NCBI GenBank assembly: GCA_012519745.1
Contig: JAAYPO010000068.1
Location: 3,154-67,153 of the forward strand
DNA length: 64,000 nt
Direction of reading: 5' to 3'
Origin: Clostridiaceae bacterium
GTDB lineage: Bacteria; Bacillota; Clostridia; Acetivibrionales; DTU013
How positions within the stretch are numbered: the stretch's first letter is position 1; the number at the start of each line of letters is the position of its first letter. This document shows positions 1 to 64,000 of this stretch, piece after piece. Under the pieces are notes generated by a model. It did no database searches. It had not been told where the DNA came from and worked only from the letters and a program-made list of their open reading frames with translations. The translations under genes and the position numbers were made by a program.

Positions 1-788
1 AAAATGAAATAGAAGAGCATATGTTCACGGCATTGGAGGAAAGGGAATTCCTGGTCTTCCTGCAGCCGAAGTTCGACCTGCATACCGGCAGGCAGGCCGG
101 CGCAGAAGCGCTGGTGCGCTGGATGCATCCCGAAAAGGGACTGCTGTATCCCGGCCGTTTCATCAGCGTGTTTGAAAAGAATGGATTTATAGTCAAGCTT
201 GATATGTATATGCTCGATGAAATATGCCACCGCCTCAAGATATGGATCAGCAAGGGCTACCACCCGATGCCCATATCCCTGAATATTTCCAGGCTGAACC
301 TTTTCGATGAAGAATTCGTACCAAAGCTCATTGCCACGCTGGAGCAGTATGGCATCCCGGCAAATCTGGTACAGCTGGAGATGTCCGAGCAGGTGGTCAC
401 CAACAATATAGGCAAGCTGTCATCTCTCATAGACCATCTGAAGGATTACGGGTTCCTGATATCTATCGACAACTTCGGCACCGGCACCACTTCAATGAAC
501 ACGCTGTATACGATACCTGTGGATGAGCTGAAGCTGGACCGCAAATTCCTGCTGGAGGTCGAGAAGACCGACAGGGGCAAGAATGTTATACAAAGCATCA
601 TAGAAATGGCGAAACGCCTCAATATCAATGTGGTATCCGAAGGCGTGGAAAACAAGGCCCAGGCAAGGATGCTCCAGGAGCTCGGCTGCGACATGATCCA
701 GGGCTTTGCATTCTCCGAGCCCATGCCCTTCAGGGAATACGAGAACTATGCCTTCGGCCCCAGAGCCGACGAAGTCAATATATGGTGA
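1..788 (+). CDS. EAL-domain protein (c-di-GMP phosphodiesterase family), probably 5'-truncated by the window edge
   Basis: The frame is open from nt 3, upstream of the first Met at 21. EAL-domain blocks occur in the expected order: FLQPKF, GAEALVRW, LNISR, QLEMSE, SIDNFGTG (DDFGTG with D->N), KLDRKF, SEGVEN, QGF. Confidence 0.85.
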   Translation, partial: NEIEEHMFTALEEREFLVFLQPKFDLHTGRQAGAEALVRWMHPEKGLLYPGRFISVFEKNGFIVKLDMYMLDEICHRLKIWISKGYHPMPISLNISRLNLFDEEFVPKLIATLEQYGIPANLVQLEMSEQVVTNNIGKLSSLIDHLKDYGFLISIDNFGTGTTSMNTLYTIPVDELKLDRKFLLEVEKTDRGKNVIQSIIEMAKRLNINVVSEGVENKAQARMLQELGCDMIQGFAFSEPMPFREYENYAFGPRADEVNIW

Positions 789-879
789 TGTTATAGGGGA
801 GGATCTGCTATCCCGGTGAACAGCCGTACCGTCTTTTGCATAATATGAATAAAGCATGTTATGTAAAGGGTGGATCAAT

Positions 880-1563
880 ATGGCGAATATTTTTGTATAT
901 AATAATCAGACGGGAGCCATGGAGCTCTATACACTGGCGGAATCTGATGCGATGCCCTACAATATCGGCAGGACGCTGACGGTGAATGAGTTCAGGGGCA
1001 GTTCCCGGGCAAATACTCTCTGGACGACAAGACGGGCTATGGAGGCTTTCAATATTACAAGGAGAGCATGGGGACGTCCTATATATGTCGGATTTGCTTT
1101 CAAGCGGATATGGGAGGGAGGACACGCTGCAATGTCACAGCATTATGCAGGCGTGTCTTTTGATGTCGGGCAGAACCTGGACAGCGTGACCAGGGATCAG
1201 CTCAGGAACACCGCTGCAGCTACAGGTGTGTGGACCTATGTGGAGCCTGCCTACCTGACTCCGACATGGGTGCACTTTGATGCCCGCGCAACACCGCCGG
1301 CATGTCCCGCGGGAGGTTATCCGCTGGTGCGTCAGGGAAGTGTGAACAATTATGTGCTGACGCTGCAGGATGCGCTCAATGCCCTGGGATACACCGGTTC
1401 AGGCCTGGACGGGATATTCGGCGGAGGCACAAGGAATGCTGTGGTGAACTTCCAGCGGGCACAGGGACTGTCCGCCGATGGAATCGTTGGATGCCAGACG
1501 TGGGAGAGACTCACAGAGCTTGCTGTATCCATTGGCCAGACACCTACGGTGGTATCGCCGTGA
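880..1563 (+). CDS. LAS/M15-family zinc peptidase with C-terminal PG_binding_1 domain (endolysin-like, no signal peptide)
   Basis: From ORF 856..1563, with the start moved to ATG 880 (AAGGGTGG RBS about 6 nt upstream). H-x6-D signature (SQHYAGVSFD) plus a distal His in WVHFD. C-terminal peptidoglycan-binding repeat LQDALNALGY..DGIFGGGTRNAVVNFQRAQGLSADGIVGCQTW. The N-terminus is hydrophilic. Confidence 0.6.
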   Translation: MANIFVYNNQTGAMELYTLAESDAMPYNIGRTLTVNEFRGSSRANTLWTTRRAMEAFNITRRAWGRPIYVGFAFKRIWEGGHAAMSQHYAGVSFDVGQNLDSVTRDQLRNTAAATGVWTYVEPAYLTPTWVHFDARATPPACPAGGYPLVRQGSVNNYVLTLQDALNALGYTGSGLDGIFGGGTRNAVVNFQRAQGLSADGIVGCQTWERLTELAVSIGQTPTVVSP

Positions 1564-1654
1564 CATCATATTATATAAATGGATCCACAAGCAAAAGCAG
1601 CCTAAAAAAGTAAACATAAAGAGGGAAAAGCAGTTTTGTGTCGAAATATATACT

Positions 1655-3820
1655 ATGTCATATTCTTATAGAGGGGCTATTGTGAGAAGGATATATGATA
1701 TTTCTGCGAGACTTTATGACAATCCTGCTGTATCAGCCGTAAGAAACGGACTCCTCATGATTTTTCCGATCATAATAATCGGTGCTTTTGCAGCGCTTTT
1801 TCAGAATCTGCACATACCGCAATATGACAGTTTTATGGCCGGTATCCTGGGAGCACAGTGGAGAACTGTCCTTCAGTTTATTATCGACATATCGAGCGGT
1901 ATAGTATCGACAGCGCTGACGGTCACAATCAGCTACTGTATGGCAGGCGGAACTGAAAAATCACTCAGCGGTTCAGTCATACCTGTTATTCCCTCAATTG
2001 TTTCTCTTATGTGCTATTTTGCCCTTACATTGGATACAAGCGGTGAGCAGGCACTTTATCCAATGTCTGCCGGAGGCCTGCCTGCTGCAATATTTACCGG
2101 CCTGGTCTCAGTCAAGCTCTTTACCGTTTTGTATGATCTTCTGAGAAGGAGGATCAATTATTCAGGTCTTGCCACAAGCAGGTACCTTACTCAGGTCCTG
2201 TTGTCCCTGGTTCCTGCTTTTGTCGTTATCACGATTTTCATTATGCTGCGGTACGCTGTTTTTAAGCTTGGTTACAGCGATTCCAACAGTGTCCTTGCAT
2301 ATTGGTTTGTCAGATTGTTTGATAATATCGGCAGCTTGCTTGCCAAACTGGTCATATACGCGCTGATCGTCCATTTATTCTGGTTTTTGGGGATCCATGG
2401 CAATATGATGCTGGGTCCTGTGATGAGAAGCGTTATAGATGATACTTTATCCTTTGAGCAGATAAGCATCATTACATCAGGTTCGTCATCATTTACTACA
2501 GGAGAGCTGACAATGACCTTTTTCAGCACATTTGTCTTTGTCGGAGGTGTTGGCTCGACCATATGTCTTCTTGCTGCCATCCTCATCACAAACAGGAGGA
2601 CCAACACTGCAAAGCTGGCACGATTATCGTTGCTGCCTGCACTATTCAATATTAATGAAATATTGGTTTTTGGTCTCCCGGTGATACTGAATCCTATATT
2701 CCTGATACCATTTTTACTGTGTCCCATAATCATGCTGCTTTTATCCTACCTGGCGATAATATCCGGCTTGCTTCCACCTGTATATCAGGCGGTTTACTGG
2801 GCAGCGCCGCCTATCTACAACGCTTATGCGGCCAGCGGCAGCATCATGGGCCCTGTTGTGCAGCTTTTGTGTATTGCCGTGGGGACCTTGCTGTACATAC
2901 CGTTTGTAAAGCTAAACGGGAAAATCGTTTCTGACAGGACAAAGTCCACATATCATGAACTGAAGAAGCAGATAGAGGAGTGCAAATATGGTGACGGGTT
3001 CTCTTTCCTCAAGAGAAACGATTCTGTGGGATTCCTGGCTTATGTGCTGTTCGGGGAGCTGAAAGCGGCCATCAGGGATGATAAATTGATGCTGGAATAC
3101 CAGCCCCTGGTAAATGACGAGCCTGGTGTCATTGGGCTGGAGGCGCTGCTGAGATGGCCTCATGATAAGTTTGGACGAATACCTCCTATAGTGGTAATAG
3201 CTATTGCAGAGGAATTCGGATGTATGGATGAGCTGGGCAGATGGGTGATCAAAACGGCATGCAGACAGATGTCTGTGTGGAATTCTGACGGCCACAGAGA
3301 TATCAGGCTGTCTATCAATGTGTCGCCTACACAGCTGAGGGATCCGGTACTTGCGGGGTATCTGGAGAAATGTATTAAAGAGAACGGCCTTAATGCAACC
3401 GATGTGGAACTTGAAATCACAGAGAACGTGGTGATGGATCTGGACAGCGGGACAAAGGAAAACATCGACAGGATCAAGACCTTCGGGGTCAAGCTTGCCA
3501 TGGATGACTTTGGTATGGGGTATACGTCGCTGCTTTACATCCGGCACTGCAATATCGACAGGATAAAAATCGACGGCTCGATCATCAGAGATATACTAAG
3601 GGATAAGAACTGTCAGGATATAGTCTCTTCCATGGTTTATCTGTGCAAATCACTGAATATCCAGGTAATAGCGGAGTTTGTAGAGAACGAGAAACAGTAT
3701 GCTCTTTTGAAAGAGCTTGGATGCAGTGAATACCAAGGATATCTTTTCAGCCCGCCGCTTCCGCCGGATAAGGTCCCGGACTTTTTGAATAAATTGAAGA
3801 GTGAGTATATTCAAGGCTGA
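1655..3820 (+). CDS. PTS EIIC (lactose/cellobiose type)-like membrane domain fused to an EAL c-di-GMP phosphodiesterase domain
   Basis: From ORF 1478..3820, with the start moved to ATG 1655 (MSYSYRG). The first ~440 aa are polytopic and hydrophobic and carry the EIIC type-3 hallmark FWFLGIHGNMMLGP. The C-terminal ~250 aa form a complete EAL domain: YQPLV, LEALLRW, SINVS, ELEITE, MDDFGMGYTS, KIDGS, AEFVEN, QGYLF. Confidence 0.8.
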   Translation: MSYSYRGAIVRRIYDISARLYDNPAVSAVRNGLLMIFPIIIIGAFAALFQNLHIPQYDSFMAGILGAQWRTVLQFIIDISSGIVSTALTVTISYCMAGGTEKSLSGSVIPVIPSIVSLMCYFALTLDTSGEQALYPMSAGGLPAAIFTGLVSVKLFTVLYDLLRRRINYSGLATSRYLTQVLLSLVPAFVVITIFIMLRYAVFKLGYSDSNSVLAYWFVRLFDNIGSLLAKLVIYALIVHLFWFLGIHGNMMLGPVMRSVIDDTLSFEQISIITSGSSSFTTGELTMTFFSTFVFVGGVGSTICLLAAILITNRRTNTAKLARLSLLPALFNINEILVFGLPVILNPIFLIPFLLCPIIMLLLSYLAIISGLLPPVYQAVYWAAPPIYNAYAASGSIMGPVVQLLCIAVGTLLYIPFVKLNGKIVSDRTKSTYHELKKQIEECKYGDGFSFLKRNDSVGFLAYVLFGELKAAIRDDKLMLEYQPLVNDEPGVIGLEALLRWPHDKFGRIPPIVVIAIAEEFGCMDELGRWVIKTACRQMSVWNSDGHRDIRLSINVSPTQLRDPVLAGYLEKCIKENGLNATDVELEITENVVMDLDSGTKENIDRIKTFGVKLAMDDFGMGYTSLLYIRHCNIDRIKIDGSIIRDILRDKNCQDIVSSMVYLCKSLNIQVIAEFVENEKQYALLKELGCSEYQGYLFSPPLPPDKVPDFLNKLKSEYIQG

Positions 3821-3917
3821 AAATATAGTATACTAATTTCGGCAGTATTATTGTCCCTGTGTATGTTTTTGTCAGCAGGGCATGATTAGCTGCAAATATG
3901 CAATTGCGAGGCTGGTT

Positions 3918-5111
3918 ATGGCAAAAAGGGTACCGTTGGCAGAGCTTGGAACCAGGATGGAGCGTTTCAGGGCAGTAATGGATGAGAAGGCGCCGGATTG
4001 GGAATTGGCGCTTGTTATAAGCAAAATAAATCAATATTATTTTACCGGCACCATGCAGGAAGGGCTGCTGTTCATACCGCGAAATGATGATGCAGTCTAT
4101 TTTGTGCGCCGAAGCTATGAAAGGGCTGTGGACGAGTCTGTGTTCCCTGCGCTCAGGCAGATGGAAACATACAGGGACGCGGCAGCGGCTATTGGAAAGC
4201 TGCCCGGGACGGTCCACATCGAAGCGGAGGTGGTTCCGCTTGCCATGTGTGAAAGGCTGAAAAAATACTTTGGATTCAACGATTTCAAGCCGGTGGATCC
4301 GGCCATATCCAGAGTCAGATCTGTCAAGAGCAGGTATGAGCTGGATTTGATGATCAAGGCAGGAGATATACACACAAGGGTGCTTGAGGAGCGAGTACCT
4401 CTGCTGTTCAGGAAAGGGATGACAGAGGGGGAGCTGACGACTGATATTTTCAGGGTCCTTGTCGAGGAAGGTCATCAGGGGCTGGCGCGTTTCAGCATGT
4501 TCGATACGGAAATACTCCTGGGGCATATAGCTTTTGGAGAAAGCTCCCTTTATCCCACCTACTTCAACGGTCCCGGAGGCAATTACGGCCTGGGGCCTGC
4601 TATGCAGCTAATGGGCAGCAGTGAACGCAGGCTTGCGCCCGGGGATCTGATATTCATCGATACCGGATGTGGCTATGAAGGCTATCAGTCCGATAAGACA
4701 ATGACCTATGTGTTTGACGGCGAACTGCCTGCACATGCGGTGGAAATACACAAAAGATGCCTCGGTGTTCAGGACAGGATAGCCGGTATGCTAAGGCCCG
4801 GAGAGACGCCTTCAAATATTTATAATACGATAATGCAGGATCTGGATGAAGCGTACCTCCCCAATTTTATGGGCTACAGGAGCAGGAGGGTGAAGTTCCT
4901 GGGACATGGCATCGGGCTGCAGGTGGACGAGCTGCCGGTGCTGGCAAAAGGCTTTGATGAGCCGCTGCAGGAGGGAATGGTCATTGCCGTGGAGCCTAAG
5001 GCGGGAGTGGAAGGTGTCGGAATGGTAGGGATAGAGAACACATTCCTGGTGACGCCCGAAGGAGGGAAATGCATCACCGGTACTCATCCGGGCCTGCTGA
5101 AAATAAATTGA
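3918..5111 (+). CDS. M24-family metallopeptidase (Xaa-Pro aminopeptidase / creatinase-like)
   Basis: From ORF 3882..5111, with the start at ATG 3918 (GAGG RBS about 7 nt upstream). Creatinase-like N-domain followed by a pita-bread fold with metal-ligand blocks IDTGCGYEGYQSD, GHGIGLQVDE, AVEP and GIENT. Confidence 0.75.
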   Translation: MAKRVPLAELGTRMERFRAVMDEKAPDWELALVISKINQYYFTGTMQEGLLFIPRNDDAVYFVRRSYERAVDESVFPALRQMETYRDAAAAIGKLPGTVHIEAEVVPLAMCERLKKYFGFNDFKPVDPAISRVRSVKSRYELDLMIKAGDIHTRVLEERVPLLFRKGMTEGELTTDIFRVLVEEGHQGLARFSMFDTEILLGHIAFGESSLYPTYFNGPGGNYGLGPAMQLMGSSERRLAPGDLIFIDTGCGYEGYQSDKTMTYVFDGELPAHAVEIHKRCLGVQDRIAGMLRPGETPSNIYNTIMQDLDEAYLPNFMGYRSRRVKFLGHGIGLQVDELPVLAKGFDEPLQEGMVIAVEPKAGVEGVGMVGIENTFLVTPEGGKCITGTHPGLLKIN

Positions 5112-5178
5112 TTGCATAATATCAGCGATTCATTCAAGACTATGTATATGAAAGATATTGCATAGAAGGAGAATGAAG

Positions 5179-5343
5179 ATGAAGGATAAGAGGAAGGACT
5201 ACAATCTTGGTGTGCCGGTGGAGAAGCACGATACTGCGGCATGGGCGAATGTCGAGAAGAAGAAATCCCATTCCAGGGTGCCCATACCATCTGAGTTTCA
5301 GATCATAAATGCCAAGCTCCATGTGGACGAAAACGAGAAATGA
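5179..5343 (+). CDS. small conserved hypothetical protein (54 aa; resembles clostridial DUF3787-type small proteins)
   Basis: From ORF 5158..5343. ATG 5179 is preferred (GAAGGAG RBS 7 nt upstream). The sequence HDTAAWANVEKKK..IPSE..INAKLHVDENEK recalls a small clostridial protein family, from memory only. A strong terminator follows directly. Confidence 0.4.
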   Translation: MKDKRKDYNLGVPVEKHDTAAWANVEKKKSHSRVPIPSEFQIINAKLHVDENEK

Positions 5344-5350
5344 AGAAAAC

Positions 5351-5381
5351 GGGTCGTGATCGCGGATCACGGCCCATTTTT
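5351..5381 (+). terminator. Rho-independent terminator, probably bidirectional
   Basis: An 11-bp stem GGGTCGTGATC/GATCACGGCCC (one G-U pair) with a 3-nt loop, followed by ATTTTTAT on the + strand. On the - strand the same hairpin is followed by GTTTTCTTC. Confidence 0.6.
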
Positions 5382-5397
5382 ATAGGCTCCTGTGTGG

Positions 5398-5626
5398 GGC
5401 TGGCCGGCGGCTGCAAACCGACATCGGCTCCGATCATGGACAGAATGTAATTATCCATGCTCGTTCTTAAGCGGGCGCTGATAAACCGGCATCCAGCCTT
5501 ATTATCTGCGCCTGCGGCATCCGTGCCGCATGTTGTGGGTCGTAGTGCCGCTTTCGAACTTCGCATGGATAAACATTCTGTAGCCATTCACTGCGCATGA
5601 TGTCGGTTTGCAGCCGCCGGCCAGCC
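5398..5626. repeat. 229-bp rod-like inverted-repeat element (candidate structured ncRNA or MITE) in the nifJ 3' region
   Basis: Perfect 28-bp arms: GGCTGGCCGGCGGCTGCAAACCGACATC (5398-5425) and its exact reverse complement (5599-5626). A second helix pairs ATGGACAGAATGTAATTATCCATGC with GCATGGATAAACATTCTGTAGCCAT. Inner local hairpins are GCGCTGATAA..TTATCTGCGC and GCGGCA-TCC-GTGCCGC. No credible ORF is present. Confidence 0.7.
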
Positions 5627-5657
5627 TTACTAGCAGGGGACGTCCCCTGCTTCCGTG

Positions 5658-8600
5658 CTATTGTCCGCAGAGGCGGCGGTACGCTTCGTAGCGGTCCTGG
5701 GCATGGGCCTCCGATTGCTGGAAGAGGTTTTCTGCCAGGTCGGGGAAGACGTTCATCAGCTGGGTGTAGCGCACCTCGCCGGTGAGGAAATCCCTGTAGG
5801 GTCGTTCCGGCTTCCTGGATTCGAGCTGGAACGGGTTTTTGCCTGCCTCACGCAGCTCCGGGTTGAACCGGTAGAGGTGCCAATAGCCCGTATCCACGGC
5901 CTTGCGCTCCTCTGCGATGCTGGTGCCCATTCCGGACTTGATGCCATGGGATATGCAGGGAGCATATGCAATGACCAGCGACGGTCCCTTGTAGTTCTCG
6001 GCCTCTGTCAGCGCCTTTATCGTCTGGTTCATATTGGCCCCCATTGCGATTTGTGCCACATAAACATATCCATAGCTCATTGCCATCATGCCAAGATCCT
6101 TTTTCTTCATGTGCTTTCCTGCAGAAGCGAATTTGGCTACTGCTCCGGCAGGAGTTGCCTTAGAGGACTGACCGCCTGTGTTGGAATATATTTCGGTGTC
6201 CAGTACTAATAGATTGACATCGGCTCCTGTTGCCAGGACGTGGTCAAGGCCTCCGTAGCCGATATCGTAAGCCCATCCGTCACCCCCTATTATCCAGAAG
6301 GATCTCTTGGTCAGATAGTCTTTTTTGCTCATTATTTCTTCCAGGAGCCTGTTGTCTTTCAAATCTGTCTCTGACAAAGCCTTGAGTACATTTGCAGAGG
6401 CAGCCTCAGAGGCTTCGCCGTCGTCCTTGGACTCAAGCCACGCACCGAAGGCCTGCTTGACTGAAGCCGGCAGCTCCTGCTCCATGCTTTGCCGCATCAG
6501 ATCGGCAATGCGCTCTCTTATTTGATTGACTCCAAGGTACATGCCGAATCCGAACTCCGCATTGTCTTCGAATAATGAATTGGCCCATGCCGGCCCTTTG
6601 CCCTTCGAATTTGTTGTGTATGAGATGGACGGAGAGCTGGCGCTCCAGATGGATGAGCAGCCTGTTGCGTTGGCTATCATCATGCGGTCCCCGAACAGCT
6701 GAGTGATGAGCCTGACGTAAGGAGTTTCACCGCATCCGGGACAGGCTCCGTTATATTCCAGCAGCGGCTGTACGAATTGGCTTCCCTTCAGCGTCTTTTT
6801 GTCCATGACATTTTCCTTTGGAGCCAGGGACAAAGAGAACTCCCAATTGTCGTCCTGTTTTTCTGTTTCCTCCTCTGCAGGCACCATTATCAGCGCTTTC
6901 TCGGAGGTAGGGCAGACATCGGCACAATTGCCGCAGCCGGTGCAGTCCAGTGGACTGACCTGTACTCGGAAGCGCATGTTTTCAAGCCCTTTTCCGGCTG
7001 CCTTCAGTGTAGTATAGTTTTCCGGCGCTTTAGCGGCCTCCTGCTCATCCAGCAGGAACAGCCGTATCGTAGCATGGGGGCATACATACGAGCATCTGCC
7101 GCACTGTATGCAGTTATTGGGCTGCCATTGGGGCAGCATTATTGCTATACCGCGCTTTTCATAGGCTGTGGTCCCCAGGGGATGTGTCCCGTCCTCTATG
7201 CCGTTGAAAGCGCTGACAGGCAGCTCATCTCCTTCATGGCGGGCCATGGGCCTTTGTATCCTGTGTATGAAATCCGGCAGTGTTTCAGGCGTCCTGCTCT
7301 CGTCGGGAGCATCGGCCCATTCTTTTGGTACGCTTACCTCGTGCAGTGCGCCGATGGAGAGGTCCACTGCCTGGTTATTCATGTCGACTATTTTCCTTCC
7401 CTTTCTTCCGTAGGCACTTTCGATGGAAGCCTTCAGATACTTTATCGCATCCTCCACCGGAATGATGTTTGCAAGCTTGAAGAACACTGTCTGCATAATC
7501 ATATTTATCCTGTTGCCAAGACCGATATCTCCTGCTATTTTTACTGCGTCTATAGTGTAGAAGCTGATATCGTTTTGGGCAATATACCTTTTCAGCTTTG
7601 CAGGGAGATTGGTTTCAAGCTCGTCTGCATTCCATGGGCAGTTCAGCACGAACACTCCCTTCTTTTTCAGGCCTTTAAGGATATCATAGTTGTACAGGAA
7701 CGACTTGTTGTGGCAGGCGATATAGTCTGCATTATATACGAGGTAAGGGCTCCTGATGGGGTTCGGCCCGAACCTGAGATGGGAAACTGTCGTACCGCCG
7801 GATTTTTTGCTGTCGTATGAGAAGTATGCCTGTGCGTAAAGGTCCGTATTATCTCCGATGATCTTTATCGCCGATTTATTGGCGCCCACAGTGCCGTCGG
7901 ATCCGAGGCCCCAGAACTTACAGCTGATGGTGCCTGCGGGTGTGGTTTCGATGATGTCTCCCTCCGGCAGTGAGGTATATGTGACATCGTCGACTATACC
8001 TATGGTGAACCCGTCCTTTGGTTCATTGCTCATAATGTTTTCAAATACCGCAGCTATCTGTGACGGGCGTGTATCCTTGGAGCCAAGACCGTATCTGCCG
8101 CCAATTATGAGAGGCTTCTGTCCGCTCACGCTGTAATACGCCTTGCAGACATCCAGATAGAGCGGCTCGCCGGGAGAGCCGGGCTCCTTTGTACGGTCCA
8201 GGACCGCTATTCCTTTCGCTGATTTTGGTATGGCATCCAGCAAATGCTTTTCTGAAAACGGCCTGTAGAGTCTGACCCTGACCGCACCTGTCTTTTTGCC
8301 CTCTGCATTCATATAGTCCACGGTTTCGTTGACAGTGTCACATACCGAACCCATCGCGATTATTACATATTCGGCATCAGGTGCTCCGTAATAATCAAAC
8401 AGATGGTAGCTCCTGCCGGTTGTCCGCTCTATATCCTTCAGGCAGTCTTCGACGATGGAGGGCACCCGGTCATAAAACTTGTTTGAGGCTTCTCTTCCCT
8501 GAAAGTATATATCAGGGTTCTGAGCTGTCCCTCTGGCAACAGGGTGCTCGGGATTCAGAGCCCTGTTTCTGAAATCGCTGACAGCCTGGATATCCACCAG

Positions 8601-9176
8601 CCCCGCCAGATCAGAATACTCTATGGTGCTGATTTTCTGGACCTCGTGGGAGGTCCTGAAGCCATCGAAAAAGTGGACGAAGGGGATCCTGGATCTGATG
8701 GCGGCCAAATGCGCCGCACAACCCAGGTCCATGACCTCCTGCACATTGGCTGAGGCCAGCATGGCGGCACCTGTCTGCCTGCAGGCCATGACGTCCTGAT
8801 GGTCGCCGAATATGGAAAGGGCATGGGCTGCAAGGGCGCGGGCAGAAACGTGCAGCACGCCGGGCAGAAGCTCCCCCGCCATTTTATACAGGTTTGGTAT
8901 CATCAGCAGCAAGCCCTGTGAGGCTGTATAGGTAGTCGTCAGTGCGCCTGCCTGCAGAGAGCCGTGCATGGCGCCTGCGGCACCTGCCTCGGACTGCATT
9001 TCTACAACATTTACTATCTGGCCGAATATGTTCTTTTTACCATGTGATGCCCACTCGTCGACATATTCTGCCATGGGTGATGACGGCGTTATTGGAAAGA
9101 TCGCGGCGACCTCGGTAAATGCGTATGAGGCGTAAGCTGCAGCCTGATTGCCGTCCATTGTTGACATTTTCATCAA
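5658..9176 (-). CDS. nifJ: pyruvate:ferredoxin (flavodoxin) oxidoreductase
   Basis: 1172 aa. The N-terminus GNQAAAYASYAFTEVAAIFPITPSSPMAE is typical of the family. Two 4Fe-4S ferredoxin motifs are present (CIQCGRCSYVCP and CTGCGNCADVCP), as is the TPP-binding block IIGGDGWAYDIGYGGLDH. Confidence 0.97.
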   Translation of the reverse strand: MMKMSTMDGNQAAAYASYAFTEVAAIFPITPSSPMAEYVDEWASHGKKNIFGQIVNVVEMQSEAGAAGAMHGSLQAGALTTTYTASQGLLLMIPNLYKMAGELLPGVLHVSARALAAHALSIFGDHQDVMACRQTGAAMLASANVQEVMDLGCAAHLAAIRSRIPFVHFFDGFRTSHEVQKISTIEYSDLAGLVDIQAVSDFRNRALNPEHPVARGTAQNPDIYFQGREASNKFYDRVPSIVEDCLKDIERTTGRSYHLFDYYGAPDAEYVIIAMGSVCDTVNETVDYMNAEGKKTGAVRVRLYRPFSEKHLLDAIPKSAKGIAVLDRTKEPGSPGEPLYLDVCKAYYSVSGQKPLIIGGRYGLGSKDTRPSQIAAVFENIMSNEPKDGFTIGIVDDVTYTSLPEGDIIETTPAGTISCKFWGLGSDGTVGANKSAIKIIGDNTDLYAQAYFSYDSKKSGGTTVSHLRFGPNPIRSPYLVYNADYIACHNKSFLYNYDILKGLKKKGVFVLNCPWNADELETNLPAKLKRYIAQNDISFYTIDAVKIAGDIGLGNRINMIMQTVFFKLANIIPVEDAIKYLKASIESAYGRKGRKIVDMNNQAVDLSIGALHEVSVPKEWADAPDESRTPETLPDFIHRIQRPMARHEGDELPVSAFNGIEDGTHPLGTTAYEKRGIAIMLPQWQPNNCIQCGRCSYVCPHATIRLFLLDEQEAAKAPENYTTLKAAGKGLENMRFRVQVSPLDCTGCGNCADVCPTSEKALIMVPAEEETEKQDDNWEFSLSLAPKENVMDKKTLKGSQFVQPLLEYNGACPGCGETPYVRLITQLFGDRMMIANATGCSSIWSASSPSISYTTNSKGKGPAWANSLFEDNAEFGFGMYLGVNQIRERIADLMRQSMEQELPASVKQAFGAWLESKDDGEASEAASANVLKALSETDLKDNRLLEEIMSKKDYLTKRSFWIIGGDGWAYDIGYGGLDHVLATGADVNLLVLDTEIYSNTGGQSSKATPAGAVAKFASAGKHMKKKDLGMMAMSYGYVYVAQIAMGANMNQTIKALTEAENYKGPSLVIAYAPCISHGIKSGMGTSIAEERKAVDTGYWHLYRFNPELREAGKNPFQLESRKPERPYRDFLTGEVRYTQLMNVFPDLAENLFQQSEAHAQDRYEAYRRLCGQ

Positions 9177-9298
9177 GAAGCACTCCTTTATTCTAAACTA
9201 AGCATTATTGTTGTATTATTTCAAAAATATGATCCAATCATGTATCAGCTTGATGCAGGGAATTTGATATACTGCATGCCGATACAGCAATGGGGTGA

Positions 9299-9327
9299 TT
9301 GAAAATATCATTTAAAAATAATATAAT
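9299..9327 (+). promoter_or_regulatory. sigma-A-type promoter for the REC-GGDEF / kinase operon
   Basis: TTGAAA, a 17-nt spacer and TATAAT, about 67 nt upstream of ATG 9394. Confidence 0.6.
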
Positions 9328-9393
9328 AGATAAAGCATGAGTTTTGTCGAGTATCTGCGATTGGTATAAGATTATTGATAAGTGAGGTTCAGG

Positions 9394-11352
9394 ATGGAAA
9401 TTGAAAACAAAAGAATCCTCATAGCTGACGATAACAAGGATATACATGATGACATCAAGTATATCCTTGAGACTTCTTCCGGGTATATGGAGGACTATCA
9501 GGAAACAAAGCTCCTGAAGGAGGAGCTGTTTGGAGAGAGCCGGCAGAGCCCTGCAAATAAGGCTGTAATAGATATAAAGTATGATATCGATGATGCTTAT
9601 CAGGGGAACGAGGCCATTGAAATGGTCAGCAGGGCCAGAGAAGCCGGAGAACCTTATTCGCTGATATTCATGGATGTCAGGATGCCGCCGGGGATGGATG
9701 GGATCGAGACAATAGAGAAAATATGGGAGATCGACCGTGATGTGGGTGTAGTGATATGTACCGCATATTCGGATTACTCCTGGGATCAAATCATTTCAAA
9801 GCTTGGGCACAAGGATAACCTTCTGTTTATAAGAAAACCCTTCGACAATGTATCACTGAAGCAGATAGCTCTTGCCATGACTACAAAATGGAGCCTGAAA
9901 ATGCAGGTGAAAAAGCATATAGGAACCCTTGAGCAGGAAGTGGACAAAAGGACAATGGAGCTTAAGCTGACCGTTGAGAAGCTAAGGGATGAAATAGTGC
10001 TCCGTGAAGAAAAGGAGAAGCTTTTGGCGTATAGCGCCCATTATGACTCATTGACTGAGCTGCTCAACAGGAGATCCTTCTCTGACTCCGTCAAATCACT
10101 CATCGATGAGGAGCCGAGCCGCTGCAGGTCGTTTTCACTATTCTATCTTGACCTTGATGATTTTAAAAGCGTCAATGATATTTACGGTCACGATATCGGA
10201 GACCAGCTGCTGATCAAAGTGTCAGAGAGGATAGGAAGGATGCTGGATGAGCATGCATGCTATGTGCCGGACTATGTAAGCGAGCACGGAAAGGTAAAGG
10301 CTATATTCAGACTTGGAGGAGATGAATTCACGGCAGTTGTAAATGAGACAGACCGAAGGGCTGTGGGAAAAATAGCGCAGTCTCTTATTGACTCGATCAG
10401 TGAGCCTTATATCATCTCAGGGCATGAGGTAGATGTTTCCTGCTGTATCGGTATCAGCATATACAAAGGGAAGGATACTCCGATAAATACATTGCTGAAG
10501 TATGCGGATATAGCTCTCTATGAAGCGAAGAAGGTACACAGCACATATAGGTTCCATGAACTGTCGGAGTCATATTCCTACATCAATGAAAAAAGGATCG
10601 AGAGGGAATTAAAAAAAGCCATCGCCAGGAATCAGATCGATGTATATATGCAAAGTCTGGTCAACACCAGGGATGAGGTCATCGGAATGCAGTCGCTGAT
10701 CAGGTGGCTGCACCCGGAATATGGTGAGCTTGAGCCCGGGCGTTTTTTGCATATCGCACAGAAATCCGACCAGATCATTGTCCTTGGCGCATATGTTATC
10801 AGGAAATCACTGGAGTATCTAAAAAGGATACATGAATCCGGCCACGACAAGCTTTTTGTGATGGTCAGCTGTACATCCAGGGAATTTTACCATCCGGGTT
10901 TTGTTGACAGCATAAAGTCGGCGGTCAATGAAGCAGGCATAGCGCCGTCATATCTGAAGCTTAATCTGGAGGACAAGTTCACCTTCCAGACTACACCGGG
11001 TGCCCTGGCTATTATTCGGGAGCTCAATGAGTTCGGGGTACAGTTTGCCCTCAATGGCTTTGACAGTGATTATCCTGCATTCGTTTTCCTGCAGCAGGTC
11101 CCGAAGGATACTATGATCAAGCTTAACAGAGCGTATGTCAAAAATATTGCCACAGATACAAAAAACCAAAAATTTCTGATGGCTCTTATGGATATCATTG
11201 AGACCTGGGAACTGGATGTGATCATAAGCGGTATTGAGACCCAGGAGCAAAAGAGCATCCTTGATTCAAGGGAGTGTATACTGCAGGGGTATCATTTCAA
11301 TACACCCAAGCCCATCGACCAGTATCTGAAAGATCTTGCGGCAGGAGAATAA
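9394..11352 (+). CDS. response regulator: REC + GGDEF (intact) + degenerate EAL domain
   Basis: From ORF 9382..11352, with ATG 9394 preferred (GTGAGG RBS). REC blocks: ILIADDN, FMDVRMPPGMDG, VICTAYSD, IRKPF. GGDEF domain with RLGGDEFTAV. The EAL-like domain has its key residues replaced: GMQSLIRW, VSCTS, LNLED, NGFDSDY, KLNRAY, SGIET. QGYHF is retained. Confidence 0.85.
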   Translation: MEIENKRILIADDNKDIHDDIKYILETSSGYMEDYQETKLLKEELFGESRQSPANKAVIDIKYDIDDAYQGNEAIEMVSRAREAGEPYSLIFMDVRMPPGMDGIETIEKIWEIDRDVGVVICTAYSDYSWDQIISKLGHKDNLLFIRKPFDNVSLKQIALAMTTKWSLKMQVKKHIGTLEQEVDKRTMELKLTVEKLRDEIVLREEKEKLLAYSAHYDSLTELLNRRSFSDSVKSLIDEEPSRCRSFSLFYLDLDDFKSVNDIYGHDIGDQLLIKVSERIGRMLDEHACYVPDYVSEHGKVKAIFRLGGDEFTAVVNETDRRAVGKIAQSLIDSISEPYIISGHEVDVSCCIGISIYKGKDTPINTLLKYADIALYEAKKVHSTYRFHELSESYSYINEKRIERELKKAIARNQIDVYMQSLVNTRDEVIGMQSLIRWLHPEYGELEPGRFLHIAQKSDQIIVLGAYVIRKSLEYLKRIHESGHDKLFVMVSCTSREFYHPGFVDSIKSAVNEAGIAPSYLKLNLEDKFTFQTTPGALAIIRELNEFGVQFALNGFDSDYPAFVFLQQVPKDTMIKLNRAYVKNIATDTKNQKFLMALMDIIETWELDVIISGIETQEQKSILDSRECILQGYHFNTPKPIDQYLKDLAAGE

Positions 11353-11353
11353 T

Positions 11354-13918
11354 ATGTATAAACGTATCGGTCCGGATCCGCACAAAAAAAGATATACCTT
11401 TGGCTTTCTGGATGAGAACATCGATAATGATTTTCACAACCTGATCCTGGAGGGCATATCGGAGGCCGCCCGGGAGCTGGACATAGATGTGATCAGATTC
11501 AGCTACTATTCCTCCCACATAGCCTACAAATTTTCACATCAGGTAGATATGGTCCTTGATCATATACAGCAGTACGATCTTGACGGACTGCTGTTTCTCG
11601 GCTGGACCCAGGCAGGGGCGATGTACAATCATGAGGATTTCATGCGGCGTTTCGGTTCCATGCCTTTGTTGAGCCTTGGTACTATTTTCGATGATATACC
11701 GTCTGTCTATTTTACGGGTGATGAATTCATTGCAAAGATGACACGCCATCTCATAGAGGTGCACAACCTGACAAGAATAGCTTATGTAGAGCATTACAGA
11801 GCCGATAACAGAAGGGATGCCTATGAACGTGTCATGCGTGAATACGGGATATATGATCCCAGGCTGTATGTGGGGAATGATGTGCTTCCATCAGGGATGG
11901 ACCAGCATCAGGAGAGAAGCAGGAGAGCTGCGCAGGTCCTGATGGACGAGAGAAAGCTTGATGTCCAGGCAGTTATATCACCGAACTACAATGAAACCGG
12001 TTTTTTAATAGATGAGTTTCAGTCCAGAGGCTTTAGCGTGCCTGCAGATATTGCCGTCGTCAGCTACGAGGAGGGCGATTTTGCAGAGTACTCCTATCCC
12101 GGATACACTACGGTGTATTTTCCCTGGAGGGAGCTTGGCTATGTTGGCTGCGTGAAGCTGGAGAAGCTTGTAAGGGAAGGCAGCATACCCATGGAAACGG
12201 AGCTGTCCGATTATGGCAGGATAATATACAGAGAATCCTGCGGATGCCTCCCATATTATGTAAGACCGGCAGACGCGGAGCGTACCGGTGATTCGGTACA
12301 TGGTGTCGACGGCATGACTGCCTTGGAGAAATGTAATATCGTGAATTCGCTTTACTCGTTGTACGAAGGCTGTGGTATATCCTTTGAGAAGCTGGTAGAT
12401 GCATTTATAATTGCATTCATATGCAGGGATGGCATGACCTTTCTCAAGGAGGCGGAAGAACAGCTGCGAAATATAAAGGCACATTCCAAGATAAATGAAT
12501 TGGCAACCGATATCAGAAACCTGATCTACCCGTTCTTACTTACAGATATCAATGGGATGTTGTGGTCAGGCAACCTGTTCATGCAGTTCCAGGCCCTTGT
12601 CAGTGAAAAGACGGCATGTATGCACGGAGTAGAGGTGCTCAGGGCAAGGATGATGGACCAGAGCCTGCAAAATCTGGACCAGCGGCTGTTTTTGAATTTC
12701 TCGCTCCACCATCTCATTACCGTACTGGAAGACGGATTGAAAATGCTTGAGATAAACAGCTGCCATATTTTTATATCAAATTCTATTTTTACCGGCACAG
12801 ATGTGGAGGAAAATCTTTTTGACAACAGTGTGCTGCTGTTCAAGTATGTAAACGGGAAAAGGATAGAGACATCCCAAATGGCAGGCAGCCTGAAGCAGCA
12901 GCTGGCCATGATCCGGTCAGAAGGGATAGGACAGGTATCGCTGGCCTATTTGCTGCATGTGACAGATGAAATAATGGGATTTGTGCTGTTTGGTCCGGGT
13001 GCGGGACCGCTGGATGAGATATTCTATCAAACCCTGTCTACCAACATCAGTACTTCCCTGCATGGTATCGTGCTTTTGAACAGGCTGGACCAGGCTTACA
13101 GAAAACTTGTGGAGCATGCCCAGAAGGAAGGGATGGCTGACATTGCTGCAAATATCCTGCACAGCATAGGAAACACGCTCAATAGCATGAATGTCTCACT
13201 TCATCTGGTGGAGGAAAGCTCCGGGGCACAGCTGTTCAGCGACATCATCATGGCGGGCGGGCTGCTTGGTGAAAACATGATGAGGCTGGAGGAGTTCATC
13301 AGCTCGGATGTGAGGGGCAAAAAGCTCATGCAGTTTTATCTGAAGCTGGGGAATGCCGCCGAAAGACTGCAGCTGCAGCTGATCCAGAACATGTACAGAC
13401 TCAAATCAAAGATTGCCGCCATCAATGATGCAGTTGCGGCACAGCAAAGCTACGCAGGGATAGACGTAAGGCTTGAGGAGCTTTTGCTGGAGCCCATAAT
13501 CGAAGATGCCCTCAAGCTGAACAAGGATACCTTCGACAGACAGTCCATCACTGTCGCCAGGGAGTATGAGCCCGGCTTCAGGGCGCTGGTACACAGGGCA
13601 AAGCTGTTTTTTATCATTTTCAATATCATTTCAAATGCCAGAGATGCAATGAGCAGTTATCCTGCAAATAATAAAACCATCTCGATAAAGACATACACGG
13701 ACAACTCCGGAAAGTATCTGAGGATAAGCGATAATGGCAGAGGTATCCCGGAGGGCAGTCTTGACAGAATATTTGAATATGGATTTTCCACCAAGGAGGG
13801 CCGCTCCGGTTACGGACTGTACAGCTGCAGCAGATATATGGAGGATATGGGCGGAACGATCCATGCCGAAAGCGACGGGAAAGAAAAGGGAGCGTCCTTT
13901 GTTCTCAAGTTTTCATAG
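11354..13918 (+). CDS. soluble sensor histidine kinase with N-terminal LacI/periplasmic-binding-fold core domain (paralogue 1)
   Basis: From ORF 11336..13918. ATG 11354 (AGGAGA RBS) lies 1 nt after the RR stop. LacI-core-like blocks: GFLDENIDNDFH, DGLLFLGW, RIAYVEH..RRDAYERVM, DIAVVSYEEGDF. I see no HTH, signal peptide or TM segment. H-box ANILHSIGNTLNS, N-box FNIISNARDAM, G1 DNGRGIP, G2 GYGLYSC. Confidence 0.75.
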   Translation: MYKRIGPDPHKKRYTFGFLDENIDNDFHNLILEGISEAARELDIDVIRFSYYSSHIAYKFSHQVDMVLDHIQQYDLDGLLFLGWTQAGAMYNHEDFMRRFGSMPLLSLGTIFDDIPSVYFTGDEFIAKMTRHLIEVHNLTRIAYVEHYRADNRRDAYERVMREYGIYDPRLYVGNDVLPSGMDQHQERSRRAAQVLMDERKLDVQAVISPNYNETGFLIDEFQSRGFSVPADIAVVSYEEGDFAEYSYPGYTTVYFPWRELGYVGCVKLEKLVREGSIPMETELSDYGRIIYRESCGCLPYYVRPADAERTGDSVHGVDGMTALEKCNIVNSLYSLYEGCGISFEKLVDAFIIAFICRDGMTFLKEAEEQLRNIKAHSKINELATDIRNLIYPFLLTDINGMLWSGNLFMQFQALVSEKTACMHGVEVLRARMMDQSLQNLDQRLFLNFSLHHLITVLEDGLKMLEINSCHIFISNSIFTGTDVEENLFDNSVLLFKYVNGKRIETSQMAGSLKQQLAMIRSEGIGQVSLAYLLHVTDEIMGFVLFGPGAGPLDEIFYQTLSTNISTSLHGIVLLNRLDQAYRKLVEHAQKEGMADIAANILHSIGNTLNSMNVSLHLVEESSGAQLFSDIIMAGGLLGENMMRLEEFISSDVRGKKLMQFYLKLGNAAERLQLQLIQNMYRLKSKIAAINDAVAAQQSYAGIDVRLEELLLEPIIEDALKLNKDTFDRQSITVAREYEPGFRALVHRAKLFFIIFNIISNARDAMSSYPANNKTISIKTYTDNSGKYLRISDNGRGIPEGSLDRIFEYGFSTKEGRSGYGLYSCSRYMEDMGGTIHAESDGKEKGASFVLKFS

Positions 13919-13934
13919 GAGATGTGATGATATT

Positions 13935-16469
13935 ATGGGACGGAGATTTAGAATAGGCTTTGTGGATGAGGATACATATGACGAATATCACAATTTACTG
14001 ACCAAGGGCATACTGGACTCTGCATGTCAGAATAATATGGATATCATACGTTTCAGCCACTTCCACTATCAGGTCACCTCATCAAACCCGTATCATGAGA
14101 GCGTATATATCGGGCTGATCCGCCAATTCAGACTGGATGGGCTGATCTTTTTGGGATGGGAACGTACTGCCTATAACAGCAGCTTTTTTGAGAGCATGAA
14201 GGATATACCCATGGTCAGTGTGGGTGTACGATTCGACAATGTGGCCGGTGTATATTTCAGAGGCCAGATATATGTAGCTGAAATAATCAGGCACCTGATC
14301 AATGTGCACGGGATGAAGAAGATAGCCTTCATCGCTCCCATCAGGCCTGATGACAGGACGGATGCCTATTTTGAGGTCATGGACAGCTATGGTATGTACG
14401 ACCCCCGTCTTTTCATCAGCCATGAGGAATTATCCGGCCTTGACCAGAGTGAAAGGGGCAGGAGAGCCGTCGGGATCCTTCTCGATGAAAGAGGACTGTG
14501 CCCGGAGGCAATAGTTTCGCTGTATAATGAGGAGACCTTCCAGATAGTGAATGAACTGCAGAGAAGAGGACTTAGGGTCCCGGACGATATAGCGGTAACA
14601 AGCTATGAGGACGGTGAGACCGGCAGATTTTCAATGCCGGCCTTCACAACGGTGTATTTCCCATGGAAGGAGCTTGGGTTCCATGCCTGCGAGGTGATGA
14701 ATGCGCTGCTGACCAAGGGAGAGGTACCTCTGGAAACGATAGTTCCCGGCAATTTGATCTATCGCAGCTCATGCGGATGTATCCCCCAATCGGCGATCTC
14801 CATGGAGACCGGAAGTATCCCGTATTCAGATATCAGGTTCGAGGACCTTGACGAGGACGGACTAAAGAGGATCATCAACGGCATTGCGGAGATGACACCG
14901 TTTGATGCGGCCGAGGCAGGTGCACTGATGGATTCCTTCAGGGAAGCCTTTTACAAGGGTGAGCACAGTTCCTTCCTCATGAAGTTCGAGATGATGCTAA
15001 GGAAGGTGCGTTTTTATGATGAATTCAGAGAATTCAAGCATATAACCGTTGTGTTCCGGAAGCTGCTGATGCCCTATTTCCTTCCGTACGCAGGAGTTTC
15101 TATGGAAAAACCGGTGTGGGCCGACAATATGTTCCATCAGATGCAGGTAATCCTGCAGGACAGGCTGGCAAATGCGTGGTTCCGCAAGGATGTGGAATAC
15201 AACAAGCAGAAGCTTGCCCTGAGGGAAGCAGGGAAGGTATTGTTGACCAGCTTCAGTGTGGAGAGCTTATTTGCAACACTGGAGGCCAATCTGCCCGGTC
15301 TTGGCATAGACAACTGCTGGCTTTATCTCTTTAATGACAGAGAGGGAACGGATATCCCTGATGATTTCCGTCCGGAGTTCATATTCAGGGACGGCAGCCG
15401 TGCTGCGGATCAGAGGCTGTATGACAAGAGCGGCCCCCTATGCCTGGAGGATATATGGTTTGATGATGATACGCCTCATTTCCTGATGTCGCATCTGTTG
15501 TATCAGGGTGATCAGTTCCTTGGTTTCTGTGTATTTGAAACCGGGCTGATGGATGTGAGGATAATCCGCAGCCTCAGTATCCTGATCAGTATAGCTCTCA
15601 ACAGCACCATATTGTTTGAGAAGCTGGACCAGAGCTATAGAAAGCTGATGGAAAAGGCCCATAAGAAAGGGATGTCGGACACCACAGCGATACTTCACAA
15701 CATAGCGAATATAATGAACAGCATCAATGTAACATATCAGGGCCTTGCCGGCATTATCGAGGGAAGTTGTGTTTACGATCTGAAAAGAGCCAATGAGATG
15801 CTGGAAGGCAAATTTGAGCAGTTGGATGATTTTATCAGGAACGATCCAAAGGGAAGGCTCCTGATGCAGTATTATCTTTCCTTCGGCGATTCATTCAGGC
15901 AGCTGCAGAGCAGGCTGAAGGAATATGCCTCCAGAATGCTGGACAAGACCGGCCTTATCGAGGATATCATCAACTCGCAGCAGAGCTTCGAGGGCATCAG
16001 ATCCAATCTGGAGCTGATGGATATCATACCTGTATTGGAGGACGCGCTGAAAATGAGCCGGAATATAATTGACACCAGCGGCGTACAGGTCGTCAAAAGA
16101 TATGACAGACAGGTCAAGGCTCTGGCACAGAGGACTAAACTGATACACATACTGATCAATATCATAAAGAACGCGGTGGAATCGATGCAGCATGGCAATG
16201 CCTCTGATAAGGTACTGACCATCGAGGTGACCTGCGATAGAGAGAGTGTCTATCTCCGGATTTGTGATACAGGACCGGGCATAGAAGCAGGAAAGCTTGA
16301 AAGCATTTTCGCCTATGGCTTCACTACAAAAACCACCGGACATGGCTTTGGGCTCCATAGCTGTGCAAACTATATGGCTGAAATGAAAGGGAGGATATGG
16401 GCGGAAAAGCCTGAAACAGGCACAGGCGCTGTCTTTGTGATGCAATTCAGGTCTCAGCCCTCCCTTTGA
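13935..16469 (+). CDS. soluble sensor histidine kinase with N-terminal LacI/periplasmic-binding-fold core domain (paralogue 2)
   Basis: From ORF 13734..16469, with the start moved to ATG 13935 (MGRRFRIGFVDEDTYDEYHNL; AGGAG RBS). It is collinear with the upstream kinase: DGLIFLGW, KIAFIAP..DRTDAYFEVM, DIAVTSYEDGE. H-box TAILHNIANIMNS, N-box INIIKNAVESM, G1 DTGPGIE, G2 GHGFGLHSC. Confidence 0.75.
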   Translation: MGRRFRIGFVDEDTYDEYHNLLTKGILDSACQNNMDIIRFSHFHYQVTSSNPYHESVYIGLIRQFRLDGLIFLGWERTAYNSSFFESMKDIPMVSVGVRFDNVAGVYFRGQIYVAEIIRHLINVHGMKKIAFIAPIRPDDRTDAYFEVMDSYGMYDPRLFISHEELSGLDQSERGRRAVGILLDERGLCPEAIVSLYNEETFQIVNELQRRGLRVPDDIAVTSYEDGETGRFSMPAFTTVYFPWKELGFHACEVMNALLTKGEVPLETIVPGNLIYRSSCGCIPQSAISMETGSIPYSDIRFEDLDEDGLKRIINGIAEMTPFDAAEAGALMDSFREAFYKGEHSSFLMKFEMMLRKVRFYDEFREFKHITVVFRKLLMPYFLPYAGVSMEKPVWADNMFHQMQVILQDRLANAWFRKDVEYNKQKLALREAGKVLLTSFSVESLFATLEANLPGLGIDNCWLYLFNDREGTDIPDDFRPEFIFRDGSRAADQRLYDKSGPLCLEDIWFDDDTPHFLMSHLLYQGDQFLGFCVFETGLMDVRIIRSLSILISIALNSTILFEKLDQSYRKLMEKAHKKGMSDTTAILHNIANIMNSINVTYQGLAGIIEGSCVYDLKRANEMLEGKFEQLDDFIRNDPKGRLLMQYYLSFGDSFRQLQSRLKEYASRMLDKTGLIEDIINSQQSFEGIRSNLELMDIIPVLEDALKMSRNIIDTSGVQVVKRYDRQVKALAQRTKLIHILINIIKNAVESMQHGNASDKVLTIEVTCDRESVYLRICDTGPGIEAGKLESIFAYGFTTKTTGHGFGLHSCANYMAEMKGRIWAEKPETGTGAVFVMQFRSQPSL

Positions 16470-18003
16470 ACCCTACCGAGGAAAGGGCTGCCATAGCGGC
16501 AAAGCAGACTGTGACGATACCGGCGGCACGTATAAACATCGGTGCGGCTGCAAGCAGATTGCCTGCGGCAAGGGCTGCCAGCCATGATGCTGTGCCTGCA
16601 AGTATGAGCAATACGATATCTGACAGTTTGATCTTTATCTCACAGATCTTTTTGATTTCATTCATATTCAGAATAAATGATGTAACCGATGTGAGCATTA
16701 TGGACAGTCCGTATCCATATATATTCAGCACCGGTATCCCGGCAAGTACGGTGGTCTGGACAAGGTTCTGCACTGAGTGTATCAGAGAATTCTTCAGCAG
16801 TATGTTCTGCTTCCCCAGGGCATTGAGTATTCCGAAGGTGGGGGAGGAGATAAAGGTGATAAGGCAGATGGGAGCAGAAAACCTTATCATTGCACCAAGA
16901 TCGCTGCGCTGGTAGAAAAGCCTGCCAAGGGTTTCCGGAATGACCATGCACACTATGGCAGTAGATATCCCTATCATGCATGATATCCTCATGACCTGGG
17001 CGATCCTCTCCTCTGCCGACCAGTAATCCTTCCTGCTGATATTGAGAGAGACGTCGGGGACCAGGACCGTGAGCATGGAGCCGATTATCAGGAAGGGCAG
17101 TGTGGATATGTTGAGGGCCATGCCGCCGAATCTTCCGATGAGCGCAAGGGCTTCCCGATAGGAAAAGCCTGCGGCTATCAGCCTGCGGGGGAGTATCAAT
17201 GCACACACTGTGGATATTACCGATGACAGGACGCCGTTCACACACAGCGGAGCGGAAATGACCAGCACATCGAAAAAAAGCTGTATCCTTGACTTGACCC
17301 TCGCGCCGCCGTTTCCTTTGTATCTGGCTTTTTTGACCCTGTAGCAGATGAACAGAGTCACCAGACTTATCATTTCTCCCAATGCCAGCGCAAAAAAGGC
17401 AATGGCAACTGTACCTGCCACACTTTCAGGCCGGAGCAGTGCAATGGTCCCAAGCAATATCACTACTCTGAGGATTTTTTCGAGGATATCCACTGAGGCG
17501 GTTATCTTAAACTGCCCCATGCCATAGAAATAGCCCTTGATCACTGCGGAAAGAGGCACGAACACTAGAGCAGGCGAAAGGATCATCAGAGCGTCCGAGG
17601 CCCGTGCATCCCGGACAAAATGGACTGCGATGGTCCTGTGGAACACCACCACCATCAGAGCAATGAAGGCGGCCCAGGCGGCGGCAAGTACAAAAACTGA
17701 GCTGAGCGTCCGGTTTAGATTTCCATATTCCTTCCGGCTGAAGTATACCGTCGATATTTTTGAAATTGCTGTTATGATGCCGTCGGTGGTGATGCACAGC
17801 AAAAGCGCGTAGACAGGCATTACCAGACCATATAGCCCCAGGCCCTCGGCCCCGAGCTTTCTGGACAATATAATGGAAAAGACAAAGGCGATGATGCCTG
17901 TTGCCATATTGGATAAGGTCAGCATTAGAGAATCCCTGTAAAATTTGTCTACACGTCTCCATATCCGGGATCCTTTGATATGGGCAGCGGATAATCTTCT
18001 CAT
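16447..18003 (-). CDS. spoVB: stage V sporulation protein B-like MOP/MurJ-superfamily flippase
   Basis: 518-aa polytopic membrane protein. The N-terminus FYRDSLMLTLSNMATGIIAFVFSIILSRKLGAEGLGLYGLV aligns with recalled B. subtilis SpoVB (FLKGTLILIAAGMVTRMLGF..IGEEGVGLYMM). It lies 29 nt downstream of tgl. The start has no clear RBS. Confidence 0.65.
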   Translation of the reverse strand: MRRLSAAHIKGSRIWRRVDKFYRDSLMLTLSNMATGIIAFVFSIILSRKLGAEGLGLYGLVMPVYALLLCITTDGIITAISKISTVYFSRKEYGNLNRTLSSVFVLAAAWAAFIALMVVVFHRTIAVHFVRDARASDALMILSPALVFVPLSAVIKGYFYGMGQFKITASVDILEKILRVVILLGTIALLRPESVAGTVAIAFFALALGEMISLVTLFICYRVKKARYKGNGGARVKSRIQLFFDVLVISAPLCVNGVLSSVISTVCALILPRRLIAAGFSYREALALIGRFGGMALNISTLPFLIIGSMLTVLVPDVSLNISRKDYWSAEERIAQVMRISCMIGISTAIVCMVIPETLGRLFYQRSDLGAMIRFSAPICLITFISSPTFGILNALGKQNILLKNSLIHSVQNLVQTTVLAGIPVLNIYGYGLSIMLTSVTSFILNMNEIKKICEIKIKLSDIVLLILAGTASWLAALAAGNLLAAAPMFIRAAGIVTVCFAAMAALSSVGFKGRAET

Positions 18004-18032
18004 AAGTAAAAACTATTCAGGTCTTGAGCCAA

Positions 18033-18791
18033 TTATGAAGCAAATTTCCAGTAGCGATACAAACCGTGGAAATCAGGCCGTGTGGCGGAATCCATCAGAT
18101 AGGCGGATACCTGTGAGCCGGCGATCCTGTTTTGATTGAGGGCTCTTATGAAATACTCCACATCACCTGTGCCTATACCATGACCGTAATATCTGCCGCT
18201 TCCCAGATCGATGATGTTCTCCCCCTGCCACTCGGGTGTCAGCGGATTCACATCCGGATTCTTCACATACCTGCAATCGCCCGGTACATAGTCGGGCAGT
18301 CTGCGGTAGGTCGATACACCCAGCAGGTCGTCCATGTCACGCCAGTTCATAAGCACGATCTCACCGAAGGCTTTGTTGAACAGGTCTGCCTTGTATGAAT
18401 CCAGTACAGCCTTGTAGTATATGATCACGATCGCGGTAGCACATTCCGTGCCATACAGGCGTGTGTTGACGAATATGTCGTCGATGGCCTCGGAGGGTCT
18501 GACGCCGGTCTTGAGTGTGAAGCCTCCGTCCACTCTTCTGTTCCAATATCTTTCATTGCATTTGGATTCCTGGAATATGCGGAATGCCAGCCTGCTTCTG
18601 TAAAGTGCGATGGAGGCGTCGATGATATGACGCCGCAAATCAGCCTCAAAAACTAGCTCCTCTCCCGAGGAGTAATCATATACATGACTGCTGTCTATGT
18701 ATGCTCTCAGGAACTCATATTCGGGACTTCCGCTGCCGTATCTGTCAAGAATTTTTTTCGGATCATCCTGGCCGTCTGCAAACCTGATCAT
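18033..18791 (-). CDS. tgl: protein-glutamine gamma-glutamyltransferase (spore-coat transglutaminase)
   Basis: 252 aa. It is collinear with recalled B. subtilis Tgl: ECATAIVIIYY is identical, GDCRYVKNPDV matches GDCLYFKNPEF, WQGENIIDLG matches WRGENVILLG, and YYGHGIG matches YFAHGLG. Confidence 0.92.
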   Translation of the reverse strand: MIRFADGQDDPKKILDRYGSGSPEYEFLRAYIDSSHVYDYSSGEELVFEADLRRHIIDASIALYRSRLAFRIFQESKCNERYWNRRVDGGFTLKTGVRPSEAIDDIFVNTRLYGTECATAIVIIYYKAVLDSYKADLFNKAFGEIVLMNWRDMDDLLGVSTYRRLPDYVPGDCRYVKNPDVNPLTPEWQGENIIDLGSGRYYGHGIGTGDVEYFIRALNQNRIAGSQVSAYLMDSATRPDFHGLYRYWKFAS

Positions 18792-19873
18792 GCCGATCCC
18801 CCCGTGATTTCAGATACTGTCTCTGCCTGTTTGTCAACCGGCTGTCTGATCCATGGATCCCACCGATAGATATCTCTTTGGTGGAGCATACAGGAGAAGC
18901 TGGCCAGATGCTGCTGTTCTGTCCCAGTCAGTTTGGAGAAACCGACGAGCTGATTCATCTCCCAGTCCTCAAGGGGGTACAAGGGCCTTCCGCTGTCTGG
19001 TGACACAGGACGGCAAAGGTACTTGGCCTCAAGTGATACCGCATAGCAGACAGGCCTGCTGCACATTTGCATCGTCTCACCTGTATAGCACAAAAAGGGC
19101 CTGTTTTCCGAGATCCATTGCATTGCTCTCAGATATGCCAGGGTGCCTGCTGCTTCCTCCAGGCCCGGAATAAAGCACAAAAGCTTCCTTGCCAGTGCTG
19201 TATCTTTGCTGTCAGCAGAGATCAGCCTTTGAGCTATCAAATACAGACTATCGGGATTGCAGGCTTCGAAAAACGCCCATACCAGATTGTGGATCAGCTT
19301 TCCCTGTCTGTTCCTATCAAAGATCTTTTCGGCAACTGCAGCAAGAAGGCTGCTGTTTCTGAAGCTCTTGAGGAGTATCCCGCTGCACCGTTCCAGAAGC
19401 AGTTCGTATGCCGCCCTGCCGAGATCGTCCTCCCAGCCTGTTTTTACTATCCACTCAAGTGCCGGGGATACCTGCCGGGTTTCAGAACGCATCCTGCTTT
19501 CGATCTGTGCAAGCCTCAGGCCCGATGATCGCCTCGCCGATCCTCTTCTTATCCCGGCCGGTGTTCTGAAGAAAGCTCTGGACAATGCCCTGCCCGAAGC
19601 CTTAGGTACGCTGCTTCCGGCAGAATGCTCCGACAGTTCTTTGGTGATTTCCAGAGCTTTCCTGTACAGCGGCGGCAGCTCTTCCAAAAGCGAAGCCGAA
19701 GCTATATCCTGCCGCAGAATGTACAATGAGCAAAACCGAAGATTTCCGTCCCTTAGCAGCTGAAGGAGTTTTTCGCGGTCCGTATGAAGCAATTCGTGGA
19801 AATAGGTCCTGAGGCTGTCGGGGCCGTTACTGATCCTTATGTTGTCAAGCAGCGCCGTCTGCATGCCGGTCAT
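18788..19873 (-). CDS. hypothetical protein (361 aa), translationally coupled to tgl
   Basis: Its TGA stop overlaps the tgl ATG (ATGA, 18788-18791). AGGA RBS lies 9 nt upstream of ATG 19873. I recognise no family motif. Confidence 0.6.
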   Translation of the reverse strand: MTGMQTALLDNIRISNGPDSLRTYFHELLHTDREKLLQLLRDGNLRFCSLYILRQDIASASLLEELPPLYRKALEITKELSEHSAGSSVPKASGRALSRAFFRTPAGIRRGSARRSSGLRLAQIESRMRSETRQVSPALEWIVKTGWEDDLGRAAYELLLERCSGILLKSFRNSSLLAAVAEKIFDRNRQGKLIHNLVWAFFEACNPDSLYLIAQRLISADSKDTALARKLLCFIPGLEEAAGTLAYLRAMQWISENRPFLCYTGETMQMCSRPVCYAVSLEAKYLCRPVSPDSGRPLYPLEDWEMNQLVGFSKLTGTEQQHLASFSCMLHQRDIYRWDPWIRQPVDKQAETVSEITGGSA

Positions 19874-19917
19874 ATGTCACCATCCTCTCTCGAAGGCCTT
19901 TTGGCTTTGCCGGATCT

Positions 19918-20895
19918 TCAAAGCTGCCTTTGAAGCTCTGATAACCTTTCTTTCATCTGCGGATCGGGATCATACTCAAGACCGTACATTACAGCTCTCT
20001 CGGCCCTTGCCTTGTCTCCGGTCTTTAAAAATGCATCGGCAAGGTTGTACCAGCCTGTGATATCCTTCGGATCCTGTCTAAGCTTTTTGATATAGTAGGG
20101 AAGCACCTTGCCGGCAAGATAGCGCGTTCTGTCGAGACTTTCCAGATCCATGCCGTTCCAGTGCACCAGTTCGATGTCGAAAATACCAGGGGCGGACTCA
20201 TGCCATAAGGCACAAGCATCCTTGACACGGCCGGAGGCGGCTCTCTTTTTGACAAGCTCCAGTTTGCTGTATTTTTTACTGAAAATCTTCTTTGAGCCTC
20301 CGTCAGATACGGAGTAGGCTATAAGTGTCCGATCCGGCTGTCCCGAGGCAAGTCCCAGCAGCAGAGTCGATTTCCCGTCGCCTGCAATGTCGGCATCGTT
20401 GCGGTAGTGTATTGATGTGAACTCGGGATTGCTGATCTCGGCCATTTTGTACCACTGGACCTCATCCTTTTTGAGCACCAGGGTCCGGATGCCCTCGCCT
20501 GTACTGTATGAGGTGACAAGCTCGCTGCGCCCGTCACCGTCAAGGTCGGCAAATTGTATTTCGCCTGCATTTTCAGGATATTGCGGCTTCACGAGCCTGG
20601 CACCCGGAGGCAGAAAGCTGTTGACAACAGCATTGTAGTCGATTTTTTCAGGTTTTGCGTTAAGCTGTACAGTAATATTGCTTAGCCTTTTTATTATCGA
20701 TCCCACAGGTCTTCTCAGGTTGCCAAGGGAAGGCAGCCCGATTGCTGGAAGGTTGTTGATCGAAGAGATTTTTCTCAGAGCCGGGATGAAGTTTTTTCTG
20801 AAACGGTCCGGATCAAGCAAGCCGGAATAGTATCTTATGCTTCTTGCGGCCAGCTTATCCAGGACCTCAAGACCCGAGCCTTTAGGCAGCTGCAT
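19918..20895 (-). CDS. FG-GAP/VCBS-repeat protein with C-terminal TPR-like region
   Basis: From ORF 19918..20916, with the start moved to ATG 20895 (MQLPKGS; AAAGGGG RBS 8 nt upstream). Ca-binding FG-GAP-like motifs FADLDGDGRSELV and DADIAGDGKSTLLL. C-terminal TPR-like WYNLADAFLKTGDKARAERAVMYGLEYDP. Confidence 0.6.
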   Translation of the reverse strand: MQLPKGSGLEVLDKLAARSIRYYSGLLDPDRFRKNFIPALRKISSINNLPAIGLPSLGNLRRPVGSIIKRLSNITVQLNAKPEKIDYNAVVNSFLPPGARLVKPQYPENAGEIQFADLDGDGRSELVTSYSTGEGIRTLVLKKDEVQWYKMAEISNPEFTSIHYRNDADIAGDGKSTLLLGLASGQPDRTLIAYSVSDGGSKKIFSKKYSKLELVKKRAASGRVKDACALWHESAPGIFDIELVHWNGMDLESLDRTRYLAGKVLPYYIKKLRQDPKDITGWYNLADAFLKTGDKARAERAVMYGLEYDPDPQMKERLSELQRQL

Positions 20896-21131
20896 GATTA
20901 TGACCCCTTTACACATATATTCTTCTATATTCTATGCAAAACACACGGAAACGTTAAAAGATATTGATGATCACGGTCTGCATGAAAGCAGGCCCCGGAT
21001 CCGTGATATCTGTGTAAAACCAGTCTCGTCAGGTTTAATGTGCAGGAATTGCAGCTGTTTCTTTACATATTGGAAAAAATAAGTTAGTATTATTATATGA
21101 GAAAATTCTACATATTTCGGGGGGTATAGTT

Positions 21132-21500
21132 ATGGGTAATAACCGGCCTACGATACTTGTCTGTGACGATTCATTGCTTGTCAGAAAAAAAATGAAGGAC
21201 TGTCTGTCGGAATTAGGCGACTTTAATATTGTTGAAGCGGCAAATGGTCAAAGCTCAGTGGAGTTATTCAAGCAGAACGATCCCGACCTTGTTTTTCTGG
21301 ATATCGTAATGCCAGATAAAAATGGAATCGAAGCTCTCCAGGAAATGATGGAAGTAAAAAAGGATGTAAAGGTCATCATGCTTTCCTCATCCGGAACAAA
21401 GACGCATCTGAAAGCTGCAATGGAGGCCGGTGCCTCAGACTTCATACAAAAACCATGGGAAAAATCCCAGATCGAGCATATCGTTAAAAATATTTTCTGA
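21132..21500 (+). CDS. single-domain CheY-like response regulator
   Basis: 122 aa. All receiver landmarks are present: LVCDDS, acceptor Asp in LVFLDIVMPDKNG, IMLSSSG, FIQKPW. Confidence 0.9.
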   Translation: MGNNRPTILVCDDSLLVRKKMKDCLSELGDFNIVEAANGQSSVELFKQNDPDLVFLDIVMPDKNGIEALQEMMEVKKDVKVIMLSSSGTKTHLKAAMEAGASDFIQKPWEKSQIEHIVKNIF

Positions 21501-21515
21501 TGAGGAGTGTGAAAT

Positions 21516-22391
21516 ATGTTTAGCCAATATTTCGGACATTATCTGCTGAACAAGGGTCTTGTAACGCCGGAGCAACTGACCGATGCTCTCGAGTATCAGC
21601 GTTCAATGCATCTCAAGCTGGGTGTAATAGCGATAAACGCTGGGTATATGACGCCTGCGCAGGTTGAACAGATACACAACATGCAAAAGAGAGTAGACAA
21701 AAGATTCGGCGAACTGGCAATAGAGCACGGCTATATCACAGAAGGCATGCTCAACGATATGCTGACTACCCAGAAGCAGGGGCATCTGATGCTGGGTCAG
21801 GCACTGATCGACAGGAATTACTTTACCATGGAGCAGCTGCAGTCGGCTTTGGATGATTACAAAAGGGAAAACGGCATATCCAAGAGACAATTCAATGTGG
21901 TCAGGAAGGATGACGCAAAGGAAATCGAACAGATCTTCCAGAGCTACGGAGAGACTCTGCTGGCGGCGACCTACAGCGACTATGTGACACTGCTGATCAA
22001 GAACATTATCAGATTCGTTGATGACAATCCCACAGTGGAGATCAATCAGCTGAAGACGGATATAACAGCCGAATGGTACGCATGCCAGGAGATCCAGGGC
22101 AAGATATCCATGCATACCGGTATTGCAAGTGATACGCGGCAGTTTGTCATATTGGCGGCAAAATTTGCCCAGGAGGAGATCACCGAACCGGATGAGCTTG
22201 CTCAGGCATCTGTCGGAGAATTTCTCAACCTGCATAACGGCATATTCCTGGTAAATATGTCAAACAACGGCGTAGAACTTGAAATGCAGCCGCAGATGGT
22301 TTCCGGGAACTATACATTCAGCAATCCGGGCAAAGCATATGTGGTTTCCTGCCACATGACCTGGGGCAAATTTGACATTATTCTCGCATAG
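21516..22391 (+). CDS. fusion protein: four tandem MshEN-type (T2SSE_N-like) c-di-GMP-binding motifs + C-terminal CheX/CheC-like phosphatase domain
   Basis: Residues 5-115 are four 24-aa repeats separated by 5-aa spacers, each fitting RLGxxLLxxGLIxxxxLxxxLxxQ. The C-terminus DELAQASVGEFLNLHNG..LEMQPQMV resembles recalled T. maritima CheX DELALSAIGELGNMTAG..ITPPTVV, and the ExxN motif is retained. GAGGAG RBS; the gene starts 15 nt after the CheY stop. Confidence 0.6.
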   Translation: MFSQYFGHYLLNKGLVTPEQLTDALEYQRSMHLKLGVIAINAGYMTPAQVEQIHNMQKRVDKRFGELAIEHGYITEGMLNDMLTTQKQGHLMLGQALIDRNYFTMEQLQSALDDYKRENGISKRQFNVVRKDDAKEIEQIFQSYGETLLAATYSDYVTLLIKNIIRFVDDNPTVEINQLKTDITAEWYACQEIQGKISMHTGIASDTRQFVILAAKFAQEEITEPDELAQASVGEFLNLHNGIFLVNMSNNGVELEMQPQMVSGNYTFSNPGKAYVVSCHMTWGKFDIILA

Positions 22392-22442
22392 GGCAGTGAC
22401 GTTTATCAGATTTCAGTTTGAAAAACAGTGGCAGATCCGTTC

Positions 22443-22475
22443 AAAAGGCGACAGCTATCAGCTTCGCCTTTTTTG
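22443..22475 (+). terminator. Rho-independent terminator after the CheY/MshEN-CheX pair
   Basis: AAAAGGCGA, a 12-nt loop and TCGCCTTTTTT. Confidence 0.65.
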
Positions 22476-22506
22476 ATTCCTCTGAAGAGGAACTACTGAA
22501 GAGTAT

Positions 22507-22535
22507 TTGATAGTCGTGAGAATTATTGCTAGAAT
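22507..22535 (+). promoter_or_regulatory. sigma-A-type promoter (extended -10) for the radical SAM/plsC unit
   Basis: TTGATA, a 17-nt spacer and TAGAAT, with TGC immediately upstream of the -10 (TGnTAGAAT). Confidence 0.55.
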
Positions 22536-22663
22536 GAATAACGGCAGGGTGATCGATGCTGATGAATTGACTGCAAGGGAATATATCACAGTTATCTGAT
22601 CGAAACAACTGTGCTGCTAATAACGATAAAAGGTCAGGTATCCGGATGGTATCCGACAGATCT

Positions 22664-23590
22664 ATGAGGTTTAAAAAGGTTTATATAGAGATCACCAATG
22701 TATGCAATCTCTCATGCTCTTTCTGTCCCGGCACGACGAGAGACCCCGCTTTTATGAGCGCGGAGGATTTCGAAAGGGTATTGTACAGTCTGGAGGGTCA
22801 TACCAGATATATATATCTGCATGTCATGGGAGAGCCGCTGCTTCACCCCGACTTGTCCAGACTTCTGGATATCAGCCATTCCCATGGTTTTAAAGTGAAC
22901 ATCACCACAAACGGCACTCTAATATCCGAAAGGCAGAATGCCCTGCTCGATGCCTGTGCCCTGCGGCAGGTGAATTTTTCGCTGCACAGCCAGGAAATGG
23001 TTATGGGTACTCAAACACTCGAAAAATATACAGGCGGTATTTTCCAATTTACCCGAAAGGCGCTGGACAGAGGTGATGTTTTTGTGTCCTACAGGCTTTG
23101 GAACATTGGATCTGCGTCAGCGGAACATTTCAACAGATATATACTGGGCAGCATCGAGAAATATTTTGGGCTTGATTATCCATTGTGGGATGCCTTTATG
23201 CAAAAGAACAGGATCACTGTAAGGGACAGATTATTTCTCAATAAATCAGAGGTTTTTGAGTGGCCCGATGATGTCCGGGGCGGAAATGATCTGCAGGCAG
23301 GCCCGGCAGCTAATACCGGAGGCACAGAGCCGGCTGTCAAAGGTTTCTGCCTTGGCTTGAGGAATCAGATCGCAATACTTGCAGACGGCACTGTGGTGCC
23401 CTGTTGTCTGGACAATAACGGCACTGTCAGCCTTGGAAATATATTTACGCAGGAGCTTTTGCATATACTAGGAACTGAGCGTGCCGGGGCGATTTACAAC
23501 GGGTTTTCGCAAGGCAGGGCTGTGGAAGGGTTGTGCAGGCACTGCAGCTATCGTGAGCGATTTTCTAAAAAACGGGGTGAGGTAATGTAA
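22664..23590 (+). CDS. radical SAM / SPASM-domain protein
   Basis: From ORF 22646..23590; the start is either 22646 or ATG 22664. CxxxCxxC cluster in ITNVCNLSCSFCPG. Cys-rich C-terminal SPASM/twitch-like region GTVVPCCLDNNG..GLCRHCSY. Confidence 0.8.
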   Translation: MRFKKVYIEITNVCNLSCSFCPGTTRDPAFMSAEDFERVLYSLEGHTRYIYLHVMGEPLLHPDLSRLLDISHSHGFKVNITTNGTLISERQNALLDACALRQVNFSLHSQEMVMGTQTLEKYTGGIFQFTRKALDRGDVFVSYRLWNIGSASAEHFNRYILGSIEKYFGLDYPLWDAFMQKNRITVRDRLFLNKSEVFEWPDDVRGGNDLQAGPAANTGGTEPAVKGFCLGLRNQIAILADGTVVPCCLDNNGTVSLGNIFTQELLHILGTERAGAIYNGFSQGRAVEGLCRHCSYRERFSKKRGEVM

Positions 23591-24303
23591 TGCTGCGGAC
23601 GATTTTTTGGTATGCAGCCGGATGGACATATCTTTTAATTACTATGCCCGTGCTGTACAGGATAAAGTATCTGGAGAGAAAGGGAAAAACCGACGAAAAG
23701 GAAGCATTGGCCAACCGTTTCAGTATGAGGCTCGCAAGGGGACTGTTCTATCTGACAGGATCTTCCGTTGAGGTGGAAGGTATCGAAAGGCTGCCGGAGG
23801 GACCGGTGCTGTTTGTCAGCAATCATCAAAGCCACATGGACAGTGCTGTGATACACGGTTTCATCCCCAGGCCGAAAGGATTTGTAGCCGATAAGGATGC
23901 GGGCAGGATCCCGATACTTCGTACCTGGATGAAGTACATGAAATGCATTTTTATCGACAGGGGGAATGCCAGAAGAAACATCAGAAGCCTGGAGAGTGGT
24001 ATAAAGCTGTTGAAGCAGGGACACTCCCTTGTGATCTATCCCGAAGGGAGGATCAATGCTTCCGGACGGCTGGCCGATTTCAAGAAGGGCTGCCTGAAGC
24101 TGGCGGCAAAGGCCGGGGTACCGGTAGTCCCCGTTACGATCAGGTACAGCAGCAGTATAATGGACAGGAAGGGTCTTAAAATAAGACCGGCCCGTATCAG
24201 GTGTATAATATCCGATCCGATAGATATTTCAAATCTTAGTGATAGAAACGAAGCAGTTCAGATAAAAAAAGTCAGAGAGATAATCGCAAAAAGCCTCATG
24301 TGA
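23590..24303 (+). CDS. plsC: 1-acyl-sn-glycerol-3-phosphate acyltransferase family protein
   Basis: N-terminal TM segment. HxxxxD motif in VSNHQSHMDS. YPEGR motif. The ATG overlaps the radical-SAM stop (TAATG). Confidence 0.8.
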   Translation: MLRTIFWYAAGWTYLLITMPVLYRIKYLERKGKTDEKEALANRFSMRLARGLFYLTGSSVEVEGIERLPEGPVLFVSNHQSHMDSAVIHGFIPRPKGFVADKDAGRIPILRTWMKYMKCIFIDRGNARRNIRSLESGIKLLKQGHSLVIYPEGRINASGRLADFKKGCLKLAAKAGVPVVPVTIRYSSSIMDRKGLKIRPARIRCIISDPIDISNLSDRNEAVQIKKVREIIAKSLM

Positions 24304-24369
24304 AACATAGTATAAAATGTGAAATATCGAAGCGGGCAGCAAGCCTCGTGTTTTTAGGGGGCGTTCCTT

Positions 24370-26139
24370 TTGTATAGAAACATGATGCCGGGCAGGCGTC
24401 TGATGCAGCTTGTGGAAGCTTTCGGCAGTGATGGCTTTGAAATGTCGATGGTCCTGACATACAACGGCAGAATCGGTATAACCGCAGAAAACAAGTCGGT
24501 CCTGAATTACGACACAGGTAAACCTAAAAAAGCCTATTATGTGGAAGGCTCTCCGTATGAGACAGGCTATCTGATGGGGAGCATGGCTGAGCAGGAGATT
24601 GTCCGGATGATGGACTATGCCGACAGGGTCGTGTTTTCTTTCATAGGCAGCAAGGTCCTGGAGAAAACGAAGATGATACAGGGAGCATTTATCCGTATAG
24701 TCCATCAACTGTCCAAAAAAGTGTGGAACCAGCTTCCGGAGGCGATCAGGGAAGAGGTCAACGGTCTATATGACGGCTGTAAAAGCCGCAACCCGAAAAC
24801 CCGGGTGAATATGGAGCGGCTCATCGTACTAAATACGGGAATAGATATAATATGCTCCATGGTCTACTCGGGCAGCTTTTTCCGGTACGGCATAGAGGGT
24901 GTGGAGCCTGAGGATCTTGACATACCGATGATGTGCAATGCATTCACTGTATGCGGCAAGAGTGCAGGAGATTGCTGTATCTTTGGAAGAGATTTTTCAT
25001 TTCCGTCGGCGGATGTGTTTCAGGACACCGCTGCATTGATAGTCTATGCGCCTATGAGTCCGGGCGTACAAAACAGATATAATCGGCATGCGATAAGGAA
25101 AGAGAGCTCCGCCCCGGCCAGCAGGCCGGCGGATGTAAGTGAGGCTGAGTCCGTTTTGAAGGGCCGCAGCCCGCTGCCTTTTGTCAACCTTGCGGCTCCG
25201 GGCATGATCGGGAGCATAGCAGCCATGAATCTGCAGGGCGTTGCCTTAGGTGTAAATATGTCGCCGGGGGCAAACTGCGATCCCGAGAACATCGGCGTCA
25301 ATTCTTTGATTATGACCAGGCTGTGTGTCCAGTACAGTAAAAGTGCAGCAGATGCGGCTTCGCTTATGGTCCGGCTCCCAAAGGGTGTATCATGGCTGTA
25401 TATCATTGCAGACGGGAACGGACGCTCCTGTGTTGCTGAAGCCGGAGCATCCTTGCCAATGCCTGACCTGACTCAGTACCCCGATGAGAAATACAGGCTT
25501 CTGCTGCCTGACGCGGACTTCCTGAAAGGCCATGCCTCGGCTCCGTACGATAATGGTACCATGCTGCGCTGGAACGATTACAAATACCCCCGGGAGTTTC
25601 TTTCCTTCAATCATCAGCTGTGGCAGCATTACAACGAAAGGGAGAAAAAACAGAACATCATATATGCCGATGCTTTTGAGGAAACCGGATATATAAACAG
25701 GGCAGGTGACCAGAACTGTCCCTCATCATTTTATTTCGCTCCCCAGAGAGAGGAAAGCGATGAGCTTCTCGTGGCATCAAACCATTATATAATACCCGAA
25801 ATGCGTTACTTTGCCATGCACCGATGGACACAGAAGATAATCGGCAAACGGGTGAATGATATACAATGGCGCTATGATGAGCTCAACAGGCAGATCCATG
25901 ACAGGCTGAAGGAAAAGGGGCGCATTGGGATCGCTGATGCCAGAGAGCTCATAAGCTTTCTTGCGCCATACGGCAAATACAGCGGCTATTATGCTGATAA
26001 CCCCAAAAGCAGGAATGGTAAGGAGATCCGTATCGAAGGCGCTGTTTCTGTGTTTGAGCTAAAGAGCAGGGTGGTGGAGAGCCATTACGGATATTATTGT
26101 GACAAATGGGTAAGGCTTTCACTGCCGGCATATTTCTGA
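24370..26139 (+). CDS. putative C45-family Ntn hydrolase / acyltransferase-like protein
   Basis: 589 aa. A candidate autoprocessing nucleophile sits in DIPMMCNAFTVCGK and is followed by FGRDFSF, a pattern recalled from acyl-CoA:6-APA acyltransferase / peptidase C45 proteins. The start is TTG 24370 (AGGGGG RBS 9 nt upstream) or ATG 24382. Confidence 0.4.
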   Translation: MYRNMMPGRRLMQLVEAFGSDGFEMSMVLTYNGRIGITAENKSVLNYDTGKPKKAYYVEGSPYETGYLMGSMAEQEIVRMMDYADRVVFSFIGSKVLEKTKMIQGAFIRIVHQLSKKVWNQLPEAIREEVNGLYDGCKSRNPKTRVNMERLIVLNTGIDIICSMVYSGSFFRYGIEGVEPEDLDIPMMCNAFTVCGKSAGDCCIFGRDFSFPSADVFQDTAALIVYAPMSPGVQNRYNRHAIRKESSAPASRPADVSEAESVLKGRSPLPFVNLAAPGMIGSIAAMNLQGVALGVNMSPGANCDPENIGVNSLIMTRLCVQYSKSAADAASLMVRLPKGVSWLYIIADGNGRSCVAEAGASLPMPDLTQYPDEKYRLLLPDADFLKGHASAPYDNGTMLRWNDYKYPREFLSFNHQLWQHYNEREKKQNIIYADAFEETGYINRAGDQNCPSSFYFAPQREESDELLVASNHYIIPEMRYFAMHRWTQKIIGKRVNDIQWRYDELNRQIHDRLKEKGRIGIADARELISFLAPYGKYSGYYADNPKSRNGKEIRIEGAVSVFELKSRVVESHYGYYCDKWVRLSLPAYF

Positions 26140-26193
26140 CCTGCTTTACCATCAGCTTTTTGGGTGCAGTTTCCCGATGATGCTTTCGAAGGT

Positions 26194-26769
26194 CTACTCC
26201 TCCCTGGCGGGCTCTGTTTTATGGCCCTTGATGGTGAGGACGACCTTGTCGGGGTCTGTCAGCACCCGAATGCCGGGTCTGAAGGTAAAGCCGGATACGG
26301 TAAAGCTTTGCCCCGGTTTTAGAGCCGATATGTCAGCATCGGCGAACTGCGGGATACTTGATGCAGGGCATTCCACAGCTATGGTATTCAGCTGGTGCAT
26401 CACAGAGTTGCCTGCCCTTGCATGTATTTCCCCGCCGGTTGCCCTGACAGGTACCTGTACAAGGACTTGATCCCGGGGATCGACCTTCTGAAAATCCAGA
26501 TGGATTATCTCCTTGTTGACGGGATCGTATTGGATGTCTTTTATGATCACTGTAAGGTCCTGTTCTTCGGCAAATTCAGTATTGAACAGTGTGTTGCGCC
26601 CGCTGTTTTTTAAAAACCTGTTGATTTCGGACTTTTTGACCTGAGCCGGTCTTGAGCCAAATCCGCTGCCATAGACCACAGCCGGTACAAGGCCCTGTTC
26701 CAGCAATCTCCTGGCCTTTCCTCCGCCGACCCCGTTCCTTTTTTCAAGCCTTAATTTCGCATCATTCAT
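26194..26769 (-). CDS. rplY: 50S ribosomal protein L25 / general stress protein Ctc
   Basis: 191 aa. RLLEQGLVPAVVYG, IIKDIQYDPVNKEIIHLDFQKV and an extended C-terminal Ctc-type domain. Confidence 0.9.
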   Translation of the reverse strand: MNDAKLRLEKRNGVGGGKARRLLEQGLVPAVVYGSGFGSRPAQVKKSEINRFLKNSGRNTLFNTEFAEEQDLTVIIKDIQYDPVNKEIIHLDFQKVDPRDQVLVQVPVRATGGEIHARAGNSVMHQLNTIAVECPASSIPQFADADISALKPGQSFTVSGFTFRPGIRVLTDPDKVVLTIKGHKTEPAREE

Positions 26770-27042
26770 GATTACCCTCCAAACAATTTCCTTTACTTAC
26801 TTGCAAGGTTATTATTGACAAATATTTTTTTTTAAAACATCACCGATCAGAGCATGGCGGGAGCACGGTGTATCCGGGTGCAGAGCGTGGCAAAGGGTTG
26901 ATGTACAGATAATGGTGTTGTGATGATGTGTGACTGTTGTATGATGATGCAGGAGTTGTTAGCGGCTGCCGGGCGTGGTAAACTATATGGATGTGACCGG
27001 AACGGCAGGTCAACTGAGAGCAACTACGTTGGAGGCAACAAA

Positions 27043-27737
27043 ATGGAGCATAGTATTTCGATAAAAAGGGCTGTATTGCATGTTCTCGATGTAAATTCAG
27101 GCATACCCGCGATTTCAAAAGGGGAATTGGAAGTCACAGGAGATATGGAAAGCTATCTTGCCAGACATATCGGCAGGGTGCTTGACGATCCAAATACCAA
27201 ATGTGCGGTTTTTTCATCCGAAGATAATAATATGCGGTACCTGTGCAATATGCTGAAGGATAGTGAAGATGATTTTTTGCCCATTACAGCAGACATTGCA
27301 GATAGATTTTTTTCCTTCATGCAGAAAAACCCGGATATTCCGTCTGCCGACCTGGTCTGCTGTATCGCAGAAATCGATGGTGCTGCATGGCTGGGTATCC
27401 TGAAGCTCAATTATAAAGCAGGCTATACCCATTGGGTCAATAATTTTGATGAAGGCTGCATCAACACAATCATCAGGCAGCAGACACTTCTGCCTCAGGA
27501 AGGACAGAAGCTGGACGAATGTGCTCTGAGGCGGGCATCGTGGAGAAGGAGATCACGATTCCTGACAGGATCATAGAGAAAAAGTTCCGGACACACAGAA
27601 TAAAAACCGATACCGGGATAGAAATAGATTTTCCCCTTGAATACACGGACAACAGCGACAGGATCGAGTTTATCAACAATCCGGACGGGACGCTGTCCAT
27701 ATTGATAAAGAATGTGACCAGGATAACAAACAGGTAA
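27043..27737 (+). pseudogene. nucleoid-associated protein (NA37/NdpA-YejK family), disrupted by a frameshift and probably an internal deletion
   Basis: The N-terminal part (ATG 27043, GGAGG RBS) reads MEHSISIKRAVLHVLDVNSG..LPQEGQKLDEC and ends out of frame at 27576. The family C-terminus (RIKTDTGIEIDFPLEY..IEFINNPDGTLSILIKNV) is in another frame (27519..27737). The combined length is about 230 aa, against the roughly 330 aa I recall for homologues. Confidence 0.55.
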
Positions 27738-27880
27738 GAGAGCAGGGAAAAGTACAAAGAGCAGAAAATTTTTCTGCAAACGCAGAATTTTATTCGAACC
27801 GAAGTGTTATAATTGAAATCAGCAAATTTGAGCACAGCTCGCATTTTAACATCAAAAAGCGAAGCGAAGGAGAGAAAAAT

Positions 27881-28414
27881 ATGGGAAACAATCCACAGGT
27901 AACGATCGAAATGGAAAACGGCGGCATTATCAAGGCAGAGCTATATCCTGATGCCGCACCCAACACAGTAAGGAATTTTCTATCACTTGTAAAGAACGGC
28001 TTTTATGACGGTGTTATATTTCACAGGGTGATACCCGGCTTTATGATACAGGGCGGAGATCCTGAGGGAACCGGCATGGGAGGACCCGGCTACTCAATAA
28101 AGGGTGAGTTTTCGGGAAACGGCTTCGACAATCCATTAAAGCATGACAGAGGAGTCCTCTCCATGGCCAGGTCCGCAAGACCGGATTCGGCAGGGTCTCA
28201 ATTCTTCATAATGGTAGAGCGGGCACCGCATCTTGACGGCCAGTATGCAGCCTTCGGCAAGGTGACAGAGGGTATGGAGGAGGCCGACAGGATCGTAGGT
28301 GTCAAGCGTGACTATAATGACAGGCCCCGGGAAGATCAGCGCATCAAGAGAGTGACTGCCGAGACCTTCGGAGAAGAGTACGGCGAACCCGAGAAACTGC
28401 CCGGCAGGGGCTGA
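27881..28414 (+). CDS. ppiB: peptidyl-prolyl cis-trans isomerase, cyclophilin type
   Basis: 177 aa. FHRVIPGFMIQGGDPEGTGMGGPGY, LSMARS..PDSAGSQFFI. Confidence 0.95.
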   Translation: MGNNPQVTIEMENGGIIKAELYPDAAPNTVRNFLSLVKNGFYDGVIFHRVIPGFMIQGGDPEGTGMGGPGYSIKGEFSGNGFDNPLKHDRGVLSMARSARPDSAGSQFFIMVERAPHLDGQYAAFGKVTEGMEEADRIVGVKRDYNDRPREDQRIKRVTAETFGEEYGEPEKLPGRG

Positions 28415-28738
28415 GACCTGATGGAACGGGCAGTACCCCAGCGTTGTTGCAGGAGGGGAATCGATACCGCTGATACAGATGCCGGCAGGCGGAACGAACG
28501 ATATCACCGGTTCAGTGACCAGGCCGTCAGGCAACAGCACCGATACTGCTTCAGGTTCGGCGGAATAAGCTCCGGCAGGTCCGGCAGTGCGGATGGCATC
28601 ATCCTCCATTTTTCCTTGCTGTTTTTCCACATTATTGCTAATATGTTGTTGGGTCATAAGAAGAAAAACAGAACACAAAACCGGTCAGCAACGTGATGGC
28701 GACAGCCTTTGTGTTACAAGGAAAGGATGATACAAGCG

Positions 28739-30199
28739 ATGAGTGAAGCTTTGAAGGCGTACAGACTGCATATGGGACCTGCCAGCTGTGCTGTGGACCT
28801 TGGGGACGGCAGCGAACGGGGCGAATATGTCTGTCAGGATTATATATTGGACAGACTCGGAAGGCCTCACAGGAGCATAAACCTTATGTACTGCTACTAT
28901 CCGCTGGATGAAGGGTGGCCTGTCAGAGCAAGCCTGACGGGGAAGAACGAAGGTGTTTCCTTCGCATGGGATTATCCCTACGATGATTATTTTCCATACA
29001 TGGGCGGACCGGGGGGCAGTACAGAGGGAGAGCCCTTCAAATCCATGAAAGATGTCCGACGGCACGGGCAGGATGTCACGTTGACTCTTACCATAGACTG
29101 CGGTGTGCCGGATGACCATCTGATACAGATCGCAAGGGAGCTCAGGCCGTTTGGCAGGCTTATGCTGCGGATCAATCACGAGGCCACCGGCAGCTGGTTC
29201 GCATTCAACAAGAGGTACAGCTACCAGCAGGTAGCGGATTTCTTCGTACGCTTTCATAATATAATCAAAAAAGAAGCTCCAAACATAAAGACAATATTAT
29301 GCATCGGTGAAGACAATGAAAACGGAGCTGCTGAAATGAAGTATGAGAAGGAGTTTCGGCAGGCGGTGAGATCGGCGGACATTTGGTCGGGTGACTATTA
29401 TCTTGCGCTGAACTGGGGATGGCCTTTCACCGTGGCGGAGCGCGGCGGTGCCTCACATAAAAGGCTGAGTGCGGCTGATGTGGTTGAGTACTGCAAGTTT
29501 GCATATGAACGCTTCAGCCTGCTAAATGACGGCGCAGTAAAGCCGTTTTGCATCTCGGAGCTGAATGCCGACGGAGATGTGACCGGCCCATACGACCAGG
29601 CATCCATGATGAAGGAGTTTTATTATCGGATAAGGGATGAAAGAGCACACTGGATGTCCGGTATCACATGCTACCAGTTCAGGGACAGGGGACGCCTCGG
29701 CCTTGAGATCGAAGATCCCAACTGCTCCTCCAACGGTATAAAGCAGCCGTTGTTCGATGCATACAAGGAGATAATACACGATCCTTATTTTCAGCCTTCG
29801 ATGAAAACCGGGGCATTGGTGGAGCTGCCTGCAAAGCTGAGATGGGGAGGCTCTGAAGATGCGGATGGCCTTGCAATGCCTGTCAGGCTGGAAAAGCCCC
29901 CTGTTTTTTGTGAGGTGAGCTTCGAGGAAGAGGGCCTCAATGCGGTGTTTGAATTCAATGGGAAATGGTTTTACAAAAAACCCGGAGTCAGGACGATAGA
30001 CCTGATGCCCGCATTTTACGAAAAGCCTGTTGATGGCGGGTGTGAACTGATATTCAGACTGTTCGCGCCTCCTGCCGGCGGAGTCAACGATCCGGATCAG
30101 GGCGATGATTGGACTGTCAGCTACTATACGCAGATAAACAAGCTCCCCCGGTTCCGAATAAGATATGAGCCTGCTGAAACGGGCTGCTTCAAGCTGTGA
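28739..30199 (+). CDS. hypothetical protein, possibly a glycoside-hydrolase-like TIM barrel
   Basis: From ORF 28709..30199; the start is uncertain (ATG 28739 has AGGAAAGGA upstream). LMLRINHEATGSWF resembles the clan GH-A 'NE' acid/base strand. Nothing else is recognisable. Confidence 0.3.
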   Translation: MSEALKAYRLHMGPASCAVDLGDGSERGEYVCQDYILDRLGRPHRSINLMYCYYPLDEGWPVRASLTGKNEGVSFAWDYPYDDYFPYMGGPGGSTEGEPFKSMKDVRRHGQDVTLTLTIDCGVPDDHLIQIARELRPFGRLMLRINHEATGSWFAFNKRYSYQQVADFFVRFHNIIKKEAPNIKTILCIGEDNENGAAEMKYEKEFRQAVRSADIWSGDYYLALNWGWPFTVAERGGASHKRLSAADVVEYCKFAYERFSLLNDGAVKPFCISELNADGDVTGPYDQASMMKEFYYRIRDERAHWMSGITCYQFRDRGRLGLEIEDPNCSSNGIKQPLFDAYKEIIHDPYFQPSMKTGALVELPAKLRWGGSEDADGLAMPVRLEKPPVFCEVSFEEEGLNAVFEFNGKWFYKKPGVRTIDLMPAFYEKPVDGGCELIFRLFAPPAGGVNDPDQGDDWTVSYYTQINKLPRFRIRYEPAETGCFKL

Positions 30200-30200
30200 T

Positions 30201-30776
30201 TCAAGTCAGCCATTTATCCTTGAATTCGATGGGCTGGTAGGAGTCGATAAAGTCCAGGCAGTCATCCACATCCGGGGATATATGGTACAGCAGAGTCGAT
30301 TCCTGCTTTGCAAAGCGTTTATCTATTATCGAATCGAACAGATGAAGAAGGGGATCGTAAAAGCCGTCGGCATTCAGAATGACGATGGCTTTATTGTGGT
30401 ATTTGAGCTGCTTCAGGGTTATGATCTCAAGCAGCTCCTCAAGGGTGCCGAAGCCGCCGGGCAATGCGATAAAAGCATCGGACCTTGCGTCCATGATGGA
30501 TTTCCTTTCCCGCATATCCTTTGTGATGACCAGCTCGTCACAGGTTTCATAAACCACACCCTTTTGGTTGAGTGCCTCGGGAATGATGCCGATGACCTTG
30601 CCCTTCAGCCGGTGCACGGCTGTAGCTGTTGCGCCCATGAGACCGCGCATGCCTCCCCCAAAGAGCAGTATGTCCTCTCTGGAGGCTATAGCTTCACCCA
30701 ACTTTTCTGCCAGGTCGAAGAATGCTTTGTCGATAAAATTGCTTGATGAGCTATATACACATATCACTTTGTTCAT
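30201..30776 (-). CDS. LOG-family protein (TIGR00730; nucleotide 5'-monophosphate nucleosidase / cytokinin riboside phosphoribohydrolase-like)
   Basis: 191 aa. FGGGMRGLMGA and PGGFGTLEELLE motifs. Confidence 0.85.
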   Translation of the reverse strand: MNKVICVYSSSSNFIDKAFFDLAEKLGEAIASREDILLFGGGMRGLMGATATAVHRLKGKVIGIIPEALNQKGVVYETCDELVITKDMRERKSIMDARSDAFIALPGGFGTLEELLEIITLKQLKYHNKAIVILNADGFYDPLLHLFDSIIDKRFAKQESTLLYHISPDVDDCLDFIDSYQPIEFKDKWLT

Positions 30777-30977
30777 AATTACCTCCGATTTTTATCATGG
30801 GCATTTTATATTATAATACCACATAAAGCATAAGTATAAAAATAAAGATGATTTATACGGCCGGCGGTCATGTGTGCGATCGTATGCCGGCGACGGTATG
30901 AAGATATTTCTATTTCCTTGACCGTTGGGTGCTGTTTGTTCTATGATGGAATCAAAAACCGGATCGGGGCGGTGTTG

Positions 30978-31589
30978 ATGAAAAAGCTTGAAATAATAAA
31001 GACCTACTATGACAATAATATGTCAAAGGATCTCCCGGAGTACGGCATATTGGGATGGGAAAGTGCCAAGGCTCAGCGCTTGCGGTTTGACGTGCTGCTT
31101 TCGTCTGTTGACCTTGCGGGCCGGAAGCTTCTGGACGTTGGCTGCGGTACAGGAAACCTGCTGGAGTATATAGACAGCAAGGGTATAAAGGTGGACTATA
31201 CAGGTGTAGACATACTGGAGAAGATGATAGCTATTGCCGAAAGCAAAAAACTCAACGGCGTTTTCAAATACATGGACATTTTTAAGAATAATATTTTTGG
31301 GAGTAATTCCTTCGATGTGGTATACACATCAGGGATTTTCAACCTGGATCTGGGCAACAACAGGGAGTTCCTGAAGAATGCACTGGAGCTTTTTATGGAG
31401 ATATCAAGGGACGCTGTAGTTTTCAATCTGCTGCATGTGGACTCCCCCGACAGGGAGGATAAATACTTCTATTTCCACCCGGATGAAGTGAGGGATATAC
31501 TGGCGCTTTTTGCCGACAGGATAGCAAGAGCTGAATTTGTAGAGGCATATCTGAAAAATGATTTTACAGTAGTTGTGAGAAAGCTGTAA
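30978..31589 (+). CDS. class I SAM-dependent methyltransferase
   Basis: From ORF 30870..31589, with the start moved to ATG 30978 (MKKLEII). Motif I LLDVGCGTGNL. Confidence 0.8.
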   Translation: MKKLEIIKTYYDNNMSKDLPEYGILGWESAKAQRLRFDVLLSSVDLAGRKLLDVGCGTGNLLEYIDSKGIKVDYTGVDILEKMIAIAESKKLNGVFKYMDIFKNNIFGSNSFDVVYTSGIFNLDLGNNREFLKNALELFMEISRDAVVFNLLHVDSPDREDKYFYFHPDEVRDILALFADRIARAEFVEAYLKNDFTVVVRKL

Positions 31590-31696
31590 AGCCTGCAAAG
31601 ATTGTGATATGATTGTATTGTGAAGGAGAGCAGCCTGACTTGCCGGAAAAAATCATCGGAGCGGTTGTGCCATAATTATTGTTGGAGGTAATGCCT

Positions 31697-33433
31697 ATGA
31701 AACCGAAGCCGCTATATAATGTAAGGCATATACGTGATTTCAGGGACCTGCTTGAGCAGAGCTCAGGCCTGTTTGGGGATAAAGCAGCCTTTATGGTCAG
31801 GGAAAAGGGAGGTTTCAAAAGCATCACCTACAGCCGGATGAAATCAGATGTGGATGCCCTTGGAGCCGGTCTCCGCTCACTTGGGCTGGAGAACGGACAT
31901 ATCGCAGTTTTAGGGGAAAACCGGTACGAATGGTGCATTTCATATCTTGCCGTTACCTGTCATACCGGCGTTGTTGTACCCATTGACAAGGAGCTGCCGG
32001 CAGACGAAAAGAGAAACCTTCTTGAAAGAAGCGATTCCAGCGCTCTTGTTTTTTCCGGAAAATACGCAAAGGACATAGAAAGCATAAGGAATGCAGGATC
32101 CTCTGTAAAATATTTCATCGGCATGGATATGGATGAGGATGGAGACGGTTTTCTGTCCCTTGGAAAGCTTATTGAAAAGGGCAGAGAGCTGATAAAAAGC
32201 AATGAGTTCGACCCCCATAGCCGCAAAATAGATGAAACAGCCATGAGCGTTCTCATCTTCACTTCCGGGACTACCGATATGGCAAAGGGAGTCATGCTTT
32301 CACAAAAAAACATCTGTACTGACGTGATGGGCGTTTCGCAGACCGTACGTGTCGAAAGCAAGGATACGGCGCTGTCCATCCTGCCGCTGCACCACACATA
32401 TGAGTGCACTATCGGATTTCTTACTTTGATATACAATGGAGCTTGCATAGCCTTCAACGAGGGTTTGAAGCACATTCAGAAAAATATGGCGGAAGTCGGC
32501 CCTACTCTTCTGGTAACGGTGCCGCTCCTTCTGGAAAACATGTATAAAAAGATTTGGGACAGGATAAACAAGAAGCCCGGACTAAAGCATATAGTCAGGA
32601 TAATGCTTGGAATCTCAACTGTATTGAGGTTTTTTGGAATAGAGGCGGGGCGTGTATTGTTCGCAAGCATACACAAGACCCTGGGCGGGCGTCTCAGGCT
32701 CATTGTTACCGGTGCCGCAGCCATTGCGCCGGAGGTCATAAACGGACTGAACAAATTTGGCATCAGGGTGCTTCAGGGTTACGGACTGACGGAGTGTTCA
32801 CCGCTTGTGATCGGCGAGAGGGACAGCTTTTATGGAAATGCCTCTGTAGGCTTGCCTCTGCCCGGCGTAGAGGTCAGGATAGACAATGCGGATGAAAATG
32901 GGATAGGTGAGATAGTGACCAGGGGCGATAATGTCATGCTGGGCTATTTCAGAGATGAGCAAGCCACTGAAAGGCACCTCAGGGACGGATGGTTCCATAC
33001 CGGCGATTTGGGCAGAAAGAGCAGGTCCGGCGCATACTACATCACCGGCAGACTAAAGAATGTCATAGTGACAAAGAACGGTAAGAACATATTCCCCGAG
33101 GAGGTCGAGACCTATCTGAACAGAAGCCCGTATGTGCTTGAATCGATGGTGACCGGCTACGAAGACGGCAAGTCGGGGGACACCTTTGTAAAGGCGTATA
33201 TCCTGCCGAATATCGAGGCGATAAAGGAGAAGCTGAAGCAGCATGCTCCCTCTGTCGAGGACATTAAGAGAATAATTGCCGATGCCGTGAAAAGTACAAA
33301 CAAGGATATGCCTCTATATAAGAGAATCAGCTCTTTCACCATCAGAGACAATGATTTTATCAAAACAACTACTCTCAAAATAAAAAGATACGCGGAAAAC
33401 GCTCATATGAAGCTGGATAAAAACAGATCCTAG
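31697..33433 (+). CDS. long-chain-fatty-acid--CoA ligase (AMP-binding enzyme family)
   Basis: From ORF 31679..33433. ATG 31697 is preferred (GGAGG 8 nt upstream). AMP-binding motif IFTSGTTDMAKGV, QGYGLTE, GWFHTGDLG. Confidence 0.85.
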   Translation: MKPKPLYNVRHIRDFRDLLEQSSGLFGDKAAFMVREKGGFKSITYSRMKSDVDALGAGLRSLGLENGHIAVLGENRYEWCISYLAVTCHTGVVVPIDKELPADEKRNLLERSDSSALVFSGKYAKDIESIRNAGSSVKYFIGMDMDEDGDGFLSLGKLIEKGRELIKSNEFDPHSRKIDETAMSVLIFTSGTTDMAKGVMLSQKNICTDVMGVSQTVRVESKDTALSILPLHHTYECTIGFLTLIYNGACIAFNEGLKHIQKNMAEVGPTLLVTVPLLLENMYKKIWDRINKKPGLKHIVRIMLGISTVLRFFGIEAGRVLFASIHKTLGGRLRLIVTGAAAIAPEVINGLNKFGIRVLQGYGLTECSPLVIGERDSFYGNASVGLPLPGVEVRIDNADENGIGEIVTRGDNVMLGYFRDEQATERHLRDGWFHTGDLGRKSRSGAYYITGRLKNVIVTKNGKNIFPEEVETYLNRSPYVLESMVTGYEDGKSGDTFVKAYILPNIEAIKEKLKQHAPSVEDIKRIIADAVKSTNKDMPLYKRISSFTIRDNDFIKTTTLKIKRYAENAHMKLDKNRS

Positions 33434-33463
33434 GCATCAGATAAGCATACAGGAGGGAGCCAT

Positions 33464-34975
33464 ATGTGCGCAGTCAGAGCACAGGGCCGTATAGCAGCCC
33501 TTGATCAGGGGACGACCAGTTCCCGTGCTGTGGTGTTCGATTCTGAGACAGTAAAGATCGAGTGTATCAAAAACCATCAATTGACCCAGTATTACCCTCA
33601 TCCCGCATGGGTCGAGCAGGATCCGCAGGAGATATGGAGGACCCAGCTGGACTCACTGACAGAAGCTTGTGAGTCTGCGGGTCTGCCTCTGCAAAGCATT
33701 GCATGTCTTGGAATCACCAATCAGAGGGAGACAGTGGTGGTCTGGGACAAAAAAACGGGCAAGCCCGTATATAACGCAATAGTCTGGCAGTGCAGAAGGT
33801 CTGCCGGCATATGCAGGCAATTGATGGAAAATGGTTATGAGGACGTAATCAGAGAGAAGACAGGCCTCATTATCGATGCATATTTTTCAGGCACGAAAAT
33901 TAAATGGATACTGGACAATGTACCGGGAGCCAGGGAAAGAGCGAAAAAAGGTGAGCTTCTTGCCGGGACAGTCGATTCGTGGCTTGTCTGGAAGCTGACC
34001 GGCGGAGCTGTACACATAACAGACTATACAAACGCATCAAGGACACTGCTCTTTAACATAAATACTCTGGATTGGGACGATGAACTGCTGGCAATGCTGG
34101 ACATCCCAAGGTGCATGCTGCCTTCGTTGGTCCAATCTTCCGGTTTTATAGCCGAAACATCGCAGGAGGTGCTGGGGGCAAGGATACCGATCTGCGGGAT
34201 CGCCGGGGATCAGCAGGCTGCCCTTTTCGGACAGGCGTGCTTTGAACCCGGTTCAGTTAAGAACACTTACGGTACAGGCTGCTTCATACTGATGAATACC
34301 GGAGATAAGCCTGTCGTCTCTAAAAACAGGCTGCTCTCTACCATTGCATGGGTCATCGGCGGCAAAGCCGAATATGCGCTGGAGGGAAGCGTGTTCAACG
34401 CCGGTTCTGCGATACAGTGGCTCAGGGACGAACTGAGGCTGATCGGGAGCGCACCTGAATCAGATGCACTGGCAGAAACTGTCCCTGACACCGGAGGTGT
34501 TTATGTAGTACCGGCGTTTACCGGCCTCGGAGCTCCATATTGGGATATGTATGCAAGAGGTACCATAACCGGTCTCACAAGGGGTACGAGGAAGGAACAC
34601 TTTGTCCGGGCGGTGCTGGAGGCTATCGCGTATCAGAGCAGAGACGTAATGGAGGCCATGGAGGCTGACTCCGGCATAAGGATAAAGGAACTGAAGGTGG
34701 ATGGAGGAGCCAGCGTCAGCAGATTCCTGATGCAGTTCCAGGCCGACATGATGAATGTGGCTGTGAAGAAGCCGGAGATCACCGAGACCACTGCCATGGG
34801 CGCTGCCTTTCTGGCAGGCATGGGGGCAGGGATATGGAGCGGGCAGGACGAGATCGCTGCGAAATGGAAGCTCTCCAGGGAATATTCCCCGTCGATGGAT
34901 GCAAGTATCAGAGAGGGTCTGTATGAAAGCTGGAAGAGAGCGGTGGAAAGATCGCTTGGATGGGAAAGGGTATGA
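33464..34975 (+). CDS. glpK: glycerol kinase
   Basis: 503 aa. [48 protein letters not shown]. Confidence 0.95.
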
Positions 34976-34987
34976 GGCGGTGGTGAT

Positions 34988-35911
34988 ATGAGTCAGGAAG
35001 GCTTCACCTTCAAAGGTGCAAATGGCAGGGAGATATATGTGTACCGCTGGGATGCATCATGTAATGAGCCCGTGGGCATTGTGCAGATTTTCCACGGTAT
35101 GGCGGAGCATGGTCTCAGATACGCGGATTTTGCCGGGTATCTGAACAGCAGGGGAATTACCGTATATGCCATCGATCAAAGGGGCCATGGCAACACAGGT
35201 GAGATCAACAATGATCTGGGGCACCTGGATGACGACGGTTTTGACGGCATCATCCGGGATCAGCAGCTGCTTTCCGAGAGGATCAGGCAGGAAAACCCGG
35301 GGGTACCGCTGTTTGTGCTCGGACACAGCTTTGGTTCATTTATTGCCCAGGAATACATACAAAGAGATGCGTCCGGTCTGTCAGGAGTGATATTGTCGGG
35401 ATCATGCCTGATGAAGGGTATGGATTTAAAGGCCGGACTTGCATTGGCATATATCACCAGGCTCTTTGGGGTCAGGAAGCCCAACAGGCTGCTGGACAGG
35501 ATGAGCTTCGGAAGCTACAACAGAATGATACCTGATGCGCCCAGTAAGTTCTCATGGCTGAGCAGGGATGAGCAACAGGTCGGGAAATATGAAGCTGACC
35601 GCTTTTGCGGCATGGTCATGAGTACCGGATTTTTCTGTGCGTTTTTCAAGGGATTGAGCCGGCTCTACCACAAGGAGGGTTTGGACAGGATACCAAAGTC
35701 TCTCCCTGTCTGTATCCTATCTGGCAGCGATGACCCGGTGGGAAAGTACGGATCAGGGACTTCAAAGCTCTGTGGGCTGTACAGGGACCTCGGGATCAGC
35801 AATATCATGTTCAGACTGTATGAGGGAGCGAGGCATGAGGTCCTGAACGAAACAAACCGCAAAGAGGTTTATCGGGACATATCGCAATGGATAGAACAGC
35901 ATGCAAAATAA
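34988..35911 (+). CDS. alpha/beta hydrolase (lysophospholipase / monoacylglycerol lipase-like)
   Basis: 307 aa. HGMAEH oxyanion region, nucleophile elbow GHSFGS, and a C-terminal DDPV..H triad region. Confidence 0.8.
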   Translation: MSQEGFTFKGANGREIYVYRWDASCNEPVGIVQIFHGMAEHGLRYADFAGYLNSRGITVYAIDQRGHGNTGEINNDLGHLDDDGFDGIIRDQQLLSERIRQENPGVPLFVLGHSFGSFIAQEYIQRDASGLSGVILSGSCLMKGMDLKAGLALAYITRLFGVRKPNRLLDRMSFGSYNRMIPDAPSKFSWLSRDEQQVGKYEADRFCGMVMSTGFFCAFFKGLSRLYHKEGLDRIPKSLPVCILSGSDDPVGKYGSGTSKLCGLYRDLGISNIMFRLYEGARHEVLNETNRKEVYRDISQWIEQHAK

Positions 35912-35992
35912 GATACAGCCGGTCATTACTGCCAAGCTGACTGTCATGAGCTGATTTTGGCTGCTCAATGGTCCATGACGACTGCGGATGAT

Positions 35993-37297
35993 CTATACAA
36001 CGGCTCCCAGCAGCAGTGCTCCTTCATTTTCGCGATAAATAGCCGGCAATTGTCCGAAGGATATGGGATTTACCCCACTGCCCACCTCAAAGGTATACCC
36101 CGGCCTGCGGAACTCCTGCAAGAACCAGTCTTTATAGCCGGCGTATGCCGCCTCTGCAGTTCCTTCCTCAACATCATAGCCTGTTATTGCAGCAAACTGA
36201 TTTGCAATGGTCAGGGCCACCGGCGGTGCATAATTCAGGAACTGCCAGTAGATGACCCGACCCTGTGTATGATAAGCGATAACGATGCGGAAATCGTGGT
36301 TTTGTGTAAATTCCGCCATGGCTCTTGTTTCGGGCTCCGAAAGAGGTGCCTCGCCGCCGTAGTCTCTGGGACCGGGACTTGTGATGCCCTGTTCCAGCTC
36401 TTCCTGCTTTTCCTTATCCCATTGGGCGGGATAATTGAGGTTCAGATCCACCCCGCGTATATTCGCCTTCCATACATTTGGAAGCGGCAGACCGGTCTTG
36501 TTCAGCCGGGCGGCGTCGATGAAGGCCGGATCATCATAAACGGGCCAGTAGTTGACCAGGTCGACACCATCGGGATTTACCAGCGGTATCAAATATATAC
36601 TTGTGAGATCGAACAGGTCCCTTATATTGTAGCCCTGGATGCTTCTGCCCTCTGAATAGGCTTTTGCGTAGTTTTCAATGAACTTCATCAACACAGGGGT
36701 CGTTATATATTCATTTGCGTGATGAGACGCATTGTAGGACACTTCCCTTGCACCTGTTCCCAGCCTCACATAATACAGCTCTCTGCCAAGGACGCTTCTG
36801 CCTATGGAGCCTGTTTCCAGGAAAGGGTAGCTTGCCTTCAGCCCCTGTATCTGCCTTTGGACGATTTCGTAAGTGGGTATTACATCAAATGTCACTACAT
36901 CGATGTCATATGGAACGGTCAAACGCTGACCAACGGCTATCCTGTCAGGATCGATGCCCGGGTTTGCTGTGATGATCGCATTTACTGTTGTGTAATACAT
37001 ACGTGCTATATTGTATAAAGTATCCCCTGATCTGACGGTGTATGTATCATATCCTCTCAGCAGCCTGTCAAGCACCGACCAGGTCACAGGTCCCACTATT
37101 CCGTCGGCCGACAGCCCGTTATTCCTCTGGAAAGCGATGACTGCCTCGTATGTCCTGCTGCCGAATATACCGTCCACAGGTCGGGCATTGTAGCCTATCC
37201 TGTTCAAAAGGCTCTGGACCACCCTCACATCCGGCCCGGTCGAACCACGGGAAATAGTCTGCATAAAAAACACCTGTCCTTTGTCACCGCCGATCAT
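35993..37297 (-). CDS. M14 zinc carboxypeptidase-family gamma-D-glutamyl-meso-diaminopimelate peptidase-like protein with PG-binding and LysM domains
   Basis: PG_binding_1 (GSTGPDVRVVQSLLNRIGY..DGIFGSRTYEAVIAFQRNNGLSADGIVG), LysM (YTVRSGDTLYNIARMY..NPGIDPDRIAVGQRLTVP) and M14 zinc motif HHANEY. The start is either ATG 37297 or 37264. Confidence 0.8.
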   Translation of the reverse strand: MIGGDKGQVFFMQTISRGSTGPDVRVVQSLLNRIGYNARPVDGIFGSRTYEAVIAFQRNNGLSADGIVGPVTWSVLDRLLRGYDTYTVRSGDTLYNIARMYYTTVNAIITANPGIDPDRIAVGQRLTVPYDIDVVTFDVIPTYEIVQRQIQGLKASYPFLETGSIGRSVLGRELYYVRLGTGAREVSYNASHHANEYITTPVLMKFIENYAKAYSEGRSIQGYNIRDLFDLTSIYLIPLVNPDGVDLVNYWPVYDDPAFIDAARLNKTGLPLPNVWKANIRGVDLNLNYPAQWDKEKQEELEQGITSPGPRDYGGEAPLSEPETRAMAEFTQNHDFRIVIAYHTQGRVIYWQFLNYAPPVALTIANQFAAITGYDVEEGTAEAAYAGYKDWFLQEFRRPGYTFEVGSGVNPISFGQLPAIYRENEGALLLGAVV

Positions 37298-37457
37298 ATG
37301 GAGATTCTATGGATAAACGGCGGTGTAATAAGCTCTCGTATCATTATATTTAGCATTGGATGAAAATGTGTGCCCGGCATAGAGATTGTGTCCGGATTTG
37401 CCCCGGTGCAGCTGTCATACCGGAGTGATCTCATTTCCTCAGAAATACTGCCTTTTC

Positions 37458-37486
37458 TTGATATTTATTGAGTTTTGATATAAAAT
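37458..37486 (+). promoter_or_regulatory. sigma-A-type promoter for the GAF-kinase/NarL operon
   Basis: TTGATA, a 17-nt spacer and TAAAAT, about 47 nt upstream of ATG 37533. Confidence 0.5.
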
Positions 37487-37532
37487 CAAGTTCATAGTTC
37501 GGGAAATTATTGAAACACTCAGAAGAGGTAAT

Positions 37533-39764
37533 ATGAATAAAACAGGCTGCAAGGATGTGCTTCAGCATGATTCCAAGCTTCTGACCACACTGTTGGACGT
37601 TTCCAACCTAGTTTCCTCCACGATGGAGCTCAGAGCGCTGCTTGAAGCCATTCTGGACAAACTCAGGACCATAATTGAGTATAGTAATGCAAAGATCTTC
37701 ATTTCAGAAGGCGAGTATGGCAGGGTGATAGCACACAGATCCGTCCTAAAGCCTTCCCAGGAGGCTTCTTATACGCTGCCCCTCGGGAGGGATATGCTGC
37801 TGGGCAGAGAGCCAATGGTTATAGATGATATCCGATCGGACAGCGCGCTGGCTGTCACTTTCAGAAAAAACATGCATGAATATATGGATACGGTCTTTGG
37901 TGAAACCAGATGCTGGATGAGCCTGCCCATGGTGTTCAAGGATAGTGTTATCGGTATATTGACCCTGGACCATAATGAAGCGGGATACTATAAAGCACAT
38001 CATGTGGAGCTCGGGACCGCATTTGCCAACCAGGCGGCCATAGAGTATATGAATGCCAGTCTGTATAATGAGACGGCCAAAAAGGCGGATGAGATAAAAA
38101 CCCTATTCAGTATACAGCAGGCAATAACCAGCCGCCTGGAGCTTGATTCGGTGCTTCGGCTCATCGCAGGCGAAGCCAAAAGACTGACTTATTCAAATTC
38201 CACGGCTGTCTTCCTGGTAGAAGGAGAAGATCTGGTGCTGTCGATATATGCGGGAGATGACCTCGAGGGCCTGACAGGACTGAAGATACCTATAAGAGGT
38301 TCGGCCATGGGAGAGAGCTTACACCTCCGTGAGTCCGTCATTATGAAGAGGTCACAGCTGGAGATGATGCCGGAGAACATACTCATCGATGCCACTGCCA
38401 TGAGCACCTGCATGCTGGTCCCCTTACTGGCGGGTTCAAGGCCTGTGGGTGTAATTGCCGCCTTCAGCAGATCAGTGAGTGAGTTTGACTCAGAGGATGA
38501 GAGAATATTCAACATGTTTGCGCCAAGTGCAGTGATCGGGATAGAAAATGCAAGACTGTACCAGGAGGAAAAAAGAAGGCTGCAGGAAAATGAACAAAGA
38601 AGGCTTGTGGCCGAAGGTCTTAAGGATATACTCAGGGCGTTGAATTCAAACAGGTCCCTGGAAGATATACTCGGCTTTATCATCAAAGAGGCGTCACGGC
38701 TTCTGCACACTGACGCAGCCGCGCTTTTCAGGCTGGATGCCAGCAAGAGCGGGCTCAATCTCGTAGCTTCATGCGGATTGCCGCATTTCAATGAAATAGA
38801 CAGCGAAGTCGACGTAGGGGCGGATATACTGAAAAAAGCGTTTATTGAAAGAAGGCCTTTAGTAAAGACCGATATGAGAGATATAGTACTGCCGCAGGAC
38901 GCTCACCCACTGATGGAAGTGCACTTCAAATGGATCAGGGACAATTGCAGCAGCATGATGGCTGTACCCCTGGTGTGCAAGGATGAAGTGTATGGCGGGA
39001 TCATACTGTATTTCCACCATGAAAGGTCCGGTGACCGGGCTTCACTAAGGGAGGATATCAGTCTTGCCATGACATTTGCCGACCAGGCTGCGTTGGCGAT
39101 CGATAATACGAGGTTGAAAAAGCAGGCAGAGGAGACGGCAGTCATTGCAGAGAGAAACAGGCTCGCCCGTGATCTGCACGATGCTGTGACCCAGACATTG
39201 TTTTCGGCAAGCCTGATAGCGGAAGTGGTGCCGCGGATATGGAACCGCAGCCATGAGGAAGGCATGAAGCGGCTCAATGAGCTGAAACAGCTGACCCGGG
39301 GCGCGCTGGCTGAAATGAGGACCCTTTTGTTTGAGCTTCGCCCTGCAACTCTGGAGGAAGCGCCTCTTGAGGAGCTGCTGAAGCAGTTGAGCGAGGCGGT
39401 CACGGGCCGGGCAAGGATCCCTGTGAAGCTTGACTTCAAGGGGACCTCAAAGCTTCCGGCCGATGTGAAGATAGTATTTTACCGTGTGGCCCAGGAGGCA
39501 CTGAACAATATATCAAAGCATTCAGGTGCTAAAAACGCGGTGCTGGAGCTTAATATAAACGAAGACAAGCAGCTGGATATCATCGTTGCCAGCCTTAACG
39601 TGACCGATGACGGGAATGGATTTGATCCCGGCAAGGTCACTTCCGGACATTTTGGCCTGAGCATAATGAAGGAACGTGCAGAGACAGTGGGAGCTGTGCT
39701 TAAGGTCAGGTCGGAGATGGGGCAGGGGACAGCTGTGGAGCTCCAGTGGGTGGGGAATAAATAA
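37533..39764 (+). CDS. cytoplasmic multi-GAF sensor histidine kinase (HisKA_3 / NarX-DegS type)
   Basis: 743 aa with no TM segment. About 540 aa of repeated GAF-like modules. HisKA_3 H-box ERNRLARDLHDAVTQTLF. HATPase blocks ALNNISKHSGA, DDGNGFD, GHFGLSIM. Confidence 0.85.
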   Translation: MNKTGCKDVLQHDSKLLTTLLDVSNLVSSTMELRALLEAILDKLRTIIEYSNAKIFISEGEYGRVIAHRSVLKPSQEASYTLPLGRDMLLGREPMVIDDIRSDSALAVTFRKNMHEYMDTVFGETRCWMSLPMVFKDSVIGILTLDHNEAGYYKAHHVELGTAFANQAAIEYMNASLYNETAKKADEIKTLFSIQQAITSRLELDSVLRLIAGEAKRLTYSNSTAVFLVEGEDLVLSIYAGDDLEGLTGLKIPIRGSAMGESLHLRESVIMKRSQLEMMPENILIDATAMSTCMLVPLLAGSRPVGVIAAFSRSVSEFDSEDERIFNMFAPSAVIGIENARLYQEEKRRLQENEQRRLVAEGLKDILRALNSNRSLEDILGFIIKEASRLLHTDAAALFRLDASKSGLNLVASCGLPHFNEIDSEVDVGADILKKAFIERRPLVKTDMRDIVLPQDAHPLMEVHFKWIRDNCSSMMAVPLVCKDEVYGGIILYFHHERSGDRASLREDISLAMTFADQAALAIDNTRLKKQAEETAVIAERNRLARDLHDAVTQTLFSASLIAEVVPRIWNRSHEEGMKRLNELKQLTRGALAEMRTLLFELRPATLEEAPLEELLKQLSEAVTGRARIPVKLDFKGTSKLPADVKIVFYRVAQEALNNISKHSGAKNAVLELNINEDKQLDIIVASLNVTDDGNGFDPGKVTSGHFGLSIMKERAETVGAVLKVRSEMGQGTAVELQWVGNK

Positions 39765-39798
39765 TGCTGCTGAATCAAAGTAGAGAGGTGAAGATATT

Positions 39799-40431
39799 AT
39801 GAGCGGCACGATCAGAATAATGATAGCTGATGATCACAGTGTTGTCAGAAGTGGTCTCGGAGCGTTTTTGCAGGTGTTTGACGACTTTGAACTGGTGGGT
39901 GAGGCCTCAAACGGAAAGGAAGCTGTGGAAGTCTGCGGGACATGTGATCCCGACGTGATCCTGATGGATCTGGTGATGCCGGTGATGGATGGAGCCCAGG
40001 CAACGAAGGAGATCAGGGAGCATTATCCTGATGTGCAGGTGATAGTTCTGACCAGCTTCAAGGAGGATGATCTGATCGAGGGGGCTCTGCAGGCAGGGGC
40101 AATAGGCTATCTGCTCAAAAACGTGTCCGCCGATGAGCTTGCTCAGGCGATACGCTCCGCCAGCATCGGGCGCCCGACCCTTGCACCGGAAGCGACACAG
40201 GCATTGATTAAGGCTACGGGCCGAAAGAAATCCGGCGGTGATGAGCTGACAGCCAGGGAGAAGGAGGTCCTGAAAATGATGTCAGACGGACTGAGTAATC
40301 CTGAGATAGCAAAAACCCTAATCATCAGCAGATCCACTGTAAAATTCCATGTCAGCAGCATTTTGTCGAAGCTTGAGGCGTCCAGCAGGACCGAAGCTGT
40401 TTCAATAGCGCTGCAGAGGAAACTGATATAA
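39799..40431 (+). CDS. NarL/FixJ-family response regulator (REC + LuxR-type HTH)
   Basis: 210 aa. [29 protein letters not shown]-terminal [40 protein letters not shown]. Confidence 0.92.
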
Positions 40432-40497
40432 GTCTGCCGGCATATGGGACCTGGTCAACCGGCCAGGTAGAAAACCGGCCATAAGGACATAAATAAT

Positions 40498-40533
40498 CCC
40501 CCCATCTGATTGAAGTCAGGATGGGGTTTTTTT
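40498..40533 (+). terminator. Rho-independent terminator after the NarL-type regulator
   Basis: CCCCATCTGA, a loop and TCAGGATGGGG, followed by TTTTTTTAT. Confidence 0.7.
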
Positions 40534-40596
40534 ATTACAATTTAATAGAGAGTACAATTGCAGACATTTTGCCTGTTGTGTTATGAGGTGGTTGGA

Positions 40597-40947
40597 TTGA
40601 AGATATTGATCGCTGACGACCAATCTGAGGTTAGGTATGCGTTAAGGGTGTTGTTTGAGCAGCAGGACCGATTTTTTGTGGTCGATGAAGCCTGGGATAT
40701 GGACAGCCTTTTTTCGAAGGTCGGGAGGGGAAAGCCTGACCTTCTTCTGCTGGACTGGGAGCTGTCAAACCGTGGTATGGCCATTGCCGCAGCGCGGATC
40801 AGGGAGTTGGTGCCCGGTATGGGCATCATAGCCCTCAGCAGCCGTCCGGAGGCTGAAAAAAACGCAATAGCGGCGGGTGTGGACGCTTTTGTCAGTAAGG
40901 GCGACAATCCCGACAAGCTGCTTTCCACGATCAACTCACTGGGATAG
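40597..40947 (+). CDS. orphan single-domain response-regulator receiver
   Basis: From ORF 40558..40947. TTG 40597 is preferred (GAGGTGG RBS 8 nt upstream), giving MKILIADDQSE. Acceptor Asp in LLLLDWEL, IALSS, FVSKG. Confidence 0.7.
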   Translation: MKILIADDQSEVRYALRVLFEQQDRFFVVDEAWDMDSLFSKVGRGKPDLLLLDWELSNRGMAIAAARIRELVPGMGIIALSSRPEAEKNAIAAGVDAFVSKGDNPDKLLSTINSLG

Positions 40948-41138
40948 TACCTGGCCGGAAGGCCAGTACCTTACTGAACAAGTGGACTGTAAAAATATCC
41001 ATCAAATGGACTGGTAAAAATCTGTTCATTTGACTGATGTATATACAAGGGATTAAAAATATAATAGACGGTGTAGAGAGAAATTGCATTCCCAGGACCG
41101 ATCCTAAGGAGTGCGGAGTAATTATCGGAGGTGATCCA

Positions 41139-41681
41139 ATGGAAAGAACAGATTCCGTATTGGTTTCAAGATGCTTGAATGGGGACAACGAAGCCTTTGC
41201 AGAGTTGATTTCAAGATACAAGAGACTGATCTACTCAGTTGCCTATAAGTTTTCAAAGGACAATGAAGAAGTAAATGATATGGCACAGGAAGCATTCATC
41301 AAGATTTACAGGTCGCTCTCCAGATACGATGATCAATACAAGTTTTCGACCTGGAGCGTCAAGGTCGCCACCAATATATGCCTTGATCATGTAAGGCGCA
41401 AAAAGATCAACCTGGTTGCTCTTGAAGAGGTGGAAAATTTCACAGGTACATCCAACTCGCCGGAGGAATACTATCTGAGGAAGGAAAAGTCCCAGGTGCT
41501 GAAGGATGCCATAGATGAGCTTCCCGAAATATACAGGGTGCCTATCGTTATGTACCACCAGAAGGGAATGTCCTACAAAGAGATCGCAGAGCATCTTGAC
41601 AAGCCGATGTCCATCATCAAGAACAGGATCTTCAGGGCGAGGAACACACTGAAGCAAAATCTCGCAGGCGCCGTAATGTAG
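41139..41681 (+). CDS. ECF-type sigma-70 family RNA polymerase sigma factor
   Basis: From ORF 41037..41681, with the start moved to ATG 41139 (GGAGGTGA RBS). Region 2: AFAELISRYKRLIYSVAYKF..AQEAFIKIYRSL..FSTWSVKVATNICLDHVRR. Region 4: LPEIYRVPIVMYHQKGMSYKEIAEHLDKPMSIIKNRIFRAR. Confidence 0.88.
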   Translation: MERTDSVLVSRCLNGDNEAFAELISRYKRLIYSVAYKFSKDNEEVNDMAQEAFIKIYRSLSRYDDQYKFSTWSVKVATNICLDHVRRKKINLVALEEVENFTGTSNSPEEYYLRKEKSQVLKDAIDELPEIYRVPIVMYHQKGMSYKEIAEHLDKPMSIIKNRIFRARNTLKQNLAGAVM

Positions 41682-41723
41682 ACCCTGACAACGCGCCGTA
41701 TTATTTCATGATAACACCCTCCA

Positions 41724-41782
41724 AAAACAGCGGAGCCGGTCCGGCAGTTCACAATCATGGACCGCCGACGCTGTTTTATTTT
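41724..41782 (+). terminator. probable terminator after the sigma-factor gene
   Basis: Imperfect long hairpin AAAACAGCGGAGCCGGTCC..GGACCGCCGACGCTGTTTTATTTT. Confidence 0.4.
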
Positions 41783-41815
41783 CCCCGGATGCAGAGATGC
41801 CGATAACTTAAGTTC

Positions 41816-41844
41816 TTGACTATCATTATCGTGCTAATTATAAT
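41816..41844 (+). promoter_or_regulatory. sigma-A-type promoter for the YiiX-like gene
   Basis: TTGACT, a 17-nt spacer and TATAAT. Confidence 0.6.
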
Positions 41845-41889
41845 GATGAGGTACGGCAACAATATGTCAACTTACGTGGGGGTATGCGG

Positions 41890-42450
41890 ATGAAGAGCAT
41901 ATATATTGTGTTGACAGCTACCGGTACTCTTTTTTCAAGGTGTATCGGCCTGTATACAAAAGCAAGGTACAATCATGTGTCTCTGTGTCTGGATTCCAAG
42001 ATCCACGAGTTTTACAGCTTCGGCAGAAAGATCAGATGGTTCCCGCTCTATGGGGGATTTGTTATAGAACACACCGACAGCGGTATGTTCAAGGCCTTCG
42101 GGAACACGATGTGTGCCATATACAGACTGGATATAGAGGATTACAAATTCCGGTCTCTGGAGCAGGACGTGGCCGGCTTCATAAAAAACAGAAGAATGTA
42201 CGGATACAACCTCCTGGGGCTATTTGGAGTAATGATGAACAGACCTTTGAAAAGAAGGAACAAGTTTTTCTGCACACAGTTTGTTGCCACGATGCTGGCA
42301 GATAACGGGATATATGATTTTGGAAAGGATCTGTCACTGGTCACGCCCCAGGATTTTTATGGGATACCGGACCTGATGCCTGTATATGAGGGAAAGCTGT
42401 CAGAGTTGGGCAGAGTTATGCCGCTGGGCACTATAACTGCAAATATTTGA
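41890..42450 (+). CDS. YiiX/DUF830-like permuted papain-fold (NlpC/P60 superfamily) protein
   Basis: From ORF 41884..42450. ATG 41890 is preferred (GGGGG 7 nt upstream). The pattern ARYNHVSL...FFCTQFVATML recalls the permuted His...Cys arrangement of the YiiX family, from memory. Confidence 0.45.
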   Translation: MKSIYIVLTATGTLFSRCIGLYTKARYNHVSLCLDSKIHEFYSFGRKIRWFPLYGGFVIEHTDSGMFKAFGNTMCAIYRLDIEDYKFRSLEQDVAGFIKNRRMYGYNLLGLFGVMMNRPLKRRNKFFCTQFVATMLADNGIYDFGKDLSLVTPQDFYGIPDLMPVYEGKLSELGRVMPLGTITANI

Positions 42451-42460
42451 AATGTATATA

Positions 42461-42500
42461 AAAGGGGCTGTCTCAAAATGAACTATGAGACAGCCCCTTT
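42461..42500. terminator. bidirectional Rho-independent terminator between convergent genes
   Basis: Perfect 15-bp stem AAAGGGGCTGTCTCA / TGAGACAGCCCCTTT with a 10-nt loop. A/T runs lie on both sides. Confidence 0.8.
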
Positions 42501-42509
42501 CACCTTTTT

Positions 42510-43286
42510 CTAGTATACGAACACCATGCGGCCGATCCATGCTTTAACGGGCTTTGACCAAAGCCATTTGTTGGTGGCGCTGTCATCAAAGTAGAAGAGA
42601 GCGCCGTTACTCGGGTCATTGCCTTTCAGTGCTTCGAGGGCGGCATTCCTGTCCTGCTGTGACGCGGGTTTTTTGATCATTCCGTTTTTGACAGGCGTAA
42701 ATTGATAATACCCATTGCTGCTGATTTCATATATAACGGATGATATTGTGTTTGGGAACAGATCGCTCTTTATCCTGTTCACTATTACCGCTGCGACACC
42801 GACTTTTGCTGCATATGGTTCACTTTCAGCTTCTGCCCTTACTAGTCTGGCCAGCAGATCGAGCTCTGCCTCAGTATACGATATGACAGCTTTACTGCTG
42901 TTTGTTGACGAATTCGTGCCGGCGGCCATACCTGGAATATTCAGCTGCTGTCCGGGATATATCATGTCATCCCATTTGTTGTTTGCCTTTCTCAGCTGAG
43001 CTAAAGAAATACCATACTTGCCTGCTATGATGCTCAGTGTTTCTCCGCTTTTTACCGTATGGCTCCGGGCCCTTACATAAAGCTTCTGACCGGGATAGAT
43101 CGTATCGCCGGACAGCTTGTTGTCCGATTTTATCACCGTGTAAGATGTGTTGAACATCTGTCCGATGATGTACAGCGAGTCGTTGCGCTGTACCGTGTAG
43201 CTTGCACCAAAGGCAGCCTGGGCTGTCAGTACAACAGATAAAACGACACCGGCAGTCAATGCCGCTGCTTTTTTGAATAATTTCAT
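42510..43286 (-). CDS. secreted cell-wall hydrolase: signal peptide + 2x LysM + SleB/CwlJ-type Hydrolase_2 domain
   Basis: N-terminal signal sequence MKLFKKAAALTAGVVLSVVLTAQAAFG. Two LysM repeats (YTVQRNDSLYIIGQMF.. and HTVKSGETLSIIAGKY..). Hydrolase_2 block LLARLVRAEAESEPYAAKVGVAAVIVNRIKS..YQFTPV. Confidence 0.85.
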   Translation of the reverse strand: MKLFKKAAALTAGVVLSVVLTAQAAFGASYTVQRNDSLYIIGQMFNTSYTVIKSDNKLSGDTIYPGQKLYVRARSHTVKSGETLSIIAGKYGISLAQLRKANNKWDDMIYPGQQLNIPGMAAGTNSSTNSSKAVISYTEAELDLLARLVRAEAESEPYAAKVGVAAVIVNRIKSDLFPNTISSVIYEISSNGYYQFTPVKNGMIKKPASQQDRNAALEALKGNDPSNGALFYFDDSATNKWLWSKPVKAWIGRMVFVY

Positions 43287-43297
43287 TTTTCCCCCTT

Positions 43298-43452
43298 TTC
43301 GCCTCCGAGGTTAGTTTTCGGGTTCGGGTCGAGGTAACCCTGCTCAAAATGAGATTCACCCACTGGACTTATCGGTGCATGAGGACATTCCCATGCTTAC
43401 CGGTCCCGGTATTGCTTGTCCCCCGTACTCTCTTCGAGATTCGGCTTTTTAT
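43298..43452 (-). promoter_or_regulatory. c-di-AMP riboswitch (ydaO/yuaA class) in the 5' leader of the LysM/SleB-type hydrolase
   Basis: The minus-strand RNA carries these blocks in order: GCCGAAUC, GUACGGGGGACAA, GUGGGUGAAUC, GAGCAGGG, ACCCGAACCCGAAAACUAACCUCGGAGGC. They match recalled B. subtilis ydaO blocks GCUUAAUC, GAGCGGGGGACCCA, GGGGUGAAUC, GGUAGGG and ACCCGAACCCGUCAGCUAACCUCGUAAGCG. The element ends about 12 nt before the GGGGG RBS. Confidence 0.8.
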
Positions 43453-43685
43453 TTTTGGCAGCGCCTCTTCCTCTTTCACTGCTAACTGTGATAATTAATG
43501 AAGCGCCGGTCTTATGTCAACATGTATTCTAACAGAGGAGCTTATGCTTTTCCATGATACATTTCTGGCAGAAGTGGTAGTATAATGGAGAAAGAGATAA
43601 TGATTTTCAGGAGACATTCCTTTGCTTTTGAAGCAGCTTCCCTTGCACAGGAGTGTCCCCTTACCGAATGAGGTTGATAAGATAT

Positions 43686-44474
43686 ATGTATGGATTGGTG
43701 CTGGAAGGCGGAGGCGGCAGGGGAGCGTACCAGATAGGTGCCTGCAGGGCCATAAGCGAAATGGGGCTGGAGATCTCAATGGTGGCGGGTACATCGGTGG
43801 GAGCCCTCAATGGAGCTATGATCGTGCAGGGGGATGTAGAAAAGGCCTATGATATATGGTACGATCTGGAGCCGAACAATGTAATAAAGATGGCAGATTT
43901 TTATCTGGAGGGCTATGTGGACCATGGCTTCAGGCCCGATGCAATGAAGAGCTTTATCCGCAGGGTAAAAAAGGTGATAGCAGAGGGAGGTCTGGATGTA
44001 GAGCCTCTGGAGAAAATGGTGAAGGGCGTGCTGGATGAGGAGAGGATACGCAGGTCATCGACAGGTTTTGGAGTGGTGACTGTTGACCTGACTGAAAGAA
44101 AGGCTGTGGAAATCTACAAGGAGGATATTCCAAAGGGGCAGCTTGTCGATTATGTCATAGCCAGTGCGAGCTTTCCTGCCTTCAAAAGAGCCATCATAGA
44201 CGGCAGGGCATTCATAGATGGTGCACTGTATAATAATCTTCCCATAAACATGGTAAGTGACAGGGGACTGAAGGACATCATCGTTCTGCGCACTTACGGC
44301 ATGGGTATAAAGAGGCGTGTAGATACGAGAGGGCTGAACATTATAAGCATATTGCCCTCGGAAAGTCTGAGCTCTACCCTGGACTTCAGCAACAGGTCCG
44401 CAAGGAAAAACCTGAAGCTTGGGTACGAGGATGCCTGCAGAGTGTTGGAAAATCACTTCCGGCAAGGGGCGTAA
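43686..44474 (+). CDS. patatin-like phospholipase
   Basis: From ORF 43653..44474; the start is uncertain (ATG 43668 or 43686). Oxyanion GGGGRGAYQIG, nucleophile GTSVGA, catalytic Asp in FIDGALYNN. Confidence 0.85.
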   Translation: MYGLVLEGGGGRGAYQIGACRAISEMGLEISMVAGTSVGALNGAMIVQGDVEKAYDIWYDLEPNNVIKMADFYLEGYVDHGFRPDAMKSFIRRVKKVIAEGGLDVEPLEKMVKGVLDEERIRRSSTGFGVVTVDLTERKAVEIYKEDIPKGQLVDYVIASASFPAFKRAIIDGRAFIDGALYNNLPINMVSDRGLKDIIVLRTYGMGIKRRVDTRGLNIISILPSESLSSTLDFSNRSARKNLKLGYEDACRVLENHFRQGA

Positions 44475-44506
44475 AATATCACGGTAAGATTTGGCATCAA
44501 ACATTA

Positions 44507-47500
44507 ATGTCATCGTTTCAGGGTATGCTATATGAACGTAAAAAACATGGAACGGTGATATTTTTTATGATTTTTATTATAGCGACATATGCTGTTTTGG
44601 CAGGTTTGATCGTTTACCTGCTGACAGCACTTCTTTCACAAAGGTCAAAGGTCAACGTGGAGGTAAGGGACACAGCACTTACTGATGAAGAATTGCAGAA
44701 GCATGCCGTCCAGCTGGCAAGGAACCATCCGGTAGGCAGGTCCAGAAGCCTGAGCTGGCTGATACGCCGGCTGAATGACAACTTCGGTCTGATCTCAGAG
44801 GTCCACGGCATGCTCGGCAATGATGCCGGAGACTCATTCCCGACGGCTCCCGCAGCCGAATGGCTCCTTGATAACTTTTATATCATAGAGGAACAGGTAA
44901 AGATCATTAGGAGGAGCTTGTCCAGAGGCAGATATTCAAAACTGCCTGTCCTGACCAAGGGCTTTCTGAAAGGATATCCCAGGGTATATGCCATAGCGCT
45001 TGAAATAGTGGCACATACCAATGGCAACCTTGATGAAAAAAGCATCACATCCTTCATACAGTCGTACCAGTCACAGACACTGCTTTCAATGGGCGAGCTT
45101 TGGGCGGTCCCGCTTATGCTGCGGATCTCGCTTGTGGAAGCAATGCGCAATATCTGTGAAGGTATAAGCTCATCACGACGTGAATGGCATAGAGCCGAAG
45201 CCCTTGCGCAGTCGCTGGGCACTGAAGGAGCAGATGAGCACATGATCGGCGCTGTACTGAGCAGCAGGCTGGATAAAGAAACTGTCACACCGGCTTTTGT
45301 CGAATATCTCATCCGAAGGCTGCGAAAGCAGGGGAAAACATTGTCGACAGTGATCTCCCTTCTCGATCAGCGCCTTGGACTTGAGGGCACATCTACAAGG
45401 GAAATGACAGCCGGCGAGCATCAGGCCCAGGCAGAAATGCAGGTCGCTATCGGAAATTCGATCACCGGACTTCGGCTGATATCGGAATTGGACTGGTCGG
45501 AGCTGTTTGAAGCTCTCAGCAGGGTCGAACAGATCCTAAGGGGTGACCCCGCCGGCATCTACCCTTTGATGGATTTTGAATCCCGGGATTACTACAGGCA
45601 TGAGATCGAAAAAATATCGAGAGCTCTGGGTATCATGGAAACACATGTAGCCGACCAGGCTGTGGAGTGTGCGGAATCGGGGGCAGGTGAAGGGCTCAGC
45701 CCGCAGGATCATGTCGGATTCTATATAGCAGGCATGGGCCGTAAACTGCTACTTGCACGCATCAGTAACATTTCAGGCAGAAAATGGAGGTTATCCATGA
45801 CCTCCTCGTCAAAGCCGAAGGGCCTATATATCGGGATCGTTCTTTTTCTTTTTGTTTTTCTCACAGCATATTTTATGTATTATACAGGTACTCATGATGG
45901 CACACAGTCTGTCTTATGGCCTATTATCACGGCCCTGCTGGTCATTATGCCCTCAAGTGAGCTGGCATTATGTCTGACCAACACGATAGCAGGCTATATT
46001 TGCAGTCCATCCATGCTTCCGAAGCTGGAGTTCAGGAGCGGAATACCTGAAGATAAGGCATCCTTTGTCATAGTGCCGGCGCTGTTGACCAGTCCTGCAA
46101 GGGCAAGGGAGCTTGTAAGCCAGATGGAGGTATGCTATCTGGCCAACAGGGAAGCAAACCTTTTCTTTGCGCTGGTTGGAGATTTCAAGGATGCCGGGTC
46201 TGAAAATATGGATGGTGATGATGAAATAACCCGCTCTGCCATAAGCGGGATAGAAGAGCTGAATGCCAGATATTGTGCACAAGGAGCCGCGATTTTCCAT
46301 TATCTGCACCGCGGCAGGATCTATAACAGTTCTCAGGAAAGATGGATGGGTTGGGAAAGGAAAAGAGGAGCCATCGTTGAATTCAACAGGCTGCTCAGAG
46401 GGAGCCGCGATACGGGGTTTCGTATCATAACACCGGAACTGCCGGCACAGCCTCAAATAAAGTATGTCATTACTCTGGATGCAGATACATGGCTTCCGAT
46501 GGGGGCCGCAAAAAAGCTTATAGGAACGATAGCCCATCCCTTGAACAGGGCTGTGGTCGATGAAACCACCGGCATTGTGAAGGATGGCCATGGAATACTG
46601 CAGCCACGGATCGGTGTAAGCATACCGGGAGCAAACAGATCCTTTTTCACAAAGATATTTGCCGGCCAGGGAGGAATAGATCCATACACCACTGCAGTTT
46701 CGGATATATATCAGGACATATGGGGAGAGGGTATTTTTACCGGTAAAGGCATATATGATGTTGACATATTTGCCCGGGTACTGCATGACAGGATCCCCGA
46801 CAATACCGTACTGAGCCATGACCTTCTGGAGGGCTGCCATCTGAGGGTCGGTCTTGTCAGCGACATAGAGCTTGTGGACGGTTATCCCGGCAGCTACAGA
46901 TCCTTTACTGCCCGTCAGCATAGATGGACAAGGGGTGACTGGCAGCTGCTGCCCTGGCTGGGGCGGTATGTAAGGAAAAGGTCAGGTGAAAAAGTGATCA
47001 ATGACCTCTCTGGATTGTCAAAATGGAAGATTTTTGACAATTTGAGAAGGAGCCTGCTTTATCCGTCCCTTTTCTTTTTGTTCCTGGCAGGGATACTTTT
47101 CCTTCCTGGTGATGTCCTGGTTTGGACGGGGTTTGTGGCGTTTGTTTCCATATCGCCGCTGACAGCCGGCTTTTTGAACTCACTGCTGGCAGGAACCATC
47201 CAGTTCAAATCAGGTAAAACCGACTCTGTAGCCATTTCGGGGATGAAGGCTGCTTTGTACCAATCACTTCTGCTGTTCATGTTTATTCCGTTTCAGACAA
47301 GCCTTATGCTGGATGCCGTCATCCGAACGGTATACAGAGTCATGTACTCCCGCAGGAATATGCTGGAATGGGTGACTGCCGCTGATGCGGAGGCCGGTGC
47401 GGATAACAGCCTGGCCGGTTATTACAAAAAAATGTGGTTTTCAGTCACGGGTGCTGTGATGGTGCTGATTGCTGCTTTTACTGCTTCAAACAAGGCTCTC

Positions 47501-50500
47501 GTGCCTGCCGCAGCCGCAGCCGCAGCCTGGACTGCTGCTCCACTTGCGGCATACTATATCAGCAGACCTGCTGTCAGAAAACAGAGCAGATTGTCAGATA
47601 ATGATGTTGCCTTTCTGAAGAGGATATCGAGGAAAACCTGGAGGTATTTTGAGGATCACACAACAGAGGCCGAGAATTATCTGCCGCCGGACAATATCCA
47701 GCTGGATCCGCCGAAGGGTTCAGCCCGCAGGACTTCTCCCACCAATATCGGACTTCTTCTGCTATCGATGCTCTCCGCCCATGACCTTGGATATATAGGT
47801 CCGGACAGTATGGCGGAGAGACTGGACAGGACAATAAGCACCATGGAGAAACTTGAGAAGTGGAGAGGCCACCTGTATAACTGGTATGACACCATCACGA
47901 TGAAGAAGCTGCGGCCGCTTTACATATCCTCTGTGGACAGCGGCAATCTTGTCGGGTACATGATGGTATTGAAGGAAGGGCTGAAGGAATACAGGACCGG
48001 CAGGCTGATACGTCCTGCATTTGCATCGGGTCTTTCCGATACGATGGAGCTTATGCTGGAAAATGACAGCTCCGGTATTGATAAAAAGCTTCAGAATATG
48101 CTGTCGGAAATGGGAGCTGCGGCGAAGATCACTGATATCAGGCAGTGGGAGAGCACACTGAAGGGTGTTGCAGCCTGGCTGGATGCCCTGCCGGAAGAAA
48201 AACGACAGGGGAACGACGGCTGGGGCGAAAGGCTGAGTGAAATGGCAGAGCAGTTTACCCGGGAGCTATACTCATATTATCCGTTTTTGGAACGGCCTGA
48301 CGCAATTGGCGTATTGCAGCGATATGATGCGGAACTGGCAGGTGAGCTGCACGTCCCGGCTTCTCCGCAGGAGCTGCTGTCTCTCTATGGCAAAGCTGCA
48401 GAAATATTGGAGGCTGCAGGAAGTGACAGGGATGCTATATTGACCTTCGGAAGGGGAGCTGATCATATTACTGATATGCTCGGACGCTATGAAGATTTGA
48501 TCCGCAGGATAGCACAGCTTGTTGACGCCACTGAGTTCTCTCCGCTTTTTGACAGCAAAAGACTGCTGTTTTCCATTGGCTATAATGCTGAGGACGGACA
48601 TCTGAGCAAATCCTATTATGATCTGTTGGCCTCCGAAGCCAGACAGACAAGCTATATTGCCATTGCCAGAGGAGAGGTGGACCGCAGGCACTGGATGAGG
48701 CTTGGCAGAAAGCTGACGGGATCGGAGGGAGGCAAGGGTCTTGTGTCATGGACGGGAACAATGTTCGAATACCTGATGCCGCCGATTATCATGAAAAGCT
48801 ATGAAAATACCATCCTGGATGAGACCTACTCCTTTGTTGTCAAAAGGCAAAGAAAATACTGCAGGCACAGAGGCATACCCTGGGGCATATCAGAATCGGG
48901 CTACAGTGCCCTGGACTTTGGCCTCAATTATCAGTACAAGGCATTTGGAGTCCCCGAGCTTGGACTCAAGAGAGGCCTTGCCAACGATATGGTCACAGCT
49001 CCATATGCGTCGCTGCTGGCCGTCGGTATAGATCCGGCTCCTGTTGTGGAGAACCTGAGAGAACTGAGGCGTATAGGCATGGAAGGCACCTGCGGCTTCT
49101 ATGAGGCTGTGGATTTTACCCCGTCCAGACTGGACAGCGGCAGCAGCTTTCGTATAGTAAAGAGCTTTATGGCGCACCATCAGGGTATGAGTCTTGCTGC
49201 GCTGAATAATTTCTTCAACGGTGATATACTGCAAAAACGTTTTCATAATGACCCTGTTATACGTTCGGCTGAATTGCTGCTTCAGGAAAAAATGCCTGCC
49301 CGGGTCATTTATTCAAAGGGGCACAAGGAGGAATGGGTGAGCCGGAACCACAGGATCGAGCATACGGACAACGCAGCTGCAAGGACATACGGATCTCCCG
49401 GGACCATCCCCCCGAACATCCATATGCTGTCAAATGGTGAATATTCAGTATTGATCACAGACGGTGGTTCGGGACGCAGTCTCTGCGGCGATATGGCGGT
49501 CAACAGGTGGGAGGCTGATCATGTCAACAAAAAAGGCTTCTATATATTTATTCAGAATATCAACTCAAATACGGCATGGTCGGCCACTTACGATCCCTTC
49601 GGCCATGAGCCGGAAAAGTACAGGGTGGTGTTTTCGCCTGATAAGGCCGAGTTTACAAGAAAAAATGGAAATATAGAGTCATACCTTGAAATAACAGTAT
49701 CGCCTGAGGACAATGCGGAAATCAGACGCATATCGATAACGAATCACAGCGGGCATGTCAGATATGTGGAGCTTACCAGCTTTTTTGAGGCTGTGGCTGC
49801 TCCGCCCCGTGAGGATGCTGCACACCCGGCCTTCAGCAAGCTGTTTATCAGGACGGAATTTGTCAGGGACCACATGTGTCTGCTGGCAGCAAGAAGGCAG
49901 CGAAAGGCCGGGCAGCGGACATCCTGGCTTGTACACACCATGTCCCTTGAAGATGGGAATGCCGTGGGTGAGGTACAGTATGAGACCGACAGGATGAAAT
50001 TCATAGGCAGGAACCGGAATATTGCCGATCCGGCAGCAATGGAGCCTGATCAGCCCCTCAGCGGCAGTACCGGTTCGGTGCTCGATCCTGTCATGAGTCT
50101 GCGCAGACGTATCAAAGTTGAAGCCGGACAGACTGTCAGGGCCTTGTTTACAGCGGCTGTAGCTGATTCGCGCAGCCATGCCCTTGAGTTGGCTGATAAA
50201 TATAATGACTTCAGGATATCCGACAGGATATTTGAGCTTTCATGGACGAGAAGCCAGGTGGAGAACAGGTATCTCGGAATCAAGCCCGAGGACATGATAT
50301 TTTACCTTGAGCTTGTACCTTTCTTTATGTATAACAGCTCCTTCAAAAGGAGTTTTTCGAAGCATATCATGGAAAATACCGGTTATCAGCAGGATCTGTG
50401 GACCTTTGGGATATCGGGGGATCTGCCGCTGATGCTTGTTGGGATAAATGAGCCTGCTGACACGGAACTGTTGGAATGGGCACTGAAAGGACATGAATAC

Positions 50501-53308
50501 TGGCGGATGAAGGGCCTCACAGTCGATCTGGCCGTCCTGGTGAATAAAGTGGAGGGATACGACCAGCCGCTGAATGAGAGGATCAGAGATGCCATCGCTG
50601 CAAGTCATGCCAGAGAAATGACCAATAAGCATGGGGGAGTTTTCGTTATCAGCAGAGGAGATATAGATGAAAAACAGGTATCCCTCCTTTATACCGCTGC
50701 CTCTTTGATAGTGGAGGACAGCATCGAGGCCTTCAGAAGCAGTATAAAGAGCGCCGTATCTGCCCGTGAAGCTGAACATCCCGCCAATACATGCAATGAC
50801 GAGGAAAGACCGCGCAGGATAACGGTACATAACAGGTCCGTGAATGAAAGACTTTTGTTCTTCAACGGCATCGGAGGATTTTCCGAGGATGCAAGGGAAT
50901 ATGTAATCAGGCTTGAAGGCGGGCGTACAACTCCGCTGCCCTGGTCCAACGTCATCGCCAACAGGTCCTTTGGCTTTATCGTCACCGAGAGCGGAGGGGG
51001 ATACACCTGGTGTCAGAACAGCCGCGAGTTCAAGCTCACGCCATGGGACAATGACCCTGTGACGGACCGACAGGGAGAAGTGTTTTACCTGAGCGATATC
51101 GACGAGAAGTGTCATTGGAGCCTCACTCCAATGCCGGCACCGGGCAATGGGGCATACACTGTGCGCCATGGTCCGGGCTGCAGTGTTTTCCGGCATGAAA
51201 GCAATGGGATAGCGCAGACGCTGACAATGTTTGTGTCTTTGGATCATCCTGTCAAGATATGCATCGTCAGACTGAAAAATCTGACAGGCAGGCAGCGGAA
51301 GCTGAAGATAACCTGGTATATCAGGCCTGTGCTTGGTGTCGATGAGAGTCAGACATCCCGGTTCATTGTTACCGGAATGGATAAAAACGGGGTACTGTTC
51401 ATTGAGAACAAATTTACCGGTGAGTTCAGAGGCAAAACAGCTTTTGTGGCTGCCAGCCCCGGAGAAGTATCATTTACATGCGACAGGACAGCATTCATCG
51501 GTCATAATGGCAATCCGGCAGAGCCGGCAGGTCTGCATGGAGGCAAACTCTCCGGTGAGGCAGGCGCAGGTCTGGATCCATGTGCGGCTGTCAGCTGTAT
51601 TGCGGAACCGGCACCTGAGGAGGAGACGGCTGTCGTTTTTCTCCTGGGCTGTACTGACGGTACAGAGCCGGTACAGGGTATCGTAAAAAGATTCGCGGCT
51701 GTTGAAGGGGCTGTAAATGAGCTGGAGCGTGTAAAATCATTCTGGAGTGAAAGACTTGATGCAATACGTCTGAGTACCCCTGATGATTCCTTCGATGTTC
51801 TGATGAACGGCTGGCTCGTCTATCAGTCTACAGCCTGCCGGATGTGGGCCAGGTCAGGATATTATCAGGCCGGGGGAGCCTATGGCTTCAGGGATCAGCT
51901 GCAGGACTGTATGGCCTTGCTGAACACTGATCCCGGGCTTTCAAGAGATCAGATACTGCTGCATGCTTCAAGACAATTCAAGGAAGGCGATGTGCAGCAC
52001 TGGTGGCATGCGGAGACGGGCAAAGGCATAAGGACAAGGTACTCGGATGATTTGCTGTGGCTTGCCTATGTCACGGCAGAGTATTTGGAGAAGTCCGGTG
52101 ATGAATCAATACTGAGAGAGACAGTACCGTTTTTGGAGGGAAATCTGCTTGAGCAAGGTGTGGATGAGAAGTATGAAGAGCCAAGAGAGTCAGATGCAGC
52201 GGCGAGTTTGTATGAACACTGCGTGTTGGCCATAGACAGGTCGCTGGCCACAGGACCGCATGGCATACCGCTGATTGGAAGCGGTGACTGGAATGACGGA
52301 ATGAATACGGTAGGCAATAAGGGCTCCGGTGAGAGTGTTTGGCTTGGCTGGTTCCTCATATCGATACTCAACAGGTTTATTCCGATATGCAGGCTTATGG
52401 ATGATCCCGGAAGAGCCGAACTTTATCGTGAAAAGAGCGGGGAGCTTATTGAGAGTATCGAAAGGGAGGCGTGGGACGGAAGCTGGTACAGGAGGGCATA
52501 TTTTGATGACGGCACGCCCCTTGGTTCGGTAAACAATTCAGAGTGCATGATAGATTCCATATCCCAGTCGTGGTCGGTAATATCAGGGGCTGCAAGACCC
52601 AAGCGCGCCCGGGAAGCCATGGCAGCTGTGCTAAAGCATCTTGTGGATACGGGTGAGGGCATAGTCAAGCTGCTTGCCCCTCCGTTTGATGATGGGGAGC
52701 TTAAGCCCGGCTATATCAAGGGATATGTACCGGGAGTCCGGGAAAACGGCGGACAGTATACCCACGCCGCGACATGGGTGGTGCTTGCCTTCACCAAGCT
52801 TGGCATGGGTGACAAGGCCTGTGAGATATTCCATATGCTAAATCCCATCAATCATACCAGGACCGATTTTGAATATTCAAGGTACAAAACAGAGCCCTAT
52901 GTTATGGCCGCGGATGTATATGCAGTGAGCCCCCACGCCGGCAGGGGAGGATGGACCTGGTACACCGGCGCGGCAGGCTGGCTCTACAAGGTAGGACTTG
53001 AGAATATAGCGGGCTTTGTGAAAAAGGGTGAAAGACTATATATAAATCCATGTATTCCATCCACATGGAAAAAATACGAGATAGTTTACAAATACAGAGA
53101 TTCGACCTTCTTCATAGAAGTAAGCAATCCTGACGGTGTGAGCTGCGGAGTATCACACATCATTGCTGACGGCAGTATATGCAACACAGGTTATATAGAC
53201 CTGACGATACCCGGCCGCCATAATATCCAGGTCGTCATGGGCGCGCCGTATCACTTTGTACCTGTTGCGGAGCCAAATGCTGCCGGCTCAAGGATCGGGA
53301 AATCGTAG
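44507..53308 (+). CDS. cyclic beta-1,2-glucan synthase-like giant protein (GT84 glycosyltransferase + glucoamylase-like linker + GH94 phosphorylase domain)
   Basis: 2933 aa. N-terminal TM helices. GT84 blocks VITLDADTWLPMGAAKKLIGTIAHPLN and ARQHRWTRGDWQLLPW. Additional TM cluster around aa 830-1010. Middle block GIPWGISESGYSALDFGLNYQYKAFGVPELGLKRGL. GH94 blocks GGAYGFRDQLQDCMAL and GSGDWNDGMN. Confidence 0.85.
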   Translation: MSSFQGMLYERKKHGTVIFFMIFIIATYAVLAGLIVYLLTALLSQRSKVNVEVRDTALTDEELQKHAVQLARNHPVGRSRSLSWLIRRLNDNFGLISEVHGMLGNDAGDSFPTAPAAEWLLDNFYIIEEQVKIIRRSLSRGRYSKLPVLTKGFLKGYPRVYAIALEIVAHTNGNLDEKSITSFIQSYQSQTLLSMGELWAVPLMLRISLVEAMRNICEGISSSRREWHRAEALAQSLGTEGADEHMIGAVLSSRLDKETVTPAFVEYLIRRLRKQGKTLSTVISLLDQRLGLEGTSTREMTAGEHQAQAEMQVAIGNSITGLRLISELDWSELFEALSRVEQILRGDPAGIYPLMDFESRDYYRHEIEKISRALGIMETHVADQAVECAESGAGEGLSPQDHVGFYIAGMGRKLLLARISNISGRKWRLSMTSSSKPKGLYIGIVLFLFVFLTAYFMYYTGTHDGTQSVLWPIITALLVIMPSSELALCLTNTIAGYICSPSMLPKLEFRSGIPEDKASFVIVPALLTSPARARELVSQMEVCYLANREANLFFALVGDFKDAGSENMDGDDEITRSAISGIEELNARYCAQGAAIFHYLHRGRIYNSSQERWMGWERKRGAIVEFNRLLRGSRDTGFRIITPELPAQPQIKYVITLDADTWLPMGAAKKLIGTIAHPLNRAVVDETTGIVKDGHGILQPRIGVSIPGANRSFFTKIFAGQGGIDPYTTAVSDIYQDIWGEGIFTGKGIYDVDIFARVLHDRIPDNTVLSHDLLEGCHLRVGLVSDIELVDGYPGSYRSFTARQHRWTRGDWQLLPWLGRYVRKRSGEKVINDLSGLSKWKIFDNLRRSLLYPSLFFLFLAGILFLPGDVLVWTGFVAFVSISPLTAGFLNSLLAGTIQFKSGKTDSVAISGMKAALYQSLLLFMFIPFQTSLMLDAVIRTVYRVMYSRRNMLEWVTAADAEAGADNSLAGYYKKMWFSVTGAVMVLIAAFTASNKALVPAAAAAAAWTAAPLAAYYISRPAVRKQSRLSDNDVAFLKRISRKTWRYFEDHTTEAENYLPPDNIQLDPPKGSARRTSPTNIGLLLLSMLSAHDLGYIGPDSMAERLDRTISTMEKLEKWRGHLYNWYDTITMKKLRPLYISSVDSGNLVGYMMVLKEGLKEYRTGRLIRPAFASGLSDTMELMLENDSSGIDKKLQNMLSEMGAAAKITDIRQWESTLKGVAAWLDALPEEKRQGNDGWGERLSEMAEQFTRELYSYYPFLERPDAIGVLQRYDAELAGELHVPASPQELLSLYGKAAEILEAAGSDRDAILTFGRGADHITDMLGRYEDLIRRIAQLVDATEFSPLFDSKRLLFSIGYNAEDGHLSKSYYDLLASEARQTSYIAIARGEVDRRHWMRLGRKLTGSEGGKGLVSWTGTMFEYLMPPIIMKSYENTILDETYSFVVKRQRKYCRHRGIPWGISESGYSALDFGLNYQYKAFGVPELGLKRGLANDMVTAPYASLLAVGIDPAPVVENLRELRRIGMEGTCGFYEAVDFTPSRLDSGSSFRIVKSFMAHHQGMSLAALNNFFNGDILQKRFHNDPVIRSAELLLQEKMPARVIYSKGHKEEWVSRNHRIEHTDNAAARTYGSPGTIPPNIHMLSNGEYSVLITDGGSGRSLCGDMAVNRWEADHVNKKGFYIFIQNINSNTAWSATYDPFGHEPEKYRVVFSPDKAEFTRKNGNIESYLEITVSPEDNAEIRRISITNHSGHVRYVELTSFFEAVAAPPREDAAHPAFSKLFIRTEFVRDHMCLLAARRQRKAGQRTSWLVHTMSLEDGNAVGEVQYETDRMKFIGRNRNIADPAAMEPDQPLSGSTGSVLDPVMSLRRRIKVEAGQTVRALFTAAVADSRSHALELADKYNDFRISDRIFELSWTRSQVENRYLGIKPEDMIFYLELVPFFMYNSSFKRSFSKHIMENTGYQQDLWTFGISGDLPLMLVGINEPADTELLEWALKGHEYWRMKGLTVDLAVLVNKVEGYDQPLNERIRDAIAASHAREMTNKHGGVFVISRGDIDEKQVSLLYTAASLIVEDSIEAFRSSIKSAVSAREAEHPANTCNDEERPRRITVHNRSVNERLLFFNGIGGFSEDAREYVIRLEGGRTTPLPWSNVIANRSFGFIVTESGGGYTWCQNSREFKLTPWDNDPVTDRQGEVFYLSDIDEKCHWSLTPMPAPGNGAYTVRHGPGCSVFRHESNGIAQTLTMFVSLDHPVKICIVRLKNLTGRQRKLKITWYIRPVLGVDESQTSRFIVTGMDKNGVLFIENKFTGEFRGKTAFVAASPGEVSFTCDRTAFIGHNGNPAEPAGLHGGKLSGEAGAGLDPCAAVSCIAEPAPEEETAVVFLLGCTDGTEPVQGIVKRFAAVEGAVNELERVKSFWSERLDAIRLSTPDDSFDVLMNGWLVYQSTACRMWARSGYYQAGGAYGFRDQLQDCMALLNTDPGLSRDQILLHASRQFKEGDVQHWWHAETGKGIRTRYSDDLLWLAYVTAEYLEKSGDESILRETVPFLEGNLLEQGVDEKYEEPRESDAAASLYEHCVLAIDRSLATGPHGIPLIGSGDWNDGMNTVGNKGSGESVWLGWFLISILNRFIPICRLMDDPGRAELYREKSGELIESIEREAWDGSWYRRAYFDDGTPLGSVNNSECMIDSISQSWSVISGAARPKRAREAMAAVLKHLVDTGEGIVKLLAPPFDDGELKPGYIKGYVPGVRENGGQYTHAATWVVLAFTKLGMGDKACEIFHMLNPINHTRTDFEYSRYKTEPYVMAADVYAVSPHAGRGGWTWYTGAAGWLYKVGLENIAGFVKKGERLYINPCIPSTWKKYEIVYKYRDSTFFIEVSNPDGVSCGVSHIIADGSICNTGYIDLTIPGRHNIQVVMGAPYHFVPVAEPNAAGSRIGKS

Positions 53309-53919
53309 CCATCCTCGTACATTTCGGCCAGCATACGGACAGCTCCCGTAAAATCACTGATCAGGTCAAGACCCCTTTCTTCAAGGAGATGCTGGAGGAT
53401 GCCGCTTTCACGATAAACCCACCGGGCATATCTGGAACGCTCCTTCATATATTCCTCCAGTATCTTGGGATCATCTATATCATCGATTATTTCCGAGCAG
53501 ATGAAAAAGTTGCATACCGTTGTTCTGAACCTTGCCGGCAGCATACAGCCCTTTTCAGGCACTACAAAGGGACAGGTCCTGAAAAAAATGGTATGATCCT
53601 TTATGCCGCCTGTCTCAATCAGTGCTCCTGACGCCATGTATTTTTCATATGCATCCTTGTCGAAATGACCGGTAGAATAAAGATTGAATCTGTTTACCTT
53701 TGTGCCCGGATATGACAGTATCATATCCAGCGCCCTGCGGCCTCCCTCCAGAGCAGCCATCCTCTGGATATCGACCAGTGTGAATTCCGGAAAGTAATGA
53801 CAGCAGCCTCTGTTTATAATGCTGCATAAGCTTTTTCCCATTATACTTTTGCAATGGCTGCAATCGGTACAGCCGATCTGAGGTACCCCCATATCAAAAA
53901 AAACAAAAATATTTCCCAT
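53251..53919 (-). CDS. Cys-cluster protein (YkgJ/UPF0153-like putative Zn/Fe-binding protein)
   Basis: 222 aa. N-terminal GCTDCSHCKS..CSIINRGCCHYFP resembles the CxxCxxC...CC cysteine cluster. The 3' end overlaps the convergent giant gene by 58 nt. Confidence 0.35.
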   Translation of the reverse strand: MGNIFVFFDMGVPQIGCTDCSHCKSIMGKSLCSIINRGCCHYFPEFTLVDIQRMAALEGGRRALDMILSYPGTKVNRFNLYSTGHFDKDAYEKYMASGALIETGGIKDHTIFFRTCPFVVPEKGCMLPARFRTTVCNFFICSEIIDDIDDPKILEEYMKERSRYARWVYRESGILQHLLEERGLDLISDFTGAVRMLAEMYEDGYDFPILEPAAFGSATGTK

Positions 53920-54072
53920 AAATCGCCCCCTGACATATCTGTATTTTAAGCACTTTTCAACTGTTGCTCAAGTCACTGTGAACCACTATTTCCAACACTT
54001 ATTATAATTATGTCATGGCATTATGACAATATTTTTTTACATACAAAAGATGGGATATTAGGGGAAATTATG

Positions 54073-54101
54073 TTGAACATGTGACGATAATGTAATATAA
54101 T
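54073..54101 (+). promoter_or_regulatory. sigma-A-type promoter upstream of the Spo0E-like gene
   Basis: TTGAAC, a 17-nt spacer and TATAAT. It leaves a leader of about 140 nt that begins near a 10-bp palindrome AGTAGCTACT (about 54112-54121). Confidence 0.55.
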
Positions 54102-54248
54102 ATACATATATAGTAGCTACTCAAATATTCTGTTATTATGTTGTTTCACGGCTTTATTCCAGGTATCAGAAGTATGGAGGTTTCCCGGTTAGCATCAGCA
54201 CAGGAATCTTAGGTAAGCAGGGTGGCGTTATTGTGTTCTGGGAGGTGG

Positions 54249-54434
54249 ATGGCCTTGAAAGACAGAAAATTCTCATATCGCATCAGGAGAATCAACAAAT
54301 TAAGACAAAAACTATATCGATTACTCGAAACCGAGCACTTTACCAGCAGCAATGTGTTAAGGCACAGCCGCGAGCTTGATTCCCTTATATTGCAATATTA
54401 CACAAAACAGGATCACGAATTGAATGAACCATAA
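54249..54434 (+). CDS. Spo0E-family sporulation regulatory aspartyl-phosphate phosphatase
   Basis: From ORF 54222..54434; the start is ATG 54249 or TTG 54255 (GGAGGTGG RBS). The helical-hairpin signature IRRINKLRQKLYRLLE...SNVLRHSRELDSLILQYY includes the SxxLD motif. Confidence 0.7.
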   Translation: MALKDRKFSYRIRRINKLRQKLYRLLETEHFTSSNVLRHSRELDSLILQYYTKQDHELNEP

Positions 54435-55213
54435 ACCAATACTACCAGGAATGGCAATACTATCAATGCGACAGCCAGATTTCCGGTGCCTGCGGTGGGG
54501 ATCTGATGGCCGAATATGGTTTGTCCTGCAATGAGACAGCTTGCAGCCAGACCTGATACAAGGCCTCCCAACGCGCCGGAGCTGATCATCATAGGATGGA
54601 CCTTGTCGGCAGAAGGTCGGCTGATGTCCGTGGGGTGCATGATATCCGTCCAGAGCAGATTGTTTTTCTTTGCAAAGGAGTAGACGAGAGGAAGCAAAAC
54701 AGGTCCCAATACCAGTGAGGTCACTGTATTGTTCAATGTGATTATTATCGCGAGGGCCGAAAAACTTGCCAAATTCAAAACATCAAGACCCCAGGCAATG
54801 GTAACGGCGCAGGCAGTGCTTGCAATAAAGCTCGTTATGCCGAAACGGGCAAGCTTCCAGGGGGAGTTGATGGTCGGAGCCCTGTCCTCGCCATGCCTCT
54901 GCTTTATATGATACCATAGCTTGTATGGTATGAAGGCATGGAGGAAATTGCCGATGAAACCGAATATAGATCCGGCCGAAAATGTGCCAAAAAGGTCGCC
55001 TCCCAGGTTTCCTATGGCGGAGCCCCACGCGCCTGCGGGACCGAACAGCAGTCCGAAAATAATGGGAAGCAGCGAGGCGGGCCTGATCTCTGTGATGCCG
55101 GGTATGATTACGATGGATTTTGTGGGCAGCAGAAAAAGCATGTATATGCCTGCGCACAATACAGTGAGAGCGACCATCATGCCATATTTCCACATACTGA
55201 TCAGTTCCTTCAC
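54413..55213 (-). CDS. polytopic membrane protein, QueT / ECF S-component-like transporter
   Basis: 266 aa with about 6-7 TM helices. EIRPASLLPIIFGLLFGPAGAWGSAIGNLGGDLFG resembles vitamin/queuosine-precursor S-component families. GTG start with a GGAGG RBS. The family assignment is tentative. Confidence 0.35.
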   Translation of the reverse strand: MKELISMWKYGMMVALTVLCAGIYMLFLLPTKSIVIIPGITEIRPASLLPIIFGLLFGPAGAWGSAIGNLGGDLFGTFSAGSIFGFIGNFLHAFIPYKLWYHIKQRHGEDRAPTINSPWKLARFGITSFIASTACAVTIAWGLDVLNLASFSALAIIITLNNTVTSLVLGPVLLPLVYSFAKKNNLLWTDIMHPTDISRPSADKVHPMMISSGALGGLVSGLAASCLIAGQTIFGHQIPTAGTGNLAVALIVLPFLVVLVYGSFNS

Positions 55214-55448
55214 AGCATCCTCCGAGGGTTTGTTTAAAATATTGTATCATTTTCCATATAGCTGTGTCCACAAAATGACATCTATCAGCGGCCGGGTTTT
55301 ATTGATCCGTTATTGCAGAATAAATAAATGGTATTTTTCGAATAAGTGTGTTAGCATATTATAAGGCGGTATTCGTATGAAACCGTACTTTGTAAAAATC
55401 AATTTGCGACTTATATCCTTCGGGAATAAGAGCGGGAGGTCGATGATA

Positions 55449-56036
55449 ATGAAAAAAGAAATCGGTAAGAGAAGGTTCAACACAAGACAGATCGCAGTAG
55501 TCGGTATGCTCTCGGCAATATCCATCGTACTTGGGTCTACAGGATTCGGATTTATTCCGCTTCCAATGGCAAAGGCAACCATCATGCACATACCCGTCAT
55601 CATCGGAGCGATCCTTGAGGGTCCTGTAGTTGGCCTGGTCGCGGGTCTCATCTTCGGAGTTTTCAGCATAATCCAAAATCTCACAAATCCCTCGATTCTT
55701 TCATTTGCGTTTTTGAATCCGCTGGTATCGGTGCTTCCAAGAATGCTTATCGGAATAACCACATATTACTCCTATAAGATACCCTTTATAAAAAATGATG
55801 TGCTGAAGTCGGCTGTTAGTGCAGTTGCGGGGACACTGACCAATACCGTGGGCGTACTTGGCATGATATACCTGCTCTATGCGGCTGAGTATGCACAGGC
55901 AAGAGGGATAGAGCCGCAGACTGCCGCGACGGCCATCTTTGGGATCGCATTGACCAACGGTCTGCCTGAGATCCTGGTGTCTGTAGCATTAACGATACCT
56001 ATAGTGGTGGCTGTTAAAAAGCTGATAAAGAAATAG
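55449..56036 (+). CDS. ECF-transporter S component (PanT-like substrate-capture subunit)
   Basis: From ORF 55377..56036, with the start moved to ATG 55449 (GGGAGG RBS 9 nt upstream). RQIAVVGMLSAISIVLG..ATIMHIPVIIGAILEGPVVGLVAGLIFG is typical of group II S components. No ecfA/ecfT genes are adjacent. Confidence 0.65.
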   Translation: MKKEIGKRRFNTRQIAVVGMLSAISIVLGSTGFGFIPLPMAKATIMHIPVIIGAILEGPVVGLVAGLIFGVFSIIQNLTNPSILSFAFLNPLVSVLPRMLIGITTYYSYKIPFIKNDVLKSAVSAVAGTLTNTVGVLGMIYLLYAAEYAQARGIEPQTAATAIFGIALTNGLPEILVSVALTIPIVVAVKKLIKK

Positions 56037-56051
56037 GACTCACCAAAAAAT

Positions 56052-56089
56052 AAAACAGCGTGGGAAATAAATATTCCCCGCTGTTTTTT
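56052..56089. terminator. bidirectional terminator between the S-component gene and glxK
   Basis: AAAACAGCGTGGGAA, a loop and TTCCCCGCTGTTTTTT (one mismatch). Confidence 0.65.
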
Positions 56090-56107
56090 GATGTTTTCAT
56101 ATCAGGC

Positions 56108-57250
56108 TCAGCTCTGAGGCATCTGGAGATCCTTCATAAATCTCATCAGATTGTCCATTGTCAAAAACAGGTCGTCCCTGCATCTGAGCTTCGCTTCACG
56201 GAATGGGACCGCGACCCGGTTTATGCTGAATATGGCAGTGACACCTTCATTATATGCGTTTTCTACATTGTCGCCTATGTCGCCGACGATAGCTATGAGG
56301 GGTACTCCAGCCTTTTTTGTACGTCGTGCCACACCGATCACCACTTTGCCGCGGAGGGACTGGAAATCGATTTTCCCTTCACCGCTGAAGACAAGGTCGG
56401 CCCCCTCCAGCAGGGAGTCAAAACCTACCGTATCAAGAACTGTTTCTATACCCATCTGCAATCTGCTGTCGAAAAATGCAGCCATACCGCCGCCCATTCC
56501 GCCGGCAGCGCCTGCTCCGGGCATTTCAGCTATTTCCTTGCCGAGATCCCTCTTGATGACGACAGCCATATGCAGCAGGTTCTCATCCAGTATTTTCACC
56601 AATGCTTCGTCGGCGCCCTTCTGGGGACCGAAGACATATGCCGCACCGTTGGGGCCGCATAGTGGGTTGTCTATATCGCACATCGTTATTATCTCAGCCT
56701 GTGCGACTTCAGGATCCAGGCCGCTGATGTCTATAGAGGAGATGTTGCTCAGAGTTTCACCGACAGGGACGAAGGGATCGCCCGAAGCGTCCCTGAACAC
56801 GATGCCCGCGGCGGCAGCTGCACCGCAGCCGCCGTCATTGGTGGAGCTTCCCCCAAGCCCGACGATTATTTTTTTACAGCCGGATCTTGCGGCATGCAGA
56901 ATAAGCTGGCCGACTCCATAGGTACTTGTCTTTCCGGCCTGCCTGTTCTCGCCGACGAGAGGCAGACCGGCAGCTGCCGCCATTTCTATGACAGCTGTAT
57001 TGTCAGGCAGTATGCCGTAAAAACTCTCCATATCTTCGAGGTACGGGCCCTTGACTTTGACAGCGATCCTTTCACCGCCCAGGGCTGCAAGAAAAGAGTC
57101 GACGCTGCCCTCGCCGCCGTCCGCCACCGGTATACTGACAACATCGGCCTTTGGATAGTATGAGTGGATCGCTTTCTTCATAATGGCGCATATTTCGCTT
57201 GATGACATGGTGCCCTTGAATGAGTCGGGTATCAGTAATATTTTCTGCAT
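56108..57250 (-). CDS. glxK: glycerate kinase
   Basis: 380 aa. LLIPDSFKGTMSS, IPVADGGEGSVDSF, VGLGGSSTNDGGCG, VFSGEGKID. Confidence 0.92.
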   Translation of the reverse strand: MQKILLIPDSFKGTMSSSEICAIMKKAIHSYYPKADVVSIPVADGGEGSVDSFLAALGGERIAVKVKGPYLEDMESFYGILPDNTAVIEMAAAAGLPLVGENRQAGKTSTYGVGQLILHAARSGCKKIIVGLGGSSTNDGGCGAAAAAGIVFRDASGDPFVPVGETLSNISSIDISGLDPEVAQAEIITMCDIDNPLCGPNGAAYVFGPQKGADEALVKILDENLLHMAVVIKRDLGKEIAEMPGAGAAGGMGGGMAAFFDSRLQMGIETVLDTVGFDSLLEGADLVFSGEGKIDFQSLRGKVVIGVARRTKKAGVPLIAIVGDIGDNVENAYNEGVTAIFSINRVAVPFREAKLRCRDDLFLTMDNLMRFMKDLQMPQS

Positions 57251-57309
57251 TTGCTTCTCCTTTGCCTAGTACGTTACATAATAATATATAAGTTTACCAG
57301 ACAACCATA

Positions 57310-58710
57310 TCATAAAACAAGCCAGAGCAAAAAGACACCGACCATTGCGGCTATACCCTCCACCAGCGTTACGAGGGTCTGAGTCTTATAGCCCTGTTCA
57401 GGGGTCATTGAGCCGAAATTGGTCACGACCCAGAAATATGAGTCGTTTGCGTGGGAGACGGTCATTGCACCGGCGCCGATGGCCATTACGGTGAGTGCAC
57501 TCAAGGCGGCTGTATCAAGACCAAGAAGTCCGAGAAGCGGAGCCATGATACCTGCTGTTGTTGTGATGGCTACCGTTGAGGATCCCTGTGCGGTCTTTAG
57601 AATAGCAGCCAGTATGAACGGGAAGAATATACCTACAGTTTGCAGCAATTCAGCGTTTGATGTAATATACTGGACCATGCCGGATACGGCTATCACTCTG
57701 CCGAGTACTCCGCCTGCTGCTGTTACAAACAGTATGGGTCCGACTGTTCTCAGAGTCTCATCAGTGATTTTGTAGAAATCCTTCATGCTTCTTGTGTCAG
57801 CAAGCAGCCAGACACCGAACAGGGTGCCGACGGCAAGAGCTATGATAGGAGTTCCGAGAAATACGCTAATATCATATGCCATACCGGTCCATTTGGCCAT
57901 TGATGCTATTGAACCCAAAGCCATCAGCAGTATTGGTACTATAATCGGACTGAGTGAGAGAAGACCGCTTGGCAGTCTGCCATGTTCTGCAACTATCTGC
58001 TCATAGGTTTTGACTATTTCACCCTCTTTCGCAGCTTTATCGGCTTCGTCTTCTGCTCTGACTCGTTTGCTTATGAATTTTGCATAGAGGTATGATGCAA
58101 TGAGAGCAGGTATCGAAACCAATACGCCAAGTCCAATGACAAGCAGAAGATTGTTTCCTATTCCAAGAGTGTTTGCTGCTGCTATCGGGCCGGGAGTAGG
58201 CGGTATGAATACATGGGATGCATACAGGCCGGCAGAGAGGCAAACCGTCATTGCCACACTGCTGGTTCCGGTTCGGCGAACCAGCGCTCTGCGGATAGGG
58301 TTCAATATAACAAACCCGCTGTCGCAGAATACGGGTATGGAAATGACCCATCCCATTATCAAAAGAGCCAGATCGGGACGTTTTGATCCTACAAGCTTTA
58401 TGACCATATCTGCAAGCTTGAATGCTGCTCCTGATTTTTCAAGTATGGTACCTATCAGTGCGCCGAGGATGATAACTATACCGATGCTTGTGAAGGTGCC
58501 GCTGAAACCGGAGCCGATAACATTCGGAAGACCCATGACGACAGTTCCGTCAGCTTGTGTTACATTGACCAAAGGGATTCCCGCTACAAGTCCAAGCAGC
58601 AGTGAGACCCCCATTATTGAAAGGAAAGGATGGATTTTCAGCTTTGATATCGCAAAAATCATGAGGATTATCGCGATCACAAAAGCAATAATGAGACCTA
58701 AGCCTGACAT
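57310..58710 (-). CDS. GntP-family permease (gluconate/glycerate:H+ symporter family)
   Basis: From ORF 57310..58725, with the start probably at the second Met (MSGLGLIIAFV). Polytopic protein with GntP-like blocks PFLSIMGVSLLLGLVAG and GSGFSGTFTSIGIVIILGALIG. It lies directly upstream of glxK on the same strand. Confidence 0.85.
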   Translation of the reverse strand: MSGLGLIIAFVIAIILMIFAISKLKIHPFLSIMGVSLLLGLVAGIPLVNVTQADGTVVMGLPNVIGSGFSGTFTSIGIVIILGALIGTILEKSGAAFKLADMVIKLVGSKRPDLALLIMGWVISIPVFCDSGFVILNPIRRALVRRTGTSSVAMTVCLSAGLYASHVFIPPTPGPIAAANTLGIGNNLLLVIGLGVLVSIPALIASYLYAKFISKRVRAEDEADKAAKEGEIVKTYEQIVAEHGRLPSGLLSLSPIIVPILLMALGSIASMAKWTGMAYDISVFLGTPIIALAVGTLFGVWLLADTRSMKDFYKITDETLRTVGPILFVTAAGGVLGRVIAVSGMVQYITSNAELLQTVGIFFPFILAAILKTAQGSSTVAITTTAGIMAPLLGLLGLDTAALSALTVMAIGAGAMTVSHANDSYFWVVTNFGSMTPEQGYKTQTLVTLVEGIAAMVGVFLLWLVL

Positions 58711-58810
58711 AATTCTACCTCCCATGATGATTCATATGGTTTATAGTATTTCAAAATCCTAAGTATTTATTATTTTATTCATGGGATATCCATCACATTC
58801 CTAATCTGTT

Positions 58811-58838
58811 TTGACATTGTATAAATACGTGTTATAAT
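58811..58838 (+). promoter_or_regulatory. sigma-A-type promoter (extended -10) for the SEC-C gene
   Basis: TTGACA, a 16-nt spacer and TATAAT, preceded by TGT (TGnTATAAT). Confidence 0.6.
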
Positions 58839-58889
58839 ACATTTTGATGATTGATTTACATTTTTTCGTATTGAAGAAGGAGCAGGAAA

Positions 58890-59384
58890 ATGGGACTATA
58901 TGAGCAATGGACAAAGATGACTGAAGCCGATATGAGCCAGGCACAGAACAATGCGTTCTGGAAGGACTATCTGGAAAAGGAGAAGGACAACTACAGTCAT
59001 ATATTGGAGAACCGTATGGATAAGCTCGAGGGAAGACTGGCGGATGTGGCCCAGACCTTTGGTATGGATCCGGTGGTGTTTGCCGGGTTTCTTGATGGTA
59101 TCAACACGAGCCTGGTGAAAGAATTGGACATAGATGCTCTTACAGAGGATACAGTACTGTCAGCTGAAATAGATTTTGAAAAGCTGTATTGGAATATGCA
59201 CGAAGCAAAGGCGGACTGGCTTTATAATCTGGAACAGTGGGAAGGCGTGCTCTCAGAGGAAAGGCGCAAGGAGCTCACAAGAGAGTTCAGGCAGTCAAAG
59301 ATAGCTGTAAGCAGCAAGGTGGGCAGAAACGATCCCTGTCCCTGCGGAAGCGGTAAAAAATATAAAAAGTGCTGTTTGCAGTGA
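58890..59384 (+). CDS. SEC-C motif domain protein
   Basis: 164 aa. C-terminal metal-binding SEC-C motif [18 protein letters not shown]. Confidence 0.8.
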
Positions 59385-59470
59385 GGTGACACTTCTTTAG
59401 TATAGGCGCTGAAGCAGGAATGTGGGGTATGCCCCCTTTTGAAGGGTATAGAAAGGATGAGATCAGCTTT

Positions 59471-60691
59471 ATGAATGAAAAGATCAAAATGCAGGTGCCG
59501 TTAGTTGAGATGGACGGAGATGAGATGACCAGGATCATCTGGCAGCTCATAAAGGACGAACTTCTCCTTCCATACATAGAATTGAACACCGAGTATTACG
59601 ACCTGGGGCTCAGGCATCGGGACGAGACAGATGACCAGATCACGGTTGAGGCTGCTATGGCGGCTAAGAAATATGGCGTGGCTGTAAAATGTGCTACCAT
59701 CACACCCAATGCCCAAAGAGTCGGGGAATATGGACTGAAGCAGATGTGGAAGAGCCCCAACGGTACCATCAGAGCCATACTTGACGGCACAGTATTCAGA
59801 GCTCCCATATTGGTGGACAGTATAAAACCATCGGTAAGGACATGGAAGAAGCCCATAACTATCGCGCGTCACGCGTACGGCGATATATACCGGAATGTGG
59901 AGTACCGTGCTGAGGGTCCCGGGACTGCGGAGCTCGTATTCAGAGGACAGGACGGCAAAGAGCGAAGAGAGACAGTCTTTGAATTCAAGGGGCCGGGTGT
60001 CATAATGGGCATGCACAATATAGATGCATCCATCGTGAGCTTTGCCAGAGCCTGCTTCAATTATGCCCTTGATGTGAAGCAGGACCTGTGGTTTGCTACA
60101 AAGGATACTATCTCAAAGATATATGATCATACCTTCAAGGATATTTTCCAGGAGGTATATGACAATGAATACAGGGAAAAATTCACTGAAGCAGGCCTGG
60201 AGTATTTCTACACGCTGATCGACGATGCCGTGGCAAGGATCATCAGATCTGAAGGAGGCATGGTCTGGGCATGTAAAAACTACGACGGCGATGTTATGTC
60301 CGATATGGTGGCAACAGCCTTCGGCTCCCTGGCGATGATGACGTCGGTGCTTGTTTCTCCGGAGGGTATTTATGAATACGAGGCCGCCCATGGGACGGTC
60401 ACAAGACACTACTACAGACACCTCAAGGGAGAGGAGACTTCGACAAATTCCATGGCTACACTGTTTGCCTGGACCGGGGCACTCAGAAAGAGAGGGGAGC
60501 TGGATGGCAATACCGCTCTGACTGATTTTGCCGATACCCTCGAGGCAGCTTCTATAAAGACGATAGAAGAGGGAGTTATGACAAAGGATCTGTCACAGCT
60601 CTCTGAACTAAGTGAAAAGAAGATAGTGAATACCGCAGATTTCCTCAAGGAGGTCCGTGTGCGACTTGACTCGATGCTCAGCGGAAAATAG
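59471..60691 (+). CDS. icd: NADP-dependent isocitrate dehydrogenase (eukaryotic-like homodimeric subfamily)
   Basis: From ORF 59420..60691, with the start moved to ATG 59471 ([24 protein letters not shown]). [38 protein letters not shown]. Confidence 0.93.
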
Positions 60692-60706
60692 TAGGAGTTG
60701 GACTGT

Positions 60707-61957
60707 ATGCTGAAGATGGCAGGCGCTATAGCAGCAGAGATGCTTTATTCGATTTTGAGAAGCTACTCTTTTGTAGTATTGTATGTACTTGTGATTTTTT
60801 TCATCAAGGTACAATACAGGAAATATAACGAACTGCAATCCGAAATATATGGCAGGCCTGCATACAGCACAAGGGATATAATCGAGAAGATATTTCTTGC
60901 AGGGCTGGCTGCCGGGTTTGCATCCAGCTTTCTCACTGTGGCAGCCGGTGTGACTATTGAAACAGATACGATCAGGTATCTGTTTTATGTTATGTGCCTT
61001 CTGCTTCTCATCGATCTGAGATTTGTAAGCATACCGTATGCCGCAGGCCTTTTGGCTGCTGTAAGCCTGATCCCGGGTACGCCCCAGATATACCTGCCGT
61101 CTCTTCTGTTCCTTGTTGCGGTACTGCAGCTTGCGGAAAGCATCCTTGTTTTCCTTTACAGGAAGAAGGATTACATCCCGGTATTCCTGCGGCACAAAAA
61201 TGAAATCACGGGAGCCTTTCTGATACGCAGGTACTGGATGGTCCCCATTGTATTCTTTACGTATATGGCCCAGCAGAGCTCCATATCACTGGATTTTTCG
61301 GCAAGCTGGCCATTGATATTCAATGTGCCGCCATTGTCCGGGGCAGTCTATGCTCTGGGGCTTGACTCACTTGTGGCTGTACTGTGTCATACAGATATCG
61401 CTATAGCGACCCAGCCGGAAAAGAGGTCCGCCAGAAGCTCCATCCTGCTGTTGGGGTATAGTACGGTTTTGATGCTTCTGGCCTTTATTTCAAGAAGAGC
61501 GGAATGGGTGGGAGCCGTTGGAGCAGTTTTCTGTATCGGAGGCAAGGAAGGCTTGTATCTTATGTCAACACTCTATGAGCAAAAGCGAAAGCCATTATAT
61601 AGTGCGGTCAGAAGGGGAATAAGGGTGCTGGATGTACTGCCCGGCAGCCATGCTGCTGCAATGGGACTGCAGCGCGGAGATGTCATCCTCAGCATAAACA
61701 AGAATGATGTCCAGAGCGAAGAGGGCATAATCGAAGCGCTGAGGGAGTTTCCGACATATACGTGGATACAGGTGAGATGCTGGGACAGTACCGAAAAAAC
61801 ACTTGAGTACAGATGCTACCCGGGAGGCTATGATACCCTTGGGATCATAACAGTGCCAAGGGAAACGGAAGTTACGTACACGACGAGCTATTTTGAACGG
61901 ATCAGCATACTGAGGAATATAGTCAACCGTTTCAAAGGTGTCGATGAAAAGGTGTAG
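60707..61957 (+). CDS. polytopic membrane protein with C-terminal PDZ domain
   Basis: From ORF 60698..61957. ATG 60707 is preferred (AGGAG 9 nt upstream). About 8 TM helices, then PDZ block VLDVLPGSHAAAMGLQRGDVILSINKNDV. Confidence 0.7.
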   Translation: MLKMAGAIAAEMLYSILRSYSFVVLYVLVIFFIKVQYRKYNELQSEIYGRPAYSTRDIIEKIFLAGLAAGFASSFLTVAAGVTIETDTIRYLFYVMCLLLLIDLRFVSIPYAAGLLAAVSLIPGTPQIYLPSLLFLVAVLQLAESILVFLYRKKDYIPVFLRHKNEITGAFLIRRYWMVPIVFFTYMAQQSSISLDFSASWPLIFNVPPLSGAVYALGLDSLVAVLCHTDIAIATQPEKRSARSSILLLGYSTVLMLLAFISRRAEWVGAVGAVFCIGGKEGLYLMSTLYEQKRKPLYSAVRRGIRVLDVLPGSHAAAMGLQRGDVILSINKNDVQSEEGIIEALREFPTYTWIQVRCWDSTEKTLEYRCYPGGYDTLGIITVPRETEVTYTTSYFERISILRNIVNRFKGVDEKV

Positions 61958-61995
61958 TTGGCAGGCAGAATATCAGACAAACAGGGAAAGGGTGG

Positions 61996-63918
61996 ATGCA
62001 TATGGACAGAGCAGAAGCTGATAGCCACTATTTGACAGCGCGAAAGCTTGGAGTAAGGGAATACTCAAAGAGCATATCGAAAGGAATGACAGGGTATCTG
62101 CCGTTCCTTGAAGGAGTTCTGAAGAATATCGAGATAGTATATGAGCTTGATCTGGGTATCGTTGACATACCAATGAAAAAGATCGTAGGGACCTATACAT
62201 ACGGCCGCAGCAGGTCTTTTGCCGTTAACTTCATGCCGCTTCTCAAGCAGAGGACCGAGTTTGCATCCAAATGGTCAAATCTGTGCCAGGCTCATATAAA
62301 TGAGGGCATAAGAGATCCGATAAAGGTTTATGAATACCTGAACTGGTTTTATGTCGTCGAGGGAAACAAAAGGGTCAGTGTGCTGAAGTATTTCGATGCC
62401 TATTCCATACAGGGCAGGGTCTCAAGGCTGGTGCCCAAGCGGGACGAGAACGATACGGATATCTCTATATATTATGAGTTCATGGAATTCTATAAGAAAA
62501 CCAATATCAATCTGATTTGGTTTACAAAAAGAAATTCCTTCAACAGGCTGATGGGATATCTGGACAATTTCGAGCCCACTCCCGATTTCACAGATTTCAA
62601 CAAGTATAAATATTTCGCCAACTCCATATATATGCCTTTCAGAAGGATATATCTGGAGCTTGGAGGTCAGGAGCTTCCCATCACTACCGGGGATGCGTTC
62701 CTTGAGTATATCACAGTGTATGGAATGCCGTACCAGATCGAAGAACAAAAGGTGAAGTCCAGGCTCAGAAGCTTTTTGATCGAGCTGGACCAGATGAGCA
62801 GCAACAAATCCGCCGATATTCAGACCGTACCGACGGCAGACAGCGGAGAGAGCCTGATATCGACTCTCACCACATTTGTGATGCCCAGGAAAACGCTGAA
62901 GGTCTCCTTTGTATATGCGAAAGACACCAAGACCTCAAGCTGGACATATGCCCAGGAAATGGGCAGGATCCATGTCAGCAAGGTTTTCGGTGATGCGGTC
63001 AGCACATCCTTCGTGGACAATGTGCCGGAGACTTCTGAGGCATACGGTACATTGAAGCAGCTGGCCAAGGACGGAAATGATGTTGTTTTCGTTACGAGCC
63101 CGGCCTTTATCAATGCTACACTAAAGGCGGCTCTTGAGTTCCCGGGGACCAAATATCTGAACTGCTCAGAGACACATTCCTTCAAGCATGTGAACACATA
63201 CTTCGGAAGGATATACGAACCAAGGTTCCTTGCTGGGATCGCCTCAGGTGCAGTGACCCGTACAAATACCCTTGGGTATGTGGCTTCCCGGCCTATACCG
63301 GACGTGGTGAACGGGATAAACTCATTTGCTCTGGGAGCCAGGCTGGTAAATCCCAATGCCGTAGTCAAGGTCGAATTCATAAACAGCTGGGATGACACAC
63401 AGCAGGCAGGGGCGACAAGTGAGGCTCTGATACTGCAGGGTGCTGATGTCATCGCTCACCATGACACTTTATCCAACCGCAAGGTGACTGACGAATATGG
63501 GGTATATGCGGTGATGGAAGGTCCGGAGGGGCGAACAAACGAACATATTGCCGCACCTGTTTGGAACTGGGGGATATTCTATGAAAAAATGCTGTATAAC
63601 CTGATGAAGGGCTCAAGAAGATCCCTCGGTGCCGACCAGAAGGTCATTAATTTCTGGTGGGGCATGGATTCCGGCATAGTGGACTTCTTTTACTCGCGGC
63701 GGCTGGTGCCTCCGGAGACGCAGAAGCTGCTGGACTTCATGAAAAAAATGATCATAAACGGACTGTATCATCCGTTCACAGGTCCGATCTACAGCCGGGA
63801 CGGAGCATTGCGTGTAAAGAAGGATGAGATCGCTACAAGGGAACAGATAATAGGCATGGATTGGTATGTCAATATAGTAGACGGTGAGCTTCCTGTCATA
63901 GACATCAGTCAGGTATGA
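61996..63918 (+). CDS. cytoplasmic fusion of an N-terminal ParB/Srx-like domain with a C-terminal BMP (PnrA/Med) family ligand-binding domain
   Basis: 640 aa with a hydrophilic N-terminus (no lipobox or signal peptide). ParB-like block VDIPMKKIVG..GIRDPIKVYEYLNWFYVVEGNKRVSVLKYF. The C-terminal ~340 aa are BMP-like: KVSFVYAKD..WTYAQEMG, VVFVTSP, YFGRIYEPRFLAGIASG, LGYVASRPIPDVVNGINSFALGAR. Confidence 0.6.
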   Translation: MHMDRAEADSHYLTARKLGVREYSKSISKGMTGYLPFLEGVLKNIEIVYELDLGIVDIPMKKIVGTYTYGRSRSFAVNFMPLLKQRTEFASKWSNLCQAHINEGIRDPIKVYEYLNWFYVVEGNKRVSVLKYFDAYSIQGRVSRLVPKRDENDTDISIYYEFMEFYKKTNINLIWFTKRNSFNRLMGYLDNFEPTPDFTDFNKYKYFANSIYMPFRRIYLELGGQELPITTGDAFLEYITVYGMPYQIEEQKVKSRLRSFLIELDQMSSNKSADIQTVPTADSGESLISTLTTFVMPRKTLKVSFVYAKDTKTSSWTYAQEMGRIHVSKVFGDAVSTSFVDNVPETSEAYGTLKQLAKDGNDVVFVTSPAFINATLKAALEFPGTKYLNCSETHSFKHVNTYFGRIYEPRFLAGIASGAVTRTNTLGYVASRPIPDVVNGINSFALGARLVNPNAVVKVEFINSWDDTQQAGATSEALILQGADVIAHHDTLSNRKVTDEYGVYAVMEGPEGRTNEHIAAPVWNWGIFYEKMLYNLMKGSRRSLGADQKVINFWWGMDSGIVDFFYSRRLVPPETQKLLDFMKKMIINGLYHPFTGPIYSRDGALRVKKDEIATREQIIGMDWYVNIVDGELPVIDISQV

Positions 63919-64000
63919 ATTTTGGAAGCGTTCAGGCTGCCGGAGCGTCCGGCGGCCTGCGGCTGATCAAAAGGTACAGTCTATCAGATAGTATCCGTAG

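What the first reader, a model, noticed from the sequence alone, without database searches (positions are those of the whole stretch)
1655..3820. PTS EIIC-like permease domain fused to a catalytically intact EAL phosphodiesterase
Seen in sequence:
- One 721-aa protein joins a polytopic domain bearing the lactose/cellobiose-type EIIC hallmark (FWFLGIHGNMMLGP) to a C-terminal EAL domain.
- That EAL domain retains every canonical catalytic block: EAL, N, ExxE, DDFG, KxD, E(F)VE and QGY.
- No EIIA or EIIB gene, and no phospho-accepting domain, lies nearby.
- The upstream neighbour at the window edge is another EAL protein.

Inference: the EIIC domain acts as a sugar-binding sensor (a 'transceptor') that controls c-di-GMP degradation rather than working as a phosphotransferase.
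Basis: partly seen in the sequence, partly recalled or inferred. Interest (0 to 1): 0.55.

Follow-up and report, generated by a model that had tools for sequence, protein, structure and literature searches.

The report
Sugar-permease domain fused to c-di-GMP phosphodiesterase
One membrane protein joins a cellobiose/chitobiose-type sugar-permease domain to an intact c-di-GMP-degrading enzyme; it belongs to a widespread, database-listed family for which I found no experimental study, and the permease part most likely works as a sugar sensor.

Summary
Window 1655-3820 (+) encodes one protein of 721 aa, more likely 712 aa from GTG 1682. It has a ChbC-like PTS EIIC domain (Pfam 98 bits; PDB 3qnq E=1e-47) and a complete EAL domain (227 bits). 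No EIIA, EIIB, HPr or EI gene lies anywhere in the 64-kb window.

The protein is not unique. About 130 of the 150 best representatives found with the EIIC domain alone share the ~700-aa architecture, across Bacillota, Proteobacteria and other phyla. A 2022 review lists the architecture as rare. I found no experimental study.

Across 167 members, all 28 near-invariant membrane positions carry the same residue as ChbC. These include the two sugar-coordinating residues, H250 and E334. All ten catalytic EAL residues are at least 98% conserved.

Several results favour a sensor role:
- No conserved PTS partner appears in about 60 loci.
- The same EIIC clade is also fused to hybrid histidine kinases.
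- One relative is split into overlapping EIIC and EAL genes.
- The linker length is fixed at 62-68 residues.

Sugar transport, or phosphotransfer through an EIIB encoded elsewhere, cannot be excluded by computation. Verdict: an ordinary member of a catalogued but uncharacterised transporter-derived sensor family; moderate interest.

The parts
1655..3820 (+). The probable true start is GTG 1682 (712 aa).
1670..1684 (+). Shine-Dalgarno-like AGAGGGG (1670-1676) followed by GTG 1682, the likely start codon
   Evidence: Read from the sequence. N-termini of close homologs P0002/3/5/6 begin at this position.
1694..2926 (+). ChbC-like PTS EIIC membrane domain (residues 14-424; 10-TM elevator-type fold by homology)
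   Evidence: Pfam PF02378 98 bits. TIGR00410 202.6 bits. 3qnq E=1e-47. Foldseek match to 3qnq with probability 1.0.
2381..2401 (+). W243-F-L-G-I-H248-G motif. H248 corresponds to ChbC H250, a sugar-coordinating histidine.
   Evidence: role of H250 from PMC11393339
2648..2659 (+). N332-I-N-E335 motif. E335 corresponds to ChbC E334, a sugar-coordinating glutamate.
2927..3055 (+). Linker (residues 425-467). It comprises the cytoplasmic continuation of the TM10 helix, a loop carrying the family-conserved R-x-D-x-h-G motif, and the pre-EAL helix.
   Evidence: AF2 secondary structure. Length from F417 to Q483 is 62-68 residues in 165 members.
3056..3757 (+). EAL c-di-GMP phosphodiesterase domain (residues 468-701) with all catalytic residues
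   Evidence: Pfam PF00563 226.7 bits. Alignments to BifA, PA0575 and MucR. Foldseek TM 0.92 and rmsd 1.9 to 8arv. Family conservation.
3140..3148 (+). E496-A-L signature
3503..3514 (+). D617-D-F-G metal-binding motif. The next residue is Met in 93% of the family (DDFGMG).
856..1563 (+). Upstream gene encoding a PG_binding_1 protein, possibly co-transcribed. The gap to the EIIC-EAL gene is about 90-120 nt with no terminator-like site.
1..788 (+). C-terminal EAL domain of an upstream protein whose frame is open at the window edge

Best explanation
The gene encodes an inner-membrane, probably dimeric, c-di-GMP phosphodiesterase. Its input module is a ChbC-like (lactose/cellobiose/chitobiose-family) EIIC domain.

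Proposed mechanism:
1. A sugar, most likely a beta-linked di- or oligosaccharide, binds in the conserved His/Glu pocket of the EIIC transport subdomain.
2. Binding shifts the elevator-type equilibrium of that subdomain.
3. TM10 belongs to the moving subdomain and continues as one long helix into the cytoplasm. Its displacement therefore travels through a fixed-length linker to the EAL domain.
4. This changes EAL dimer geometry and c-di-GMP hydrolysis, coupling sugar availability to the choice between biofilm and motility.

What is shown: the domain identities, retention of the catalytic and sugar-coordinating residues, orphan status, recombination of this EIIC clade with other outputs, and linker constraint. 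What is inferred: ligand binding, the direction of regulation, elevator-to-EAL coupling, and independence from PTS phosphotransfer.
For: - Both domains score well above the Pfam thresholds.
- ChbC H250 and E334 are the two sugar-coordinating residues conserved across the Glc/Lac EIIC superfamily (PMC11393339). They are kept in 96% and 93% of 167 family members, with Asp in 9 more at the Glu position.
- All 28 near-invariant membrane positions carry the same residue as bcChbC.
- The EAL catalytic residues are at least 98% conserved.
- No PTS gene lies in the 64-kb window.
- None of 8 Pfam-annotated homolog contexts has one.
- phmmer with Pfam-validated ChbB, ChbA, LacF, HPr and EI seeds, run over 1.48 Mb from 90 sources, found no Lac-type IIB or IIA.
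- No family is enriched among 90 flanking ORFs.
- The EIIC clade is self-coherent: about 131 of the best 150 representatives are ~700 aa, and two are EIIC-HisKA-HATPase-REC kinases.
- A split EIIC + EAL gene pair overlaps by 4 nt in L090.
- The AF2 model (pLDDT 86.9) shows TM10 continuing as a 45-residue helix into the linker.
- Linker length is 62-68 residues in 165 members that share only about 30-35% identity.
- Precedents exist for transporter-derived receptors: Sd-Amt1 (Amt-HAMP-GGDEF, PMC11152129), Ks-Amt5 (PMC5764959) and CbrA (PMC13022988).
Against: - No experiment exists for any family member, as far as the searches reached.
- Conserved H250/E334 are just as expected for a working PTS permease.
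- The host genome outside the window is unknown and may encode EIIB/EIIA that act in trans.
- My single-sequence seeds for EIIB are weak (55 bits to Pfam), and there was no positive control among the loci.
- EAL loop 6 reads DFGMGYTS rather than the DFG(T/A)GYSS recalled from my own knowledge of active EALs. The effect on activity is unknown.
- The AF2 EIIC domain superposes poorly on 3qnq as a whole (TM 0.49, rmsd 10.5).
Confidence: 0.55

Rival explanations
1. It is a working PTS permease. It uses EIIB/EIIA encoded elsewhere in the genome to import and phosphorylate a beta-glucoside-type sugar. The EAL domain sits where the IIB domain sits in LacE-type EIICB proteins and reports transport flux or EIIB~P docking. 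PDE activity would then track the PTS phosphorylation state rather than simple ligand occupancy.
For: The residues near the phosphoryl-accepting sugar hydroxyl (H250 and E334 equivalents) and all ChbC hallmark motifs are retained. Spore-forming Bacillota often carry several Lac-family PTS sets, and shared EIIA/EIIB components are documented (abstract of PMC11976118). A review calls PTS_EIIC in c-di-GMP proteins a 'phosphoreceiver' (PMC8846402). PTS control of an EAL enzyme has precedent in V. cholerae EIIA-Glc and PdeS.
Against: No EIIB or EIIA lies in the 64-kb window or in any of about 60 family loci. The family is common in hosts such as Methylophaga, Sideroxyarcus, Zoogloea and Accumulibacter. 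From general knowledge, sugar-specific Lac-type PTS is not expected in these hosts; this was not tested here. Fusion of the same clade to histidine kinases points to a generic input role. A review states that Lac-family systems always come as multi-protein EII complexes (PMC13543919), which is not seen here.
Confidence: 0.22
2. The EIIC domain is only a membrane anchor and dimerisation scaffold. The protein is a constitutive, membrane-localised phosphodiesterase with no ligand input.
For: EAL activity generally depends on dimerisation (own knowledge), and EIIC proteins are obligate dimers (PMC13543919). No ligand is known.
Against: A charged Glu and a His buried in the membrane domain are kept in 93-96% of members. 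All near-invariant positions coincide with ChbC substrate-site and hairpin motifs, although overall identity is only about 30-35%. A passive anchor would be expected to drift at these positions. Recombination of the clade with a kinase output also argues for signalling.
Confidence: 0.1
3. Signalling runs the other way. The EAL domain senses c-di-GMP and gates sugar transport through the EIIC domain.
For: EAL domains can act as c-di-GMP receptors, as in FimX and LapD, both of which appear among the PDB hits.
Against: Receptor-type EAL domains have lost catalytic residues (own knowledge). Here all ten are at least 98% conserved. The histidine-kinase-fused relatives cannot be explained this way.
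Confidence: 0.05

Closest known systems
B. cereus ChbC (PDB 3qnq), the N,N'-diacetylchitobiose EIIC of the PTS Lac family (TC 4.A.3)
   Same: The match covers the full EIIC length (residues 14-423, E=1e-47, roughly 25-30% identity). It shares the WxxGIHG and NINE motifs with the sugar-coordinating H250 and E334. Foldseek probability is 1.0.
   Different: There are no EIIB/EIIA partners nearby. The C-terminus carries an EAL domain. The score is below the TIGR00410 cut-off. The fused clade is closer to itself than to ChbC: the 150th representative scores 177 bits, against 166 bits for ChbC.
Sd-Amt1 (Amt-HAMP-GGDEF) and Ks-Amt5 (Amt-histidine kinase), ammonium-transporter-derived receptors (PMC11152129, PMC5764959)
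   Same: A transporter-fold membrane domain is fused to a cytoplasmic signalling enzyme. In Sd-Amt1 the output is also c-di-GMP metabolism. This is the closest 'works like' precedent.
   Different: The transporter fold differs (Amt channel versus elevator-type EIIC). The output differs (cyclase or kinase versus EAL phosphodiesterase). There is no HAMP domain here. Those proteins were studied structurally and functionally; this family was not.
Pseudomonas CbrA (SLC5 transporter domain fused to a histidine kinase), called a 'transceptor' (PMC13022988, PMC7096432)
   Same: A solute transporter domain is fused to a signalling output in one polypeptide. This parallels the EIIC-HisKA-HATPase-REC relatives found here.
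   Different: The transporter family, ligand (histidine) and output all differ. The title of PMC7096432 refers to both transport and kinase activities of CbrA, which shows that sensing and transport need not exclude each other.
V. cholerae EIIA-Glc and PdeS (PTS control of an EAL phosphodiesterase; summarised in PMC8846402)
   Same: Sugar availability is coupled to c-di-GMP degradation through a PTS component.
   Different: There the soluble EIIA-Glc regulates a separate PDE by protein-protein interaction and by its phosphorylation state. Here the membrane EIIC is covalently fused, and no phospho-carrier is evident.
PTS_EIIC + EAL/GGDEF architectures catalogued from Pfam v34 in Randall et al. 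2022 (PMC8846402)
   Same: This is the same domain architecture, and the window protein is a member.
   Different: The review only lists the architecture as rare and calls the domain a 'phosphoreceiver', with no experiment. EIIC is not phosphorylated in the canonical PTS scheme, in which the phosphoryl group goes from EIIB to the sugar (PMC13543919).

Membership tests
PTS EIIC, lactose/cellobiose/chitobiose (Lac) family | Significant match to the EIIC profile (Pfam PF02378 gathering score) | tested here: met
   98.1 bits against a cut-off of 30.7, residues 30-357, full profile 1-319
PTS EIIC, lactose/cellobiose/chitobiose (Lac) family | Reaches the curated NCBIfam TIGR00410 (lacE/cellobiose IIC subfamily) cut-off | tested here: not met
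   202.6 bits against a cut-off of 236. It is a divergent subclade.
PTS EIIC, lactose/cellobiose/chitobiose (Lac) family | ChbC-type fold with the conserved sugar-coordinating His (H250) and Glu (E334) | tested here: met
   Alignment to 3qnq. 96% and 93% conservation in 167 members. Role of these residues from PMC11393339. Foldseek probability 1.0 but global TM only 0.49.
PTS EIIC, lactose/cellobiose/chitobiose (Lac) family | Works with cognate EIIB and EIIA, as fused domains or adjacent genes (Lac family described as always multi-protein EII, PMC13543919) | tested here: not met
   None in the 64-kb window. None in 8 annotated homolog contexts. None in 1.48 Mb of family loci searched with phmmer seeds. 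Trans-acting partners elsewhere in the genome cannot be excluded.
PTS EIIC, lactose/cellobiose/chitobiose (Lac) family | PEP-dependent sugar uptake with concomitant phosphorylation | not testable with these tools
   Needs transport and phosphorylation assays.
EAL-domain c-di-GMP phosphodiesterase | EAL domain profile match | tested here: met
   PF00563 at 226.7 bits, residues 468-701. Foldseek TM 0.92 and rmsd 1.9 to the BifA EAL domain.
EAL-domain c-di-GMP phosphodiesterase | Catalytic and metal-binding residues present (E of EAL, R, N, ExxE, DD, K, E, Q) | tested here: met
   E496, R500, N555, E587, E590, D617, D618, K638, E674 and Q694 are present and at least 98% conserved. The list of required residues comes from my own knowledge of the RocR and TBD1265 studies.
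EAL-domain c-di-GMP phosphodiesterase | Loop 6 consensus DFG(T/A)GYSS of active enzymes (own knowledge) | tested here: inconclusive
   The sequence is DFGMGYTS. Met at this position is a family trait, present in 93% of members.
EAL-domain c-di-GMP phosphodiesterase | Hydrolysis of c-di-GMP to pGpG | not testable with these tools
   Needs an enzyme assay.
Transporter-derived membrane receptors ('transceptors': Sd-Amt1, Ks-Amt5, CbrA) | Transporter-fold domain covalently joined to a signalling output domain | tested here: met
Transporter-derived membrane receptors ('transceptors': Sd-Amt1, Ks-Amt5, CbrA) | The same input domain recombines with different output modules | tested here: met
   EIIC-EAL in about 131 of the 150 best representatives. 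EIIC-HisKA-HATPase-REC in P0134 and P0201. Split EIIC + EAL genes in L090.
Transporter-derived membrane receptors ('transceptors': Sd-Amt1, Ks-Amt5, CbrA) | Ligand binding to the transporter domain changes output activity | not testable with these tools
   Needs biochemistry.

The most novel reading that the evidence does not exclude
EIIC-EAL proteins, their EIIC-histidine-kinase relatives and the split EIIC + EAL pairs form a PTS-independent class of elevator-type sugar receptors. The rigid-body movement of a former permease domain is read out through the extended TM10 helix as second-messenger turnover. These receptors also operate in bacteria that have no sugar PTS at all. The ligand could be a beta-linked disaccharide derived from matrix or cell-wall polysaccharide, which would give feedback on biofilm state. 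The ligand idea is speculative. It rests only on the ChbC relationship and on peptidoglycan-related neighbours in some Bacillota loci.
Probability: 0.35. Interest if true: 0.65.

Novelty: new member of a known kind. Interest (0 to 1): 0.4.

Why it matters
Very few c-di-GMP enzymes have a known signal, and sugar inputs are known mainly through indirect PTS cross-talk (EIIA-Glc and PdeS). If the EIIC domain is a direct sugar receptor, this family would link a defined extracellular carbohydrate to c-di-GMP degradation in one polypeptide. It would also be a case of an elevator-type transporter reused as a receptor.

The hypothesis is directly testable, because the candidate ligand-site residues (H248, E335) and the catalytic residues are known.

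For annotation, the result shows that labels such as 'PTS cellobiose transporter subunit IIC' given to these ~700-aa proteins are probably misleading. The 'phosphoreceiver' label in the review literature also does not fit canonical EIIC biochemistry.

Tried and rejected
- Primary bcChbC and bcMalT structure papers: I tried to read them (PubMed 21471968, PMC3201810, PMC4899283, PMC6003338) and the Barabote and Saier PTS census (PMC1306802). None is held. The role of H250/E334 was instead confirmed from PMC11393339.
- Experimental work on EIIC-EAL: three literature searches found only the 2022 review listing. The review's supplementary table is not held.
- Regulatory RNA upstream of the gene: none found in Rfam at the gathering threshold over the whole window, nor at E<=1 over 700-1800.
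- Conserved operon partner that might name the ligand: 90 flanking ORFs from 48 loci show no enrichment; the top family is Response_reg at 5 of 90. An OprD porin overlaps the gene end in one Accumulibacter locus, and peptidoglycan genes flank it in one Bacillota clade. Neither association is general.
- HPr + EI near the gene in two Sideroxyarcus loci: this proved to be an EIIA-Man/HPr/EI operon 3.5 kb away, separated by GshA and ApbE genes. I rejected it as a cognate Lac-type partner.
- Sporomusa ovata homolog P0023: its contig look-up found nothing on record.
- Whole-genome presence or absence of PTS in host species: this could not be tested, because only flanks are retrievable. The single C. 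kluyveri literature search returned nothing I used.
- Window versus a mobile-element insertion: the gene has lower G+C (43-45%) than its flanks (50-53%). I found no repeats or integrase evidence and did not pursue it.
Full report
**What is in the sequence**

A single open reading frame ends at 3820 on the + strand. No ribosome-binding site precedes it. GTG 1682 (codon 10) has AGAGGGG five bases upstream, and the gene calls for the closest homologs start at the equivalent position. The protein is therefore more likely 712 aa. Residue numbers below use the 721-aa frame.

Pfam finds PTS_EIIC over residues 30-357 (98.1 bits, cut-off 30.7) and EAL over residues 468-701 (226.7 bits). NCBIfam places the membrane part closest to the lactose/cellobiose IIC subfamily TIGR00410 (202.6 bits over 16-424), but below its 236-bit cut-off. 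Against solved structures, residues 14-423 match B. cereus ChbC (3qnq) at E=1e-47. The C-terminus matches the EAL domains of BifA, PA0575, MucR and DosP at E=1e-46 to 1e-53.

An AlphaFold2 model built on a 70-sequence family alignment is confident (pLDDT 86.9, pTM 0.79). Its EAL part superposes on the BifA EAL domain at TM 0.92 and rmsd 1.9 Å. Its membrane part hits 3qnq with probability 1.0 over 443 columns, but the global fit is poor (TM 0.49, rmsd 10.5 Å). That could reflect a different relative position of the scaffold and transport subdomains; I could not examine this further.

**The 'no partners' part of the observation**

I scanned essentially every ORF of 120 aa or more in the 64-kb window with Pfam and inspected the small intergenic ORFs. 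There is no PTS_IIA, PTS_IIB, HPr or EI.

The neighbours are:
- an EAL domain whose frame is open at the window edge;
- a PG_binding_1 protein, at 856-1563;
- an M24 peptidase;
- PFOR;
- a REC-GGDEF-EAL protein followed by two Peripla_BP_3-HATPase kinases.

Only 1.6 kb is visible upstream of the gene. The one other contig carrying this exact protein adds nothing upstream. No Rfam family lies upstream of the gene.

**It is a family, not a one-off**

A word-indexed search returned 813 hits at E<=1e-10. All but one of the best 120 carry PF02378 + PF00563, and most are 700-730 aa; P0015 (432 aa) carries PF02378 only, and a few others are shorter, probably truncated. Named sources include Sporomusa, Desulfitobacterium, Clostridium kluyveri, Pelosinus, Synergistaceae, Planctomycetota, Accumulibacter, Zoogloeaceae and a deltaproteobacterium.

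A scan of species-representative genomes added about 50 full-length copies. These come from Zoogloea, Duganella, Methylophaga, Nisaea, Ideonella, Azonexus, Propionivibrio, Sideroxyarcus, Rhodoferax, Emergencia timonensis and others.

I then searched 1.84 billion 50%-identity representatives with the EIIC domain alone. About 131 of the best 150 are ~700-aa proteins. The 150th scores 177 bits, above the 166 bits of crystallised ChbC. The fused EIIC domains are therefore closer to one another than to that canonical transporter.

The architecture is listed, as rare, in a Pfam-based census of c-di-GMP sensory domains (Randall et al. 2022, PMC8846402). That review calls PTS_EIIC a 'phosphoreceiver' and cites no experiment on it. 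Three further literature searches found no functional study.

**Are both halves under selection for their canonical functions?**

I aligned 167 members, which share about 30-35% identity with the query. Twenty-eight membrane-domain positions are at least 93% conserved, and every one carries the same residue as bcChbC. They include W245, G248, H250, G251, the GGxG turn, N331, N333, E334, the GxP...N hairpin and the TM10 YxPF motif.

H250 and E334 are the only sugar-coordinating residues of IIC-Chb that are conserved with the glucose and maltose EIICs (PMC11393339). They are kept in 96% and 93% of members, with Asp in nine more at the Glu position.

In the EAL half, E496, R500, N555, E587, E590, D617, D618, K638, E674 and Q694 are each at least 98% conserved. 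Loop 6 reads DFGMGYTS, and Met here is a family trait (93%). From my own knowledge, active EALs usually have T or A at this position, so this is a small caveat.

**Sensor or permease?**

Four comparative results bear on this question.

1. Orphan status is a property of the family.
   - Eight homolog contexts with precomputed Pfam annotation contain no PTS gene and share no synteny.
   - I validated remembered ChbB, ChbA, LacF, HPr and EI sequences against Pfam. I then ran them with phmmer over six-frame ORFs of 90 sources totalling 1.48 Mb. No Lac-type IIB or IIA appeared.
   - The only hits were HPr + EI in two Sideroxyarcus loci. That is an EIIA-Man/HPr/EI operon 3.5 kb away, beyond GshA and ApbE genes, not a cognate partner.
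   - Among 90 immediately flanking ORFs from 48 loci, the commonest family is Response_reg, at 5 of 90.
2. Two of the 150 nearest EIIC domains (P0134 and P0201) are fused to HisKA-HATPase_c-REC instead of EAL. Both keep the GIHG and NINE motifs. P0134 stands alone with no PTS neighbour. One input domain recombined with different signalling outputs is the classical signature of a sensor module.
3. The best-scoring EIIC-only relative (P0125, rank 8) is followed by a 300-aa EAL gene that overlaps it by 4 nt. This is a split version of the same pair.
4. The model shows TM10 continuing as one 45-residue helix into the cytoplasm, then a loop and the pre-EAL helix. The distance from the TM10 F417 to the EAL Q483 is 62-68 residues in 165 members, despite low sequence identity. 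A conserved R-x-D-x-h-G motif caps the pre-EAL helix.

In ChbC-type EIICs the C-terminal helices belong to the mobile transport subdomain (own knowledge of the ChbC structure; elevator mechanism summarised in PMC13543919). A fixed-length connection from that subdomain to the enzyme fits mechanical coupling.

**What this does not settle**

Retention of H250 and E334 is equally expected for a working permease. Lac-family EIIB/EIIA can be shared between operons (abstract of PMC11976118). The rest of this organism's genome is unseen. It appears to be a spore-former, given the TGL spore-coat transglutaminase and a SleB-type Hydrolase_2 cell-wall hydrolase.

My EIIB seed is a single, weakly scoring sequence, and I had no positive control among the loci.

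Many carriers are methylotrophs, iron oxidisers or polyphosphate accumulators. From general knowledge, Lac-type sugar PTS is not expected in them, but I could not scan whole genomes.

The input-module reading is well supported by comparative evidence. 'Not a phosphotransferase' remains inference.

**Most likely mechanism (confidence about 0.55)**

A dimeric membrane phosphodiesterase binds a beta-linked sugar in the His/Glu pocket of its EIIC domain. Binding shifts the elevator equilibrium of the transport subdomain. TM10 and the fixed-length linker carry that displacement to the EAL domains, which changes their dimer geometry and their activity.

Rivals:
- a true PTS permease with trans-acting EIIB/EIIA, whose EAL domain reports flux or EIIB~P (about 0.22);
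- an inert anchor and dimeriser (about 0.10), disfavoured by the conserved buried His and Glu;
- a c-di-GMP-gated transporter (about 0.05), disfavoured by the intact catalytic site and the kinase-fused relatives.

**Comparison with what is known**

By membership, this is a divergent Lac-family EIIC domain plus a canonical EAL domain. It fails the Lac-family expectation of cognate EIIB/EIIA and falls below the TIGR00410 cut-off.

By mechanism, the closest precedents are transporter-derived receptors. These are Sd-Amt1 (Amt-HAMP-GGDEF, PMC11152129), Ks-Amt5 (Amt-kinase, PMC5764959) and CbrA (SLC5-kinase, PMC13022988 and PMC7096432). For a PTS-to-c-di-GMP link, the precedent is V. cholerae EIIA-Glc and PdeS.

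**Verdict**

The window protein is a new member of a catalogued architecture. I found no experimental characterisation of the family itself. Interest is moderate, at 0.4. A specialist would not be very surprised, because transporter-like sensor domains are an accepted concept. The family is nonetheless large and phylogenetically broad, it is mislabelled in annotation as a cellobiose PTS subunit, and it offers a cleanly testable route to a sugar input for c-di-GMP signalling.

Noticed in passing
window 43286-43456 (-), upstream of 42510-43286 (-): A c-di-AMP (ydaO-type) riboswitch, 75.5 bits against a gathering score of 38. It sits directly upstream of a gene encoding a LysM + Hydrolase_2 cell-wall hydrolase.
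   Followed up: partly
window 44507-53308 (+): A 2933-aa protein with two GH94 supersandwich stretches, a GH94 catalytic domain and a glucoamylase-like domain. It resembles a cyclic beta-1,2-glucan synthase or phosphorylase. Pfam matched nothing in the first ~1370 residues.
   Followed up: no
window 9382-16469 (+): A REC-GGDEF-EAL protein is followed by two tandem ~860-910-aa proteins with a Peripla_BP_3 sugar-binding-protein-like domain and HATPase_c, but no HisKA hit. Together with the two EAL genes at 1-3820, this makes a c-di-GMP-rich neighbourhood.
   Followed up: no
window 1-788 (+): The upstream EAL ORF has no in-frame stop between base 3 and its first ATG at 21. It is probably the C-terminal domain of a larger protein cut by the window edge.
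   Followed up: partly
L090 6001-8162: The closest EIIC-only relative (P0125, 420 aa) is followed by a 300-aa EAL gene overlapping it by 4 nt. This is either a split form of the fusion or an assembly frameshift. A GGDEF gene lies just downstream.
   Followed up: partly
P0134 (L091 3552-6599) and P0201: The same EIIC clade is fused to HisKA-HATPase_c-REC hybrid histidine kinases of 1015 and 964 aa, with the GIHG and NINE motifs kept.
   Followed up: partly
L034 15476-17860; L082 13748-15855: In L034 (Sideroxyarcus) an EIIA-Man/HPr/EI operon lies about 3.5 kb downstream of the EIIC-EAL gene, separated by GshA and ApbE genes. L082 shows HPr + EI hits at the corresponding place; its EIIA was not checked. 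The arrangement is probably coincidental.
   Followed up: partly
window 1500-3000 versus flanks; L003 17489-19810: The gene's G+C (43-45%) is lower than that of its flanks (50-53%). In a related genome (L003) the PG_binding_1 and M24 peptidase genes are adjacent, and that genome's EIIC-EAL homolog lies elsewhere, after a Mur-ligase/PBP5/FemAB cluster. The window copy may be a paralog or an insertion.
   Followed up: no
L007 6187-7566: In a Candidatus Accumulibacter contig, an OprD-family porin gene overlaps the 3' end of the EIIC-EAL gene, suggesting an operon. This was not seen in other loci.
   Followed up: no
window 2927-3055 and 3503-3520 (family-wide): Two family-specific signatures appeared: an R-x-D-x-h-G motif capping the pre-EAL helix (G459 in 94% of members) and DDFGMG, where other EAL domains usually have DDFG(T/A)G.
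   Followed up: partly
window 18036-18791 (-), 5158-5343 (+): A spore-coat transglutaminase (TGL, 294 bits) points to an endospore-forming Bacillota host. A small ORF lies where relatives L003 and L009 carry a CDIF630_02480-like gene; the window ORF itself was not scanned.
   Followed up: no

Follow-up and report, generated by a model that had tools for sequence, protein, structure and literature searches.

Background

Bacterial 3' regions and intergenic spacers are known to contain long palindromic hairpins of several kinds. The palindromic intergenic repeats ERIC (also IRU), Correia (NEMIS), RUP and BOX are co-transcribed, after which their RNA hairpins are cut by RNase III or RNase E. The element described here lies beside nifJ, the gene of pyruvate:ferredoxin oxidoreductase (PFOR), within a 64,000-nt stretch of clostridial DNA (hereafter the window, i.e. 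the whole of the DNA that was analysed). It resembles these repeats in being an imperfect palindrome of the same order of size (~ 100–230 bp) that has good terminal inverted repeats and adopts a long hairpin fold, in occurring in a transcribed spacer or 3' UTR, and in being present in some strains and absent from others. ERIC, Correia, RUP and BOX are, however, dispersed multi-copy elements, some of which carry target duplications, whereas the present element is confined to a single locus in everything searched, occurs at orthologous sites in several species and lacks target duplications.

In the hok-type mRNAs of type I toxin systems, translation is kept in check by fold-back inhibition. The likeness lies in a long-range 5'–3' pairing that closes the RNA and hides the sequence immediately preceding the start codon of a small open reading frame, at a locus that is likewise dispensable and patchily distributed. 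In contrast to such systems, the peptide that the element could encode is hydrophilic and poorly supported as coding, and neither a promoter nor an antitoxin RNA has been identified.

A further parallel is formed by the 'positive retroregulator' stem-loop at the 3' end of the Bacillus thuringiensis cry genes and by the negative retroregulation of lambda int through the RNase III site sib. As in those cases, a strong hairpin follows the stop codon of a highly expressed gene and would be expected to control 3'-to-5' decay or cutting by RNase III. The cry and sib hairpins are short (tens of nucleotides) and their function was shown by experiment, whereas the present element measures 229 nt, is branched, has conserved loops and has a function that is only inferred. 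The term 'positive retroregulator' is also used in PMC13001229.

Two described RNA families come close enough in shape to merit comparison. The first-pass annotation had proposed a structured RNA reminiscent of 6S RNA, which is likewise a long, mostly helical molecule with an internal bubble; the element, on the other hand, has a branched apex, is part of a 3' region instead of a gene of its own, and is restricted to one small clade. That it is structured, conserved and non-coding was upheld by the comparison with its orthologue presented below, but the likeness to 6S RNA was not, as a cmscan of the region with E-values of up to 10 gave no match to 6S RNA (RF00013). A scan of the whole window at the Rfam gathering thresholds detected only a c-di-AMP riboswitch elsewhere in the window, and permissive scans of the region returned sub-threshold matches only, no family reaching its threshold. 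One of these concerned TwoAYGGAY (RF01731), proposed as a CsrA-binding small RNA of Clostridia (PMC4333381), with which the apex of the element, read on the nifJ strand, shares two adjacent hairpins (with the loops ACGGAU and CUGGAU), an outer stem and an origin in Clostridia. The match scored 19.3 bits against a gathering score of 43 (E = 1.2, even over the 236 nt searched), only one of the loops fits AYGGAY, the most distant orthologue (L032) gave no match, and in the L038 orthologue GGA in hairpin 1 has become CAGA, so that the motif is not kept. As hairpin 1 loses its GGA there and L032 has no score, the reading of the element as a CsrA sponge was dropped. A literature search for a small RNA linked to nifJ in Clostridia found nothing. 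The element is of a known kind, i.e. the long palindromic hairpins of bacterial 3' regions, and belongs to no described family.

The locus and the predicted fold

PFOR is central to anaerobic fermentation and is expressed at a very high level. Its gene in the window occupies 5658–9176 on the minus strand (Pfam POR_N, 1.6e-78, together with POR, EKR, PFOR_II, Fer4, Fer4_7 and TPP_enzyme_C; a protein search retrieved a 100% identical protein, P0001), the stop codon TAG being located at 5658–5660. It converges on a gene for a 56-aa spore protein of the CDIF630_02480-like type (5173–5343, plus strand, ATG start), and the 314-nt spacer between the two holds the element. All carriers belong to one genus-level clade of uncultured Clostridia from anaerobic digesters.

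Read in the sense of nifJ (i.e. on the minus strand), an exact 20-nt palindrome at 5632–5651 (H1, an 8-bp GC stem as RNA) begins 7 nt past the nifJ stop. It is followed by the nifJ-proximal or 5' arm (5599–5626), the rod interior (5426–5598, delimited by folding and by the RNAalifold consensus with L032), the distal or 3' arm (5398–5425), and a bidirectional intrinsic terminator (5346–5381). Both H1 and the arms, which form the closing helix, were recovered by the inverted-repeat search. The arms are complementary over 28 of 28 nt with 173 nt between them; neither the 28-mer nor its 20-mer was matched in 100 shuffles of the window, and they constitute the sole close-range inverted repeat of at least 20 nt in the 64 kb. 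A 271-nt region around them folds at − 158 kcal/mol on the nifJ strand (z = − 14.2) and at − 161 kcal/mol on the plus strand (z = − 12.9), with 0 of 200 shuffles folding as well. The architecture that the first-pass annotation had described was reproduced by the predicted fold, with an internal loop (5426–5435 opposite 5588–5598), a second helix of ~ 24 bp (5436–5460 with 5563–5587), a short third helix (5463–5474 with 5548–5559) and two apical hairpins (5475–5511 and 5514–5529). The rod of the window contains 65 Watson–Crick pairs and no G–U pair, and the asymmetry between G–U and C–A gave no signal from which the transcribed strand could be read.

With a GC content of 56.8% the element is indeed more GC-rich than its left flank (45.1%), nifJ (52.8%) and the window as a whole (49.0%), although 'markedly', as it had been put, is generous. 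An assembly artefact is excluded: seven independent Logan/ENA contigs of this species, from biogas fermenters, carry the element with 100% identity (over the reach of each contig, with one mismatch at a contig end set aside). These contigs were retrieved by searching for exact matches to the proteins of the two far-side genes.

Conservation above the neutral level

A nifJ search combined with look-ups of the closest proteins yielded the orthologous spacer from five related species and two outgroups, and the identities of the nifJ DNA give the order (L032,(window,(L003/L038,(L002,(L015+L034))))). The clade's most distant member by this measure, L032/L033, holds a full-length collinear copy (6605–6831, its distal arm at 6804–6831, with an extra partial arm at 6563–6580). 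This copy is identical to that of the window at 204 of 229 positions (89%), as against 51% at the four-fold sites of nifJ (n = 507) and 30%, 39%, 64% and 66% in four other non-coding stretches of the same loci; relative to 51%, the excess has a binomial p of 2e-34. The differences are evenly distributed between the 5' half (13) and the 3' half (12), and fall in 16 of 166 paired and 9 of 63 unpaired columns. Among three species the 5' half is 83–89% identical, and four species share the sequence ATGCGMAGYGA on the 5' side of the internal loop.

High identity could in principle reflect the recent transfer of the element between species. H1 and the right flank (CCCCACA…) are homologous across the carriers but much more diverged than the element, which has the same position and orientation throughout, so that recent transfer of exactly the element is unlikely and purifying selection becomes the better explanation. 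On this comparative evidence, the reading of the element as an inherited, selectively constrained, single-locus non-coding module is well supported.

The fold has been preserved along with the sequence. The L032 region folds into the same rod (z = − 9.7), and the RNAalifold consensus of the two contains 76 pairs, of which 3 are compensatory. When the 83 pairs of the window are followed in L032, 72 are unchanged, 3 are compensatory doubles (U–A to C–G, C–G to G–U and A–U to C–G), 1 has a single change that is compatible with pairing, 5 no longer pair and 2 contain a gap. The element hence combines identity above the neutral level with a preserved fold, which are the generic marks of a conserved structured RNA.

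Origin and repeated loss

The remaining loci display a variety of damaged states. L038/L039, from the same species as L003–L006, retain the element from the 5' arm through the apex (83–87% identical, with a 15-nt tandem expansion at the apex), but there the 3' half has been replaced by ~ 470 nt of AT-rich DNA containing another, unrelated inverted-repeat element (37-nt arms, 84% complementarity), and a degenerate distal arm adjoins the conserved right flank. In L015 the first 52 nt run directly into what remains of the distal arm, its last 4 nt, and then into the right flank, an arrangement most simply read as an internal deletion; import of this allele by recombination was considered and rejected, there being no clear divergent tract beside the module. 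The outer 20 nt of the nifJ-proximal arm are identical in L015, L003 and L038. The module is absent from L002 and from L034–L037, which are of the same species as L015 (94.8% identical at four-fold sites) and in which there are 13 nt between the nifJ stop and the terminator. L001, a JGI contig 99.9% identical to the window over 6.5 kb, leaves the window sequence 13 nt into the proximal arm and stops 29 nt later; its tail resembles the right flank of L038, and it may be a deletion allele. The outgroups L016 and L017 have unrelated spacers of ~ 200 nt, that of L016 with a 24-bp hairpin of its own. Across the loci the spacer is hypervariable, with tandem arrays of 19, 15 and 124 nt, arm duplications, and large insertions and deletions.

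The most parsimonious history, judged from the distribution of these alleles, would be a single origin in the common ancestor of the clade, with the element lost or damaged repeatedly thereafter. It had been suggested beforehand that the element is probably a local accident if orthologous nifJ loci simply lack it, and loci of this kind, lacking the element, do occur in some lineages but not in others. The module is not essential, since it is lost in L002, in L034–L037 and perhaps in L001; deletions, truncations and interruptions in sister lineages and strains show it to be dispensable.

Evolution of the arms

The 5' arm of L032 differs from that of the window at 4 of 28 positions, and at all four the partner is substituted as well, for which the calculated chance is 1 in 20,475. 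Over the whole rod, pairs changed on both sides number 5 versus ~ 0.8 expected; with two full-length sequences only, such covariation has little power, and 5 pairs are broken for 3 that are compensated. Since substituted positions have substituted partners, the arms evolve in a coupled manner; two of the five double changes, however, do not restore pairing. A mechanism by which one arm of a quasi-palindrome can be copied from the other, template switching during replication, has been described (PMC7202029), and the perfection of the arms is probably a DNA-level by-product of it. Because the rod consists entirely of Watson–Crick pairs without a single G–U, templating at the DNA level fits better than selection at the RNA level, and the perfection of the arms need not reflect the latter.

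L038 is informative in this respect, as its 5' half is conserved even though its 3' half has been replaced and its 5' arm falls outside any stable helix in the predicted fold. That this half was kept without its partner indicates that part of the constraint is on the sequence and not on the rod alone, and the rod itself may not be the constrained feature.

Transcription termination and a possible role at the nifJ 3' end

The only consensus terminator of the spacer is, as had been noted, the hairpin at 5351–5375 with its T run (to 5381). It is conserved at every orthologous locus (5346–5381 in the window), serves the spore-protein gene on the plus strand and, by direct reading of the sequence, is also followed by GTTTTCTTCATTT on the nifJ strand. 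In the empty alleles L002 and L034 only 13–20 nt separate the nifJ stop from this terminator, which, standing directly after the stop, serves nifJ there. By inference, it would also end nifJ read-through on the minus strand of the window.

The hairpin H1 has a history of its own. Homologous hairpins (GGRAGCA…TGCTYCC, with a compensatory G–C/A–T change) follow the nifJ stop in L032, L015 and L003/L038. In L032 and L015 they are followed by TTTTTTGT or TTTTGTT, which makes H1 a canonical terminator there, so that in these loci the rod would be reached by read-through only. H1 of L038 has no T run, and in the window, in agreement with the first-pass annotation, H1 is followed on the nifJ strand by AGTAAGG and not by a U tract. 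The rod itself is followed on this strand by CCACACAGG, and neither it nor H1 of the window has the properties of an intrinsic terminator.

With the U tract of H1 gone in the window, transcription of nifJ would probably run through the rod to the bidirectional terminator at 5346–5381, placing the rod RNA in the 3' end of the nifJ message, on which it could act in cis. The rod would then be a barrier to 3'-to-5' exonucleases, a substrate of the double-strand-specific RNase III, or both. A perfect 28-bp helix at the base of a rod of ~ − 140 kcal/mol should block 3' exonucleases and is long enough for RNase III, and either role would set the half-life of the nifJ mRNA. Cleavage could furthermore release a stable RNA derived from the 3' UTR, with the conserved loops as its functional surface, possibly acting in trans. 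Of the functions proposed beforehand, a transcription or RNA-stability element would be the most plausible class, and we tentatively favour the cis-acting and 3'-UTR-derived RNA mechanisms as a family, giving them somewhat less than an even chance of explaining the element.

Alternative explanations

The rod might go further than shaping the fate of the nifJ message and be an independently functional regulatory RNA, made by read-through or from a promoter of its own and trimmed by RNase III, with conserved internal and apical loops that would bind a protein or a target RNA and thereby couple PFOR expression to a trans-acting output. We regard this as rather unlikely.

A related idea, to which we likewise assign only a small probability, concerns an antisense or independent small RNA. 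The apical hairpin contains a sigma-70-like promoter match on the plus strand (5478–5505, CTGATA-16-TATTAT, 9 of 12 positions), from which a transcript would run that is complementary to the conserved nifJ-proximal half of the element, to H1 and to the end of nifJ. By pairing with the nifJ mRNA, such a transcript would target it for cleavage. L032 and L038 retain the hexamers approximately, what L038 conserves (from arm to apex) corresponds to the putative promoter plus the transcribed part, and transcription from within the apex would explain why the element is conserved downstream of a good terminator in L032. The match is weak, however, and its hexamers coincide with two hairpin arms that are conserved anyway, which makes it a mere lead for an antisense transcript. 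Moreover, no terminator follows on the plus strand, and the 3' half, which lies upstream of the promoter, is as conserved between the window and L032 as the 5' half (12 versus 13 differences).

Mobility was another of the initial proposals: with perfect 28-bp terminal inverted repeats, a length of 229 bp and no credible coding capacity, the element has the appearance of a MITE, and it could be a relic or a domesticated form of one, inserted once in the ancestor of the clade, or repeatedly, in a 'safe' convergent spacer. The presence/absence polymorphism between species and strains would agree with this, as would the purely Watson–Crick helices, the frequent breaking of contigs within the element and the unrelated inverted-repeat element in the same spacer of L038. 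The sequences bordering the element (…CTGTGTGG on one side and TTACTAGC… on the other), on the other hand, share no direct repeat. The empty alleles L002 and L034–L037 also lack H1 and both flanks, the indel comprising ~ 190–300 nt with no defined junction. No second copy was present in the 64 kb or in any fetched locus, whether the window was searched with the 28-mer and the 20-mer (allowing 3 mismatches) and with blastn-short, or the window and all loci with an nhmmer profile of the two species. Searches of GTDB representatives and JGI metagenomes returned 12 matches to the 20-nt core of the arm, each a chance match in an unrelated and usually GC-rich genome, and searches of IMG/VR, plasmids and phages returned no match; the genome and metagenome collections also missed known positive loci, the host genomes evidently being absent from them, and such searches have low power for this clade. 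A neutral relic would furthermore be expected near 50–65% identity, not 89%. The absence of a target duplication, the single copy in 64 kb, and the shared position and orientation in four species with homologous flanks speak against the proposal in its original form, and a MITE-derived origin is accordingly no better than a doubtful prospect.

Although it had been stated that the element has no credible ORF, there is a 43-codon frame on the minus strand (5598..5467, MRSEWLQNVYPCEVRKRH…) that is open in two species, and this led us to consider a small protein or leader-peptide gene whose start would be locked by the 28-bp fold-back helix, as in type I toxin mRNAs. Some features of the frame are suggestive: the ATG is kept in four species, preceded in three of them by a weak AGGA or GGGA at 4 nt; the six variable sites within the first 12 codons comprise five synonymous ones plus TGC/TGT/TGA at codon 12; the frame ends at the same point in the window (TAA) and in L032 (TGA); both 1-nt indels that distinguish these two fall outside it; and the 15-nt repeat expansion of L038 is in frame. 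Over its full length, however, the ORF lacks codon periodicity (5, 6 and 8 changes by codon position), with 6 of 12 changes between the window and L032 at codon position 2, and the 3' half, which is non-coding, shows as much conservation. In L038 the frame is interrupted by a TGA at codon 12, the window has no Shine–Dalgarno sequence, and the peptide is hydrophilic, unlike type I toxins, has no match in Pfam or NCBIfam and has no homologue among 5.8 billion proteins. The alignment of a cysteine codon with TGA is the usual way in which selenocysteine codons are detected, and a still bolder version would take the ORF as real with its Cys codon (TGC/TGT) aligned with the TGA of L038. The frame is nonetheless unlikely to be coding, and a peptide gene must be considered very improbable.

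Another reading takes the element as quasi-palindromic DNA without a function, generated by slippage and template switching during replication of a spacer prone to rearrangement. This would be in line with the tandem arrays, arm duplications and large indels of this hypervariable spacer, with the unrelated long hairpins in the same spacer of L016 and with the repeated loss of the element. It is difficult to reconcile with 89% identity where silent sites show 51% and other spacers 30–66%, which neutrality would allow only after recent transfer, and the diverged homologous flanks argue against the latter. The contrast with neutral sites makes this reading strongly disfavoured, and we give it very little credence.

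Finally, a DNA-level element, i.e. an invertible switch flanked by recombinase sites (clostridial invertible switches have a size range that includes 28-bp inverted repeats flanking 173 bp, as here) or paired sites for a DNA-binding protein, would suit the purely Watson–Crick complementarity and the conservation behind the L032 terminator, but is most improbable of all given the single orientation in 9 assemblies and 3 other species, an interior self-complementarity that a switch does not need, and no recombinase gene within ~ 6 kb on either side.

Implications

The element probably represents a new structured RNA or DNA feature that is small and specific to its lineage, and not a jumping element or a member of a known RNA family. 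Its reach is narrow, as it concerns one locus in one small uncultured clade, where it can be dispensed with. It does provide a natural example of a long quasi-palindrome whose conservation far exceeds the neutral level and which has yet been deleted, truncated or invaded repeatedly in sister lineages, and one in which the perfection of the arms would stem from templating at the DNA level and not from selection at the RNA level. As such, it can reasonably be regarded as a candidate for a new structured RNA motif of narrow distribution. If it is a functional RNA, it would represent a new structured 3'-region element controlling the message of pyruvate:ferredoxin oxidoreductase in organisms that drive biogas reactors.

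Repeat variation and interruption within the nifJ 3' spacer

Both the palindromic hairpin that follows the nifJ stop codon (H1) and the apex of the downstream rod-like element have undergone tandem expansion in one related species, to which L003, L038 and L039 belong. In L003 (6546-6854) and L039 (6536-6927), H1 has expanded into a tandem array in which a 19-nt unit (CCTGGAAGGGGGGCCGCTC) occurs approximately five times. A longer unit of 123-124 nt, present 2-2.6 times, takes in the final ~17 nt of nifJ together with the stop codon, H1 itself and the arm's first 20 nt. Four independent assemblies break at this repeat region. At the apex, the first apical hairpin is expanded by a 15-nt tandem repeat (GGTGCAGATGCCGCA; ~4 copies) at ~6762-6823 in L038 and 7008-7076 in L039, the unit length being a multiple of three, with the frame of the candidate ORF kept.

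This 43-codon ORF (window 5598-5467, minus strand), which is unlikely to be coding, has only one Cys codon, which reads TGC in the window and TGT in L032 (the most distant species of the clade) and aligns with an in-frame TGA at codon 12 in L038, past which the frame stays open. The alignment of Cys with TGA is the usual route by which selenocysteine codons are detected; for the TGA of L038, a simple nonsense mutation is the likeliest explanation.

The interrupted spacer of L038 also holds an inverted-repeat element unrelated to that of the window (6960-7135; present in L039 as well), which is AT-rich and consists of 37-nt arms with 84% complementarity around 102 nt (core GTGTGCAAAAATTCAACTGTTTCAG), and which makes a more plausible candidate for a MITE than does the rod downstream of nifJ in the window. 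The right flank of L038 is resembled by the tail of L001, a contig of the same species as the window and 99.9% identical to it across 6.5 kb, which diverges from the window sequence within the proximal arm, after 13 nt of it (…GGCTGGCCGGCGG|GGGGGACACCACCTCCAGCCCCCTGTCTG), at the very end of the contig (6555-6583). This end may represent a within-species deletion allele, or an assembly artefact.

Signalling genes and hairpins around nifJ

Cyclic-di-GMP signalling genes lie on both sides of the nifJ locus, namely a PTS_EIIC-EAL fusion (window 1478-3820, plus strand) and a Response_reg-GGDEF-EAL protein (9382-11352, plus strand), an arrangement that is kept in all relatives. Elsewhere in the window, a c-di-AMP riboswitch (ydaO/yuaA leader, RF00379) occurs at 43286-43456 on the minus strand (75.5 bits, E = 1e-15), being the sole above-threshold family in an Rfam scan of the whole 64 kb.

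In L032, an additional partial copy of the 5' arm (6563-6580) is found 42 nt upstream of the element, and its pairing with the outer 18 nt of the 3' arm (94%) is better than that of the regular arm (89%), so that two mutually exclusive closing helices exist there. The outgroup species L016 carries an unrelated 24-bp (92%) hairpin at 5260-5312 in the same spacer downstream of nifJ. Strong hairpins without U tracts are recurrent after nifJ across different lineages.

Follow-up and report, generated by a model that had tools for sequence, protein, structure and literature searches.

Among the closest described systems is the Lpl0330/Lpl0329 pair of Legionella pneumophila (Lpg0278/Lpg0277), in which a histidine kinase acts on a REC-GGDEF-EAL regulator, and in which phosphorylation of Lpl0329 lowered its cyclase activity in vitro. 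Lpl0330 is said to define a kinase subfamily through its atypical H-box, a proposal reportedly made by Levet-Paulo et al. in 2011. Binding-protein sensor domains are found in the Bacteroides hybrid two-component protein BT1754 and in BvgS-type Venus-flytrap kinases, where they are extracytoplasmic and linked to the kinase via transmembrane (TM) helices. Nearly all studied kinase sensors face outward, and few c-di-GMP inputs are known in Clostridia. In 2022, a census of the sensory domains found in c-di-GMP signalling listed the LacI-like domain as one to which no function has been assigned, and a literature search for experimental studies of LacI-core kinases, or of the ~590-amino-acid module described below, returned none, only reviews that call the domain unstudied or exclude it.

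Here, we describe a three-gene operon in the window, a 64,000-nucleotide stretch of a Clostridiaceae assembly (contig JAAYPO010000068.1), encoding a response regulator (gene 1) and the histidine kinases HK-A (gene 2) and HK-B (gene 3) (Table 1). On balance, we favor reading it as a two-component system that controls c-di-GMP synthesis from within the cytoplasm, with two metabolite sensors feeding one diguanylate cyclase. Much of this interpretation was already contained in the original prediction, whose domain calls, dead EAL domain, kinase paralogy, cytoplasmic location and operon logic stood up to analysis, whereas its description of the architecture as unusual and its suggestion of an RbsB-type fold did not.

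Table 1. Features of the operon, with positions in the window.
Feature	Position	Strand	Details and basis
Sigma-70-like promoter TTGAAA-17-TATAAT	9299-9327	+	11/12 consensus match
Gene 1 (REC-GGDEF-EAL response regulator)	9394-11352	+	652 aa; Pfam domains
Gene 1 receiver domain	9394-9873	+	D12/D13, phospho-acceptor D94, T123, K148
Gene 1 receiver insertion, about 39 aa	9475-9591	+	Conserved E-x-x-L-K-E-E-L-F-G core; alignment
Gene 1 GGDEF domain	10036-10536	+	RLGGDEF, residues 306-312; Pfam
Gene 1 EAL-like domain, degenerate	10603-11307	+	HMMER alignment, orthologue comparison
Gene 2 (soluble histidine kinase HK-A)	11354-13918	+	854 aa
HK-A LacI/CcpA-type ligand-binding core (PBP type I) without HTH	11387-12229	+	Peripla_BP_3, E=1.2e-17; Foldseek
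HK-A S-C-G-C motif (C296, C298) directly after core	12236-12247	+	Homologue alignment
HK-A helical region (323-464) and GAF-like alpha/beta domain (469-546)	12311-13009	+	AF2 models
HK-A signalling helix and DHp	13016-13453	+	H-box ILHSIGNTLNS; two inserted helices between DHp helices
HK-A phospho-acceptor H603 codon	13160-13162		
HK-A catalytic ATP-binding domain	13466-13912	+	HATPase_c, E=1.2e-18; N, G1 and G2 boxes intact
Gene 3 (soluble histidine kinase HK-B)	13935-16469	+	844 aa; paralogue of HK-A
HK-B LacI-type core	13941-14765	+	Pfam; alignment to HK-A
HK-B SCGC motif	14769-14780	+	Alignment
HK-B H-box ILHNIAN (H588)	15690-15710	+	Orthologue alignment
HK-B CA domain	16002-16451	+	HATPase_c, E~1e-18

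ORF analysis gave each gene a plausible ATG and ribosome-binding site, and the tight packing that had been proposed is seen, with all three genes on one strand and intergenic gaps of 1 and 16 nt. The near-consensus promoter is likewise present, in the intergenic region shared with a divergent PFOR gene. A scan of promoter-like sites yielded 21 compared to 13.1 ± 3.7 in shuffled sequences, and a second 11/12 site lies within gene 2, at 12384; the upstream match is real but is weak evidence taken alone. Across 34 related MAG loci, an operon comprising the regulator and at least two kinases was syntenic in 31, sometimes in the order HK-HK-RR, and gene 1 orthologues were found in 32. Kinase copy number varies, with three tandem paralogues in one MAG and other numbers at L027, L033 and L040. 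The predicted logic of two kinases plus one REC-GGDEF regulator is supported by this recurrence and echoed by natural single-chain fusions of the kinases' sensor module (module::GGDEF, module::GGDEF-EAL and module-HisKA-HATPase-REC-GGDEF). Among culturable species, module::GGDEF occurs in Cohnella xylanilytica DSM 25239 and Gorillibacterium massiliense G5, and in Clostridium puniceum DSM 2619 the module is joined to a YesM-type kinase, with a YesN-type regulator. The neighboring PFOR, SpoVB-like flippase and TGL genes represent conserved synteny without an obvious link to the operon.

In gene 1, Pfam identified Response_reg (residues 61-157), GGDEF (215-381) and EAL (404-638) domains, the first limited to this range because of the receiver insertion at residues 28-66. 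This insertion had been put at ~45 residues; we observed it at about 39-40. The receiver motifs listed in Table 1 were kept in 30/30 orthologues, and no regulator had lost D94, T or K. The RLGGDEF motif, claimed to be intact, is so in gene 1 and is invariant among orthologues, and the GGDEF part is matched by PleD and related structures. The RxxD I-site is absent, with KVKA in gene 1 and x-V-[KRN]-A in orthologues. By its sequence, the regulator combines an intact receiver with an intact GGDEF active site that lacks an I-site.

The EAL-like domain presents a different picture. HMMER alignment to the active EAL domains 5m3c and 4rnf revealed the motif changes EAL->QSL, N->S, ExxE->NLED, DDFGTG->NGFDSD, KxD->KLN and EGVE->SGIE (Q433 for E, S for N, N for E, N554-G555 for DD, N for D and S612 for E). 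Every substitution behind the earlier claim of a dead EAL domain was recovered, and the test for conserved catalytic residues came out negative. All four phosphodiesterase metal ligands and the general base are lost, also when aligned to RocR, and the domain is predicted to be unable to hydrolyse c-di-GMP. It retains R437 (the R of EALxR), K, QG and the Q of YQP; of these, R, QG and the Q of YQP are c-di-GMP contacts in active EAL domains. With substrate contacts kept and the acidic metal ligands replaced by Q, S, N and N, the domain would most likely serve as a non-catalytic c-di-GMP-binding or dimerisation element.

Alternatively, the EAL-like domain may not be a c-di-GMP site at all and may instead be a protein-interaction or dimerisation domain (as in YdiV, BluF and CsrD) or a slowly decaying remnant, which we consider the less likely case though one to be taken seriously. 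The complete loss of metal ligands and general base would suit it, as would the absence of the domain from 4/32 regulators, which reflects four losses in separate lineages, with kinases that share 40-57% identity with HK-A. Because of these four regulators, any feedback through the EAL-like domain is not essential to the circuit, and some lineages manage without the domain. Where present, however, the domain matches GGDEF in conservation (mean orthologue identity of 64% compared to 60%), and the substituted motifs NGF[DE]S[DA]Y and SGIE are fixed among orthologues; it is therefore not decaying. The retained c-di-GMP-contacting residues also argue against this alternative, and the acidic-to-amide exchanges would be compatible with metal-free nucleotide binding. 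A non-catalytic c-di-GMP-binding or dimerisation element is still the reading we prefer.

Turning to the kinases, HK-A and HK-B share 34% identity across an alignment of 855 columns (E=5e-169), as expected of the paralogues they had been proposed to be. Pfam matched both to Peripla_BP_3 at the N terminus (E=8.9e-21 for HK-B) and to HATPase_c at the C terminus. The top Foldseek structures for the N-terminal regions were the cores of CcpA, LacI, RbsR, GntR and PurR, with TM scores of about 0.75-0.84 (target-normalised). Sequence and structure searches therefore both place a PBP fold in the input domains. Regarding the proposed LacI/RbsB-type core, the LacI/CcpA half was upheld (Foldseek TM about 0.8) and the RbsB half was not: the best sequence and fold matches were LacI-family repressor cores, which rules out an RbsB-type periplasmic protein. 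No HTH was detected by Pfam in either kinase, the HK-A core beginning at residue ~12 and the HK-B core at residue ~3, and the N terminus leads straight into the first core strand. Neither a signal peptide nor a TM segment was found in the N-terminal sequences and hydropathy scans of the two kinases, with at most one marginal Kyte-Doolittle window reaching 1.6 per kinase compared to 108 in a neighboring membrane protein. These results exclude a secreted or membrane location and agree with the cytoplasmic one first suggested.

To compare ligand pockets, we used an E. coli LacI sequence as the reference. HK-A R153 aligns with LacI R197, the equivalent of which is conserved, and the Clostridial clade departs from the LacI pocket at D274 (to E) and F293 (to W). 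HK-A and HK-B carry group-specific residues at positions aligned to LacI L73, A75, S193, N246 and Q248, with the N246 position variable in HK-A and Y/F in HK-B. Some N-lobe loops of the HK-A model are of low confidence (pLDDT <50 at 56-58 and 87-90). Although the pocket changes and these loops weigh against it, we propose that the cleft of each LacI-type core binds a small molecule present in the cytoplasm, for which the sugar or sugar phosphate first suggested would be one candidate. The cleft residues differ between the two paralogue groups, so the kinases probably read related but different ligands.

The original prediction did not include three further features of the kinases: a CGC motif, a helical and GAF-like region, and the atypical H-x-x-G-N type of the H-box, which has no Pfam HisKA match. 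An R-x-S-C-G-C motif after the core was present in 119/120 homologues, and the S, C and C of SCGC were invariant across 45 sampled members of the wide module family. It is followed by a helical and GAF-like region of ~290 residues. No Pfam family matched residues 300-590 of the kinases, and a Foldseek search with a separate model gave weak GAF matches (E=5e-4 to 1e-2). Using hhalign, HK-A residues 10-590 aligned with the N-terminal module of a 1069-aa family at a probability of 100%. The Pfam GAF domain of these 1069-aa relatives was rejected as the identity of the 300-590 region, since it is an additional domain that follows the shared module.

A profile of the module-specific region identified 2,805 protein clusters (50% identity) at E≤1e-10, notably from Chloroflexota and Bacillota, with members labelled in databases as 'substrate-binding domain-containing protein'; the module is widespread in metagenomes. 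Their outputs are varied (HK, GGDEF, STAS, SpoIIE, AraC and MCP), and the ~590-aa architecture is therefore common rather than rare; calling a LacI-core kinase unusual was an overstatement. Speculatively, and with limited conviction, we propose that this ~590-residue unit (LacI-type core, CGC, helical bundle and GAF-like domain) is a distinct widespread class of cytoplasmic sensor serving kinases, cyclases, STAS/SpoIIE partner-switching, AraC regulators and chemoreceptors, in which the CGC pair would form a metal or redox centre where the two protomers join. In that case, the module would combine metabolite sensing with the sensing of redox state or of a metal.

The invariant CGC motif and the GAF-like domain could also be the true sensing elements in place of the cleft. 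In one such account, which strikes us as doubtful, the kinases respond to redox state or to a metal, with CGC pairs forming an inter-subunit Zn, Fe-S or disulfide site from two Cys per protomer and the LacI-type core acting chiefly as a scaffold for dimerisation. No feature of the module family is conserved more strictly than SCGC, which is lacking in LacI itself and is located exactly at the junction that must pass the signal on, and this clade has drifted from the canonical cleft residues of LacI. Yet each chain contributes only two Cys, no further universal Cys or His was seen beyond those typical of LacI-family cores, and the R197-equivalent Arg and other cleft residues are kept within each orthologue group, which is not expected if the core is a mere scaffold.

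At the output end, Foldseek placed the C-terminal half of the kinases on HK853, YF1 and ZraS, and AF2 predicted DHp helices at residues 595-623 and 653-699 of HK-A. No Pfam HisKA-family match was found in the kinases at E≤0.1. Compared to the H-E-x-x-T/N-P of the HisKA type (PF00512), the H-box reads H-S-I-G-N in HK-A, which aligns weakly with the KinB H-box, and H-N-I-A-N in HK-B. The phospho-acceptor His (H603/H588) and the N, G1 and G2 boxes were conserved in 33 HK-A and 34 HK-B sequences. Taken together, sequence and models show HK-A and HK-B to be soluble kinases with a LacI/CcpA-type two-lobe core, CGC motif, helical bundle, GAF-like domain, long signalling helix, atypical DHp and intact ATP-binding domain. 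At L054, an unrelated CHASE8-HAMP-PAS-GAF kinase with the H-box VLHNVGNVLNS adjoins receivers that have the same type of insertion and the same motifs as gene 1. The insertion characterises a receiver subtype that accompanies the H-x-x-G-N H-box and is not peculiar to gene 1, and this co-occurrence supports cognate pairing of the kinases with the regulator.

We envisage that closure of the lobes is felt at the DHp by way of the CGC, helical and GAF-like region, shifting the balance between kinase and phosphatase activity. H603 of HK-A and H588 of HK-B would then exchange phosphate with D94 of the regulator, and phosphorylation of the receiver would change cyclase output by altering the geometry of the GGDEF dimer. 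By default one would expect activation, the case in PleD, WspR and DgcR; given the lower activity of phosphorylated Lpl0329, the sign of regulation cannot be assumed for gene 1, and the reverse is possible. That HK-A and HK-B constitute an obligate heterodimer or a kinase/phosphatase pair, and so effectively one input channel, seems improbable: the two are co-inherited one-to-one and adjacent in 31/34 loci, LacI cores and DHp domains are both dimerisation modules, and the HK-B H-box has drifted (G606 to A, S or N in most HK-B, with G kept in 33/33 HK-A), but both kinases retain the phospho-acceptor His and all ATP-binding boxes, are only 40% identical in the signalling helix and DHp, and vary in copy number between loci.

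Genomic context offered no ligand clue, either around this operon and related loci or in the gene neighborhoods of the cultured relatives C. puniceum and Cohnella, which were uninformative. A functional tie to a nearby EIIC-EAL gene was rejected based on EIIC-EAL homologues elsewhere that do not adjoin this kinase family. A search of the window for a c-di-GMP riboswitch found only a c-di-AMP riboswitch.

In this conserved circuit, repressor-type cores, which normally switch genes directly, seem instead to feed a phosphorelay that ends at a cyclase, so that lifestyle decisions could depend on the levels of metabolites inside the cell. Once identified, the ligand and the role of the CGC motif would provide annotation for a large block of unassigned signalling proteins, and the module may be useful as a soluble, modular sensor scaffold for engineering.

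Compared to known systems, the kinases share with LacI/GalR repressors (CcpA, LacI, RbsR, PurR and GntR) a cytoplasmic type I two-lobe core and the R197-equivalent Arg, but they have no HTH, continue from the core into the CGC motif, helical and GAF-like region and kinase, and have several cleft residues replaced. BT1754 and the BvgS-type kinases resemble HK-A and HK-B in that a binding-protein fold, joined in cis to the histidine kinase, provides its input, whereas HK-A and HK-B lack a signal peptide and TM segments and use a repressor-type (Peripla_BP_3) core. Like PleD, WspR and DgcR, the regulator places an intact GGDEF domain under a phosphorylatable receiver; it differs in its insertion-bearing receiver, missing RxxD I-site and appended degenerate EAL domain. 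LapD and FimX, whose EAL structures are detectable homologues (3pjw, 4j40 and 3hv8), also have an EAL fold without catalytic residues, but their GGDEF domains are degenerate as well and they are pure receptors, in contrast to the intact GGDEF of gene 1. As for Lpl0330/Lpl0329, none of the reports found describes Lpl0330 as carrying a sensor module of the LacI type, and the systems were compared by description and motif spacing. In both, a kinase gene adjoins that of a REC-GGDEF-EAL regulator and phosphotransfer controls c-di-GMP synthesis (as predicted here), the phospho-acceptor Asp is unusually far from the N terminus (D87 in Lpl0329 and D94 here), and the GGDEF-to-EAL motif spacing is almost identical (125 and 122 residues). 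The EAL domain is active in Lpl0329 and degenerate here, and the single kinase of Legionella is represented here by two paralogous kinases.

The three genes of the original prediction are tightly packed and co-directional, with intergenic gaps of 1 and 16 nt and ATG starts preceded by GAGG/GGAG-type ribosome-binding sites. Pfam assigned Response_reg, GGDEF and EAL domains to gene 1, and Peripla_BP_3 and HATPase_c to each of genes 2 and 3 (products HK-A and HK-B); an NCBIfam equivalog search with the operon proteins returned nothing above the cut-off. The promoter proposed upstream is present and is the best match in the region, but the same scan places a second site of equal quality within gene 2 and yields just ~1.6-fold more promoter-like sites than in shuffled sequence, so we regard the assignment as plausible rather than strong. 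Gene 3 and a convergent SpoVB-like flippase gene overlap by 23 nt at their 3' ends (16447-16469), and no terminator-like site was found between the two. The flippase belongs to a block whose synteny with the operon is kept in relatives; in six related loci (L001-L006) the block is followed by a small receiver of CheY type together with a CheX-like protein.

Features of the window, of HK-A (AlphaFold2 model) and of loci in other genomes
Feature	Position	Strand	Remark
PTS EIIC-EAL fusion	1478-3820	+	780 aa
Promoter-like TTGAAA-17-TATAAT	9299-9327	+	best in region
Gene 1 (regulator)	9394-11352	+	652 aa
Gene 2 (HK-A)	11354-13918	+	854 aa
S-C-G-C, gene 2	12236-12247	+	directly after LacI-type core
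Gene 3 (HK-B)	13935-16469	+	844 aa
S-C-G-C, gene 3	14769-14780	+	directly after LacI-type core
Flippase gene	16447-18003	-	SpoVB-like
Syntenic block	16447-20916	-	flippase, TGL spore-coat transglutaminase, two unassigned proteins
ORF past block (sole one checked)	21516-22391		291 aa, weak DUF4388 match
ORF below riboswitch	42510-43286	-	
c-di-AMP riboswitch	43286-43456	-	Rfam RF00379, 75.5 bits
Single long ORF	44507-53308	+	2,933 aa
HK-A two-lobe alpha/beta core	residues ~12-292		
HK-A helical region	residues 323-464		
HK-A small alpha/beta domain	residues 469-546		
HK-A long helix	residues 555-592		
HK-A DHp helix 1	residues 595-623		contains H603
HK-A two inserted helices	residues 626-651		
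HK-A DHp helix 2	residues 653-699		
HK-A ATP-binding domain	residues 708-853		
L048 (Spirochaetota MAG)	5950-9744		single-chain fusion
L049 (Spirochaetota MAG)	5953-9657		single-chain fusion
L050 (Clostridium puniceum DSM 2619)	5953-9949		fusion to YesM-type kinase
L054 kinase and flanking receivers	5001-8053, 10150-11193		

HK-A and HK-B are 34% identical end to end, as expected of the proposed paralogues, and no transmembrane segment or signal peptide was found in either, in agreement with their description as soluble. HK-A was modelled with AlphaFold2 from 33 family sequences (mean pLDDT 80.7), and the model was compared with known structures using Foldseek: the N-terminal core matched those of CcpA, LacI, RbsR, GntR and PurR (TM about 0.75-0.84 per target), confirming with Peripla_BP_3 the predicted LacI-type core, and the C-terminal half matched sensor-helix-DHp-CA kinases. 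A separate model of residues 286-592 (pLDDT 82.3) gave weak matches to single GAF domains (E = 5e-4 to 1e-2, TM about 0.5), and we call the small alpha/beta domain GAF-like without claiming GAF membership. The H-boxes, ILHSIGNTLNS in HK-A and ILHNIANIMNS in HK-B, have no Pfam HisKA match. Each orthologue group conserves the phospho-acceptor His together with the N, G1 and G2 boxes, so both kinases look catalytically competent.

In an alignment of HK-A, HK-B and related proteins with E. coli LacI, the Arg that corresponds to LacI R197 is retained in all, and in the Clostridial clade the D274 and F293 positions are Glu and Trp. Other positions are conserved inside each orthologue group and differ between the HK-A and HK-B groups: N versus D at L73, F versus Y at A75, R versus variable at S193, N/Y/S/D versus Y/F at N246, and hydrophobic or small versus E/D at Q248. 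This pattern fits two related but distinct ligands and identifies neither; genomic context yielded no ligand clue.

The more interesting object is the sensor unit itself. The motif R-x-S-C-G-C directly follows the LacI-type core in 119 of 120 homologues, regardless of output domain, and is absent from LacI itself. Profile-profile comparison established homology, at a probability of 100%, between HK-A residues 10-590 and the N-terminal ~600 residues of a 1069-aa family in which this region precedes GAF-HisKA-HATPase. Searching 1.84 billion representatives with a profile of residues 286-592, which deliberately left out the LacI core, matched 3,932 proteins at E<=1e-3, of which 2,805 reach E<=1e-10 and 1,048 reach E<=1e-30, and nearly all of the best 150 matches began at residue ~280-300, right after the N-terminal core. 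On these three lines of evidence we define a ~590-aa module. All 45 sampled matches carried Peripla_BP_3 and an invariant S-C-x-C, along with GAF (20), HATPase_c (19), HisKA (17), PAS (14), STAS (5), GGDEF (3), SpoIIE (2), AraC HTH (2) or MCP signalling (1) domains. Judged by these matches and their varied outputs, the LacI-core kinase, originally thought unusual, is one case of a cytoplasmic input module that is both common and promiscuous. Its description as uncharacterised holds, as literature searches found no experimental study. Members bear generic names such as 'substrate-binding domain-containing protein' (Anaerolineales, Aggregatilineales, Bacillota), a census of c-di-GMP sensory domains lists a LacI-like binding-protein domain among those with function unknown, and a solute-binding protein survey does not count Peripla_BP_3 among receptor sensor domains.

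In the regulator, the receiver residues D12/D13, D94 (phospho-acceptor), T123 and K148 are conserved in an alignment of 30 orthologues. An insertion of ~39 aa (residues 28-66; conserved core E-x-x-L-K-E-E-L-F-G) confines the Pfam receiver match to residues 61-157. RLGGDEF is invariant, and the I-site position reads KVKA, not RxxD. HMMER alignment to the active GGDEF-EAL proteins 5m3c and 4rnf and MAFFT alignment with RocR bore out the predicted dead EAL domain: EAL is replaced by QSL, the conserved N by S, ExxE by NLED, DDFGTG by NGFDSD, KxD by KLN and EGVE by SGIE. None of the four metal ligands is left, and the second-metal Asp and general base are lost as well; retained are the R of EALxR, the Lys, the second Glu of EGVE, QG and the Q of the YQP motif. 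Since the replacement motifs hold across orthologues (Q[AS]L, NGF[DE]S[DA]Y, SGIE) and mean identity to the window protein matches that of GGDEF (64% versus 60%), the domain is long-lived and non-catalytic rather than decaying. Four of the 32 regulators consist of REC-GGDEF alone, at about 396-421 aa, in lineages with kinases 40-57% identical to HK-A, and the circuit can work without the EAL-like domain. Elsewhere in the window, the EIIC sugar-transporter-EAL protein has intact catalytic motifs (EALLR, NVS, ELEITE, DDFGMG, KID); homologues sharing 30-35% identity with it occur widely in metagenomes, none of them beside a LacI-core kinase. A c-di-AMP riboswitch lies directly upstream of an ORF, and no c-di-GMP riboswitch was found within the 64 kb.

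Taking one genome per species, a locus scan yielded 47 loci, of which 34 are close relatives and come without exception from MAGs of uncultured Clostridia/Bacillota. A gene 1-type regulator adjoins at least two kinase paralogues in 31 of these 34, usually in the order RR-HKA-HKB (HK-HK-RR in three loci). As a rule the best-scoring counterpart is HK-A for the first kinase and HK-B for the second, so the duplication is old. One MAG, JAEZJQ01, holds three separate family loci (L027, L033, L040), which include three tandem kinase paralogues with no adjacent regulator within the stretch examined. At L054, an otherwise unrelated kinase with a CHASE8-HAMP-PAS-GAF sensor and the same H-x-x-G-N H-box type has as its flanking neighbours a stand-alone receiver of 184 aa and a REC-PAS protein, both with the gene 1-type insertion and sharing DDNxSIHxDFxKIL, ELFG, IDSAYQG, MPPGWDG and ICTAYSxYSW, so the receiver and H-box subtypes travel together. 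The module is also joined directly to GGDEF or GGDEF-EAL, and two Spirochaetota MAGs encode module-HisKA-HATPase-REC-GGDEF chains of about 1,240-1,265 aa, the operon's whole pathway in a single polypeptide. The cultured C. puniceum has a protein that combines the module with a YesM-type His_kinase domain (PF06580), and a YesN-type REC-AraC regulator comes next. Conservation, subtype pairing, fusions and the Legionella precedent given below support the proposed operon logic well.

Each soluble kinase would read a cytoplasmic small molecule through its LacI-type cleft and pass the signal via the CGC junction, helical/GAF-like region and signalling helix to an atypical DHp; the CGC pair may instead have a redox or metal function. 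Both kinases would then exchange phosphate with D94 of the single regulator, setting the output of an I-site-less cyclase. The main rival here is that HK-A and HK-B form a heterodimer or a kinase/phosphatase pair. The dead EAL domain is probably a c-di-GMP-binding or dimerising accessory, its chief alternative being a purely protein-interaction role.

The original observation was accurate, and we place the operon in an already known kind of system, in which a diguanylate cyclase is under two-component control. The characterised Legionella pair Lpl0330/Lpl0329 likewise combines a kinase with a REC-GGDEF-EAL regulator, with the acceptor Asp at position 87 (D94 in gene 1) and a GGDEF-to-EAL motif spacing of 125 residues (122 in gene 1).
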